From Azolla caroliniana (taxonomy: Eukaryota > Plantae > Polypodiophyta): 64,000 nucleotides of DNA. The stretch spans positions 3,906,001-3,970,000 of the forward strand of contig JBHGNT010000015.1 of the NCBI GenBank assembly GCA_043228905.1, written 5' to 3'. Positions 1-64,000 of this stretch are shown here, piece by piece (position 1 is the first letter of the stretch; every line of letters begins with the position of its first letter). The notes below the pieces were generated by a model, which saw only the letters and a list, made by a program, of their open reading frames with translations, made no database searches and had not been told where the DNA came from. Made by a program: the position numbers and the translations under genes.

Positions 1-400
1 AATGATGAGAAATATCTTCCATTTGAACAATGCAAAAGAAGCAATTACCTGTTGCTAGTTCATGACTCTTTAGAGCTAATTCTAGAGGCAACCCTCCAAT
101 CAAAACTATCCAAATGAAGACCTTTGCTACAAGTGGCAATTTAGAATGTCAAGTACGTTTTAAATTTTGCCACTACCCATGATCAAATTTGTGTATTTTC
201 CATTCTTTTTCAGTCTCAGATGATATCCATCCAAGAGACTCAACGAAGCAATGATACAAAAGATTAGTAGTCACTTGTAACAACAACATCTGACCATGTA
301 AACACCAATCAATCCATGGTTGTTCTCCTATTTGTAGATGTAAAGGACCTTGCATCAATGCAATATTTTATAGTTGTTGCTAGATAAACTCATAATTAGG
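1..400 (-). mobile_element. Degenerate L1-type LINE ORF2 C-terminal fragment (zf-RVT region), running off the window edge
   Basis: Minus-strand translation across frameshifts gives WIVLIGGLPL..LR and GNCFFC..MEDISH; boundaries approximate. Confidence 0.5.
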
Positions 401-1254
401 TGAGATGTGTAATAATTGTCGTGCTTTGACAAACCTCTCTCTCTCTCTCTCTCTTCACGCGTCGAGATGGTATTTACACTAATCGACGTCATCACAAAAT
501 GCATTTGATTAAAATTTACCTGGAAAACTCTTTATCTTTTCATTGATGATTTATTCATTCTTGCTTGTCGTCCCACGCTTTGCAAGTCAGTTGATTATTA
601 GTCATGTCGAGTATAGTGTGTAAGGATCCCTTATTTGATGATGGTGAATTTAACATTGACTATTTTGTCTAAATATAGACCATTTGAACATATTAAAAAT
701 GTTATTATTTGAGAGTTGGGCCAAGGCCCTAGTCACATGGAGGAAGTAGGAAGTGGTACAGATACACCTTTTGCGTGTGAAACCTTGACCAAAGAATGCG
801 GGAAGGTATCATTGATTCTATCATGGTTTTTGTTTATGAGTGCTTAAAGGGGGTAAATATGTTAGCATCCTTGTCCTACCATGGGATTTGATGTTTACAT
901 TCATGTATTTTTATAGCTTGTCAAAGTGTCAATTTATACATATTTGTCAATATTAATATGAACATGTTTTCATGACATTTTGTACCTTTACTATATGATC
1001 TCTTTACCATTGTTCTTCATTCCTTCCAAATCTCATGTGTTATAAGGCATTTTATGTTGGTTGCGTGATGTAGAATTTAGTTACGCATTCCTTGCTATAA
1101 AAAAATGTTATGAGGCAAGCCCTCAACTTACTTGTGGTTCCCATTGAGTCAATTACCTCATACAAGAAATAAGTGTAACTTTGATGAACCCATTTGTTTT
1201 ATTTGACAAATACCCTTTCTCGTACAATATTTTTGACAAAATAGAGGTGGTGGA

Positions 1255-1909
1255 TAACAATCGGCAACGGTTTGGTTTGAACCGAACTGAACCGCGAAAC
1301 AATGGTTTAACGGCTTAACGGTTTATTATTTTTAATTTTTAATTTTTTTAAAAAAAATCTAAAAAATTTTAAAATTTGTTTTTAAAGAATCTTTTCATTT
1401 TTAGATCTTATTCTCACATTTTAGGAACATCTTAAAAATTTTAAAAATTATAAAAAAGGAAATATTAAAATTTTTAAAAATTTAAAAATTTGACCTATGT
1501 TGAAAACCGAAACTGAACCACAAAACACCATGAAACCGTGGTTTAACAGCTTAACAATTTATTATTTTTAATTTTTAATTTTTTTTAAAAAAATCTAAAA
1601 AATTTTAAAAATAGTTTTTAAAGAATCTTTTCATTTTTAGACCTTATTCTCGCATTTTAGGAACATCTTAAAATCTTTAAAGATTATAAAAAAGGAAATA
1701 TTAAAATTTGTAAAAATTTGAAAATTTGAACTATGTTGAAAACCGAAACTGAACCACAAAACCGTGGTTTTTACGGTTTAATGGTTTACCGGTTTGAAAA
1801 TTGTTTACCGGTTCGGTTTAACAGTTTCACGGTTTGGTTCAGGTTTCAAATATTTTAAACGGTTCGGTTTGGACCCTCTCAAACCGAACTGAACCGTTGC
1901 CGATTGTTA
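1255..1909. mobile_element. Non-autonomous hAT-type MITE, 655 bp
   Basis: Perfect 18-bp TIR TAACAATCGGCAACGGTT; 8-bp TSD GTGGTGGA (1247-1254 and 1910-1917); subterminal AACCG repeats; internal ~235-bp tandem duplication. Confidence 0.9.
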
Positions 1910-4689
1910 GTGGTGGACACCTTACCCTTGTGTGTTCATGACCATCAACTTTTTAAAATTTCAATGACCATCAACTAGCGCGACATTTCAGTGACAGAGA
2001 TTTGGATTGAGGAAGAGATCAAAACTTCTCAACTCAAACTTAAAAACTACAATTCAAGGAGATAACGATGATGCACACGAATGACATGTGGGTAGTATGT
2101 GGAAGTGGTTCAGTCATAAAGCCCGTAGAAAATATAGTGTTGAAATGAAATTCACAAAGTAGCCCTAACGTAAAAACATCAAATCTAAACATACTCGTTC
2201 AATCATCAAATAAACTAGAGCCAACTCCAAATTCAACAAAAAGTGAATAAGGTAGCCCTAGTCAACAAAGCACCACATTCAAAATAAATGACAACATACT
2301 CAAAATAATCATCAAATTAACTGAAATAAATGAAGGATAACCTTTTAGCAAATGAACTATAGTTTATTTCAATGAATATGATAATGTCGACTTTGCTAAG
2401 ATTAACTATGTAAGCTTAAATGAATAAAGAATAAGCTTTGAAACATGAGAAATTTGAGCATGAATGACATGAGTGTCAAAGAATGGTAGATGACAATGAT
2501 GTTTATTAGACAATGCCATGATTTTGATAATCGCTAGCTTGATGCATTGATTTCATTGGGCCATGGATATTTATTCGATGTGATTAAGAGCCAAGTCCTC
2601 GTATGGTTATGTATCCTTTATCTTAAATTTAAGCATAACAGGCTACAACTGGAACACCTTTTCTAAATGTTATCGTCTTTTAATAGTTTTCATAAAAGTG
2701 TTTGTTTCTAGAGCCACCAACTTCTTAATGAGGCCAACAATTTTGCAAGCCTTCAATTTTTGATTGATTATTGTTTTGGTATACAAAGGAAAGTTTAACT
2801 ACCTCGTGTTTTATTTATAAAAATAAACAAGTTAGTCAAAGATTGTTGGATGTATTTGAGGAGTTTATGTGTGTGTGCGCGCGCGTGTGTGTGCATGTAC
2901 AACTAAATCAAATTTCATGCCATTGTAAGAGGTCTCAAGTTGTAGTGTGATGGCTTATTAATGGAAACAAGAATGCATTTTACATCCTTGTACAAAAAGA
3001 ATCGTTTCTACTATCAACCTAGATATATCTTATAAATGTAGACAAGTTGTTCGAGATAGGAGGTAGAAGTAGGGACTTTGTACATGTTTTTGCTCGTCAA
3101 ATGACACCTAAACAAATTTGATAAGAAAAACCAATTGCGCCTACTATAAAGTGACAAACCCAAAACATTAAAGGGCATATATTCTAGACAATTGAAATCT
3201 TCGCATGAATATCCAACAACGTTAAGGAATTTAAGAAATCCTCTATACAATGGCATTCTCTCGGGCTAGGCCCAATTGGACATTTGAAATTTCCGGTGTT
3301 TAAGAACATCAAGCAATCAAAATCTCCCATGTAGTGAAAAGTATTTTATCACTCTCATTTTGTCTTTTTATGCTTTCCTATTTCAATGGCAAGTGTGACC
3401 ATAATACCAACAAGGATACATTCAAAATGTTAATAGATATTGGTGGTTCAATAAACAATGTTCCTAGCCTCACAAGGACATTATATTATTCATTATCGCC
3501 GTCTCTCCATTGATATCTTTTAGACATGCACACATTGTCACAAATATGTGAGCACGCATGCACGAGGACATAACATACATATTGTACATGCAACATGTCG
3601 AAGTGAATAAGAAATGACAAAACACCACCATTTAAGACAGAAAAACTCGTGTTGTACAATAGGATTACCAAACCAATACCCAACCCTATGAAATAAGTGA
3701 ACATGACGTGTAAATCACATTCATGACTCGACAAAGTTGTGAGTTGCTTGGGTTACTTCTCTCTCGACGACCTGCATGAGAGTGTGCAAAGTGCAAACAA
3801 TTAGGTAATACTTCATCTTACATGATAATAGAACGGATCAATTGGTTTGCAATGCCATTATCATCTAAAATTGGGGTCAAATGTATAGTATTTGATAATG
3901 TGTCAATTCAAAATTCAAGAATGTGGCATTGATCAAAATCCAAACCTCAAAAAAGTTTTATGCTCGTTTAAATGGTTATTTACGCGTCAAAGAAACGACA
4001 ACTATGGATTCTCCGAATGAGGATTCAACCTCTGACTTCTTCTTCTCTAATCAAAATAAAAATTCAAAAAGTAACATGAATAATTTAAATCCACCCCCTA
4101 TAGAACAGTAAAGTGGAATAGTATGTTTAGTGCACCCATAAAAGCTACAATAACAAATTCCCTTTGTATGTATAATATAGCATGTACACCACAACATCAC
4201 TGCAAATGATAGTGATTGTACAGACATGATGCTCACTTTAGTGTTCAAGGCATATATTTTTATCCATGCATCAAGCAAAGTATGTGATGATGCTTGCTCA
4301 ATTATATGGGAATGTTTGAGACTTAACAAGAGAAGTGATGCTCAACTTCCAATTCAAGGCAAACTAGTCACTATTGCTGCCATGTTACAAATCCCAAGAA
4401 AAGGTCAAAGTGACCTTTGATAAGTGGGTACTTGTACATACTTGAAACCGACAGGAGTGAGTAAGGTAGAGAATACACATTGATGCGGACAACGTGTCAT
4501 AGCGATCGCCACAAAGGCACACAAATGCTCAAAGTGCAATTCACTTATAAGTAGAAAAACCCATAGAAAAAACAGGTTTTGCCATCGAGAAGTAGATGGC
4601 AAACTGGGGTGGAAGATACCAACACATGTGTGCTTGACCTGTTGTCGAGGTAGTGGCGAATGACGTACAAGAGAGACGTTGGTTTCCTG

Positions 4690-4970
4690 GGGGGACACAT
4701 ACAGATAGAGGCAACTGACGATCTCGTATTGATGTGAATGTGGGGTCCTCCCCTGATGGCAGGATGACATGCCAGGTGTGCGTGCTATGATTTATGTTAC
4801 GCGTGTGTTTGCTTGAGTATTAGGGGGCACATACAAGTAGAGGCAAGGCATATCATGATCTCGTACTAATGTGAATGTGGTCCCTAATGGCAGTAGGAAC
4901 GACACGCGAGATGCGCATGTTATGATTTGTGTTACGTGTTATGTGTGTGGTTATGTGTGTGTTTGCCCGT
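4690..4970. repeat. Degenerate ~135-bp tandem duplication
   Basis: cacatac..tagaggcaa..gatctcgta..atgtgaatgtgg..tatgattt.tgttacg occurs twice. Confidence 0.7.
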
Positions 4971-5063
4971 GAGTGTCACGAGGACTTCCTCAGGTGATCG
5001 GTCTTCTTCGGCCTCGTGGTGCTCCTTTCTTTAGCACTGAACTATTTGTTTCACCTCCTCCAT

Positions 5064-5690
5064 TAATAATGGACTTGGTTTGGTATGGTTTCTTTGCCTT
5101 GAAACCAAACTAAACTAAACTAAACCAAACCATTTATATAAAACAAAAACTAAACCAACCCGTTTATGAACTTTCAAGCCATAAAACCAAACCATTTAAG
5201 AAAATGTAAACCAAAACCGTTTAGGGAAAAGTTGAAACCAAACCGAGCCATTTAATAAAAAGTTTAAACCTAACCACATTTAAGCCAAACTAATTAAAAA
5301 ATAAAATAAAATAAAAAAATACTAAATTAAATAAGTGTTTATGTTTAATTAAATAAATAAATAAATAAACATTAATTAAGGCATTAAAATTAAATAAACA
5401 TTTAAGTTAAAGTGAATTAAATCGATAAAAAACATAATTAAACCATTAAATTACATAAACATTTAAGGGATAAAAAAAGTTAAGCCTAAAAACTTATAAA
5501 CCTTTAAACCAAACCCATTTAAACCTATGAACCAATAAACCCCAGCGTTAGAACCAAATCGAACTAAACCTAAAGTGTTTATTAATAATTATAACCAAAC
5601 CAAACCATTTAATTATTTTGGAGCTTATAAACGTTTAAACCATGGCTTAATGGTTCGGTTCGGTTCGAGCCGAAACCGGGCCCATTGCTA
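5064..5690. mobile_element. Older AAACC-rich hAT-like MITE
   Basis: Degenerate TIRs TAATAATGGACTTGGTTT / TAGCAATGGGCCCGGTTT; many AAACC motifs; no intact TSD. Confidence 0.6.
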
Positions 5691-5747
5691 TTGTTTTCTC
5701 CTATTAAGGGGGGGGGGGGGTCCTAATCAATTGGTTAAAAAAAGAAA

Positions 5748-6070
5748 GGGAAAAGTACGAGGATACCCCTTGGAAGTTCGTCTATTTACCAGAATGCCTG
5801 TGGAAGTTCCAAATTTACCAAACTACCCCCCAATTTCCAAAAAATTACACTTTATAAAGTAATTATACACTAAAATCTTTGGTAAATAGGGCTATAGTTC
5901 GGGTCCATTTCTTCCATCGTTGGTAAATAGGGCTTGTAGATTTGAGTGTATAAATTACTTTATAAAGTGTAATGTTTTGGACATAGGGGTAGTTTGGTAA
6001 ATTTGGAACTTCAAGGAGGGGCATTCTGGTAAATAAATGAACTTCTAGGGGGTATCCTCGTACTTTTCCC
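5748..6070. mobile_element. Foldback MITE (Mutator-like) with long TIRs
   Basis: GGGAAAAGTACGAGGATACCCC...TTTACCAGAATGCC...TTACACTTTATAAAGTAATT is inverted at the other end (>100-bp arms); opposite-strand ORFs share GKVRGYPLEV; TSD not found. Confidence 0.75.
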
Positions 6071-6209
6071 TCCCCCCAAAAAAACCAACCTCCACCAAAA
6101 ATGGTGGTAATACACACCAGAAAAAGCAAACGCAAACGCAAACGCAAACGCAAAAAGATGCTTTTCCCCCTCTGTTCCTCTTTCTACTCCAACTGTTACT
6201 GCTACTGTG

Positions 6210-6600
6210 TTCCTCGCTCTTCTTCTCATCAAAATCCTAGAAACCCTAATCTTATTGTTTCCACTCCATTCTGCTCTTCATGTCTATCTCTTCCTCTTCT
6301 TCTCATCAATCCTAGAAACCCTAATCTTATTGTTGTTTTTTTTCGACTCCATTCTGCTCTTCCTGTCTACTTCTTCGCTCTTCTTCTCATCAATCCAAGA
6401 ACCCTAATATGATTGTTTTTTTTTTTTTTTTTTTTTGACTTCATGCTGCTCTTCCTGTCTACTTCTTCGCTCTTCTACTCATCCATCCAAGAACCCTAAT
6501 ATGATTGTTTTTCTTTTTTTTGACTTCATGCTGCTCTTCCTGTCTACTTCTTCCTCTCCTTCTCATCAATCCTAGAACCCTAACTGTCATTTTTGGTTTT
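6210..6600 (+). repeat. Five ~75-95-bp pyrimidine-rich tandem units with telo-box-like (A)AACCCTAA; probable promoter/5'UTR of DCL
   Basis: cttctcatcaatcc(t)ag(a)aaccctaa repeated near 6225, 6300, 6385, 6478 and 6560. Confidence 0.7.
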
Positions 6601-6795
6601 TATGTCTTTCTCTTTCTATGCTACTCTCTCTCTCTCTCTGTACTTCTTCCCCTGTTTAGCCTTTAGTCTTTGCCTCCCTTTTCTGCAATAACTAAAGTCC
6701 AAACCTCCCATCTCCCATCTCCTTCTCTCTCACACCCACATACACACACACCCACACACTTATACAGTTTTATATTACATTTGCACTGCAGCATC

Positions 6796-6869
6796 ATGGT
6801 GATATTGGAAGAGATATCTATGGAAGAACATGTGCAGCCGCGAAGCCGAGCGGAAAGCATAGCTCGAGG
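6796..6869 (+). CDS. DCL4: DCL exon 1 ([25 protein letters not shown])
   Basis: ATG at 6796; donor GG|gtaatt at 6870; splicing to A at 25764 rebuilds the Dicer N-terminal motif IARG-YQMEY. Confidence 0.8.
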
Positions 6870-9800
6870 GTAATTCCTTTATTCACCTTTAGTTTGCTTG
6901 AAATGTGTCATTCCGAAATGAACATTGCAGGTAAGTTTCCAACTTCTGAAAAAGAACATAAATGATGCGTTAACTTCTTTAGAAATTGTGCTGCTAGAAA
7001 AAGAATCATTAATAAACTAGGCTAATGATTGTCGCTGAAAGCATAGCTCGTGACAGTTCTGCTCTTTTCTTTAGTTTGTTCGCTTAAAACGGATCATTCA
7101 GTAGCTATCATTATGGTTACATTTCCGAGACATGCCCATAAATTGAGTGCCTAATACTGAAGCTAAACACCAAGTGATCTGTATTTTCTTCTGATTTTAT
7201 TGCTACAAATGAGTCATTTGTAAAGTAGATGTTAATGTATCTTAAGGTCTACAAGGCATGCTGATGAGAAGAGTGTGTAACATTGGGGCTCAATCTTTAA
7301 GTGTTGAAAAGAAAAGAAACACTGTATCCCCTTGGTATTAAATCCTCAAGAAATGTAACATGCAATGAAAGTTGTGATTATATGCCTATTGCATAGCTTC
7401 TCTCATCAAATCTAATGTAGATGCAATAAACATGATTGCATAAATGAATACTATGTGCTTTCGCATTTTTGGAAGGCCAAAACTATGTTTTAGAGATGAA
7501 TACCATGCTACAAAGTTAATGAGATAGAATGTAATGTCCAAATTGCTTTCCTAATATAATCCCTCTAAGCTATATTATGAATGGGCGATGAGATAGTGAA
7601 ATCGGATTTAAGGAGATTAATGAACACTAGAGAGCCATAAGTTTGTGCAATTGCTCTCTTACACTTGCCCAAAAACAAACTTGTAGGGTGTAGTGGTAAG
7701 GTGTCAAGTACCACCTACTAGTGATGTTGGGAAAGGGGGTAAGGTCATAGAAAGGATTGGGAGAAAGTGGTTATTAAGGTCTATATAATATCATCCTTGG
7801 AAAATGTTCTATTTCATCCTGATGTCGTAGAGTTCATGATCAGTGCGGTCAAACTGTGGGGGTTATGAACAAGGAGAGTTTGTAACGAAAAGGGCGAGGT
7901 GCTCGAAGGATTGGGAGAAAGTGGCTATTAAGGTCTATATAATATCACTCTGAACCTTTTCAACCTTAGAAAATGCTCTATTGCATCCCGATGTTGTAGA
8001 GTTCGTGATCTGTGTGTCTAACTGCGGGGGTTATGAATGAGGAGAGTTCGAACCGAAAAGGGAGAGAGACGACCAGAAACAAGGGATGAAGATAGTGTAC
8101 GATTCAAGAAGCAAAGAGTTTATATGATAAATATAGGGTTTACTAAATTGAGAATACAAGTATTTATTTATCAAAGTTACAATATTTGATCATAAGGATG
8201 ACCCATTATTTTTGCCAAACTCCGACTCAGACCTTGGATGAGAGACTTTTTGAATGAATTAACTTAATATCTACTAATGAACGTATTGTTCTTCTTGATG
8301 GATCGATCGATGCCTGCATGCCTTTCCTTCCTTCTCCTTATATAGGTTTTCGAATACATGTGATGTATGTGAGAGTGCATGTGATGTGATCATTAGTTGG
8401 CACACATGTGCTACTTGTGGTGCATGACAACCATGTTGCTCATCTAAATCACCATTATTGTATACACATAAGACATAATAAAACTTAAACTTATAGAAGA
8501 GCTTATCCTAATGGTCCATACTTGGTGCTTGATAACTAAGGTTATAGGTTTGAGCCTCACAAATGTCACTTGATATAATATTTGAATTTATTTTTATATT
8601 GTGAAGCAATTGCTTCACAACACAACACCACTTGCTTATAGAGAGTAAAGGTGATGTATATATGGGCTTGGTTTGGTTTACAAAAACAAACCATTTGATC
8701 ACAACTCTAAACCAAACCATTTAAGTCAAATTACTTAGACAATGAAACAAAAAAACATTTAAGTTAAATTAATTAAACCATCAAACAAAAAATTTATTAA
8801 TTAAACCATTTAAAGGTAAAGAGGGATATTTGAGGGAGCAACTATTTATTGATGACGTTTAGCAAACAAGACTGTAGTAGAGATGAGAGTAGAGGTACAG
8901 ATTTTTGGGTGTACCCAACCGCCTTGATTGGTACACAAGAAACAAAGGTTATTATATTAGTTAACCCTACAAAGAAAGAGACGTGTTCACATTACAAAAG
9001 GAGGTGTCCTGTCCAGGTGAACAATGTGTTCACATATACGAATAATTACCTAATTTGTGAACGACGGGCCTTTACACTAACAACCTCCCACTTAAAGGTC
9101 CGATGTGAACATTCAAGTAACTCCCATTAATTGTATGCAATGCTCATGTTGAGCTTTGCCAAGACTTTTGGTGAGAATATCTGTAGGATTATCCTGTGTT
9201 TTGATCTTGGTCAATGTGACTAGACCATCATTCAAAACTTGTCTGATAAAGTGATTGTCGCACATCAATGTGTTTGGTGCACGAACGAAACATGACATTC
9301 TTAGCCAGATACATAGCACTCTGGCTATCACATCCTAATACAGGAGTACTAACAGACATGCCAAGATCTTCACCAAGTCTGCTGAGCCATATAGCTTCTA
9401 TAACTGAAATATATTCAGCTTCGGTAGTACTCAGTGCTACAATCTTTTGCAATTTGGAGCAGCAAGACACTGCTCCACCAACAACCGTAAATATATACCC
9501 GCTAGTAGACTTACGTGTATCCAAGTCACCTGCCATGTCTGCATCACAATATCCTTGCAAACTTAATGCACCCTTCCCATAGCATAAACATTTTCTCTGT
9601 GTACCTTTAAGATACCTGAAAACACACTTGACAGCCTCCCAATGTGCTTTGCCGGGATTAGACATATAGCGACTGACAACTCCCACTACATATGCAATAT
9701 CTGGACGAGTAGCTACCATAACATACATTAGAGAACCACATGCTGATGCATAAGGAATTCCCTTCATAGCATTGATTTCCATCTCATCCTTTGGACAATC

Positions 9801-12800
9801 ATCCTTGCTAAGTTTAAGATATGGCGGTAAAGGAACTCCAACAGACTTTGCTTTTGCCATATTAAATCTGTTAAGCACTTTTCCAATGTACTTTTCTTGT
9901 GACAAATACAACAAATTGTCCGTTCTGTTTTTACTAATTCTCATGCCGAAAATATGCTATGCATTTCCCAAATCTATCATAGAATAATCATCGATAAAGG
10001 AAACAAAATATGCAGCACTGCCCAATGATTTTACAGGCAATCTACATACATCAGAATGCACCAAATCTTGCACATTTGGTTTACGAGAGATGCCAAAATA
10101 ATAAGAATTTCTCACTTGTTTGCCAAATAGACTATCATTACAAAAAATCAGCTTTGATCCTTTAACATCAAATCTTTTTAGAGCGGAAAGGACTTCAAGT
10201 CCTTTTTGGCTCATATGTCCTAATCTCTTATACCAAAGCTCTATACGAGAGTGAAATTCAGCAATAGCAAGAAACCTTCCAGGTAAAGCTTTACATTGCA
10301 AACAATACAGAGTGCCCTTTTTGCAACCTTTCGCAATAACAATAGATCCTTTCTTTAGTTTCCACAATCCACCACCAAATAATGTGGTGTTACCATGCAA
10401 ATCCATCTGTCCTACAGATAGCAAACTTTTCTTAATGCTAGGTACATACCTAACATCTTTGAGCACGAGCTCTTGACCATTATCCAAAGACAAGTGTATG
10501 GTTCCAATACCATCAATATTGCAAGCAATATTGTTACCCAAAAGCCCCAGAGTCTACTATCCATGTCTGTGTCAATCCATCATCAATTGACAATAAAGCA
10601 TCAATAACAGTTGTTTTGGTGATTTGCATGTCTTGAACATGAGCTATAAAGGCATCACCTGTAATACAAAGTACATCACCATCTTCACCAGATAGGTCTT
10701 CGATGATAACATTTGAAGCCATATTAGCTTTCTCTGTTGTATTAAACTTATCATCTTTGTTTTTCTTCTCTCCTACATTCTTCTTCCTTTCTAGTTCCAT
10801 CTTCCAATATTTACAATCAGGTTTCTTATGACCTTTACGACCACACTGATAGCATGTGATATATTGTTGCTTTCCTTTCCCTCTACTCTTATCTCTTACT
10901 TCTATTTCTTTGTCCTACATTTGGGTTCCTCTTATCATATCTCCCCCTAATATTGTATGCTGAACCACTGCCTTCTCCACTATATTGCCTTTTAATCTCT
11001 TCACTGAGAATAGAGCCCCACACACCATCGAAGGTCAAGGTGGGGCTATTAGATAGTGAAACAACTAATGTTTCCCACGAATCGGGTAAAGTCATAAGTA
11101 GGAAGATAGCTTTGAGCTTGTCATCAAAAGCTGGTAATCCTGAATCTTGTAGTTGGGAGAGAGTACATGTGAATAACGATAGATGCTCTGTTGCACCTTT
11201 CGCCTCATCAAGCCTCGTACTGACAAGTTTTCTCATCAAATGCACCTGATTCACAGGAGTAGTATTCTCGTAAGTTGTCTTAAGTTTCTCCCAAACTTGA
11301 TGGGCAGTAATCAAGCCCTTTATATCTACAAGAATTTCATTAGAAACAACCATTTTAATATATGTAATGGCTTTCTTATTCAGAGTGTTCCAAGCATCAT
11401 TTTCCATGCTCTCTGGTTTCTTTTCTACGAGAGCATCTTCACAATCTCTTAGAAAGAGGATGCCCAACATACGCTCTTTCCACAATTCGAAACCGTTTCC
11501 ATCAAATCTCTTGATTTCAAAGAGGTTTTTCATTTCAGTTGAAGTGGAGGCCATTGCTCCCAAGATTTATGACAGATGCCTTCAGAAAATTGAACAAAAT
11601 ACCAATAGGAAAGGGTTTGACAATTTTTAATTTTTAATTTTTATTTTTAAAACTGTGTTTTCTGTTGATTCTGAATCTAGAAAAAAAACAGCAAAGCAGA
11701 GGAAAGAGGTTTGGCTCTGATACCAGTTAAAGGTAAAGAGGGATGTTTGAGGGAGCAACTATTTATTGATGATGTTCAGCAAACAAGAGTGTAGTAGAGA
11801 TAAGAGTAGAGGCATAGATTTTTGGGTGTACCCACCGCCTTGATTGGTACACAAGAAACAAAGGTTATTATATTAGTTAACCCTACAAAGAAAGAGGTGT
11901 GTTCACATTACAAAACGAGGTGTCCTGTCCAGGTGAACAATGTGTTCACATATACAAATAATTACCTAATTTGTGAACTACGGGCCTTTACACTTAACAC
12001 CATTAGGGAAACAAAAAATGTGAACCAAAAATGGATAAACTATTGCAAATAAACTTTGGTTTTAAAACCAAACCTAATTGAAACCAAACCAAACCGATTA
12101 ATTTTATTCGAACCAAGAAACTACTAAATCATGGTCTATAGCTAGTGACATGATGAAAATTTAGATTGAACAGAAATGTTTCACTCTTTTAATTTGCAGG
12201 CCTTTTGAGGATTAAAGATGAGTCTTTAGACTGAAACATGTATTAGATAGTTTTTGGTATGATTATTATATAAACCTCTATAAGAAAAAAGAAAAAAGGA
12301 AAAGAAAAAAGGAAAAGAAAAAAGGAAAAAGGAAAAAGAAAAAAGAAAAAAGAAAAAAGAAAAAAGAAAAAAGAAAAAAGAAAAAAGAAAAAAGAAAAAA
12401 GAAAAAAACGAGAAAAAAGAAGAAGAAAAAAACGAGAAAAGAAAAAAGGAAAAAAACGAGAAAAGGAAAAAGAAAAAATAAAGAAAAAAAAAGGAGAAAA
12501 GAAAAAAGAAAAAAGAAAAAAGAAAAAAGAAAAAAGAAAAAAGAAAAAAGAAAAGGAAGATTTAGTTGACATTAACCCGAAAATCTAGTAAGTTGTAAGG
12601 ATGCAACATCCATTAACGTAAAGATTTGGCACAGGAGGATGCGCAAACCGAAATAAAAGCAAATGATCCTTGGATTGAGATATTTTTTAAGCCATTGGGT
12701 GTCATGAACACATGACCATTATGGCGTCACCCGAACTTGAACCTCAAACCTTGTAATTCATACTTGAAAACCTCAACCATTAAGATAGCTTATTGTTATA

Positions 12801-15800
12801 TGAAACAATAAAAGCTACTTCTTGTATTACATTGATTATTGTAAAAACTCTAGATTATTCTAGAATGTTCTAGAATGTCCTAGAGCATTCTAGGTCTAGA
12901 ACATTCTAGCATTCTAGAAATCTCTAAGCTATTCTATAGAAACCTATAAATAAGCGCATACATGTATTCTCAAATCAATTCGAATCAACACCAGTCTTTA
13001 GCTCTCATTACATATCTTGTATCCATTCTCTTTCTTTCTCTATCTTATACATCCATTCTTCTCTATCCTTCTTCCATCACTCTATCTTTTATCCTTGGTT
13101 CTAACATTGGGTGGACTCAAAATGGAAAAGACCAGAAGATGTTGGGATCTTAAAATAAGGATATTGACATTAGATATTCCAATTACTCTGGCTTGAGGGT
13201 GGGGGGAAACAAGTCTATGTTTGAGGCTTTTATCATTTGGTTCATGGATATGAAAGAAAACAACCTCTTTATCCAAGCAAAGGGCCTTAAAGGACAAAAA
13301 CATATATTTAAATGAAGATCTTATCCTGGGTCAAGTAACACAATGGTATAACAAACATGCCAAAGTGTTGTCTGTAAAGAATGTCAGGGTCATTATTGCA
13401 AACAAGAGAGCTATATGATAATGTATAGCTTATGAGACCTTATGCATGATTATATGGAACATAGTTGTAATTTATTTAAACAAGGAGGGAAAAATTATTA
13501 ACCATTTGTAAAGGTTCTTCTTCATTTGATATATCTCTCTTGGATGTTAAAAAGATATCTATATATCTATCTATCCTAGAGTTAAGGTGTAATCCCTCTC
13601 GCTATATCTATCGTATATGTTGTGCAATGTGATAGGATAGTTGTGAACTTCATCACATCAGTTAGAGATTGAGGAAGGCAACATGAATACCTCTAGAAGA
13701 AATAATTTGCCAATGATGTCATTAGGGAGTAGAATATGAAGAACGCTATGTTTGTCATTGTGTTGTTTTCTATGAAATAAGAGGGAAATACCATTGCCTC
13801 TTTAAGCAAGGCATTAGCCCGATGTGTAATAATGGAATATGAGGTTCAATATTACTTGGGGATTTTTTCGATAGTACTTAAAAGACACAGAGAGAAGTTG
13901 TTGAAGGACAACAACACAGCTACACAAGCTCATCAACAAAGAATAATTACAACTTTCTTTAAGCCGAATGAGATCCCAACCAGGACATTGCAAGGGGATC
14001 ACAATAGATTAGGTAATGACAAATTTTCATGCATGTATACCTTGTCCTTGTGGACCATGATCTCACCACCCTTATCAAAACCATTATCTCCTGCTATCGT
14101 GGGTGCTTCCCTTGCTTTAGAGACCTCTCCATTTTGGATTGGCCTATACTAGAAATCTTTTGAAGTCAAACAATACGATGTAATCTAACTTGAGAATCTT
14201 ACATGTATAGATGACAAGATTCTTTAGTCATGTCTTAATTCTAATTCTATTTACTTTTTTGTTTAGTTATGTTCACTCCAATTTGCTATTCTCAAATATG
14301 AGACAACATTTTAAGATGTAATCTCTTGTTTGGTCTTATAGGCCATTTTGGCGTTTTAAAAGATGATAATATATCTTTCTTTCTCTTTTAAAACACACTT
14401 CTTACATACATCGTAGGATGGATTTGTTATCAGGCCACCTTATATGGACATACATCTATCCTATGCGCTGCGTAGTGTGATAGGGCAGTTGCGAACTTCA
14501 TCACATCAACTACAAATTGAGGTAGGTAGATATACAAGACTACCTCTAGAAGAGAGAATTTGCCAATTGTGTCATCAAGGAGTGGAATCTGAGGAACACT
14601 ATGTTTGTCATTGTAGTGTCTTTTATGAAATAAGAGGGAGATACCATTGCCTCTTTAAACAAGGCTTTGGCCCACTACGCAAGGTAATGAAATATGAGGA
14701 CCAACGATGCCTAGGACTTTTCTTGCTAGAGATCAAGAGACATCAGGAAAAGTTGCTGAAGAATACAACCACGCAAGCTCATCCACAAAGAACAATCACA
14801 ACGTTCTTTAGCCCCATCACTCCTACTAATGCTACAAGTCCATCACGGGATACACAAATGGGCCCCAGACCAGGACATAACAAAGGGGTTACAATTGATC
14901 AGCCAATAGCAATTTGCTGTGCACGTAGGCCCCGGCTCCATGGACCACGACCTCGACACTCTTGTCATCGACAGATAAAAGCCATTATCTCCCGCCATCG
15001 TAGGTGCTTCCCTCGCTTTGGAGACATTTCCATTCTGGATTGACCTATGCTAGAGATCTTTCGAAGACAAAAGCTACAATATACCTAACTTGAGAATCTC
15101 ACATGTGCCAAAAACCAGATTCCCTCGTTTCTTCTCTTTTCATCTTATTTACTTTTATATTTATTGTGTAATATTTATTTTATTTTGATTTGTTCTCAAA
15201 GACGAGAAAACACTCAAGATGTAATCTCTTATTTGGTCTTATAGGCCATTTTGGCCTCTTAAAAGACGTTAATATATCTTTCTTTCTTTTTAATTATCTC
15301 GGGGATTATAAGTTAAAAGCCTAAACTTTTGTATCCTTAATAACTTGTGATTACATTAAGTGGACTAATGTGACTAGATTGAGCTGGTGACATCTTGTCT
15401 CTGGGTGGAAACATGGTGAAGTTTTTTTGTGGTTAAGCATAAAGTTTTGTCTTGTATGTGTAAGTTGTAGATTCGAATTAGTGTTTGCTTTAGCAGTTAG
15501 TCTACGCATAAGTAGCTTGAGTGTGGTTGACACACATTTTCACTCATCTTTCCCACAAAAAGGTAGACAATGGTACGTCTGTGCACACCAACCTTGAGAT
15601 GGTTCTCAAGAAGATCACCGAGTAAGAAGTAGCCTTCGGTAAGGATAGTAAAAGACATTGCATATTTGGTGCTGCTATTGGGCATTAGAACCACCACTTG
15701 AAACTAGTGGTGAGCTTATTGCAAGCTCCCATGATTATGCCTAGGCTAAGGAGGTGAGGAAGAACCACCTCCGAATCTTAATTTTTACATTTTTAGTTAT

Positions 15801-18800
15801 TTTTCTCATTCTTGTTTTCACCGCGATTAGCAAATCTTGACTACTGGAACTTACTGTTCATATTTTTTGAAGTGCTCATTTTTTGTTCTCTCTCTCCATG
15901 ATTAATCAAAAGTAGTGATTAATTGTTCTCATAATCAATTTGCCTATCATTAAGTCTAACCATTACTATCAATTAGTAATAATTGGTAGTTAGGCTAATA
16001 ATTATGTTCTCTTCCAAATATAATCTAGTTCTAGGATAGAGAATATTAATACATTCAAGAGGCTCAAGAGTACCTTTGAAGGGTTTCATTTAAAAGCTGT
16101 TGAACGTGAGGATAATCTATATGCGTATTTCACATGCAAGAATGATCCAAGTCGCATGACATAATCATAAACACACTATCCCCATTCCAATAAATCTTGG
16201 ATTGTCCACATCCACGCTGTTAGAAATATTGAGAATCAACGAGATAGGCATATAGAATTACTCTCACAGAGATGTATATCTGAAACCAAACTTTCTGTTA
16301 CATATGAGAGTAGCTCAGAATGGTAGTCCACCATGCACACCTTAGAGCTTAGATGGGATCTGGACTAGTCGACTACAAAATTAGTGGGGACATATAATAG
16401 TTATAGCCACTATGTGAGAGAAAGAAAGTGGATATTTATATTCTCTGTTTGGTCTTAGTTATAGTTATTTAATTGAATAATGAAAGAACACGTATGAGCT
16501 CCACAACACCTCTTAATACGAAGATGACCCACTATAAGGCACTATTTTTACGCACATCACAGGATGGATTCATTATTAAGCCTTCTTATACAGGTACAAA
16601 TCTATCTCAGACAGCCCGTAGTGTGATGGGATAGCTTAGAACCTTTTCACATGAGTTGGAGATTGAGAGTGGGAGACATGCATGCAAATGTATGGAAATA
16701 TGAATCTGCCAATTTTGCCATTTGGAGGTGTGTGAAAGAGAAAGAACATTATGTTTTGGAAGTGTGCCATTTTTAATGAAATAAGAGGGATTCACCTCTG
16801 TCAATAGTTCTTGGGACAAGTCTTGATAGAATTCAAGAGACAAGTTCAATAAAAAACAACAGCTCATCAACATAGAACTATCACTATTTTCTTTAGCTCC
16901 AACATTCCTCATACTAGAAGTCAATCAAGCTGTACAAAAGTAGGATGTCAACTAAGACACTCAAAAGAGGTTAATATTTGATTGGGTAATATCAATGTGT
17001 CATGCACATAGTTCACAACTATTTGAACCGTAGCCATGTCACCCTTGTCATTGACAAATAAAGGCCATTATCATCTGGTACTAAAGGTGATTCTCTCGTT
17101 TCGGAGACCTCTCCATCTTGAAGCAGATGTGTCGAGGTTTTTCAGACGCAGAAGTTGTTAGGTGTAAAGGCCCGTAGTTCACAAATTAGGTAATTATTCA
17201 TATATGTGAACACATTGTTCACCTGGACAGGACACCTCCTTTTGTAATGTGAACACACCACTTTCTTTATAAGGTTAACTAATATAATAACCTTTTTTTC
17301 TTGTGTACCAATAAAGGCGGTTGGGTACACCAAAGATCTGTGTGTCTCTACTCTCATCTCTACTACAGTCCTGTTTGCTGAACGTCATCTCTCAATAGCT
17401 GATCTGTCAAACATCCCTCTTTACCTTTAACTGGTATTAGAGCCAAATCTCTTTCCTCTGCTTTGCTGTTTTTCTTTAGATTCAGTATCAACAGAAAACA
17501 CAGATTAAAAAATAAAATAAAAATAAAAATAAAAAATCTGTCAGACCCTTTCCTATTGGTATTCTGTTCAATTTCTGAAGGCATCTGTCATAAATCTTGG
17601 GAGCAATGGCCTCCACTTCAGCTGAAATGAAAAACCTCTTTGAAATCAAGACATTTGATGGAAAAGATTTCGAATTGTGGAAAGAGCGTATGCTGGGCAT
17701 CCTCTTTCTAAGAGATTGTGAAGATGCTCTCGTAGAAAAGAAACCAGAGAGCATGGAAAATGATGCTTGGAACACTCTGAATAAGAAAGCCATTACATAT
17801 ATTAAAATGGCTGTTTCTGATGAAAGTCTTGTAGATGTAAAGGGGTTGACTACTGCCCATCAAGTTTGGGAGAAACTTAAGAAAACTTACGAGAATACTA
17901 CTCCTGTGAATCAGGAGCATTTGATGAGAAAACTTGTCAGTACGAGGCTTGATGAGGTGAAAGGTGCAACGGAGCATCTATCGTTATTCACATGTACTCT
18001 CTCCCAACTACAAGATTCAAGATTACCAGCTTTTGATGACAAGCTCAAAGCTATCTTCCTACTTATGACTTTACCGGATTCGTGGGAAACATTAGTTGTT
18101 TCACTATCTAATAGCCCCACCTTGACCTTCGATGGTGTGTGGGGCTCTATTCTCAGTGAAGAGATTAGAAGACAATCTAGTGGAGAAGGTAGTGGTTCAG
18201 CATACAATATTAGGGGGAGATATGATAAGAGGAACCCAAATGTAGGACAAAGAAATAGAAGTAAGAGTAGAGGGAAAGGAAAACAACAAGATATCAGATG
18301 CTATCATTGTGGCCGTAAAGGTCATAAGAAACCTGATTGTAGATATTGGAAGATGGAACTAGAAAGGAAGAAGAATGTAGGAGAGAAGAAAAATAAAGAT
18401 GATAAGTTTAATACAACAAAGAAAGCTAATATGGCTTCAAATGTTATCATTGAAGACCTATCTGGTGAAGATGGTGATGTACTTTGTATTATAGGTGATG
18501 CCTTTATAGCTCATGTTCAAGACATGCAAATCACCAAAACAGATGTTATTGATGCTTTATTGTCAATCGATGATGGATTGACACGGACATGGATAGTAGA
18601 CTCCGGGGCTTCTTTTCATGTTACTCCATGTTTGGAGTGCTTTACCACATTTGACGCAGGCAGTTATGGGAAAGTTTATCTTGGTAACAATAGTGCTTGC
18701 AATATTGATGGTATTGGAACCATACACTTTTCTTTGGATAATGGTCAAGAGCTTGTGCTCAAAGATGTTAGGTATGTACCTGGCATTAAGAAAAGTTTGC

Positions 18801-20408
18801 TATCTGTAGGATAGATGGATTTGCATGGTTACACCACATTATTCGGTTGTGGATTATGGAAACTAAAGAAAGGATCTATGGTTATTGTGAAAGGTTGCAA
18901 AAAGGGCACTATGTATTGTTTGCAATGTAAAGCTTTACCTGGAAAGTTTCTTGCTATTGCTGAATTCGACTCTCGTTTAGAGCTTTGACATAAGAGATTA
19001 GGAAATTGAAGGGAAACCAAAATACAAGGCAAGATTAGTTGCCAAGGGTTATGCACAGAAGGAAGGTATTGACTTCCAAGAGGTCTTCTCTCCTGTTGTG
19101 AAGATGACCACACTTCGTGTGCTATTTGCTCTCACTGCAATACTTAATTTGGAGTTGTACCAAATGGATGTAAAGACCGCTTTTTTGCATGGTGATATTA
19201 ATGAAGAGATCTACATGAAACAACCTGAGGGTTTTGTAGTCTCTAACAAGGAGCATTTGGTATGCAAACTAAAACGTAGGTTATATGGCCTAAAACAAGC
19301 ACCACGACAGTGGTATAAGAAGTTTGATACTTTTATGCTTTCTCAAGGCTTTGATCGTAGCTATGCAGATCATTGTTTATACACGAAAAAGGATATCGAT
19401 GACAATCCTATCATACTTGTTCTATATGTGGATGATATGTTGCTAGCTGGGAAAAGAAAGACTAGTCTTGATGCTCTAAAAGTTCAACTGAAATTGGTCT
19501 TCTCTATGAAAGATTTGGGAAATGCAGAGCATATTTTGGGCATGAGAATCAGTAGAAACAGAAAAGACAAATTGTTGTTTTGGTCACAAGAAAAGTACAT
19601 TGAAAAAGTGCTTAACAGATTTAATATGGCAAAAGCAAAGTCCCTTGGAGTTCCTTTGCCGTCATATCTTAAACTCAGCAAGGATGATTGTCTAAAGGAT
19701 GAGATGGAAATCAATGCTATGAATGGAATTCCTTATGCATCAGCATGTGGTTCTCTAATGTATGCTATGGTAGCTACTCGACCAGATATTGCTTATGCAG
19801 TGGGAGTTGTTAGTCGCTATATGTCTAATCCTGGGAAAGCACATTGGGAGGCTGTCAAGTGTGTTTTCAGGTATCTTATGTGAGAAAAGCTGTTAATAGC
19901 AGTAGCGGAAGACTTAAAACAAAATAGGCACAGCCAAGCTGTGAGAAGGCTGTTAGACAGCAGTAGAAAAAATGGTGGCAAAGAGCAAAGACACAGCCAA
20001 GGAATAGAGCTTGTTTTAAGTAACAAAAAAGAAAATGAAAACTTATACAAAAGAGGCTGGTATAGCCTATTTATACAAAATTGGGGAATGTGGGTGAAAT
20101 GGCTGTTTGGTAGTTAAGTGACTCTTGTACTACCAAACAGGTACAAAAAACTAGGAATATCTTGGAAAAGGTAGAAGAGAGAAAAGGCATTTAAAGCATT
20201 GCAGATTTTAGAGAGAGAAGGCATTTAAAGAGTTGCAGATTCTAGAGAGAGAAGAATCTGAGAAAAGAGAGAATGTAGTACAAAGATAATAAATATGAAA
20301 GAGAGTGCAGGGCTGGAGCTGCCACCCTCCAACACCTCCTCTTAGCTCCAGAACGGCAGTCCAACATTGAGTCAATCAAGGAGCTGATTAATGGCATGCC
20401 TTGGAAGC

Positions 20409-20498
<90 letters not shown>

Positions 20499-23400
20499 TG
20501 TCAACATAACAGTTCTGAAACCCAAGAGAGAGAAAGAAGCTATCAATTTTGTCATGCTAAGCTTTGGGAGCTTGCTTTAAGCCATACAAGGCTTTGTGTA
20601 ACCTGTAGACCATGTTTTTCTGCGCTAAAATCTCGAAACCTGGAGGCTGTTCAACATAAACCTCCTCTTTCAAGTCACCGTTAAGGAAGGCTGACTTGAC
20701 ATCCATTTGAAAAATGGCCCATTTGTTGTGAGCAGCAAGTGCAAGCGCACATCGGATAGATGTGTACCTTGCTGTTGGAGCAAAAGTTTCCTCATAATCC
20801 ATTCCTTCAACTTGTGAGTAGCCTTTTGCCACTAAACGTGCCTTGTGCTTATCCAAAGTACCATCAGCATGGGATTTGGTCTTGAAAATCCATTTCAATC
20901 CAATGACTTGTCGATGTGGAGGCCGTGGGACCAGCTCCCATGTATGATTCCGCTCAATGGAATCAAGTTCAACTTCCATTGCTGCTTTCCACTTTAGAAG
21001 AACAAGGGCCTCTTTTGCTGTTGTGGGTTCTTTTGATTGCACAACAGTGCACAATAAGGCAAAGTTGCATGAGTGAAGAGGCCGTTGTGACTTACGTGTT
21101 CGAGAACCAGATGTATACTCATGAAGTTCAGCATCGGAGAGCTGAGAATCACGAATGGTGGCTTGAAGCCACTTGGGAAGTGGTGGAAGCTGGTTTGTAG
21201 AGGGAGTGGAAACAAGTGGGGTTGAGGGAGAGGTTTGAATTGTTGGCGAAGTTAGAGATTGAGTAGGAGGAGATGGGGGGCTTGAAGATGAGACATCTTC
21301 GTCTAAAATAGGAGATTCCGGAGGAGCTTGGATTTCAACCATGAACTCAGGTAAAATCCTAGAGTCATCCGGCGGAGACTCCACAAAATGAACATCCCTA
21401 GATATGACTAGGGACTTTGACTCTAAATCCCATAACCTGTATGCTTTAGATTGTGTGCTGTAACCAAGAAATTTGCATTTCTTGGTTTTGGACTCAAATT
21501 TCGTCCTTTTATGATCTGAAATGTGAACATAAGCATCACAACCAAAGACTTTAAAATGAGATACTGAGGGCTTTACACCTGTAAATGCTTCTTCAGGCGT
21601 CATTCTAGCAACTGCTTTTGTTGGGCAGCAGTTGATGATGTAGACTGCTGTGTTGACAGCTTCACCCCAAAACGAGAGAGGAAGATCAGATTGAGATAAC
21701 ATTGTACGAGCCATCTCTTGGACTGTCCGGTTCTTCCTTTCCACGACTCCATTTTGTTGAGGAGTATTGGGTGTAGAAAATTGGCGAGCAATGCCTCGTT
21801 GAGAGCAGAAATGGTGGAAAGCTTTGGAGATAAACTCTCCACCATTGTCCGACCTGATCTTTCGAACTTTCTTCGATGTCTCGTTCTCCACGAGAGCTAC
21901 CCATTCTTGAAATTTTGCAAAGGCTTGGGATTTTTCTACAAGAAAATAAACCCAAACCTTGCGGGAGAAGTCATCAATTATAAGCATGAAGTAGCGTGCA
22001 CCACCAAGAGTAGATCCATGTGACCACAAAGATCCATGTGCACTAACTCCAAGATAGATGTTGCTCGGTGAGTGGCTTCATGAGGGAAAGGCTCTCGATG
22101 TTGCTTGCCATGAAGACAAGCAACACATGGGGTATTGGGAGATTTGAAAATAGGAAGACCCTCAACTAGTTGGGAGGAGGAGAGCTTTTGAAGAGAATCA
22201 TAGTTGAGATGACCAAACCTAGCATGTCACAACGTGGGATCTTCTTGTGCCACCAAGGCATGAGAGCCTTGAAGAAGATGAAGAAGATGAGATTTGGAGT
22301 TTTCCAAGGGGCTATGGGAGCTTTTTAGGCGATATAAACCCCCTTCTTGTGTGCCACTAGCTACAATTTGTAGGTTGTTGGTGTCAATCACTTCCAAAAC
22401 TGAGCTATCAAAGTAGACTCCATAACCTTGCTTGGTGATTTTGTAAACCGAAAGTAGGTTGGTAGAGATGCGAGGCACATGTAGCACATCTTGAAGAACG
22501 ACAGGTTCTTCACTTGAAGAATTGTCAAGAACCACATTACCCACACATGAAGCCTCAATGCTTGAGGCATCTCCTATAGAGATTTGGGAAGAGCTAGGCT
22601 TCACATCATGCAAAATGGATTTGTCATAGGTCATGTGTGAAGTGGCACCACTATCTACTAACCACTCATCGATGGTTGAAGTAGTTGGTCCAGCCAAATG
22701 TGAAGTATGTTCCTCAATGCCAAGGAAAACTGTTTCTTTGGCTGAGTGGGCCGAGTTGGATTTCGGTGTAGGTTGATTTCTGGTAGAAGAAGAGTTCTTA
22801 GCATTGTCCCTTTTCTTTTTCCGACAATCTGGCTGAATGTGACCTTTGTAGCCACAATAATGACAAGTGAGCTCCTTGTAAGCTGGGTTGTTTGGCGGTC
22901 TTGGATTGGGTTTGTTGTAGGAGTTACCATTTTGCTTCCACTTGCCTTTACTTGTCGCATGTAGAAGCGTCTCATTGGAAGTTTGAGCACTTTTCTTCCT
23001 TGTTGCCCTATCTTGTAGCATACCAAGAAATGTATTCATGTCAGGTGTGTTGGGAAGAAGAGAAATGGTGTCACAAAAGGCTGAGAATGACTCAGGCAAC
23101 TTTATCATTAGACGATGCACAAACTCAACTTCAGTGGACTTGCTTCCCAAAGAAACTAGTTCCTTTTGGAGAGTGACAAATTCCGTTATTTGATCCATGA
23201 TGTTGGGAGTGTCATGAATCTTGAGATTTGCTAGTTGGCTTTCAATAGCTATCATTTGAGCATGATTAGCTCGATGATACCTCCTTTTGATGGCTGTCCA
23301 TAGTTCATTGGCTGTCTCGTCATCTTTATCTTGAAATTGACGAGCGATGCTCGGTTTAATATTAAACATGAGGAAAGCATGAGCACGAGAATCCTTATCT

Positions 23401-26400
23401 AGCCAAGCTTCAATCTCAGCGTTAGATGAGCCAGCAACTGATTTGGTTGAAGAGGATGAAGCTACTGGTGGTTTCTTGTCACTACCATTGACTACATTCC
23501 ATAAACGATGGTATTGTAGCAAGGTCTTTATTTGTAGCTCCCAATCCAAGTAATTGTTCCCATCCAAGATGGATTCTTTGGGGAGTTGGGGAATGGTTGA
23601 TGAAACAATGGTGGCATGTGAGGCCATGGATATCCTCCTCTTGAGCTACAGCTGGACAATTTACAGCAGTTGTAAGTAGATACTCAGGGTCTTTCTACTT
23701 CTCCCTAGATGCTAGGTGAGGCTCAAATAAGGGGAAAAGAAAACAGAAGAGCCTCCTCTGTAGGGTTGGGAGGGAGGGATAAAAGAAGATAGGTCTGTGT
23801 GCTCTTTGGCAAAAAAAAATCAGGCTGAGGATATGGAGACCTCACTGCTCTGATACCATGTGAGAAAAGCTGTTAATAGCAGCAGCGGAAGACTTAAAAC
23901 AAAATAGGCACAGCCAAGCTGTGAGAAGGCTGTTAGACAGCAGTAGAAAAAATGGTTGCAAAGAGCAAAGACACAGCCAAGGAATAGAGCTTGTTTTAAG
24001 TAACAAAAAAGAAAATGAAAACTTATACAAAAGAGGCTGGTATAGCCTATTTATACAAAATTGGGGAATGTGGGTGAAATGGCTGTTTGGTAGTTAAGTG
24101 ACTCTTGTACTACCAAACAGGTACAAAAAACTAGGAATATCTTGGAAAAGGTAGAAGAGAGAAAAGGCATTTAAAGCATTGCAGATTTTAGAGAGAGAAG
24201 GCATTTAAAGAGTTGCAGATTCTAGAGAGAGAAGAATCTGAGAAAAGAGAGAATGTAGTACAAAGATAATAAATATGAAAGAGAGTGCAGGGCTGGAGCT
24301 GCCACCCTCCAACATCTTAAAGGTACACAGAGAAAATGTTTATGCTATGGGAAGGGTGCATTAAATTTGCAGCGATATTGTGATGTAGACATGGCAGGTG
24401 ACTTGGATACACGTAAGTCTACTAGCGGGTATATATTTACGGTTGCTGGTGGAGCAGTGTCTTGGTGCTCCAAATTGCAAAAGATTGTAGCATTGAGTAC
24501 TACTGAAGCTGAATATAATTCAGCTATAGAAGCTTCAAAGGAAGCTATATGGCTCAACAGACTTGGTGAAGATCTTGGCATGTCTGTTAGTACTCCTTTG
24601 TTAGGATGTGATAGCCAGAGTGCTATGTATCTGGCTAAGAATGCCATGTTTCATTCGCGCACCAAACACATTGATGTGCGACATCACTTTATCGGACAAG
24701 TTTTGGAAGATGGTCTAGTCACATTGACCAAGATCAAAACATAGGATAATCCTGCAGATATTCTCACTAAAAGTCTTGGCAAAGCTCAACATGAGCATTG
24801 CATACAGTTAGTGGGAGTTACTTGAATGTTCACATCGGACCTTTAAGTGGGAGGTTGTTAGGTGTAAAGGCCTGTAGTTCACAAATTAGGTAATTATTCG
24901 TATATGTGAACACATTGTTCACCTGGACAGGACACCTCCTTTTGTAATGTGAACACACCACTTTCTTTGTAAGGTTAACTAATATAATAACCTTTTTTTT
25001 TTGTGTACCAATCAAGGCGGTTGGGTACACCAAAGATCTGTGTGTCTCTACTCTCATCTCTACTACAGTCCTGTTTGCTGAACGTCATCTCTCAATAGCT
25101 GATCTGTTAAACATCCCTCTTTACCTTTAATGTCAATCAAGCTGTACAAAAGTAGGATGCCGACTAAGACACTCAAAAGAGGTTAATATTTGATTGGGTA
25201 ATATCAATGTGTCATGCACATAGTTCACAACTATTTGAACCGTAGCCCTGTCACCCTTGTCATTGACAAATAAAGGCCATTATCATCTGGTACTAAAGGT
25301 GATTCTCTCGTTTTGGAGACCTCTCCATCTTGAAGCAGACGTGTGGAGGTTTTCCAGACGCAGAAGTTTCAGTTTACCTAAGATCAGAACCTGAAATGGT
25401 TATTTAACTAGACTCTTTGGTTCCTCGTATTTAGCTATGTAAGTTTTGTTTTCTTGTTCCCAAAGACTAGGCAGCATTCAGGAAGCAATACCTTCATTGG
25501 TCTCATAGGCCATTTTGGCCTCTTCAAAGACAGTGATATAGCGTTTATCTTTCTTTCTAGTATCTCATGGATGGATTGGATTTCCAAAAATAATGTTTTG
25601 AGGTCCTTGAAAGTAGTATAGATTCTAGAAACATTGTCTCTCAATTTCATCAGCATTACAAAGTCCAAGTAAAACTAAGGACTGCTGCAATTTGATCTTG
25701 GTTTAAAAAGAACGTCAAACTGAAATATGATCTTAATAGATAAACTCTACTTTTATCGGGCAGATATCAAATGGAATATCTGAGGAAAGCAAAAGAAAAA
25801 AATATCATTGTGTGTCTTGAAACTGGCTGTGGAAAGACATTGATAGCAGTGTTATTACTGGAAGAGTTGTCCCACCTTTTTCCTTCTTTGACGCCGAGAA
25901 TTGCTGTATTTCTTGTGCCTACTGTTATGCTTGTGCAGCAGGTCAGTCAATATCCCTCAACAACCTTAAGCTGGCAATTTATAATTTGTATATATGTTAT
26001 GGATGAGGGAATAAAACTTTGATCATGTGACACGTAGCAAGCAAATGTGATCGAGGAACTTTCAGAACTTAAAGTAGGCCAGTACAATAGTCAAAAGGAT
26101 GGTGGAAAATGGAGCTTGAAGAAATGGGAAAATGATATATGCAACCTACAGGTGCATGTTTAATCGATATTCTCAGTGATATTCATTAGTTAATCCTTAT
26201 CTATGTTGATATCTGAACTCTTTTTACTGTAGGTTCTTGTTATGACACCTCAAGCCCTTTTGAATTCCTTGCGTCATGCATTGGTAAAAATGGAATGTAT
26301 CAGGGTTCTGATTTTTGATGAATGCCATCATTGCCAAAAAGGACATCCGTATGCTCAGATTATGGAGGTATAATATCATAGTTTTGCTCCATTGTGCAAA

Positions 26401-29400
26401 CATCTACCTCAGTATTTATTCTGGATTTTAGGTTTGATTGGTTGGAAATGATACTTAATATACAGGAATATTATTTCCAAGTTGATGAATGTTCTAGGCC
26501 AAGGATACTTGGCATGACTGCATCTCCAGTCATCAGAAAAGGTGAGATCCTTGATAGTTTTCTACTTCAAATGGTGGGGTATGTAACATTATATTACATG
26601 AAAGGACTGCAAAAACATTTTGCATAATTTACCTGATAGTGTGGATGAGTGGATGATAAATATTGTAGTATTTCACTTTGGATTATGGTGGTATGACGTT
26701 AAGATATAATAGGAAGAGGACCCAATTCTCACAGTAGCATGGACACTAGCAGAGAGCTGCCTTAATATTGAGTGGTGTAGCTTGAACTGGCTGCAACATT
26801 ATCTAATTCTGTCCCTCTTACCTCTGGTACAACATCATTTAGTTAGAGTATACTCATCCAAGCCGTGTTTTTGGTTACTCAGAGCTGTCATATTATTTGG
26901 ACCTCATTATCATAATTTTTTTTGATAAAATTAGGTCAAATAATGTGTTCTGTACCTTGATTGGGTTGAATTCATGTTCTATATCTCTGTCAGTCTTTCT
27001 TAATAAAAGAGGGCTGTATATTAACCAGGACAAGTTAATTTGTTCTGTTTCTTCATTGAGTTGAGTTTTTGGTTTCCATCTTAGTCAGTCTTTCTTTTAA
27101 AAGACAGAGGACACCTCAAGGTGTGATTAACTCACACCATACATTTGGCCATAGTAATGAAGGTGGAATGAGTCAGTCTGAATATCTGCATCCCATGTCA
27201 TCTGGGATCCCTATTATGCACTTTCTAAAGGTGAGACATCTTCAGCTCATTCTGCAATGTTGAGGTGAACCATGGTATCATCGGCTTATTCACTTGGTTC
27301 TTTTCAACGGTCTTGTTTGTTGAGTGTTCATCATCTGGATTTTAAGCCTTGCTCACATCGTCATCCGCCCTTCAGCTAAACTTCAATCTACCTTTTTATC
27401 CAGCAAGACAACACTGTTTGCTGAAACTCCCTCTGACAAGTTGTAAGGCAGTTCTTCTACACATCCATTCTCGTCATTGACTTCGTTTGGTGTTGATTGA
27501 TCTGGGCTCCTCTCAGTCTGCACTGTTCTGAACTGGACTGTTTTGTTCTAGGATTTTCTCTGCTCAACATAATTTTTGGAACCTTCACTTATTGGGTGCA
27601 TGTTCTGAAAAGAAAGCGGCTTGAAAGGGAATGTATTAAATCTGTTCTTCCATTTTGGCCATATCCTTTGCATGCTTGACCTGTCTTTATGGATTTAATT
27701 ATGTGTCTTAGTGCTCATATTTGTTTGCAGTAATCTGATTTCAATTGTCAGATCACTTTGACGTGACTATCTTTTAACCTCTCTTAATGCAGGCAACTGT
27801 GATCTACAAAGTAGCCAAGATTTGGAAGCATTAGAAAATTTGCTCGATGCAAAGGTATAAATGTGATATGTTTCATGCAACAAAATCCATCTTAAAAATG
27901 TCGGGCTAAATGCATATCTGAAAAATATACATTTTTTTCTAGATCATGATAGTGGAGGACAGGAGGGAACTTGATGCCTTGGTTCCAAGTCCAAACATTG
28001 AAGTGGTTGAATATGATAGAGTTTATGATTCTTATGACAGATTACAGTCCTTTGTGAAGAGGATCAACAACTGCAAACTCAAGGTGGAAAATTCTCAGTT
28101 GAGATTAATATTGTTGTGTACAACGGGCTGTCTGGAGTTTATGTATGAGCTTTAACATGAGTGCTATATATTTCCTGTGGCAGGAAGATTGCTTGCAAGC
28201 TGCAGGGAATATAGAGTACTGGAAAAGGAAGACTCCTGGCATAGATAGGATTTACAGAGATTTGGAATACTGCATCTATGAGCTTGGACTGTGGTTCGCA
28301 AGACAAGTATGCTCTAGTTTTCCAAGTCATTATATAGTTGCACATGGACATTTCTTCTGCTTTATATGCACAGTTCCAAATCTAGAGGGAAAGTCACGTA
28401 GAAAAGGGAAGAAGTGGAGAGGTCAGAGGTTATTTTTTTAAACTGTAGCCTGACAAATTTCGAAGAGTAGATGCATAACATACCACTATCTTCTTTATGT
28501 GGAAAGTCAAGGCAGATTGAAAGAATCATCTGATACAATAAGATGCAGGTCATATAAGGGTTTCTTAGTTACTTGGCATATATGACCTTTCTTTTCTCTA
28601 TTAGAGTTCTTCTAGTATTTGCACTATAAATCCCTGGTGTAATTCTAGAACCAAGTGATTGAGATGAATGAATTGACTAAAGATATCAGCTAGAGGGAAA
28701 AATAGGAGGAAGAAAAGGGCAGAATGCTGATGCATGAAGAAAAAGTTTTTTGTATGGACAACGTGCCAAAAGTTTTAAGCGATCACCTTGTTTACACTTC
28801 CTTGTGACTCCTATTATGTTCATACACAGATGAAACCAATCAAATTGGAAATTCTGAAAAAAATTGATATGGTACTTGCAATTTATGTATATTGACAGGC
28901 AGTTATAGATGCTTCCACCTCATTTGCATATCGTCTCCCTGAAGAAGGAAACTATGAAGCAGCTGTAGATGAAGATAATGGAGTACTCTTAAGGGACATT
29001 TCTGGATGCTTTGATAAACAATACTCAAAAGGTAATCAAGTTCCTTTTCTATTAGTTTTGGAACTTGTTTTGATGTAAGATTTCTTACCTTTGCTTTCTC
29101 ATTTTGGATAACAGATGAATTTGAGAATCTAGAGTTTGATAATCTCAAACCAGACATTGTTTCCAATAAAGTGATTTCTATGGTGAAGTTGCTTCGAAGG
29201 TTTAGGTCAGTGGTGTCATATGAACATGTATTCTAAGTTCTACGTCAAGTCTTTTCCTCCATGAAAAATGAAACTTCACCTGAATCTAGATCTTGGAACC
29301 ATAGTACGTAATATTCGTGTTCGTTAGCCCAAACATTCGTTTTCATATGTTTGCAAACGAACGTGTATGTTATTGAAACATTCTTGTTTTTTTTACACTT

Positions 29401-32400
29401 TTTACCTTAACTTACCTTAACTTTCTTACCCTAAAAATAAATACCTTATAATAAATAATGAGTGCCAAAGTATGGTATTTACCATACTTCGAGGGTGTTT
29501 TTCATACTTGAATGATAAGAATGTTCACGAATGCAAATGCTTCATACTATGCTTGGAACTAAGGACATTTTGATGTCAAACCTCCTCACTAGTCCAGATT
29601 TCTGCATTGCCGAGTCAAACCATTGCTCTTTGGAGAAGTGATAGAAATTCCATGTGGGAATTGTGTACTTAAAGCCTGGGTATTCTATAACACATCATAT
29701 GAATGCATATGTATGAGTCTTCATCTACTCTTGGCCACTGAGGATACCATATCAATACTACAATATATGCATCTTGTAGCTGACAAAATATATTCTCCCT
29801 TAAACTAAATTCTGCATAATGTAGATTTCTTCTCACATGTTTCTAATTCAAACTTCTGTTGGCGTTAAGATTTGATTATGCCTCTTCGCTGATTCATTCA
29901 CTTGCTTGCACATACGTGAGTCGTGACCTCTCTCCTCCTCTCCCAGCTGTCCTCCGGTAAGGGTGTCGCGATTGGCCTTACCTTCCGGTCCACAGTCTTG
30001 TACTTAGTGCCCACTTGGGCGGTCCGATCCGCCCTGACCATCTTCCCGAAGTCCGCGATGACTTTGTACATTTCAACCGAACTGACCAGAATCATCCGGT
30101 CTTCGCTCAGATCCTCTTCGACTGCCCTCTCGATATGCCCGAGAGTGTTGTCGAACGAGACCGCCTCCACTATGCCACTGATCTCTTCGTCGGGGCCCAA
30201 GGCTCCGCAAGCCTTCAAGCGCCCTTCGACTTGCTTCTTTTCCCGGCCACCGATGCCGGCTATGGTACAACCTCCATTAACAGAGGGCCAAAATTTCCTA
30301 CCTATTGTACAGGTGTGGGGATTCTTCCGGTCGTTTGGACTATCAGTCCCAACGGGAGACAAGTGGAAGACAATTTTCTGCACTCGATATGGGCATTTTG
30401 AGTATACAGGCATGCTATTCAGGATCACAAACGCACCATTAGTTTTTCAGCACATAGAAAAGGGCGTTTTTCGAGATCTTTTGAACATCTTTCTAATCAT
30501 CTATCTAGATGATCTATTGATTTATTCAAAAACACAAGAGGAGGATGATTCTCATGTTTGTCAAGTACTAAAATGACTATGAGAATATGGCCTTTATGCT
30601 AAACTTGCAAAGTGTAGTCTTGACTGCAAACAGTGCAAACAGGTGGAATTCTCGACGATTTCATCTCCGCTGAAGGAATCTCTTCAGTCAATGCCTTTAT
30701 GGGTTGCCTCCCACTCCCTCCTTACCCCACGATATGCTAGATATTTTGTAAGGCCAAATTGCTGGTTTCCTAAACTTATGGACAAATTATGTGATTTCTT
30801 GACAAGCCTATTGCAAGGTTGATATAAAGGAGAGTTAGCTAACAAAATAATCTTAATGAAAGTCTTTCAGATTTGAAACAGTATGCTGAACTCTATGTCT
30901 CACACTAAATGCAGGCTTCCACAAGAAAGGTGTATAATTTTTGTGGAAAGAGTTGTAACAGCAAAAGTCTTGGCAAGTTTCCTTTCTTCTATTTTTGAAT
31001 CTGTGCAGTGCCACTACGTTGTTGGAGGGATGCACTCCTCATCCAGAAAATCTCTGACAGACACAGTAAATAAATTTCGGTCGGGACAAGTAAGTCTTTT
31101 CTTATTGGATTTCACAGGGTTATTTTTTCTGGAAAATATAACAAGGCATTTACAGAATGCATATATTCTCATGAATACAGTGCATTTGCAGATTAACCTG
31201 CTGATTGCAACAAGTGTAGCAGAAGAAGGATTAGATATCCAGCAATGCAACTTGGTAATTCAGTTTGACATGCCAAAAACACTACGCAGCTATATACAGT
31301 CACGTGGGCGTGCACGTGTGCGGGCTTCTCACTACATTATTCTCAAGGACAGGTGGCACTCTAATAGATGTAATTGTAGTTTAAATAGATTGTTGCTTCT
31401 AAACGTAAACAAAACAAAACTACCCTGCACAGGGCAAATATTGCTGAAGAAAAGTTGCTAGATGCACTTGTTCACAATGAGCATTTTGTAAAGGAAAAAA
31501 TTATGAATGATTTTCAAACAAGTACTGCTTCAACCAGAAAGTCCCAGAATTTGGAAACAGAAATGTTCCAAGTGGAGAAGACAGGAGCAATTGTAAGCAT
31601 CCAATCAAGTGTGCAATTGCTCCATTTTTATTGCTCCACGCTTCCGGGTGACAAGTAAGCCTGAACTTTGAATGTATTTGCACTGATAACATTTTGAATT
31701 TTTCCTTTTATTTGATTAAAAAACATCCTAAGTTTAATTGGAAAAAATAACTTTAGATTGATAGATTGAAAATAAATTTCCTATAATGGCATGGCATTTC
31801 TGATTTACCATTTCCAGCATTAGTTATCTGGACATACGATATATATCGGCTGATTAGTAGTTGAACTTGTGAAAACATTGCCGAGGAGTTTTGAAACAAG
31901 AACATTTGATGTATTTTGCATGATAGAGGGGTTTATTAGCAAGTGATCTTGAATTTAAGGCTTCGTGTTTTTGCTAAACTATTTCTGCCTTCATGCATGA
32001 CTAATAATCTCTACATTATTGATTTATCAGGTTCTATAGTCCCAAACCCATATTCAGATATAGCTCTGAACCAGATGGAATAAAATGCGATGTTCTTCTT
32101 CCTTCAAATGCATTAATTAGGTTTGTTGCAGGAGAACCACGGATGTCGAAATCTGTCGCGAAGAAGGCAGTTTGCTTGAGAGCATGCTTTATATTGCACT
32201 TAAAAGGAGAATTAACAGATAATCTTCTACCACGAACAGGCAGCATCCCAAGTGAAAATAGTGACAGCTCTTTTAATTCCAGTAATATGGGAAAATGTGG
32301 GTAACATTCTCTGACGGTTCTTGACTTGTTTAATAGCGTTTCTCAAGCTCATGGAAATATTTTTGCAGCTTTAATACTGCAGGAAACCATTGTACCAGCT

Positions 32401-35400
32401 GTTTGGATCCTCCCAACAAAGACAATCAACCCCAATATAATATCTTTGCACGCATACATGATATCTTTTGTTGGTACTCCTGCTAACCAGGAGTACACAA
32501 GTTTTGCATTATTGCTACAATCTCCGATGCCAGAAACTGTTATAAATATCTCATTAATTCTTGAGTTGCGTCACGGGAAAACAGTGTCGTGCAAGCTGGA
32601 ACCAATTAAAAATATCTCTCTTGATAATGAACAGGTAATTTTGAATAAGACAAAACCCCCTTTATTGCAGATAAAATATCGTTGACAACCTCAGGAAACC
32701 TAATTTAATTTATTATTTATGGAATGATTTCTCCAAAGAGACCCTGAAAGTGTAATTCAGAACATCAGAAATTGGCTTTATCACGAATCTGATAGAGAAA
32801 AGTCTTTCATTCATTTAGGTTCAAATAATATGATGCAAAGATACAGGGTAATGCGAAGATTCTTGTACTCTTACTTTTGAGTTTGTCTTGTCAGTACCGT
32901 GAAACTTTCTTTTTCTTGGAATAAAGGAAGTGCAATGAATTATTATACAAAGCCAAAGAACTTCAAGATTTGAAGAAAAGTATTATATCAACAAAGTTCT
33001 GTTATAGCCCGAAATCTGTTTCATACGAATACACATCAAAGGGGAGAGAGATGATTTTCAGCCTGAGAAATATGCTGAATCATATTTAGTAGTTACCTGA
33101 GAAATTTAGATGGAAGAAGAATTAGTAGTGGTCAGTTCTCATGAAAAGGAACTTCCACCTGTATTTTAGGCAGCTGTGAATTTGTGGTTAAGGTTCAAGT
33201 AATAGAAACCAGGCTCTTCAATATATTAGTGTTTTATTTCCCTGGGACGTAGTACAGAGAATGGGACTATGCATGCCGTGTTTTATTTATACTTTCAACT
33301 ATGGGGCTAGAACTGAGATTTGTTGTGTTAGTACCAATTACCATAGGTTTATCTGCAACCTTTGTACTTGTATTAGTGGACTGCTTATTATTGCCGACAT
33401 GAATTTTCTTATATGGGATATTTATGGTTCAGAACTGAACTACATTTGGGAGAATAGGGGCCGCTTTTCCTGTAAACACAAATATAGTGCTTTTTCAGGG
33501 GCTTACTTTAGTTCCTAGGCTGCCTGACAATATTAAGAGCACATGGAGGAACGTTCTTCCTACTTATTTCTCCACCTGGAGGTACAGGAAGGATTGAAGG
33601 TACTAGAGAGACCAAAACAGCTACTATTAACACACTATTTCTTAAGTAATAATATTATTTCGAAGTATCAGTCGAAATCAAATTCTTAATTCTAATTTAT
33701 TGAGTAGTCGGATCAATTGTGAACCTTCCCCACAATAAAGATCTGACGTTTTGGCATATTATAGAAATACAGGTTATGCTTTCAAGTATCCATTAATTGA
33801 TGAGAGATTGAATGGTGCATTTTCCCAATTAAACATGATCTAATAAAGATTTACTTTGCTATAGATAATGCATTTGTGTTTGATGGCAGATCTCTCAAGC
33901 AGAAAAGTATCAGTCAACATTGTTTTCAATCATATTAGATCATAATTTGGAAAATCTAAATCATGTGCAAAGGTTCACAACAGATGAGGGATGGTATTTA
34001 CTATTACCAATGAGATCAAGTCAAGATTTTACTCACCATGAAATCGATTGGATTAGAATACATGAACTTTGCACTTCCAGACAGTCTCATTCTGTGGAAT
34101 TTCAAAATGAGACCTTTTCTAGTTCCGTCACTGGAACCTTACAATTCACAAATGCAATTATTCCAGTAAATGAGGTTCCTGGTTTGCTGGTTAGAACTAC
34201 AGGAGGAAATAAACTTTACAGAATAATGGACGTTTTCAACAATTTAACTCCTCTTAGTCATTTTCCAGATCCCAAGTACGAAAATTATGTTGATTATTTC
34301 CAGAAAAGGTGAGACATTTTTTGGTTTCTTCAGTTTCACCTGGTTCTAGGACTTCAATCATCTGACTCCTACAGATTCTTTTCAGACACAATATAGAAAT
34401 TCTGCATGCAGAACAACCTTTACTAAAGGCTAGTTTTTTAGGAGAAGCGTACAACTGTTTGCAAGTCAGACATGTAAAAAAAGGTAACGCAACACCCCAA
34501 CTTCTACTGCCAACACTGTTGCATCATTCTCTTTTAATTTATTCTTATAGAAGGGATAACATTTTTGTTTCCAATCAGATGTAAATGACTACAATATGGG
34601 GAACTCGTCTTACCATCCTAAGTCAATTGTCGAGCTTCCTGCTGAGATTTGTGATATACTCATGTATGGTTTGCATGACAGTCTTGTCAATGCCGCCATT
34701 CTTTTGCCATCGTTCATGCAAAGGCTTGAAGGTATTCTTGCTGCAACTCAGTTGCGTGATATTTTCAGTTCACAGTTTCCGCAGGGATCACTTGTTTCGG
34801 TTGACAAGGTGCTCTTCTTTCTTCAATCTTTGACAATGTGGGCATTATTATGAAGTCCCAGACTAATTTTTTTATTTGCCTTAAGGTTTTAGAAGCTCTG
34901 ACAACAGAAAATTGTTCTGAACATTTTTCACTTGAAAGATTGGAGCTGCTTGGAGATTCGTTTTTGAAGTTTGCTGTTAGCTGCCAGCTATTTGTGAGAC
35001 ATAGTGAAGCACATGAAGGATTTCTGAGCTTGGAGCGCAAAAAGAAGATCTGCAATTCGTCACTATACATGCTTGGGAGCAATTATGGTCTTCCTGTATG
35101 TCCTTTATGTGGATCTTATAAATATGTATTTGTTAAGAATCTCAAGTAGATTAAATTATCAATGGGTCTTTTTCCTTTGCAGAATGTCTTGAGGTATTTC
35201 ATGATGCTCACAGATTACTGGAATGAACCTAGAGGCCTTAGTCATTTAATGTAGAAAACTTGAAAATAGTCACATAGTCTTGTAGTTTCATATTAAATGA
35301 ACCCTAAACAAGGTTGGCAAAAGTTGTTATGGCTTCATTCAATTTGGTTTATCCTAAACAAGAAAAGTTGACATCTGAGGTGCTAACTACTTCTAAATAT

Positions 35401-36315
35401 TTGCCAGCCTAAAGAGTAGAAGTGGCGAAAATGAAGAGGTAGCTATGGTAAGAATCTGTGAAGAAATTCTAAGAGATCATTATCATCGTTATGTGAAATG
35501 ACATTTGGTCATCTCCAGAAGCTATAAAACAGAATCAAGCCCCTCCCCCTCTGATGTTGCCTTGCCACTTTGAAATTGTGTCTTTAGCCTCTGATCGCAT
35601 TGTTCCTATCGCGAGTTCCTTTATATCTATCTTGATTACTGGTCCTTTGACATGTTAATCTAACAAAGGGTTGCAGAACCAGGTGAAAACCAATTGTCCT
35701 TTTTAGAATGACATTTCAATTTATTTCCGTTGTCTGGACGTCTTCACTATCATTGATTCCAGCATTGTCTTGTTTGAAAATTAAATAGGCCAAACATCAC
35801 CACTTTCACCTAGTAATCTACCTTACTGTTAACATTGAGATTTTTGTAATAAACTCTGTTTAATGTACGACTTTGCCCCCCTACAACAATCAACTCGTAA
35901 AACCTGTAGACATTCCAGGACATCACATATTAAATTGTATGAAACAGTGAATTATTATGATACTCAAAGAAGTGTTTACCTTTGCCATTGCTTGATCTCT
36001 TGTATTGAAGGAGCAGGACATTAAGGTGAGGTTATTGATAATGCCAAATTGCATTAACTCATTGAGCCTATGTTACCCAATATTACTATAAGGTCATTGA
36101 CAGTACCAAATTGCTTTAGGTCATTAATAATAGGGATGTGTTTTATACTATGAATTCCCTATCGAGGAAGAATGCAATGGACTAATTGAGTTATTGATTT
36201 TGTGGCTGTGGCATGAGATTTCCATTCATTCACTAACACTCATCATATAATTGAATGATCCCTCTTCCAGGTCAAGAATATTTCAAATAGATGTTGATGC
36301 ATAACAAATCACAAG

Positions 36316-36383
<68 letters not shown>

Positions 36384-39300
36384 CATATTCTGTCTCATCA
36401 TATCTGTTGTATTGATTGATTCCTGTCTTTTCTTGTATTTATAGCTTTTTGCTTTTCATGTCAAGATGGTCGTATAACCTTATGACACTACAGTTAAAAT
36501 TATCAAATATATTCTGCCACTATTTGAAAATTCTTCATATTCTTAATTTACTTTGCAAATACTGAGTATTATCTGTGCTTTTTGAATTTTTCCAAAGATG
36601 CCATGACGTTCTTGGGGTTGTTGACCTTTGTCTGGTAGTTATCTTGAATTTTTGGTAGTGACATTGCTTTCCCTCCAATGGCCATCATCATTGATTACAT
36701 ATTTATCTCCAATTTTTATGAGTACTAGAGACCTCCACTACTGGTGTCTTTTGGAATTCTTCTCTTTATATCTAGGATACTTTTGCATTTGGGGCCAAGG
36801 CAGATGCTTAAACCTACTAATTTTCTGTGTTAATTGTTTTTGTCAGAGTTTTATTCGTGATCAGGCATTTGATCCAAAATTTTGGATTGCACCTTGCCAT
36901 CGTAGCAAGATTGTGTGCAATGAAAACAATCTTATAGAACTTCATGGAGAACCAGCTGAAAAGAAAGAAAATAAACAACTTATTGTCTGCAGCAAGAGAC
37001 ATAGATGGATGAAGAAGAAAACAGTAGCTGACGTTGTTGAAGCATTGATTGGTGCATATTTAGAAGATGCTGGTGAATTAGCTGCTCTAGCATTTATGGA
37101 AGTGATTGGTATAGAAGCAACTACAGAATACCAAGAGAAACTAGCCATACATTCCTTAAGTGATAAAAATTTGGCACTTATGAGAATGATCAATATCAGT
37201 GCAATTGAAGAGTTTCTTTCTTACAGTTTTAGACAGAAAGGTCTTCTTATTGAAGCATTTACACATGCTTCTTTCATCACTCATCATTCAAGATACTACC
37301 AGGTGTTAGTTAATAGTGTTACAGAACTTTCAGATCTCTCACATCTGTAAATATCGTCCATAACATGTTCTTTATATGTGAACTTTTTTCATGCGTACAT
37401 TAATTTTTTTTGAATATGTATTCAATGTTCCAGCGCCTTGAATTTCTTGGGGATTCCGTTTTGGACTTCTTGATCACACGCCACCTCTACAAAACACATT
37501 CTGCAGCAAAGCCTGGCGAGCTTAGTGATATGAGATCTGCGATTGTGAGCAATGAAAGCTTTGCAAGAATTACGGTGGAACTTGGGCTCTATGAGCATGT
37601 CATACATTCATCTCCTGAACTGAAAGTATGCATAACAGATTTTGTGCGATTTACTTCAGAGAATAGACAAGCTGGAGATTGGGATGGAGATAAATGTCCA
37701 AAGGTAAGGAAACTACCATTTTTAATCAGTTTTTGATTACTGCTCAATCACCATTAAGGCTGCTCCATTGAATCATGAGCCATCAATGCTTTTCTCAGTA
37801 TAATGTGGATGATAAACTTGGTTCATTTTAGAAGGAAAGAAAGAAAGAAAGATATATTAACGTCTATGAAGTGGCCAAAATGGCCTTTAAGACCAAACAA
37901 GAGATTACATCTTAAGAGTTGTCTCGTGTTTGAGAACAACAAAAAAAAAAAAACTAAGTAAATAATATAAAAAGAGGCGAGGTAATCTGGTTTTCGGCAC
38001 TTGTAAGATTCTCAAGCTAGATACATTGTAACTTGTTTCTTCAAAAGATCTCTAGTATAGGTCGATCTAGAATGGAAAGGTCTCTGAAGTGAGGGAAACA
38101 CCTGTGATGGTGGGAGATAATGGCCTTCATCTGTTGATGACAAATTGCTCTTCCATGTGGCCGGGGTCTATGTGCACGACAAATTGCTATTGCCCGATCT
38201 ATTGTAACCCCTTTGTTATGTCCTGGTCGTGAGCCCATTTGTGTATCCCTTCATTGACTTGTAGCATTAGTAGGAGTGATGGGGCTAAAGAAAGTTGTGA
38301 TTGTTCTTTGTGGATGAGCTTTTGTGGCTGTATTATTGTCCTTCAACAACTTTTACCTATGTCTCTTGAGTTCTATCAAGAAAAGTCCTAGGCACAATTG
38401 GTCCTCATACTCCATTACCTTGCATAGTGGGCCAAATCCTTGTTTAAAGAGGCAATGGTATCTGCGTTTGATCTCATAAAAGAGGCAATGGTATCTCCTT
38501 GATGACCCAATTGGAAAATTCTTTCTTCTAGAGGTATTCATGTATATCTGCCTACCTCAATCTCTAACTGATGTGATGAAGTTTGCAGCTGCCCTATCAT
38601 ATGGCGCAGCGCATAGGATAGATGTATTTCCATAAAAGGTGGCTAGATGATGAATCCATCCTCCGGTGTGTGTAAGAAGTGGGCCATCTTCGTACCAAGT
38701 AATATTTTGGGGCTGATCCGTGTTATCTTGTTTTCCAAGTTAATAATATCAGTTCGTGTCACTCTATTCTTTTCCATTTTGGTCATATTTAGATGGGGAA
38801 AGTCCATGCTATATTGGAATGGGGCAGTTAGGATCTCTTTGCTTAGGGACCATTGGATGTCAGTGAATGCTCTAGGAAGGAGAGATTATTAATTTGTGTT
38901 ATGGGAAGCAATGGCGACTAACTAATTTCTAGGCTTGGTTAAGAAAATGGAGCACCAATATAACTTCTGTAAAAGTTTGGTTGGCTGGACCAGGAAGCAG
39001 TAAAGGTTTCTCTGATGAGAGTCTCCTGTGTCTGTAAACCCTGGTACTGAGTGTTGATGAGAATGTGCATTCAATTACAACACTTCTTTGAGAGAGTGAT
39101 ATCTGTCAAAAGGCTACATAGAGTGACATCTTTTCATTCAATAAGAAATGGTTGTGTGAAGATATATTCCAACAAATTTCAGAAAGTACGCAAATTGCTT
39201 TTCTTGTTTTCCACAAGCCAAGAGATTTACTTCCATATATGGTGAGGAGTGACAGTCTACCGCACATTGCCTATCTCTTATGCATAGGTTCAATTTCTTG

Positions 39301-41213
39301 GCATGTGTTAGAGTCGACAATGTTTCAGTTTGTGGTCAGATTGTGGGACACATTTTATGCTGATAGATCTTTAGGCTGTTCTAGTTAGTAACCAATCATG
39401 GCTCAAAGATCTCTTACTATTCATCTCATTGCTCAAATTGTTGTGGAGGAATTAAAACAGAAATGATGCCCCACTTCTGCATACTAATGCCTACCTTATT
39501 TTGCACCAACCATTATTCTAAATGTCACAAAGATGAATGCATAACAAATAAATGTATCATCCGTCAATTAATTGATGCTATGTGAAAGTAGCTTAAATGA
39601 TATGAAAACTATAACTTGTGGATGACCGTTGATGAACAGGTTCTTGGTGATATACTCGAGGCATTAGCTGGGGCTGTATTTGTCGATGGTGATTTTAATT
39701 TGGACCTGACATGGGAAATATTTGAGCCAATTTTGGAACCTGTGATTGCCAATAGAAAAAATAAGATTCATCCTGTACGTGAGCTTCTTGAACTATCCCA
39801 AAAATATGGGTTTCCCTTGGAAACTGATGTGTTTGGTGAAGGTATGGTGAATGTCACCTATACGATTAGAACCTCAAATATTGAAGTCATCACAGGAACT
39901 GCTGTAGCCAAGGATAAAATATCAGCTAAGAGGCATGCTGCTCTTGATTGTTTGAATAAGCTTAAGGTAACATTCTCCATCTTTTTCTGTATCTTTAAAC
40001 AATCTTGATAGTAATGTATGTATTGTGCTCATTGTAGGCCTTGAGTTACACTCATTTAAGCAATCGTCAAGCTAAATTAGCTAAACAAAATAGGGCAGCA
40101 AAAGCATTGTCACATGAATCGAGAACACAGCATAATGAAGTGTTCAATTCTGAAACTCTGACACGTTCTTGTGATGAAAGCGGCCAAAGAAGTACGTTAC
40201 CTTGCTCGTCAGAGCGTCAAAACGGAGTTTCTGAACACACAATTCAAACCATGGCAGAACTTAGTCTTCAAGAACCTTTAGACTTTCAGAGAGACATCGG
40301 ATCTGATATGGAAATAGAAGCAACAGCAACAGAAATAACAGCAAAAGCATCTGGCAAAGGTAGTACACAAGCAATCAAGGATGAAATAATAAGAACGGAG
40401 CATACTGCAACTGAGAGGCAACAAAAATCAAGAGCATTTGGCAATAACATTTTGCATTTGCCAAAGAGTGAAGTTATAAATATAACACCACCAGAGGACA
40501 TCGAATCAGCAAGGATGTTACAATCACAAACAATGGAGAGAGCAGCATGTGGAAATCACATGAATTCGTCTTTCTTACATGATGGTAAGAATAGGCAATT
40601 GCATCGGTAGTTTTTGCGGGTTTTCTTGGATGGGTTTTATACTAAGCCATGATGGTATTTGTGTTCAGGTACATCATTTGGCTTCTCACAGCAATATTTC
40701 CCCGGCCAGTCAATATCACAACTTCATGAGATTTGCTCGAAAAAAAGATGGCAGGTTCCATTCTACGAGTGCATCTGCGAAGAAGGGCCGCCACATGATA
40801 AACGGTAGGAATATGTTACGGGCAATGATGATTGCATATTTTGACTTGAAAGATATGTTAGTATGAAGCTGTAGAATTGGGTTGAGAATTGTAGATATGT
40901 TTATGTTCATTTAAAAACAATTTAAATATAAACATTATGCTATTAGGAGCACATTTTGTGAACCCTAAACATATCACATGTCACATGGCATAATTGAATG
41001 CATGCCTTGTTGTGAAGCCTAAAAATAAGTTTCTTAGATGTCTTTTTTTTGTTGGGTGAATGTTTTTCCAGGTTTACTTTCGATGTAAACTTACAGCTGT
41101 TAGATGTGGGTCTTGTGAAATGCTCAGGCGACCCTAAGAACAAAGTGAGTCTAGCCAAAGATTCTGCCGCAGCTGAGCTTTTGAGTTGGCTCCGATCTGA
41201 ACGATACATCTAA
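6796..41213 (+). CDS. DCL4: Dicer-like endoribonuclease, DCL4-type, 25 coding exons, about 1683 aa (DExH helicase, helicase C, DUF283/Dicer dimer, PAZ, RNase IIIa, RNase IIIb, 2 dsRBD)
   Basis: Manually spliced GT-AG exons: 6796-6869, 25764-25941, 26038-26151, 26233-26367, 26466-26541, 27793-27854, 27943-28083, 28184-28306, 28899-29031, 29115-29205, 30915-31089, 31192-31352, 31433-31654, 32031-32296, 32369-32634, 33890-34308, 34386-34483, 34579-34808, 34886-35095, 36847-37302, 37434-37703, 39640-39966, 40038-40584, 40669-40804, 41072-41213. Total 5052 nt with consistent phases, ending in TAA. Motifs: [82 protein letters not shown]4 subtype inferred from [34 protein letters not shown] and a second dsRBD after a long linker. 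Confidence 0.9.
7752..8065. repeat. ~160-175-bp tandem duplication in intron 1
   Basis: aaggattgggagaaagtgg.tattaaggtctatataatatca...gtagagttc.tgatc...ggggttatgaa occurs twice. Confidence 0.75.
8811..11999 (-). mobile_element. Ty1/Copia element A, internally deleted, TG..TA LTRs
   Basis: LTRs 11728-11999 (5') and 8811-9082 (3'), 272 bp, about 12 substitutions plus 2 indels; TSD CCATT; tRNAiMet PBS TGGTATCAGAGC; PPT; gag (10889-11563), protease DSGA, integrase fused to late RT (FIDDYS|MIDLGNA), RNase H; inserted into an AAACC-rich MITE remnant. Confidence 0.93.
12283..12558. repeat. (GAAAAA)n polypurine tract, about 275 bp
   Basis: Seen directly. Confidence 0.95.
12700..13106 (+). mobile_element. 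Solo LTR (407 bp) of a Tf1/Tcn1-like Gypsy family
   Basis: TGTCATGA...CTAACA; 5-bp TSD TTGGG on both sides; TATA cctataaata; CAATTCGAATCAAC shared with the LTR at 63174. Confidence 0.85.
12722..12787 (-). other. tRNA-shaped A-box/B-box cassette within LTR U3 (not a functional tRNA)
   Basis: Minus strand: TATCTTAATGG...GGTTTGAGGTTCAAGT..GACGCCA with tRNA spacing. Confidence 0.6.
13595..14389 (+). mobile_element. RTE-like LINE 3' fragment, copy 1 (degenerate)
   Basis: Homologous to copy 2; ends ggtcttataggccattttggc...atatctttctttc. Confidence 0.75.
14394..15290 (+). mobile_element. RTE-like LINE 3' fragment, copy 2
   Basis: ORF 14444-15043 [31 protein letters not shown] (non-LTR C-terminal CCHC finger); (TTTC)n tail. 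Confidence 0.8.
16150..17155 (+). mobile_element. RTE-like LINE fragment, copy 3; split by Copia B, resumes at 25130-25557
   Basis: Homology to copy 2 (ggatggatt, gagattgag, atgaaataagaggg, ggagacctctccat); family 3' terminus at about 25497-25557; 5' boundary approximate. Confidence 0.7.
16918..17155 (+). repeat. 238-bp direct repeat, left copy flanking Copia B
   Basis: Matches 25130-25367 with 8 substitutions. Confidence 0.9.
19879..24314 (-). mobile_element. Ty1/Copia element C, very recent, nested in the RT of B; lacks the RT C-half and RNase H
   Basis: 456-bp TG..CA LTRs 19879-20334 and 23859-24314 differing at 2 sites; TSD TCTTA; PBS TGGTATCAGAGC; gag-protease 22227-23627 ([19 protein letters not shown]); integrase and RT start 20557-22029. 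Confidence 0.95.
20411..20493. repeat. Compound (TA)n(GA)n microsatellite inside element C
   Basis: Seen directly. Confidence 0.95.
25130..25367 (+). repeat. 238-bp direct repeat, right copy flanking Copia B
   Basis: Matches 16918-17155. Confidence 0.9.
25764..25941 (+). CDS. DCL4: DCL exon 2 (helicase motif I, LETGCGKT)
   Basis: cag|A TAT CAA ATG ... CAG CAG|gtcag. Confidence 0.92.
26038..26151 (+). CDS. DCL4: DCL exon 3
   Basis: tag|[16 protein letters not shown]...[10 protein letters not shown]|gt, phase 0-0. Confidence 0.9.
26233..26367 (+). CDS. DCL4: DCL exon 4 (DECH box)
   Basis: VLVMTPQ...[20 protein letters not shown]. Confidence 0.92.
26466..26541 (+). CDS. DCL4: DCL exon 5 (GMTAS)
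   Basis: [21 protein letters not shown]|gtgag. Confidence 0.9.
27793..27854 (+). CDS. DCL4: DCL exon 6
   Basis: tgcag|..[11 protein letters not shown]|gta; phase fits both neighbours. Confidence 0.88.
27943..28083 (+). CDS. DCL4: DCL exon 7
   Basis: [17 protein letters not shown]...CKLK|gt. Confidence 0.87.
28184..28306 (+). CDS. DCL4: DCL exon 8
   Basis: EDCL...[15 protein letters not shown]|gtatg. Confidence 0.87.
28899..29031 (+). CDS. DCL4: DCL exon 9
   Basis: acag|AVIDAS...KQYSK G|gtaat; open frame, phase consistent. Confidence 0.8.
29115..29205 (+). CDS. DCL4: DCL exon 10
   Basis: ..[18 protein letters not shown]|gtcag. Confidence 0.87.
29875..30300 (-). mobile_element. GC-rich Gypsy-like pol fragment in intron 10
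   Basis: Abrupt GC shift; minus-strand ORF with [17 protein letters not shown], resembling a pre-RT motif of some Gypsy polyproteins (recognised from memory). Confidence 0.5.
30340..30690 (+). mobile_element. Gypsy/chromovirus RT fragment in intron 10
   Basis: [39 protein letters not shown]. Confidence 0.85.
30915..31089 (+). CDS. DCL4: DCL exon 11 (helicase C, CIIFVER)
   Basis: [15 protein letters not shown]...KFRSGQ|gtaagt. Confidence 0.92.
31192..31352 (+). CDS. DCL4: DCL exon 12 ([18 protein letters not shown])
   Basis: Helicase motifs V and VI. Confidence 0.92.
31433..31654 (+). CDS. DCL4: DCL exon 13 (start of DUF283)
   Basis: [26 protein letters not shown]|gtaag. Confidence 0.9.
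32031..32296 (+). CDS. DCL4: DCL exon 14 (DUF283/Dicer dimer)
   Basis: FYSPKP...LPSNA...[22 protein letters not shown]; donor gtgggt at 32297 chosen for phase. Confidence 0.85.
32369..32634 (+). CDS. DCL4: DCL exon 15
   Basis: [10 protein letters not shown]...YTSFALLL...LDNEQ|gtaat. Confidence 0.85.
33890..34308 (+). CDS. DCL4: DCL exon 16 (platform/PAZ)
   Basis: [26 protein letters not shown]|gtgag. Confidence 0.9.
34386..34483 (+). CDS. DCL4: DCL exon 17 (PAZ, QPLL)
   Basis: ttcag|..[19 protein letters not shown]. Confidence 0.87.
34579..34808 (+). CDS. DCL4: DCL exon 18 (connector helix)
   Basis: VELPAEIC...[19 protein letters not shown]. Confidence 0.9.
34886..35095 (+). CDS. DCL4: DCL exon 19 (RNase IIIa signature)
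   Basis: [26 protein letters not shown]; AAG acceptor. Confidence 0.92.
36320..36380. repeat. (TA)~30 microsatellite in intron 19
   Basis: Seen directly. Confidence 0.95.
36847..37302 (+). CDS. DCL4: DCL exon 20 (RNase IIIa end, IIIb start)
   Basis: [35 protein letters not shown]. Confidence 0.92.
37434..37703 (+). CDS. DCL4: DCL exon 21 (RNase IIIb signature)
   Basis: [27 protein letters not shown]|gtaag. Confidence 0.92.
37835..38900 (-). mobile_element. RTE-like LINE 3' fragment, copy 4, antisense in intron 21
   Basis: Reverse complement of copy 2 ([23 protein letters not shown]); (GAAA)n tail at 37835; may extend towards 39500. Confidence 0.8.
39640..39966 (+). CDS. DCL4: DCL exon 22 (RNase IIIb end and dsRBD1)
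   Basis: [31 protein letters not shown]. Confidence 0.92.
40038..40584 (+). CDS. DCL4: DCL exon 23 (long low-complexity inter-dsRBD linker)
   Basis: tag|GCC TTG AGT TAC; open frame to GAT G|gtaag. Confidence 0.83.
40669..40804 (+). CDS. DCL4: DCL exon 24 (dsRBD2 N-part)
   Basis: [31 protein letters not shown]|gtag. Confidence 0.9.
41072..41213 (+). CDS. DCL4: DCL exon 25 (dsRBD2 C-part, stop)
   Basis: [36 protein letters not shown]. Confidence 0.9.
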
Positions 41214-42399
41214 TCTAATATATCGCCGGTTCGGTCCACATGTGTATCATGTATTCCCTCCTTGTACATAAAAGCGCTATCGTGAAGTTGTAACTCTTTC
41301 ACGGAAATATTATAAATTTCTTACATTCTCTCAAATATCATTTCTGAGCTTATTTCGTTATCTTTCATCTTTCTTTACTACGTTTACTCTTTCCGTCTCT
41401 TCTGTCTAAAATCCCACTTATTCCTTTCATCTTTCTTTACTACGTCTACTCTTTCTGTCTCTTCCTTTACTTTTATGTTATATTCTGTTCGAGCAATGCC
41501 ACAACAATTCAAACCCCAGCAAAGCATTTGCTCGATTGTACAACCCATGCGCATTGCGTAACAATGTAATGTATTTGTCCTTGACTAAGAGCACAAACAT
41601 CGTGGCTCGCCTTGTTTTATATTTTTCCTTGACATCAAAACATGTGTATATATCATCACTTGTTAAGATGTTTTGCATTGATATCATAAATAATTGTGTG
41701 ATGCCTTTGAAGATCTTTATTATAAGTTCCTAATAAATAGAATACCTTTGTATGAACATTCCAAGCTATGCATAATCCATCTGAATTAGTTGATCATATA
41801 ATTGAAACATCCTGTGTACGTCTAAAGTTTTCATGAAAAATGCCATTTAGAGGTTTTCAACCATGGAAGAGTCAATGCATTTGGATTGTTTAGATTAAAA
41901 TTTGCATTGAAGATTGTTAAAATATTCTTGTAATGAAGCCAAAAATAAATATAGCATTAATAGTGTTATTAATTTGTGTATTGCAGGTAGAGGCTTATGC
42001 TTTTTAAAACTTCTTTCTTTCATATGATACCTTTATCTAAAGCCCATAATGTCACACAATATATTATTCTAAATTTGATTAGAGTAGAAATCTGAGATGT
42101 TTAAGAAGTATGGAAAACTTAACCTAACTTGATATACCTAACTGGTAAATTGTGTGCCATATAGTTCATAAACAACTAAATATTATGCCAACTTAATAGT
42201 ACATTCAAGGAAGAAACTTGGCTAAGCGGTGAATGCTATGAGAACATGCAACTCCCTATGGGCGCCCCAAGGTTCCCCACATTTTGCCTCTCAATATCAT
42301 GTTGGTGCTTTTTTCTCTAGAAGGGGTGTTGGGGAAAAGTTGTGGTTGGGCATTGAATGTGTATGATACGTAGAACAAGTAAAAGTTATTTGCCTGTAG

Positions 42400-43680
42400 G
42401 CTTACAATGTAATGTATGTACACCTAAACTTGTACATACAAAAACAACTTATATAGGGTTGTTGAGCCTTAAACGATACATTAACATGTTGGTTTTATAT
42501 CAAGAAAGGGTCCATGGAAGATGATAATTCCATTGAGGTCTTTGGTTTGTCATTACAAAGAGAGGCACCTTCCTCCATAAGTGAAGAAGCTTCATCCTTC
42601 TTTTATGAATATTTTCTGGAGAACCAGACATGTTATCATACTGCCCACGAACTACTGTCAACAATGTTTCCCATATCTCAAGCAATATCTCTGGAATGCC
42701 AAGCTTTGCGGCATCGTAAAGTCGACTGCATCTACATTTCCATAATACCCATAATGTTATCGTAGTCACAGTTTTCCAGATTTGGACAGATCGCATTTGC
42801 TTTCGAGGTTGCTGAAAAGGACTAACTGATATCAATCTTTTGTTATATGCCGTCATGGCCTCTTGTATATCATTTGCCTCATACAACATCAGGCTGGAGT
42901 GTAATATTCCCCACACTGCTGCTCCCCATGAGAACAAGCAACCAACATTGATTGTTAGGAATAAAGAAAGAACTTTATTCCATACTGTTGAGCCAAGGAA
43001 CAAGACCAGAGGGCATGCTTAGTAGTCTCCGGCGTTTCATAGCAAAATCCACATTGCCTGAGATCATGTGCTACATTCCCTTTTAACGTCTGGCCAATTG
43101 GTAATGCAACATGCACTAATAGCCATCTAAAAAGAATAAATTTAGAAGGCCCCTTGAAAGACCATATCCATCTCCATTATGTTTTCAACTGCAATATTGA
43201 AACACCCCAGTTAGTCCAATGTTTTTGTGCTGCTGGCGCCATTACATTCATAGACCTTAGTAATGACCTAGAACCTTTATGATATGTTCCCCCAAGGAAT
43301 ATGTCTAGAACCAGCCCCCCGGATCCCATAGTAGTCTTGCAACAGGTTCTTTTGCATACAACCACATCATATCACACATATGAGCAATAGAAGGATAAAG
43401 ACCCAACAACCACTTCTTTCCCATTTTTGCAATCACTCTGACAGGTGCATTCCACACATGCTGAAAGTAGCTGCAGTCAAAAGCATGAGGTTGCATTCTA
43501 TTGTTATCAAGAACCTCAAAATAAGAGATGCACCCATTAGGTTTGGATGCTTCATAAATGATATATTAGTCAATATCTATTTGTTGACCATGAGTGCAGG
43601 ATGGTTACATTGTTGTGGCAATACTTGCACACAAGTAATGCCACAATTGTAGCCACATTTGCGCCACCCCACCACTCTCT
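42400..43680 (-). mobile_element. Degenerate L1-type LINE ORF2 3' portion
   Basis: WIWSFKGPSKFILFRWLLVHVALPIG..CGFC..ETTKHALWSC; IWKTVTTITLWVLWKCRC. Confidence 0.7.
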
Positions 43681-44599
43681 CTTTTGAGTGCAAGGTTAAC
43701 TACAATATGGATCATTTTGTGAGAGCTATCAAGAGAAAATGTCGATTTTGATCATTCTTACTTGCATCACTCGCCATCAAGTGTTTTGTTAAGACCTTTA
43801 ACTCTTGGTGTCCTCTCTATCAAGCTTGGGCATATATTGAAGGTTATGTATGAGGCAAAAGCTTTGCCAATAGTCCATTACATGGAGGAAAACTTTTAAA
43901 CTTGAAAAATAATTCTTAAAAGGCAACATAAAATGAAGCACAACTTTGTACGTCATTATTGCTTATGTATTCACGATATAGTCTTGTTGTTTGAAATTTT
44001 AAATTTGAAGTGTACAACCATGATATTCTACATCTAAAGCTTGTGTTTTGAAGCCTTAAGACTCTAGGTACAAAGTTCAATAAATGGGCTTGATGTTTAA
44101 GCCATCATAAAAATCTTTATTGTTTCAAGTTTAAGATAGATAATGTTAATCTATCCATGCTCTCAAAAATGGATTTACAACTATTTGGTTCTAAAGGCAA
44201 TGCTATAAAGTATTGCTCACAATCATGCTATGAACAAATAATGCAAATCCCTTCTTACTCTTTGATGATCATAAATGTAGCATGATTTTGCACCTCACTA
44301 TAGTTATACATGAAAAATCCTCTCATTGGAACTTACTAGCAATCATCAAATTGACAGTCAAACAATGGAACTTATTGTTCAATGCATGTGGTTTTGTTGT
44401 CATTGCTCATGTAATTAGAAAAATGAGGTCCCGACTTGACCTCATATGTCCTCTGCTTGTATGATTTCCCTCTAAAGCACTCAACTTGATCACCTTGACA
44501 CTACATGAAGCATCTTAAGGGGTGCCTCCATTGCATCACCATCCACACTTACATATACCACAAAGGTGGACCTCTAAAGGATGACTCCTAAACCACACA

Positions 44600-45070
44600 A
44601 GATATTTTGTCCTCTCATTTTTTGTCTCTAGTTGTTGGCTTGATGGTTTAGATTGTTTCACCTATGTGACAACACTAATAAAGTAAAACCTCAATCTTTC
44701 CATGCTCATCATAATGAAGAGATGGTATACCCATAAAACGGATTTGATGAATGTCTTCCATGAAGAGAAGTTTTTGGGAAAAATGTGTGTGGCATAACCA
44801 CCCACATTCAAGTAGGAGTTCCAAATATGCATTGTTTTTTGGTTGAAGAAGCCTTTATTAAATCTCAAGCAAGCTTAGGTTCTTGAAGATCAAATAGTAC
44901 TTGTGTAACATCAACTTTTGCATGTCCAAGGTAGACAACTCACTCTATGTGCAATCTTACACTCATGGTATTGAATTCACCCTCTTGTATGTTGATAACT
45001 ATGAATTGGAGGTGAAAAATATTTGATGATTCATTACTTTCATGGCATCAAGGTCATACTCATATCTCAT
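44600..45070 (+). mobile_element. Highly decayed Copia RT remnant
   Basis: Traces such as aagccttt..tctcaagcaagc (LYGLKQA-like), gacaactcactctat and ttgtatgttgat (YVD-like). Confidence 0.4.
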
Positions 45071-45462
45071 GAAATCTTGCACTTCCAACAACATTACACC
45101 TTGAATTTAATGTTTAGATTTTGCATAAAGAATTTGTAAGTCAACCTCAATATCATGAGGTTGCAAGTTGATTTTGGCTCCATTATTCATTGCGTAGCAC
45201 AATACTGACAACTAGTTTGTAGCCTTATCTACATAGTAATCAATTGCCCCAATCGTAATTACATTAGGCAAGTATAGAGTTTCAAATATTATGGTTTTGA
45301 AGTTGTATGGCTCGAGAAAACCCTCAAAGAATTTAGAATTCTTATTGATGGCCTAGTGCAACTCTTTTGCTAAAACTCTACTTCTAACTAATGTGAAAAC
45401 TCGTGTTTCATGCACAAATTTGTGGTAATGCGGGTTTTGATATATATATATATATGCAAAAA

Positions 45463-47501
45463 TGTAAGGACCTGTAAGTAGATGTGGACAACAAACAACA
45501 CAGATATGTAGCACAAGAAGAAACAGTAGATCGACAGAGATTGGAGTTTTAATGGAAGTTCTTTTTATTCTGTAACTCTCTCTCTCTACAAGACTCAAGA
45601 TACAATATTATTGTGTTACAACGTTAGGTTAGAGCTTATATACTCAACCCCTAACTATTGGACGTGTTCACACTCATATGGATACAAGGTGGAAGGAGTC
45701 GACCTTTTATGCCAACAAACTCCCTCGTAAAAGGGCTAATATTTCTATACACAATTGTATGGGGTTATCTCTCCCTTAAACATAGATTATTTCAATCTAA
45801 AGTTATGATTACAAGTCCTACGGTGCATAGCCGAGTCGACGAAGATAGAACCAATATCTAGCCTGATTCGGCTTAGTCATTCAGATCAGTTTGTTCGAGT
45901 CGGCCAGTCTTTGAATTACCTTCTACTCCTCGCTCGACGTTCTTTGGCTCAGTTGCTTGTCGTAGTTCCATTCTTGTCCTTAGTGCTTTGAAGTGTTATT
46001 CTGGGAGTGGCTTCGTTAGGCCATTGACGATGTTCACCTCGGTGTCGATCTTTTGGATTTCAACCGCCTTCTTTGTCATGAGCTCCCGGACATGATGAAA
46101 CTGCACCTCAATGTGTTCTGTCTTCGCGTGATAGACTGGGTTCCGAATTAGGTGTATTGCGCTTTGTGAGTCGCAATAGATGGTCGGCGCTGGGTGGTCG
46201 ATTCGACTTGTAATTGAGAAGTCGGCTGACAGTCGGTGCAGCTAGATTGCTTCCTTCGCTATCTTTGATGCTGCCACTTGGCTTCTGTGGTAGACAGGGT
46301 TGTGCACTCTTGCAGCTTTGACCTCCATGATATATCGCCGCCTCCATAGGTGAAAACGTAGCCTAATGCTGACTTCCGATTGTCCAAATTCCCGGCATAG
46401 TCTGAGTCGATATAGCCTTCGACTTCAGTCGGGTTTGCCGATCCGAAAGTTAGTTGTGCATCTTTGGTCCCTTTTAGGTACCTGAAGATGTGCTTGACGG
46501 CCTCCCAATGCTTTTGTCCTGGGTTCAATATGTACCAGATGACGACCCCTACGACATATGCAAGATCGGGTTTGCCGATCCGAAAGTTAACTGTGCATCT
46601 TTGGTCCCTTTTAGGTACCTGAAGATGTGCTTGACGGCCTCCCAATGCCTTTGTCCTGGGTTCGACATGTACCAGATGATGACCCCTACAACATATGCAA
46701 GATCAGGTCGGGTCACCAACATCGCGTACATGATACTTCCTATAGCCGATGCATATGCTATCTTTCCCTTGAGCTCTCTCTCCTTATCCGGTAGAGAAGA
46801 GTCTTTGTTCGATAGTGAAATGTGGTGTTGGTGCTGGCTTCACATTCTCCATATTGAAGCGCCTCAACACCTTTTGGATGTAGTAAGACAGAGAGAGTCA
46901 GAGAGTTTTTATCATCTGATTTTGCTCGATCCTCATGCCCAATATGTGTCGGGCTTGTCCGAGTTCCTTCATCGTGAACTTTTCATGAAGGCTCTACTTT
47001 AACTTTCCGATTTCGCCTTGATTGCTCCCAACAATAAGCATGTCGTCAACATATAAGATCAGATAGATCCGGGACTTGTCGGCCAGTTGCCGAGTATATA
47101 AACATGGGTCGGAGTCGGATCAATGGTATCAAAGGTGCTGAATGTAGGAGTCGAACTTCTCGTACCACATCCTCATCGCTTGTTTTAAGCCATAGAGGCT
47201 TTTTTTCAATCAACATACGAGGTGACTTTCCTCCCCCGTCGCCAAGAAGCCTGCTAGTTGGGACATGTAAATGTCCTCTTCCAAGTCTCCATGTAAGAAT
47301 GTTGTTTTGACATCCAGTTGCTTGAGTTGTAGGTTCTCTATCGCCACGACCCCGAGTAGGAGCTGAAGGGTGGTCACCTTGACTATTGGGGAGAAGATCT
47401 CATCGTAGTCCACCCCGTATTCTTGCTTGAATCCCTTCGGGATGAGCCAAGCTTTGTATTTGGGCTTCTTTGAATCGGATACATATTTGTATTGAAAAAC
47501 C
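45463..47501 (-). mobile_element. Truncated Copia: 3' LTR plus RT/RNase H
   Basis: LTR 45463-45717 (TGTAAG..CAACA) with adjacent PPT; VDYDEIFSP, FLHGDLEE, YVDD, HWEAVKHIFRYLKGT, LSTTEA; ~140-bp internal tandem duplication at 46425-46706. Confidence 0.85.
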
Positions 47502-47933
47502 TGTCAAAGTTAATATGCAGAAGCTTTGACAAACCGGTTTATCTGGATAGCAACGGAAAACAGAGACAAGGTTTAATGGAAAGCTAGAATATAGGGGAGA
47601 GACAGATAGAGTAGAACATCATAAACTGAATTCAAATAATAACACTCTGTACATACAATTGCTCAGTGAGCACTGTTATACAAGTCCATAAAGGATTGCC
47701 AGAAGTATTGACAAGTATTTCAATGCTCATACGAGCGATTGACACAGACTCCAAAAAATATGCCTACGTATTAGGCTAGATTCGTAGGCCTCTAACGGCC
47801 TACCGGTTATAATCCGATCTGGCTCCTAGTTCCGGATACCATCCGGACACTGATCCAATTCTTCGTTCCAGACTCCGATCCAGCTCTAGCTTGTTCAGCC
47901 GATCCGGATCCGGTTGAGCTTGTTCGCTCAACA
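47502..47933 (-). mobile_element. LTR (about 432 bp) with adjacent PPT, truncating the previous Copia
   Basis: TGTCAA...CAACA followed by ttccccctcaag (PPT on the minus strand). Confidence 0.6.
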
Positions 47934-47988
47934 TTCCCCCTCAAGCTTAACTTGAGGTCGGATCGCAGTGTTAGTGTATGTGGTAGCC

Positions 47989-48451
47989 TGTTATGGGCAT
48001 CACCATATTATATCCCGCGGTGAGAATTTACCGTAGTATTCTATACACGTGGATAAGTGTGAGGGTTAAATGAGAGTGTAAAGAAGGGGATGATTACTTT
48101 TAATCCTCGGGATTGAGACAACCCGTTAGGCCAAGTGTGAACTTGCCTGGGGGCCTTGGGTATTGCTATAAATATGAGGCCTAGCTACCCTCATTCCATC
48201 ATACCTTGACTACGTTGAGACTCTGTTTCGTGGTTGGTCAACTCTTGTAGTGAGCGTGCCAGCACCAGGTACGACTCGATGCCACGATGGTGGTATGGGA
48301 CGCCGATCGAGGCTCGAGTCTGTTCCGATCCCTTCGCTCGGGGGTGGTCGGGTGGATCGACACCCTTCTTTCTCTCTCTCTCCTTTCTATCTATATATCT
48401 TTTATCCTTATCATATGCTTACTTTAGATCATAACCAGTTAGTATCAAAGC
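47989..48451 (+). mobile_element. 5' LTR with degenerate tRNAiMet PBS; non-coding internal region follows
   Basis: TGTTATG...CATAAC termini; TATA gctataaata; TAGTATCAAAGC. Confidence 0.6.
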
Positions 48452-50684
48452 TTATGTTTCTAATGTTTCCTTTGTTTGTTTTTGTCTTCTTGATGAATGG
48501 TGATCGATCGACGCGCGGTCGACCTTGATCCAGATAGCGATCAACAAAGGAACTTCGGTAACTCTTTCTTGTTTTTTTTTGTATTTTTTCTTCTTCCATC
48601 TAATCATGTATATAGTCAATATGAGAGTTTTTTTCATTCATTCAATGATGTTGTAGTGGTAATTAATTGGTTGTATAAAACTTACATATGTGTATGAGGT
48701 CAATACCTCATTTGACATATATTTGATATGTGATTCGTGTCGTATGCGTACGAGTTTAATCCCTCAATTGCATATTATGTTCACATACATCTGTTACGTA
48801 TGCGTATGAGGTCAATACCTCGATTTTTTGTAAATGATATGCGTTTGGTGTCATATGCGTAAGAGGTCAATACCTCAATTGCGTATTACGATTAACCCTT
48901 ATTATTGGATGTTTCATGTGCGTAGAGGCTATATGCCTCGATTACGTGTCTCGATTTCATCATATGTTGGCTATTTGATGTTGCGATTTTTCTTAATATA
49001 CGCATAAGTGGTCACGTGTATACGTATTTGATCGTATATGTGTGATAAATATACATATGTGTATGTTAGTTATAACGTAATTTCTATATCTAATGTTGTC
49101 CTTTTCAGAGAAAGGATCTTGGTGTCCGTCCTTCACATTTATGTGAGAATGGCGTAGTCATCATCCTTTTTTCAACAATATTTTTTGTTGACATCCCCGT
49201 TGGTCACTTCGATTTCGTTATGTAATGAAACAATCATAGCCACAATGATGGTGAGAACGTAGGGCTTGACCCACTTCATGTGAGGTTGCTCCTAGGACAC
49301 ACATATCCAACATCCCTCCCTCATTACATGGATACGATGCCATGATGAGATCATTCTTACGAAAGGTATTCGTAATGACGTAACCATGTGATGGGCCACG
49401 TGGGCCTACTACGAAAAGAGGGCTCATTTGGCTTTACCATTAGGTTGCACTTTGGTGTATGCCATCGTAATTATGAGACTTGAGGTTAGGTAACGCACCA
49501 ACATAGTTTGTGGTAAATGAGGGGGAAATAAGGACTCTTGACATATATGTTTCTTTTAAAAAAACATATATGAGCAAATGCCTTGCATATCTCTTATACG
49601 CATAAAACATTAAACATTCAACACGAGCAACCTATGGATTTGTTCTCGAGGTTTCGAGTTCAAATATGACCAAGACCATACAACATTGTTGATACATATG
49701 ACTATAATACATGTTTAGACTTTAGGTCTAAGTGCACTTCGGGGTCCTCGTAATAGGACTTAAAGAACCGAAACCACATATGTGGGCACAGAAACATAGT
49801 TTATTGTTAACATTTTTTTCGTGTATAAACTATTCATGATGCAAACATACATGGTTGAGCCTTGGGGAGCCGCCATGAAAAAATCGATATAGAGATCAGG
49901 GAAAGACATTCATTTGTCACCCCCAACGTTTTTAAAACACCTTTGTGTTACCATAGTAACCTGATCTTGAACCTCATCTCATACATCTACAGGGGTATTG
50001 ACGTGAGATCATGACATCGATTCATGTGTAGGATGATGGAGTTAACTCCTCGATGTCGTTTGCGAAGTTCGGACCGGCGTATACCCTTTTGATGGCGAAT
50101 CAGGCAAAGATGGTTGTCGGACACCTTCGAGCCTCATACTCACTTAACGATTAATAGATGATTAAGCACAATATCTCTCTCACTCTCTCAAGCTCGCTCT
50201 CATAATGAATATAGACAATAAGAATAATGAATATGTTTATTAAACCTCTTTGCTAACAGGTCTAACAGCAATAAGGAAGAGAGATTAATGTTCTCTAACT
50301 AAACGCCTCACTAATCTCTCTTAAGCTTAAAGGTTACAAGAAGGAGGAGAGGAATCTCTAGCTCTTAATCAATAGGCAGATCTTTACTATGTGGTTTATA
50401 TAGCATTTACATTTAGGGTATGAACCTTTCACACTTGGGTGTCCCTTAGACCTCTTTCCTCTTGCCATTCCCTCTTCATAGGTCCTTTAGCCATACTATG
50501 TCCTTGTTGATGCGCCTTCTTCATTACCGGTCGCGGTGCGATCCAAGCGCTTAACAGATAATGATATCGATTAATGTTGGCCCATGATATGTTTACATCA
50601 CGACTTGATGGTATGACTATTTTTCTAACCTTATCCTATTTCTTTGCCAGAAATAATCATTCAATGGCTTAGAATAATGACCCG

Positions 50685-52121
50685 ATGTCATCCGCTCAAG
50701 CGGAAGGAACTCAAGGAAATCCTCCTGGAGCAATCTCCATTGAGTCGTATTTCTTACAAATACAAAATTTCCTTAGTTCAACTGCTCATCAGATGTGCGA
50801 ACTTCGGCAATCTCAAAGTGCTCTCGAGGCACGTATCATTAGTTTACAACGTGACACTAATAGACCCAACGAGCGTTAGGGTGAACCATCATTTGTCGTA
50901 AAGCCATTTACGAGAGAAAAAAAGGAAAGAACCGAAGAAGCAATCTGCACGTGGTTGGGCTGATGGGAGTCTCATTTTGAGCTCTATCCCACTCTAGATA
51001 ATACGAAGATTGCATATGTCGGCCGAGAACTAAGGGGTAAGGCTGCCGCCTGGTGGCGTGGGCTCCGAACTTTGGGGAAATTGCCCGATACCTAGACAGA
51101 TTTTGTCACAGTTTTTAAAGGCCAATTACTGCAACCTCCCTCTCAAACCAAGGCAGCACAAGCTTTAATGAACCTCTCTAGGAGGAAGTTTTCCTCGCTA
51201 GAAAACTATGTTCACCATGCTAGAACCCAAATCCAAAAATCGGGTCTAGAAGGGGATAATTGGTTAATAGCTTGTTTTGTCAATGGCATCCCCAATTCGG
51301 ACTATCACTGGATAGTGCACGATAAGGATCCGAAATCCTTCAAAGAGGCTGTTGAAATAGTTCTTTGCTATCAACGCACTTCGAAGAAGGACCATAACAA
51401 ACCCAACGAAGTGCCCGGGACTAAGCAGTCGCAATTTGCTGGGAAACGCAAGACACCCAACAAATTCATGGATCGTGATTGTAAGTGACAACATCCTTTT
51501 TGCGTATTCTGCAAAAAGAAGGGTCATACAAAAGAACAATGTCAAAAGCTCCAACGGAAAGAGCACGACAACATAGCAAAAGTTGTAGACCATAAAGGTC
51601 AGATTCCTAATGTCCTTGAGATCTATACACATAATTTAAGTAATTGTCAATGTTCTTTCCCTCATTATGTATTGGGACGCAATGATTTGGGAATTGTCAA
51701 TGGATCTCCTGTACAATTTTTATTTGATTTGGGAAGCTCACACAATTTTGTGAATGATCGTTTTGTTCAAATATGGGGAATCCAACCCACCGTAAGTGAT
51801 CACACCTATAGGGTTCCTTTGGCTAATGGAAGAGTACAATACATCAACGAGGCGATTCATTCATTAGTAATTTCTATTGATACTTATGTAGACTTCCATG
51901 TAATTAATCTTTGTACCACTGATGTGATACTAGGTTATCCCTAGTTTTATAATAAAAACTCTTCTTTGTCTATTGATTGGGTTCGTCATTCCATTTCCTT
52001 TGTACTAAACGATTGTACTCATTTTATTCAATGTGTAAATAAACAATCCCTTTCGATTGTTTCCTCTTCATCAATATCTGAGTTGTCTTGTTCTTCTTTA
52101 TTTTATTGTGTACTTGATCCG
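50685..52121 (+). mobile_element. Degenerate Ty3/Gypsy gag-protease
   Basis: LRGKAAAWW; zinc knuckle CVFCKKKGHTKEQC; protease LFDLGSSHNFV...DVILGYP; multiple stops. Confidence 0.85.
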
Positions 52122-55100
52122 TGTTACCGATTAGGGACACGGTCTGCGGTCAGTCCTTCGACCTAGACCTCCAAGTGATTGTGGAACAACGAATGGGGCG
52201 TCTATGCGTAATGTGTAGGGGAATGTTCCTCGTAACCTATCAACATATAAGGGAGACGGCTACAACCGACTCCTTAGCAATGGTTACACTCACGTTCTTA
52301 CACGCTCAGGTATTCTAGACACACAGTAGAGTAGCCATAGCTATACACATACTTTCAGAGAAGATAGAATTCTATTATGATACGCTTCTTTACATTCCCA
52401 AAATACACGCGCCCTCTATCAGAGGTTTTTTGCCCTTTATATACGTAGGGTCTATTTAGCCGTTCACGCTTCCTGCGTGAACCGTTACATGCGTTATGAT
52501 ATTATATTATTTCTTATTCCTACACTCTTGTCTGTCGGTTACTATTCCGGCGAACAACACATGGCACGCATGTGGGACAGTGCCCTGGCACGTCGGACCC
52601 ATCCCGTTAATCTTCTTCTAAAATGGCCCGGATGTTTGGCTCTGCTACAGTGTCCGCGTTTGGAGGCGACGTAGGGCCTGTAGGTGCGTCGTGGTGTGGC
52701 TCCCCTGTTTGGTCGAAATGGTTTCTCCCAATGTCGTAGTTGTCGTGTATGGGCGGTCCGGGTACGATGGGCTCTTCTTGAGCTAGTGGGTTGGGCTCTG
52801 CCGTCGTCGTGCTTGCGGTCGGCCGTGGTTTTGTCTCAATCGTTACTTCCTTCGTGGTGTCGGCCGTCTTTGTACGTTCCAGGGAGTGGGGTTGTGATTC
52901 TACCTGGCTCACATTGTTCTCCGTGTGGTCCGACGATAGCGTGGGCTCCTACGGATGGAGCTCCTCTTGGGCAGCGGTTTAGCTGTCTAGTACTGTGGGG
53001 GACTCCGCTCGTCGGTCCGCGCTGTTCACCGTCATTTTAATTTCTGGTGATCTAGCCTGAGGTTCCTCTTCTTCGACCGTGCCCGGAATTGGCGTGGCGC
53101 TGGATTTCTCATTTGTTCGCGTGTTGCCGTTTTGTGTGATCTGGTGAAATAGCTCCTCCTGGCTTTAACCAAAATCATCTAAGAGCTGCGCGAGTTCTTC
53201 GGAATGTTGGTCTGCTAGCGCACGATAGTCTTGCACTAGGTCCTCGCGTACGGCTGCAATGCTCTCCTCATTTAGTTTATAGAAGCCTTTGCCATCTTTT
53301 CGCCGGTTCTCCCAGTCCGCACGATACGCGTGCAATTCCGCTGATTGGGTTGCCCACACCATCCATCCTTTGTCCAACACCGTTTTCAATTGTGTTTCGA
53401 ACCTCTCCCGATTTGTTTGGAGAAGGATACACACGTTGTCTGTGATGGCCTGACAACGGTTGCGTGCGTCCTCCATCGACTTCTGGAGGTTTGCAATTTC
53501 TTGCTGCCTAACCGCCGCTACTTCTTCGTACGTGGTCTTCAGGCCCACCCACAATTGGGATTCCTTTGCATGTTGTTCTTCTAATTTCCCCATTTCATTG
53601 TTTAGGCAGATTTCGAGTTGATGCCTTCTTTCCTATTCGACCACGAGTTGCTCGTCGAACCATACCTTCTTTTTCTCTAATAAGGCCCGAAGTCCCGCAA
53701 ATGCCGCGTCCGATTTCTTCGCTTCCTCCCGTAATTGGGCGTTTTCGTCTTTTGTCCAGATGTGTTGAGCTACCTCCGTAGCGAGTTTCTCTTCAAGGGT
53801 TTTTACTGCCTTCCGGCCGCTAGCCTGTATCTCCTTTTCTCCGTCTGAGGATTGGCGCAGTTCAGCTCGAAGGCGGTCAATTTTTGATTCCACTAGTTGC
53901 ACGGCCCTTTTCGCTTTTGAGGTGATGGCGGTCTGAGCCTCAATTTCTTCCTTCAAAGCGTCGATGGCATGGTTTGGTGGCGGAGTTGCGTGTTGCGCCA
54001 TAGTCGCGTTAGCTTCCAACTCCGCGGTGTGTTCGTTGGCTTTTTGCAGCTCGGCTTGGGTCATTTTCACCTTCTTCCAGACATTCTTATTTTTAATGGC
54101 CATCTCCTTGGCACCCGTGCTGACCTTTGCCAGTTCCCTATGGACTTTGACTAGGGCCGTGTTTAATGGGGGTAGATCCATCCCCACTCGGCGTACCCCG
54201 GTGTTCCTCTGTCAGCCAACCCTCGCTACTCGGTCCTCATCGTCGCTCTCCGTCGTTTGTGTTAGGGCGCGCTCGATCATCTGGCGCTCCGCGTGCTCCT
54301 CGGCCATTTGTTGGGAGGCTTTTATATGTTGTGTTGCCAGGAATTCCATGAGGTCAAAAGAGGTTCCGAACTGTAAGAGGGCGCTGAACTCATGGGCCGT
54401 ATCCGGGATATCTGGATATGTCAAAACCTCTCTTTCCACCGTCAATACGGCTTTCCCTCGTTGGGACTGGGTCGTAATGATTGGTCGTGGCTCCCAGATG
54501 ATTTCGAAGGTGGTATTGGGCTCCGTAGTTGCGGAGCCATCGCCTTTGGTCATTGTCTCTGCTGTCGTGGGGACGTCTTTGACCAATCCCCGCTCATCTT
54601 TCTTGTCCAATCTACGCCGTTTCGGTCTGGGGCTATCCTACCGTGTTTCAGTGTCTGGCTCTGGGGCTGCTTCCACGGAACGTGCCGGTTGTTCCTCCTG
54701 CGTAGTCCATGTGTCTGGTTGGGCGGTAGGTGTTGTCCGCGTGTTTGGATGGGCGGGTTGGGGTTCCTCTTCCCACTCTGGGGCTGCTAACTCCGCTAAC
54801 CTACACTTTGCGGATCGGGGCGGGGGCGTGGGTCGGCTGGGCTATGGTGTCGGTAGGCCTCGGGGAGGGAATAGTACTGTAAGGTATTGTTGTATGATCG
54901 GCCTGAGCTTTTTGCCTGCTTGATACGCATGCATGCCTTCCCTTACCGCCGGCCCTGTGATGACCCCCCAATCGACCGCACGCCCTTCAAAGGTATCGAT
55001 AATGATGCCCGCCTTCTGCTTGGGCATCCCATATGCGTTGACATGATGTACGTAGCCGACCTCTAACAGGAACTTGGCAACTTCACGGAAGAAGGGATCC

Positions 55101-55755
55101 AGGATCTGCTTCGTTCTATAGGCCTTGGCGGAGGAGGAATATGGCCCGAAATATCGCTGCAGCACCTCTGTAGGAGGGATTTTGAAATGCCTTTCGCCTA
55201 GCGATGACAGGTCCAACTTTTTCCGGATGGAAGAGTTGGTGATCGTGTCGATGTTAAGCTTCCTGGCGATGTCCATGGCATCTGGGTGTGGGGGTGCCTC
55301 TGCGACCCAAATGTACCCATCCAGGCGTTTCTCCACGAGCCATCAGCGTAAGGCAGTAGAGATGAAGATCAACATCGCCAGAGTAGGTTCGTGGGAAGGA
55401 GACTGGTGGTTGCGGTGGGCTGGAGCTCTGTGATAGGATGGAGGAGAAGGTGAGGGGGAGGAGCGATGGGAACGCTGATAGTTAGAAGGTGGGTTTCTGT
55501 TTTGTGCAGAAGATCTTCTATTTCCTTCTTTTTGTGGCTTAGGGTTCATTGGGCGGTGAGCCATCGTGGTGCCGCGTGTTCTTGAACTAGGAGTCTGTGC
55601 AGGCATTTAGTCTTTTTAATAGTCACTATCTTCTCTCTTTTCTTTTTTTTCGTAACGGTTTTATATAGCCTATTTTTACATTATGGTACAAGTGGGGTTG
55701 TCCATTTACGCCGCGGGTTCTCCGGCTCTATCCTTTTGCCGTACTACTTCCCTGG
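52122..55755 (-). mobile_element. 3' part of a GC-rich LTR element: probable 3' LTR (52122-52524) preceded by a long disrupted accessory ORF
   Basis: TGTTAC..CCTACA with minus-strand TATA; collinear minus-strand ORFs 55336-52607 with Pro-rich and coiled-coil segments and no RT/IN motifs. Confidence 0.55.
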
Positions 55756-55761
55756 CATTGC

Positions 55762-57661
55762 AACATGGTATGCCGTACGATTGGACTACAAATTGGATCA
55801 AACCTTTATATAAAGGTGGAGATATAAATAATGCAAACAACTATCGAACCATCTTGGTTGGCTCATTAATGGCAAAACTATTTGGATGTATAATGGAATC
55901 AAAGATAAGTGTATGGGCTGAAAAAAATGGTAAGAGAGCTTATGGACAAGTTGGCTTTCGGAAACACCATAACACCATTGATCACCTTATCACCCTTCGA
56001 GTATTAATGGAGGAAAGTCACCTTAGAGGTAAAGGTTTATATTGTTGCTTTGTAGACTTCAAGAAAGCTTTTGATATGGTACCTCGTGAGCATCTTTGGA
56101 GGCGAATGGAAGAACTTGAGGTGCCAAGTGAATATATGCTTGCAATTTCCCAAATTTATGAGAAGGTTATATGTTGTGTGTGCATGAGAGATAAACTTTC
56201 AGATTTTTTCAAAAGCACTATTGGTGTTAAGCAAGGATGCCCACTCTCACTAACACTATTTGGTCTATGCATTGATGAATTGGACGAAATGGTTACCAAG
56301 TTTTCAAAGGAAGAATGTGTCGAAGAAATTGGCATTAGGAATGTTGTGATTATGCTTTTGCTATATGCAGATGATGTAGTGCTTTTTGCAAATACTTTAG
56401 GAGATGTACAAAAGCTTATGAAGGCATTGGAAATTTTTTGCATGCATACTAAATTAAGTGTCAATAGCTCTAAAACAAAGATTATGCTTGTGAAGAGTCA
56501 AAAAAGAGATAAATCATGCATTATGTACAACAATGAGCCACTTGAATGTGTGGAAAGCTTCAAATATCTTGGCCTTGAAGTTCCTTCAAATCATAGATGG
56601 AATGAATGTGCTACACACCGTGTAGAGGCGGGTAAGCGAGCATACTATGCATTTGAGAACACATGCAATCTTGGAGATATTAAGTGTTGGGTCCTCAAGA
56701 AATATCTTTTCGACACTTTGGTGACACCAGTTCTTCTCTATGGGGTGGAAGTATGGGGCGGTAGCATCCCTTAATCTATGTGGAAAGAGTTTGAAAATGT
56801 CCAAAAACATTTTCTTACAAAGTTTCTATAAGTTATGAAACAAACGCCCTACACCCTCCTCCTCCTTGAGACGGGATCGCTTCCCATTGATATCATGGTC
56901 ATGGAAAGGGTTGTTGAATACATGCTTAAGGTTCAAAAAAGTCCCTCACATCGACTTCCTAGAATTGCGTGGGAAGCAAACAAAAAGATCCAAAAGACGC
57001 ATAAAAGCAAAATTTTGTGTTTCGGTTGGATGCAAGATATAGATTAATGGTTTGGTAGATGGGATGCGAGACACTTGCTTCATGATGCATCATTAGATTC
57101 CTTTGTAAATGAGGCCTTTTTGCAACGCCAATGTATCATGACATGGGACAAATGTGGAGGCTCGCGCTTCACACATTATACTACACATGTTGCACCTAAC
57201 TACAAAACCATATTCTTTGCGGAACGGGGAAATCGTACACATCGATACATGTTAGAGCCCATACCGTTATCTGCCATTCAAACCATTGCTTCGATGTGAC
57301 TTAGCTCACATGCATTCCGATGTGAAACAGGGCGTTGGGGCACAAGTGATGAGAGTGGTCGGCAATGCACACTTTGCCCTAAACAGGTTTGTGAGTCTGA
57401 GTATCACACTTTGATACAATGCTCTGCCTTTGATCATATTCGACCATGCTTTCCACATCTCTTCGACCAAGCCCAATCTTTGCATGAATTCCTCTCACAA
57501 CCACAATGTGCACTCTCAATTGCAACATTCATTGGTAAAGTTCTTGAACATCGAGAGTCACTACTTACTTTCACATGTATCACGTGAAATGTAATATTTT
57601 TGGTCTCATAGTTCATATTTGACCTCTGAAGACGATAATATAATCTATCTATCTCTCTCTC
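55762..57661 (+). mobile_element. 5'-truncated RTE-like LINE with RT domain
   Basis: NYRTI, QVGFR, FVDFKKAFD, GVKQGCPLS, LLYADD, FKYLG, PVLLYGVEVWG; C-terminal CTLC..ESEYH..C; (ATCT)/(CT) microsatellite tail. Confidence 0.9.
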
Positions 57662-57744
57662 GAGTTCTACACCCTCCTTCCCTCTTAGTGCTAATCTGCT
57701 TCTCTAATACTAATTCCCTCTTTGTCTTAGTAATATTCATGACA
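57662..57744 (+). mobile_element. 3' end fragment of a Tcn1-like LTR
   Basis: caccct..ttagtgctaatc..tactaattc resembles 63565-63630; ends TCATGACA, the inverse of TGTCATGA. Confidence 0.5.
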
Positions 57745-59973
57745 TTAGGATGGACGAATGTTCATCCTCGAAACCAATGATGTAGGCACCTCTATGTTTG
57801 CAAAAGGGCAGACATCTACCTCTGGCACAAACGGATCGGCCACATCAACTTCCAGAAGCATTAGGAGATGTAGTCAAAACATGTTGTTTTCGGACTGTCA
57901 AAGTTTAGTGATCGGAAAGGCCAAATATGTGAAGCTTGCCAGCTCCGGAAGCAGCATAGGCTTCTGTTTGAAGAATCGAAGCCGTAATCAGAGCCATAAT
58001 CGAAGCCGTAATCGGTTCAATCTCATCCATTTGGATATGTGGGGACCGACTCAAAATGTAAGCATCGGCGGGAGTCGATATTTCATCTCCTTCATCGACG
58101 ATTTCAGCCAACACACCTAGATCTACTTAATCAAGAAGAAGAGCAAAGTCTTCTCATGCTTCCGGGACTTAAATAATCATGTTGAACGAGAAACCGGAAG
58201 GAAGATCAAGTGTCTGAGATCGGATGGGGGGAAAAAGTACTTTTCTGGCCAGTTCACTACTTATCTACAGACCAAGGGAATCTGACGAGAGTTCTCCTAC
58301 AAATATACGCTGGAGCAGAACAACGTGGCCGAACATCGGAATTGGACGCTTATAGAAGCGGCAAGGGCGATGCTAGAAGAGAAGTGCATGCCCTAGATTT
58401 ATTGGGCCGAAGCAATTTGGACAACCGTCTACACGAATTGGATATCTGCCTCAGGGACAACGATGTCACCGCACATACTGTATTTGGAGTGGAAGACGAA
58501 TTTGGCGCACCTACAGGAATTTGGCAACATTGCATATGTGCATGTGCCGGATGAGAAGCGATAGAATTTGGATGAAAAATCCGAGAAGTGCATCCTGATT
58601 GGCTACTCCGACAAGCAGAAGGGATACAAGTGCTACAACCCCCATTCAAAGCAAGTTTGAGTTAGTCGTAATGTCGTTTTCGACAAATCCACATCTTGGT
58701 ACTTCTCATTACCCGAACCCGAGCCGATTGTTGTGGACTATGCAACTAATTCTAGAACAAACAGCATAGTGGATGTAACGAAAGGAGTGAAGCTGGTTAG
58801 TTACCGATGGGTGTATAAAGTCAAATACAATGTCGACGTCTCCGTTAACCGGTGCAAGTCCTGACTTGTGGCTAAAGGCTACATGCAACAATACTGAATC
58901 GATTATGAGGAGACTTTCGCGTCGGTCGCGAAGATGACGACAGTTCGTGTCTTGCTTGTAGTGGCAACGGCGAACGTGTGGCATCTACATCAGATGGATG
59001 TGAAAAAAGTGTTCTTGCAAGGTGATCTTGAGGAACAAGTGTATATGATTCAGCCCCCCGGATTTCAGTCCGGAATGAACACGTCGGATGTTTGCCAACT
59101 GAAGAAGTCCCTTTACGGACTAAAGCAAGCCCCGCGTGCCTGGAACGCGAAGATCACGCAGCAACTGCATCAGATGGGGTTTCCCGTGTCAAAGTCAGAC
59201 TCTTCACTTTTCATCTGGCATGGTCAGAATGGGTCGGTAAGCATTTTGCTTTATGTTGATGACTCAGTCATCACCGGCGTGGAACTGAACGAAATTGACT
59301 ATGTCAAATCCGAACTCGCGGCATCGTTTGAAATGAAGGGTCTCGGGGACCTTCATTAATTCCTCAAGGTCAAAGTGATTCGCACCTCGAAAGGCATACT
59401 AGTTAGTCAATGCCATTATGTGTTGAGTATGCTCTTCAAATTCGGTATGATGGAATGCAAGTCCATCTCAACTCCTCTGGATAGGAATGTGAAGCTTTGC
59501 CCCAACTCCGGAACGGCCTGCGATCCGAAAAGCTTCTGGCAAATAGTCGAAAGCCTTATATACTTGACCATCACCCGGTCGGACCTCAGCTATTCGGTCG
59601 GCTTGATCAATCAATTCATGGCGCATCTGACCGTGGAGCACCTGTAGTGAGCGCACCGAATACTCAGGTATGTTAGCGGCACGAAGGATAGTGGGTTGAT
59701 GTATCATGATGGTATAGTCGGTCAACTTGCTGGCTATATAGATCCTGATTGGCGGAAACGCCAGTGATCGAAGGTCCACTTCCGGATTTGTGTTTTCACT
59801 TGGAAGTGCCGCGATTGCCTGGAGCAACAAGAAACAGCTGGCAGTCGTACTATCGAGCACCGAGGCCGAGTATAGAGGAGCGGTTGTTGCAACGTGCGAG
59901 CCATATGGCTTAAACAACTATTAAAGGATTGTAGGTGGAGGTGTCCAATTCGACAACGATCCATTATGACAAC
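57745..59973 (+). mobile_element. Degenerate Copia pol (integrase, RT, RNase H)
   Basis: [54 protein letters not shown]. Confidence 0.88.
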
Positions 59974-60563
59974 TGTTATGTAAGGTTGTCCCTCCTTATG
60001 GGGGGGAGTCAGTTGAAAAGCCGAAATTGGCCTAGGACCGGAAAAATAGATTTAGGGAATGCATATAGTCCGGGACCAAACTAAAAACATGTTATGGCTG
60101 TCACAAGAGAAATATGTGATAGAAGTTTTGCAAAGGTTTAACATGTTTAATGCAAAATCTATTGGATCTCCATTGTCGGTGAATTGTAAACTAAATTCAA
60201 GACAATGTCTTAAAACAAAGACAGATAAGGTAGAGATGAGGAGGGTGTCGTATGCCTCGACTGTTGAGAGCCTAATGTATGCTATAGTCGGCACTAGGCT
60301 GGACATTGCATTTGTCGTTGGGATAGTTAGTCGCTACATGAGTAATCTTGGAAAGGAGCATTGGGTTGCCATAAAATGGATACTCATATACCTCAAAGGT
60401 ACTTCAAGTGTATGCCTTAGATATGGCTCCGGGAAACCTATGCTTGAAGGTTTCAGATATTCTAATATGTCAAGTGATGTAGATTCCAACGATCCACATC
60501 AAGGTATGTGATGACTTATTCAGGGGAAGCTGTGTCATGGCGATCAAGATTGCAAAAGGTCGT

Positions 60564-62095
60564 TGTCGTGTGGTTTTTCACACACGATATGAAAACTAGT
60601 AAAATAATTATTTATGATTAGCTTAATATATGGATATGGAAATATAGATGTGTTCAAGAGCTTCATAGCGTATTTTACTACGCATAAAACGAATAAACAA
60701 GTATCAAGTTATGTGAGTGTAAAGTTTGAAGAAAAGACAAAACTATAAGATATCCCACATAGATAGGACAACATTGGAACCCAGAATATATAAGGGAAAC
60801 CAAAACATATTCATTCTATCAATGTGTGGAGCATAGAAAGTTCAAGGTGACTTGGGCTACACTATGTGGTGTGCATGCTTCTGGTGTATGTGCGTGTGCA
60901 TGGTTGCGTGGATGTTTTTGAATGTACACGCGCATGGACGTCTTCAGATGTATGCGCGTGTGCAAGTTTCGAGCGTATGCGTGGACGTTTCGGACGGACG
61001 AGCGTGTGGGCGCGTGTGTGCGCATGCGCGCATGCGTACACTACGGCGTGGTTGAGACTTTTGTGCGCGGATGCATACACGGTGCGGGTTGGATGCGCGC
61101 GGGCGTGGATGCGTACACTATGGATGCGTGGATGCATACCCTACTATGCAGTTGGGACTTTTGTGCACGGACGCGTCTATGGTTTGGTTGCGATGCACGT
61201 ACGGATACGCACGGGCTAAACTTTATGGATTATTGTGTCATTTGGCCGAATGCGCACACGCGCATGCGTGGATGCGTACACTACGGCGCGGTCGAGACTT
61301 TTGTGCGCGGATGCGTACACGGTGCGGGTTGGACGCGCTCGCGCGTGGATGCGTACACTACAGCGCGGTCAGGACGCGCGCATGCGTGGATGCGTACACT
61401 ACTACACGGTCGAGACTTTTGCGCGCGGACGCGTCTACGGTTTGGTTGTGATGCACGTACGGATCTGCACGGGCTAAACTTTATGGATGATTGTGTCATT
61501 TGGCCGAATTATACGGACAATCGCATGCAACCAAAAGCCAAGGCCATGCAACTAAAAGTAAAAGGCATGCATCTAAAAATGGAAGCATGCAACTAAAAGC
61601 AGAGGCCATGCAACTAAAAATAGAGGCCATCCAACTAAAAGGGGCATGCAAAGTAACGTTGGGGAGGAGAATCAACGAGGAGCTCGATATATGTCCCATT
61701 TTTTCCCTCCTAGTTTTTTTTTCCCCTTTTTTCTTCTTCCCTCTCGGATTCGAGAAACAAATTATCTCACATATTGATATCAAACTCCTAGCTTTGTTTA
61801 CTAGGGCTTTCTAGTCAAAAATTATCTCTCGTATTAAGATCGGACCACTCCTTGCATGGTTGTTGGCTCCTTTCTTTGAAATTTTAATCTCTCATTTCCA
61901 TACCCAACCCATTGTAACACGATTTTGGAATTATATAGAATCGATTTTCTTTTGCAATAAACTAATGATTTTTCTCTTCCACTTGTCTTATGCTTAAAAC
62001 TTGCTTGTGTTGTACGTGTTGCACTAAATCCTTCTAGTCCAGAACCCCGGCGGTTCCATCTCACGATCCGCACATAGTGACGGATTTTCACGACA
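60564..62095. mobile_element. 1532-bp insertion, probable solo LTR, with 4-bp TSD
   Basis: Termini TGTCGTG...CACGACA; TSD TCGT; removal restores RNase H LQKVVALSTTDAEY. Confidence 0.85.
60900..61515. repeat. CpG-rich hierarchical repeat (GCGTGGATGCGTACACTA units within a ~260-bp higher-order duplication)
   Basis: Seen directly. Confidence 0.85.
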
Positions 62096-62539
62096 TCGTG
62101 GCTTTGTCAACCACAGATGCTGAGTATATGGTTGCGATAGAAGCTGAAAAACAATTGATTTGGATGAGAGATTTTCTAAGTGAACTAGGAATGAAACAAG
62201 AAAAGTTCCTACTTCACTATGATAATCAGAGTGCCTAAGAATGTTGCCTATCACTCTCGTACAAAGCACATTCAAAGAAGGTATCGTTGGTTGTGAGAGA
62301 GAGTGGAAGAAAATGAGTTTGTCTTAACGATGCTCCATATTGACGAAAATGGATCAAATATGCTTACTAAAATCTTATTTATGGAGAAACTTGTAGCCTG
62401 CCGACGAAGGACTGGTTTGGTTGACCCCCCCCCATACATGAGTGAAGGGTGAGTTTGTTATGTAAGGTTGTCCTTCCTTATGGGGGGAGTCAGCTAAAAA
62501 GCCGAAATGAGTCGGCTGGCAGAAATAAGCCGAAAACAA

Positions 62540-63058
62540 AATGGAAATCTAGACGAATGGACGAATATATTTGAAAGAAGGTTTGTCGCATTGGAACAAG
62601 AAAATCAACGTTTGTTGGGGGATCTTCAACAAATCTCTTTAAAAAAGCAGCAAACGCAACAACAACATGGATAGTTGCAACAACAACATGAGGAGCTAGC
62701 ATTATGCGTGCAACAACTTGAAGCAACCATTGTAGCATTGCAACAACAAGGACCAAGTACTCAAGGGATTCATAAAGAGCCCAAGATTGGCCATCCTATG
62801 AAATTTGATAGAACACGATCACAGTTCAGAGGATTCCTTAATCGGGTACGATCAGTCATTCAAATGCATCATTCCTGATATCCCACCAATGCATTGCGAG
62901 TGGGTCTAGTAGGCACGTTGCTAAGCAGCTCAACTTTGACATGGTTCGCGTCGTTGTTAGAAAAAATATCTCCATTACTAAAAAAATTTGAGGAGTTTCT
63001 AAGCGAGTTTAAAGCATGTTTTGGAGATACTAATAGCATAAGGACGACAATCAACAAT
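62540..63058 (+). mobile_element. Tf1/Tcn1/sushi-like Gypsy gag fragment
   Basis: KEPKIGHPMKFDRTRSQFRGFL..VGTLLSSSTLTWFASLLE..FKACFGD. Confidence 0.8.
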
Positions 63059-63173
63059 TTTCCGTGTACTCACCTCGCCCTGTGGAGTGTCACGCTCCTT
63101 ATGAGAAGCCGGCACGAATGTAGTCTTCATCAAGTTGTCTGACTGAGATCAATGGTCTTGAGAGCTCAGGTAT

Positions 63174-64000
63174 TGTCATGATATAGCATGGTATGGTTTC
63201 AAAAGGATTTGAACACATGACCTTGTGTTAGTAGGGTTGAAGCCCTACCATTAAGCTATATAAAGAATACATTATTAAGCTATAATACATTATAATATAA
63301 AGAATATTGTTTTCATTTATTATTTCACTTAGGAAATCCATGTATATTCTAGATTTCTCTGGAACATTCTAGAAATGTCAAGAGTACGCCTAAGCCCACT
63401 ATAAAAAGAGGCACGTGGAATTATTGAGAACCAATTCGATTCAACGCCAGTCTTAAGCTTCCTAGTTGTTCTTGTATCTTTCTTCATATAATATAATATA
63501 CTTCTTGTTGTCATCATTATCTATCTCTACTCTCTCTCTCTTTCCTCCTCTCTTGTGATTCTCACACCCTCTTTCACTTATTAGTACTAATCCTCATTCT
63601 TCTCCTCTATCTTTAGTACTAATTCTCCTTACCTCTAGTACTATCTCTAACAGTTTGAACCGAATTGTCTTCAGCTTCGTATCCCTCCTTCCCTTCATAC
63701 TAATCTTCTTATCCTTCCTTCCTCCAATACTATGGCAACTGTTAGCACTCAAGAATATCAACCTGTTTTCTTGGAGCATCAATGCTTGAAAGAAAGGTTT
63801 GTCGCATTAGAACAAGAAAATCAACGACTATTGGGGGATCTTCAACACGCAAATTTCTACCGCAAGTTTATACATGACTACTCAAAGCTTATTTTGTCTC
63901 TCACACAGCTTACCAAGAAGGGATAGTCGTTCATTTGGTCTAAGGAAGTGGACACAACTTTTGTGAGTGTTATAAAAGCATTTATCTCAGCTCCTATTCT
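63174..64000 (+). mobile_element. Tf1/Tcn1-like Gypsy: 5' LTR (63174-63652), self-priming PBS, gag start fused to the RT-RNase H connection; continues beyond the window
   Basis: TGTCATGA...CTAACA; PBS TTGAACCGAATTG; ORF 63732 matches gag at 62570, then ANFYRKFIHDYSKLI..LTQLTKK. Confidence 0.8.
63194..63258 (-). other. tRNA-shaped A-box/B-box cassette within LTR U3
   Basis: Minus strand: TAGCTTAATGG (matches A-box TRGCNNARYGG), GTTCAAATCC (B-box), tRNA spacing, foldable D arm, terminal CCA. Confidence 0.7.

What the first reader, a model, noticed from the sequence alone, without database searches (positions are those of the whole stretch)
63174..63260. Gypsy LTRs carry an antisense tRNA-shaped Pol III cassette in U3
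Seen: about 20 bp inside the LTR at 63174, the minus strand reads TAGCTTAATGGTAGGGC-19nt-GGTC-ATGTG-TTCAAAT-CCTTTTGAAACCA. That is an A box, D arm, B box at tRNA spacing and a terminal CCA. The diverged solo LTR at 12700-13106 (verified by TSD TTGGG) has the same cassette in the same position and orientation (12722-12787), also with 13 nt from the T loop to the end of CCA. Established: Cassandra TRIMs carry 5S rRNA Pol III cassettes in their LTRs, and tRNA genes/B boxes can act as TFIIIC-bound chromatin barriers. Inference: this is a built-in LTR module rather than a chance SINE insertion. Since the family appears to self-prime, it is probably not a primer; it may insulate against silencing or drive an outward Pol III transcript. 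I do not know of a description but cannot check novelty.
Basis: partly seen in the sequence, partly recalled or inferred. Interest (0 to 1): 0.85.

Follow-up and report, generated by a model that had tools for sequence, protein, structure and literature searches.

The report
Backward tRNA remnant inside retrotransposon LTRs
Two diverged lineages of a protein-coding plant retrotransposon carry, backwards at the outer edge of their terminal repeats, the promoter boxes of a decayed tRNA gene, which likely serve as a binding site for the polymerase III factor TFIIIC that would shield the element's own promoter from silencing.

Summary
The cassette is real, tRNA-derived and built in. A profile of 333 unrelated tRNAs ranks window 63260-63200 (minus) first after the one true tRNA (E 1.7e-4). 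Of 25 family LTRs found without using the cassette and with room upstream, 22 carry it; the other 3 are broken at the 5' end. Between the two diverged LTR types, the A and B boxes (0.85, 0.78 identity) are as conserved as the TATA box; the intervening part is 0.38. Two corrections: there is no cloverleaf, and the 'CCA' is tRNA positions 71-73, not the 3' tail. The element is a self-priming Tcn1-like chromovirus with a TATA promoter and long gag/pol ORFs, so an antisense Pol III promoter cannot make its RNA. Helenus TRIMs (Kojima 2024) already carry tRNA-like LTR sequence, but in sense and non-autonomous (5 of 5 LTRs I read), so this is a new variant. Best guess: a TFIIIC-bound barrier (0.4); no binding or RNA data exist. 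The scan earlier noted only a looser fungal parallel (e1-9776494).

The parts
63174..63652 (+). 5' LTR (type A) of an internally deleted Tcn1-like Ty3/Gypsy element, TG...CA
   Evidence: diverse flanks before 63174 (agreement 0.42) mark the 5' boundary
63194..63258 (-). tRNA-derived cassette, tRNA positions 8-73 without gaps
63248..63258 (-). A box (positions 8-19), 0 mismatches to the recalled consensus
   Evidence: identity to B-type LTRs 0.85
63205..63215 (-). B box (positions 52-62), 1 mismatch, at a place where this copy departs from nearly all copies in four runs
63201..63204 (-). T4 run at positions 63-66, a possible Pol III terminator inside the cassette
   Evidence: terminator role recalled, not tested
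63194..63196 (-). CCA = positions 71-73, not the mature 3' tail
63348..63375 (.). TTCTAGAA-type repeats resembling heat-shock elements (label recalled)
63400..63406 (+). TATA box, 31-32 nt before the R motif in 21 of 21 LTRs that hold both
63432..63446 (+). Start of R (predicted RNA 5' end), complementary to the site behind the LTR
63653..63667 (+). Self-primer binding site
   Evidence: duplex with R start -11.6 kcal/mol
63732..64000 (+). gag start fused by deletion to a broken RT/RNase H piece
12700..13106 (+). Solo LTR (type B2) with target-site duplication TTGGG
12722..12787 (-). Same cassette in the solo LTR (A box 12777-12787, B box 12733-12743; one extra base in the D loop)
62579..63055 (+). 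Broken gag fragment of a related element upstream; not part of this LTR's element
   Evidence: 60% to L003 gag

Best explanation
The cassette is a tRNA-derived A-box/B-box pair fixed backwards at the U3 edge of two diverged LTR types of a self-priming chromovirus, and it likely works as a DNA site for TFIIIC that would act as a chromatin barrier keeping the LTR's polymerase II promoter open. Shown: tRNA ancestry, fixed position and orientation, box conservation, loss of the cloverleaf, and a separate TATA/R/self-priming system. Inferred: one ancestral capture of a tRNA gene or SINE head at the LTR start, then retention by selection on the DNA boxes. Untested: TFIIIC binding, and a barrier effect in the heterochromatin into which chromodomain integrases are thought to insert.
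For: tRNA ancestry in both directions: the tRNA profile finds the cassette (13 of 16 copies exceeded by <=2 of 300 shuffles), and the cassette profile hits true tRNAs on the same strand in 93 of 109 hits and on the opposite strand in 0. A-vs-B-type identity: A box 0.85, B box 0.78, TATA 0.78, middle 0.38, U3 beyond the A box 0.39-0.51; boxes vs rest of cassette p=0.010. A-to-B spacing is constant within 1 nt in 16 of 16 copies, while the rest of U3 has long indels. The B box has 0 mismatches in 9 of 16 copies and 1 in the other 7. In four runs, variable sites were 0 of 11 in the A box, 2 of 9 in the B box and 18 of 46 in the rest of the cassette (p=0.015). No conserved RNA fold or covariation on either strand, which points to DNA-level function. 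B boxes bind TFIIIC and act as barriers without Pol III (review passages, PMC12409998); a tDNA barrier is orientation-independent (abstract, PMC2040200).
Against: No binding, chromatin or RNA data. Positions 41-47 and 71-73, which are not promoter elements, are as conserved as the boxes (0.94-0.98), so something other than TFIIIC may be selecting. All 14 B-type copies have lost G10 of the A box. The deep comparison is in effect one split (2 A-type sequences against B types), and the register was anchored on the boxes. Five rows were hidden; if all five fell in the boxes the contrast would vanish (p=0.61), and against the next 40 nt it is only p=0.076. A third related LTR type in L014, Selaginella SM-Tcn1 (read by eye) and a fungal relative (L160) have no cassette, so the clade does not need it. 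Barrier evidence comes from yeasts and mammals, not plants.
Confidence: 0.4

Rival explanations
1. The tRNA remnant is kept for a non-Pol III reason: its conserved blocks were co-opted as polymerase II enhancer sites (the A-box core equals a homeodomain/WOX-type site, recalled) or as element-specific cis signals next to the polypurine tract and integrase end.
For: Non-promoter blocks 41-47 and 71-73 are fully conserved while A-box G10 is lost in B types. The cassette lies in U3, the normal enhancer region, next to heat-shock-like repeats.
Against: The conserved set includes the tRNA-invariant bases (0.90 vs 0.57, p=0.012), a near-perfect B box and tRNA spacing. The A-box core heptamer is common in the window (20 copies).
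Confidence: 0.22
2. It is an active Pol III promoter. From the 3' LTR it makes an RNA antisense to the end of pol, feeding small RNAs or limiting copy number; from the 5' LTR it reads outward.
For: Both boxes at 32-33 nt spacing. In B1 copies the first T4 is 470 nt away (L009) or beyond the stretch read (L003), so a transcript would run through the PPT into the chromodomain coding region.
Against: T4 inside the cassette in type A (63-66) and B2 (25-28) would give 30-70-nt RNAs, so the product is not shared. No conserved fold. A-box G10 is lost in B types.
Confidence: 0.17
3. It is a neutral relic of one old SINE or tRNA-gene capture; the patchy similarity reflects shared descent, few independent lineages and alignment anchoring.
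For: A copy of the LTR's first 6 bases recurs just beyond the A box in L010 and L038, possibly a relic target duplication or old terminus (post hoc). Related LTRs lack the cassette. Small sample.
Against: Non-functional parts of the two LTR types are down to 0.36-0.51 identity while the boxes stay at TATA level. No family LTR with an intact 5' end lacks it (0 of the 25 loci examined).
Confidence: 0.17
4. The cassette supplies or binds a primer for reverse transcription.
For: The T-loop region can pair weakly with the site behind the 5' LTR (-6.8 to -9.2 kcal/mol).
Against: R pairs better in 6 of 6 copies (-9.0 to -13.7), and R and the primer site differ together between types A and B. There is no 3' CCA tail.
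Confidence: 0.04

Closest known systems
Helenus TRIMs / TRIMp3 (Kojima 2024, PMC10886601; parts 1-5 of 6 of the main text, figure legends and supplement passages read)
   Same: tRNA-derived sequence inside the LTR; conservation centred on boxes A and B; mostly not a functional tRNA; not the primer; 5-bp TSD in plant and fungal members; proposed origin by SINE insertion into an LTR.
   Different: Helenus is short, non-autonomous and tRNA-primed. In the 5 LTRs I read in full in supplement passages, the tRNA part is in sense and in the 3' half, so it could transcribe the element. Here it is antisense, 20 nt from the 5' end, in elements with long gag-pol ORFs, a TATA promoter and self-priming. The only plant Helenus reported is from Selaginella.
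Cassandra TRIMs (5S rRNA in LTR; as described in PMC10886601, original paper not read)
   Same: Pol III internal promoter inside an LTR of a land-plant element.
   Different: 5S-derived, sense, non-autonomous, shown to be transcribed from the cassette.
Tcn1 clade chromoviruses (SM-Tcn1, PpatensLTR; PMC2864245 passages and supplement 3, PMC6317226 passages)
   Same: gag + pol with PR-RT-RH-IN-chromodomain, self-priming, non-seed plant host likely; SM-Tcn1 shows a near-identical R motif and primer site by eye.
   Different: SM-Tcn1 U3 shows no A/B-box cassette by eye; the searched terms showed no mention of one in either paper.
tDNA and ETC (extra-TFIIIC) chromatin barriers (PMC12409998 passages; PMC2040200 abstract)
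   Same: B-box-centred DNA element that can block heterochromatin without making a functional tRNA.
   Different: Host-encoded sites in yeasts and mammals, shown by experiment; here carried by a mobile element and untested.

Membership tests
Helenus (TRIMp3) | tRNA-derived sequence with A and B boxes inside the LTR | tested here: met
Helenus (TRIMp3) | Short non-autonomous TRIM without protein coding | tested here: not met
   L003 has gag 389 aa and pol 1235 aa ORFs; the window element holds gag and pol remnants
Helenus (TRIMp3) | Pol III promoter oriented to transcribe the element | tested here: not met
   cassette antisense in 22 of 22 loci and both window copies; sense in the Helenus LTRs read
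Helenus (TRIMp3) | PBS complementary to a host tRNA | tested here: not met
   the site behind the 5' LTR pairs with the element's own R start
Functional tRNA gene | Cloverleaf with acceptor and anticodon stems, stable anticodon | tested here: not met
Independent tRNA-derived SINE insertion | Own TSD and tail, presence/absence among copies | tested here: not met
   longest shared flank word 5-6 nt, no tail, no intact LTR lacking it; a relic duplication from one ancestral event is not excluded
Tcn1-clade chromovirus | PR-RT-RH-IN order with C-terminal chromodomain | tested here: met
   Pfam on L003 pol
Tcn1-clade chromovirus | Self-priming site instead of tRNA PBS | tested here: met
   clade feature from PMC6317226 passages
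Tcn1-clade chromovirus | RT phylogeny grouping with named Tcn1 references | tested here: inconclusive
   closest hits are unnamed metagenome proteins; no tree with named references was built; similarity to SM-Tcn1 judged by eye only
TFIIIC-bound barrier (tDNA/ETC type) | Intact B box | tested here: met
   0 mismatches in 9 of 16, 1 in 7 of 16 (consensus recalled)
TFIIIC-bound barrier (tDNA/ETC type) | TFIIIC occupancy and blocking of heterochromatin spread | not testable with these tools
   needs ChIP and reporter assays

The most novel reading that the evidence does not exclude
An autonomous, heterochromatin-seeking chromovirus has domesticated a tRNA promoter as a portable TFIIIC/Pol III insulator at the outer edge of each LTR, so thousands of copies would scatter barrier elements (and, in some subfamilies, an antisense Pol III unit aimed at its own integrase end) across a non-seed plant genome.
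Probability: 0.35. Interest if true: 0.78.

Novelty: new variant of a known kind. Interest (0 to 1): 0.55.

Why it matters
Known small-RNA-derived LTR modules (Cassandra, Helenus, Ajax) are explained as promoters for short non-autonomous elements. That explanation cannot apply here: the module points the wrong way and the element has its own Pol II promoter, yet the boxes are kept across LTR types that are otherwise about half identical. If TFIIIC binds it, this shows how an element whose integrase is thought to target silent chromatin stays expressible. It would also give a high-copy natural test of whether tDNA-type barriers work in plants. The sister LTR type without the cassette is a ready control.

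Tried and rejected
No whole genome is held, so no genome-wide census was possible. No RNA holder was listed; run X16, guessed to be RNA, is probably DNA and held only as contigs, so there is no evidence on expression either way. ARAGORN at relaxed thresholds is uninformative: 114 calls at 80%, and the 90% calls in family LTRs fall on the TTCTAGAA repeats, not the cassette. The tRNA profile also gave a hit at E 0.033 on the antisense strand of pol in L013, which I treat as background. Parent tRNA not identified: the anticodon region differs among subfamilies, and top reciprocal hits are Asn, Ile, Lys, Met and Thr of viral origin. The strong fold of the window copy (z -4.5) is private; the other 10 copies score between -1.9 and +0.5. 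The R motif gave 0 hits in viral contigs and 10 in prokaryote genomes, which I took as chance from their titles and did not examine further. 10 of 38 metagenome loci were dropped as chance matches without LTR similarity; 3 of the 28 family loci lacked room upstream. C-termini of 51 related pol proteins stop at the LTR start and say nothing on the cassette. The host was not determined: a Dicer-like fragment is 50-52% identical to its best hits, one a fern. The last part of the script failed and was redone. PMC13537249 (abstract only) concerns PBS pairing in Drosophila and does not bear on this. PMC7466625 (passages) has no mention of tRNA.

Full report
Observation. The solo LTR at 12700-13106 has the TTGGG duplication and the same cassette at 12787-12722. 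The 5' boundary at 63174 is confirmed by unrelated flanks in contigs of a public run, and the sequence upstream belongs to another repeat into which the element inserted. Standard tRNA finders see nothing, so I tested sequence ancestry directly. A profile from 333 ARAGORN-called viral tRNAs, run over the window and 38 loci, ranks the window cassette first after the one real tRNA (18.9 bits, E 1.7e-4). In 13 of 16 representative LTRs the best match is the cassette, on the minus strand, reached by at most 2 of 300 shuffles; 3 gave no hit. Conversely, a profile of the cassettes hits true tRNAs on the same strand in 93 of 109 hits, the opposite strand in 0 and non-tRNA DNA in 16, in a set where tRNAs make up 12% of bases (these loci were selected by a D-arm motif, so they are enriched for such tRNAs). 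A simple A-box plus B-box scan finds only the two cassettes in the window and none in 12 shuffles.

Corrections. The CCA ends 13 nt after the T loop, at positions 71-73, so it is not the tail of a mature tRNA. The 5' acceptor strand is missing (1-4 of 7 pairs), the anticodon stem is poor (1-4 of 5) and the anticodon varies. Consensus folding shows no covariation on either strand, and only the window copy folds better than shuffles. It is a promoter-like remnant, not a tRNA-shaped RNA.

The element. A motif from the R region, independent of the cassette, gave 38 metagenome loci: 28 family LTRs and 10 chance matches. Several adjoin long ORFs: L003 has gag (389 aa) and pol (1235 aa) with protease, RT, RNase H, integrase and chromodomain. 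Pol ends within the first 16 nt of the 3' LTR, before the cassette. A TATA box lies 31-32 nt before R in 21 of 21 LTRs that hold both. R pairs with the site behind the 5' LTR (-9.0 to -13.7 kcal/mol in 6 copies), and both differ together between types A and B. This is the self-priming reported for the Tcn1 clade of mosses and club-mosses (PMC6317226 passages). SM-Tcn1 of Selaginella shows a near-identical R motif and primer site by eye (supplement). No tree with named references was built. The host is a plant, probably non-seed, and was not determined.

Built in, and lineage-limited. Of 28 family loci, 3 end too close to judge; 22 of the other 25 carry the cassette in the same orientation, and the 3 without it have lost the whole 5' end of U3. 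Many loci are near-identical, so they amount to about 15 distinct sequences in four groups (A, B1, B2, B3). Contigs of runs labelled organisms A, B, C, D and E cover the cassette. A third LTR type with a related R motif and an intact start (L014:1167-1486) has no cassette; neither has the fungal relative L160 nor, by eye, SM-Tcn1. The module was therefore probably gained once in the ancestor of types A and B. The LTR's first six bases recur just beyond the A box in L010 and L038, a weak post hoc hint that the module was added in front of an older terminus.

Constraint. Between types A and B, identity is 0.85 in the A box, 0.78 in the B box and 0.78 in the TATA box, against 0.38 between the boxes, 0.39-0.51 in U3 beyond the A box, 0.36-0.44 around TATA and 0.44-0.46 in U5. 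Boxes exceed other cassette positions (0.80 vs 0.54, p=0.010), as do tRNA-invariant bases (p=0.012). Spacing is constant within one base in 16 of 16 copies. Among B-type copies in four runs, variable sites were 0 of 11 (A box), 2 of 9 (B box), 18 of 46 (rest of cassette) and 12 of 40 (next 40 nt): p=0.015 and 0.076, with 5 of 45 rows hidden, which in the worst case removes the effect. Limits: one deep split, two A-type sequences, and a register anchored on the boxes. Positions 41-47 and 71-73 are equally conserved without being promoter elements, and B types have lost A-box G10; these facts are unexplained by the Pol III model.

Mechanism. Being antisense, the cassette cannot produce the genomic RNA, and self-priming needs the 5' end at R (inference). 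It is a poorer partner for the primer site than R. A common transcript is unlikely, since T4 runs fall inside the cassette in types A and B2 but not B1 (terminator length recalled). What stays constant is DNA: a near-perfect B box, an A-box core and their spacing at the outer edge of U3, some 140-220 nt from the TATA box. B boxes are the high-affinity TFIIIC site and act as barriers without Pol III (PMC12409998 passages); a fission-yeast tDNA barrier is orientation-independent (PMC2040200 abstract). The moss element RLG1 is suggested to target heterochromatin through its chromodomain (PMC7466625 passages). I therefore favour a TFIIIC-bound barrier or nucleosome-free edge (0.40), over co-option as Pol II or replication signals (0.22), an antisense Pol III transcript (0.17), a neutral relic (0.17) and priming (0.04). 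None of these functions is shown.

Known versus new. Helenus TRIMs (PMC10886601) already show tRNA-derived A/B boxes in LTRs. They are non-autonomous and tRNA-primed, and sense-oriented in the LTRs I read; three defining features fail here. That paper also says that 'not a few' Repbase LTRs resemble part of a tRNA and that only TRIMs under 1000 bp were followed, so autonomous cases may sit unreported in Repbase, which I could not search. Ten literature searches listed no title or abstract describing an antisense tRNA-derived module in LTRs of autonomous or Tcn1 elements; two searches returned nothing. The library lacks most subscription journals, and the REXdb sequence files and the .doc supplements of PMC2864245 could not be read. 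The scan's own notes hold no sequence match and one loose parallel in a fungal chromovirus (e1-9776494), which I did not test.

Verdict. Real, tRNA-derived, fixed in two LTR lineages and probably under constraint. A new variant of the small-RNA-promoter-in-LTR theme whose usual explanation does not fit. Function is inferred only. Interest 0.55.

Noticed in passing
window 63348-63375 and 12848-12920; L003 LTR: Arrays of alternating TTCnnGAA/GAAnnTTC (heat-shock-element-like, label recalled) in U3: 2 units in the A-type window copy, 5 in the solo LTR, 9 in L003. Suggests heat inducibility.
   Followed up: partly
L014:1167-1486 (+): A third LTR type with a related R motif but no cassette; its U3 holds GCATGC repeats instead. 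A natural control.
   Followed up: partly
L011:1360-1467 (-): A miniature LTR-like unit of about 110 nt: A-type terminus and diverged cassette joined directly to a U5-like end, with the promoter and R missing.
   Followed up: partly
L003:3713-3728; L010; related proteins P0030-P0054: The pol ORF reads through the polypurine tract and stops within the first bases of the 3' LTR.
   Followed up: partly
window 63174-63195, 12700-12718: The first 16-18 nt of the B-type LTRs form a small hairpin on the minus strand; role unknown.
   Followed up: no
window about 30877-40600: Exons of a Dicer-like gene (helicase C, PAZ, RNase III, dsRBD). The fragment searched is only 50-52% identical to its best hits, one a fern protein.
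   Followed up: partly
window 8805-25370: Nested Copia elements with large direct and inverted repeats.
   Followed up: no
window 5800-6014: Long hairpin (weak Rfam MIR2599 match far below threshold), probably a MITE-like inverted repeat.
   Followed up: no
L016 (about 1659-1774): One family LTR's 5' end with a partial cassette sits directly in front of a second LTR.
   Followed up: no
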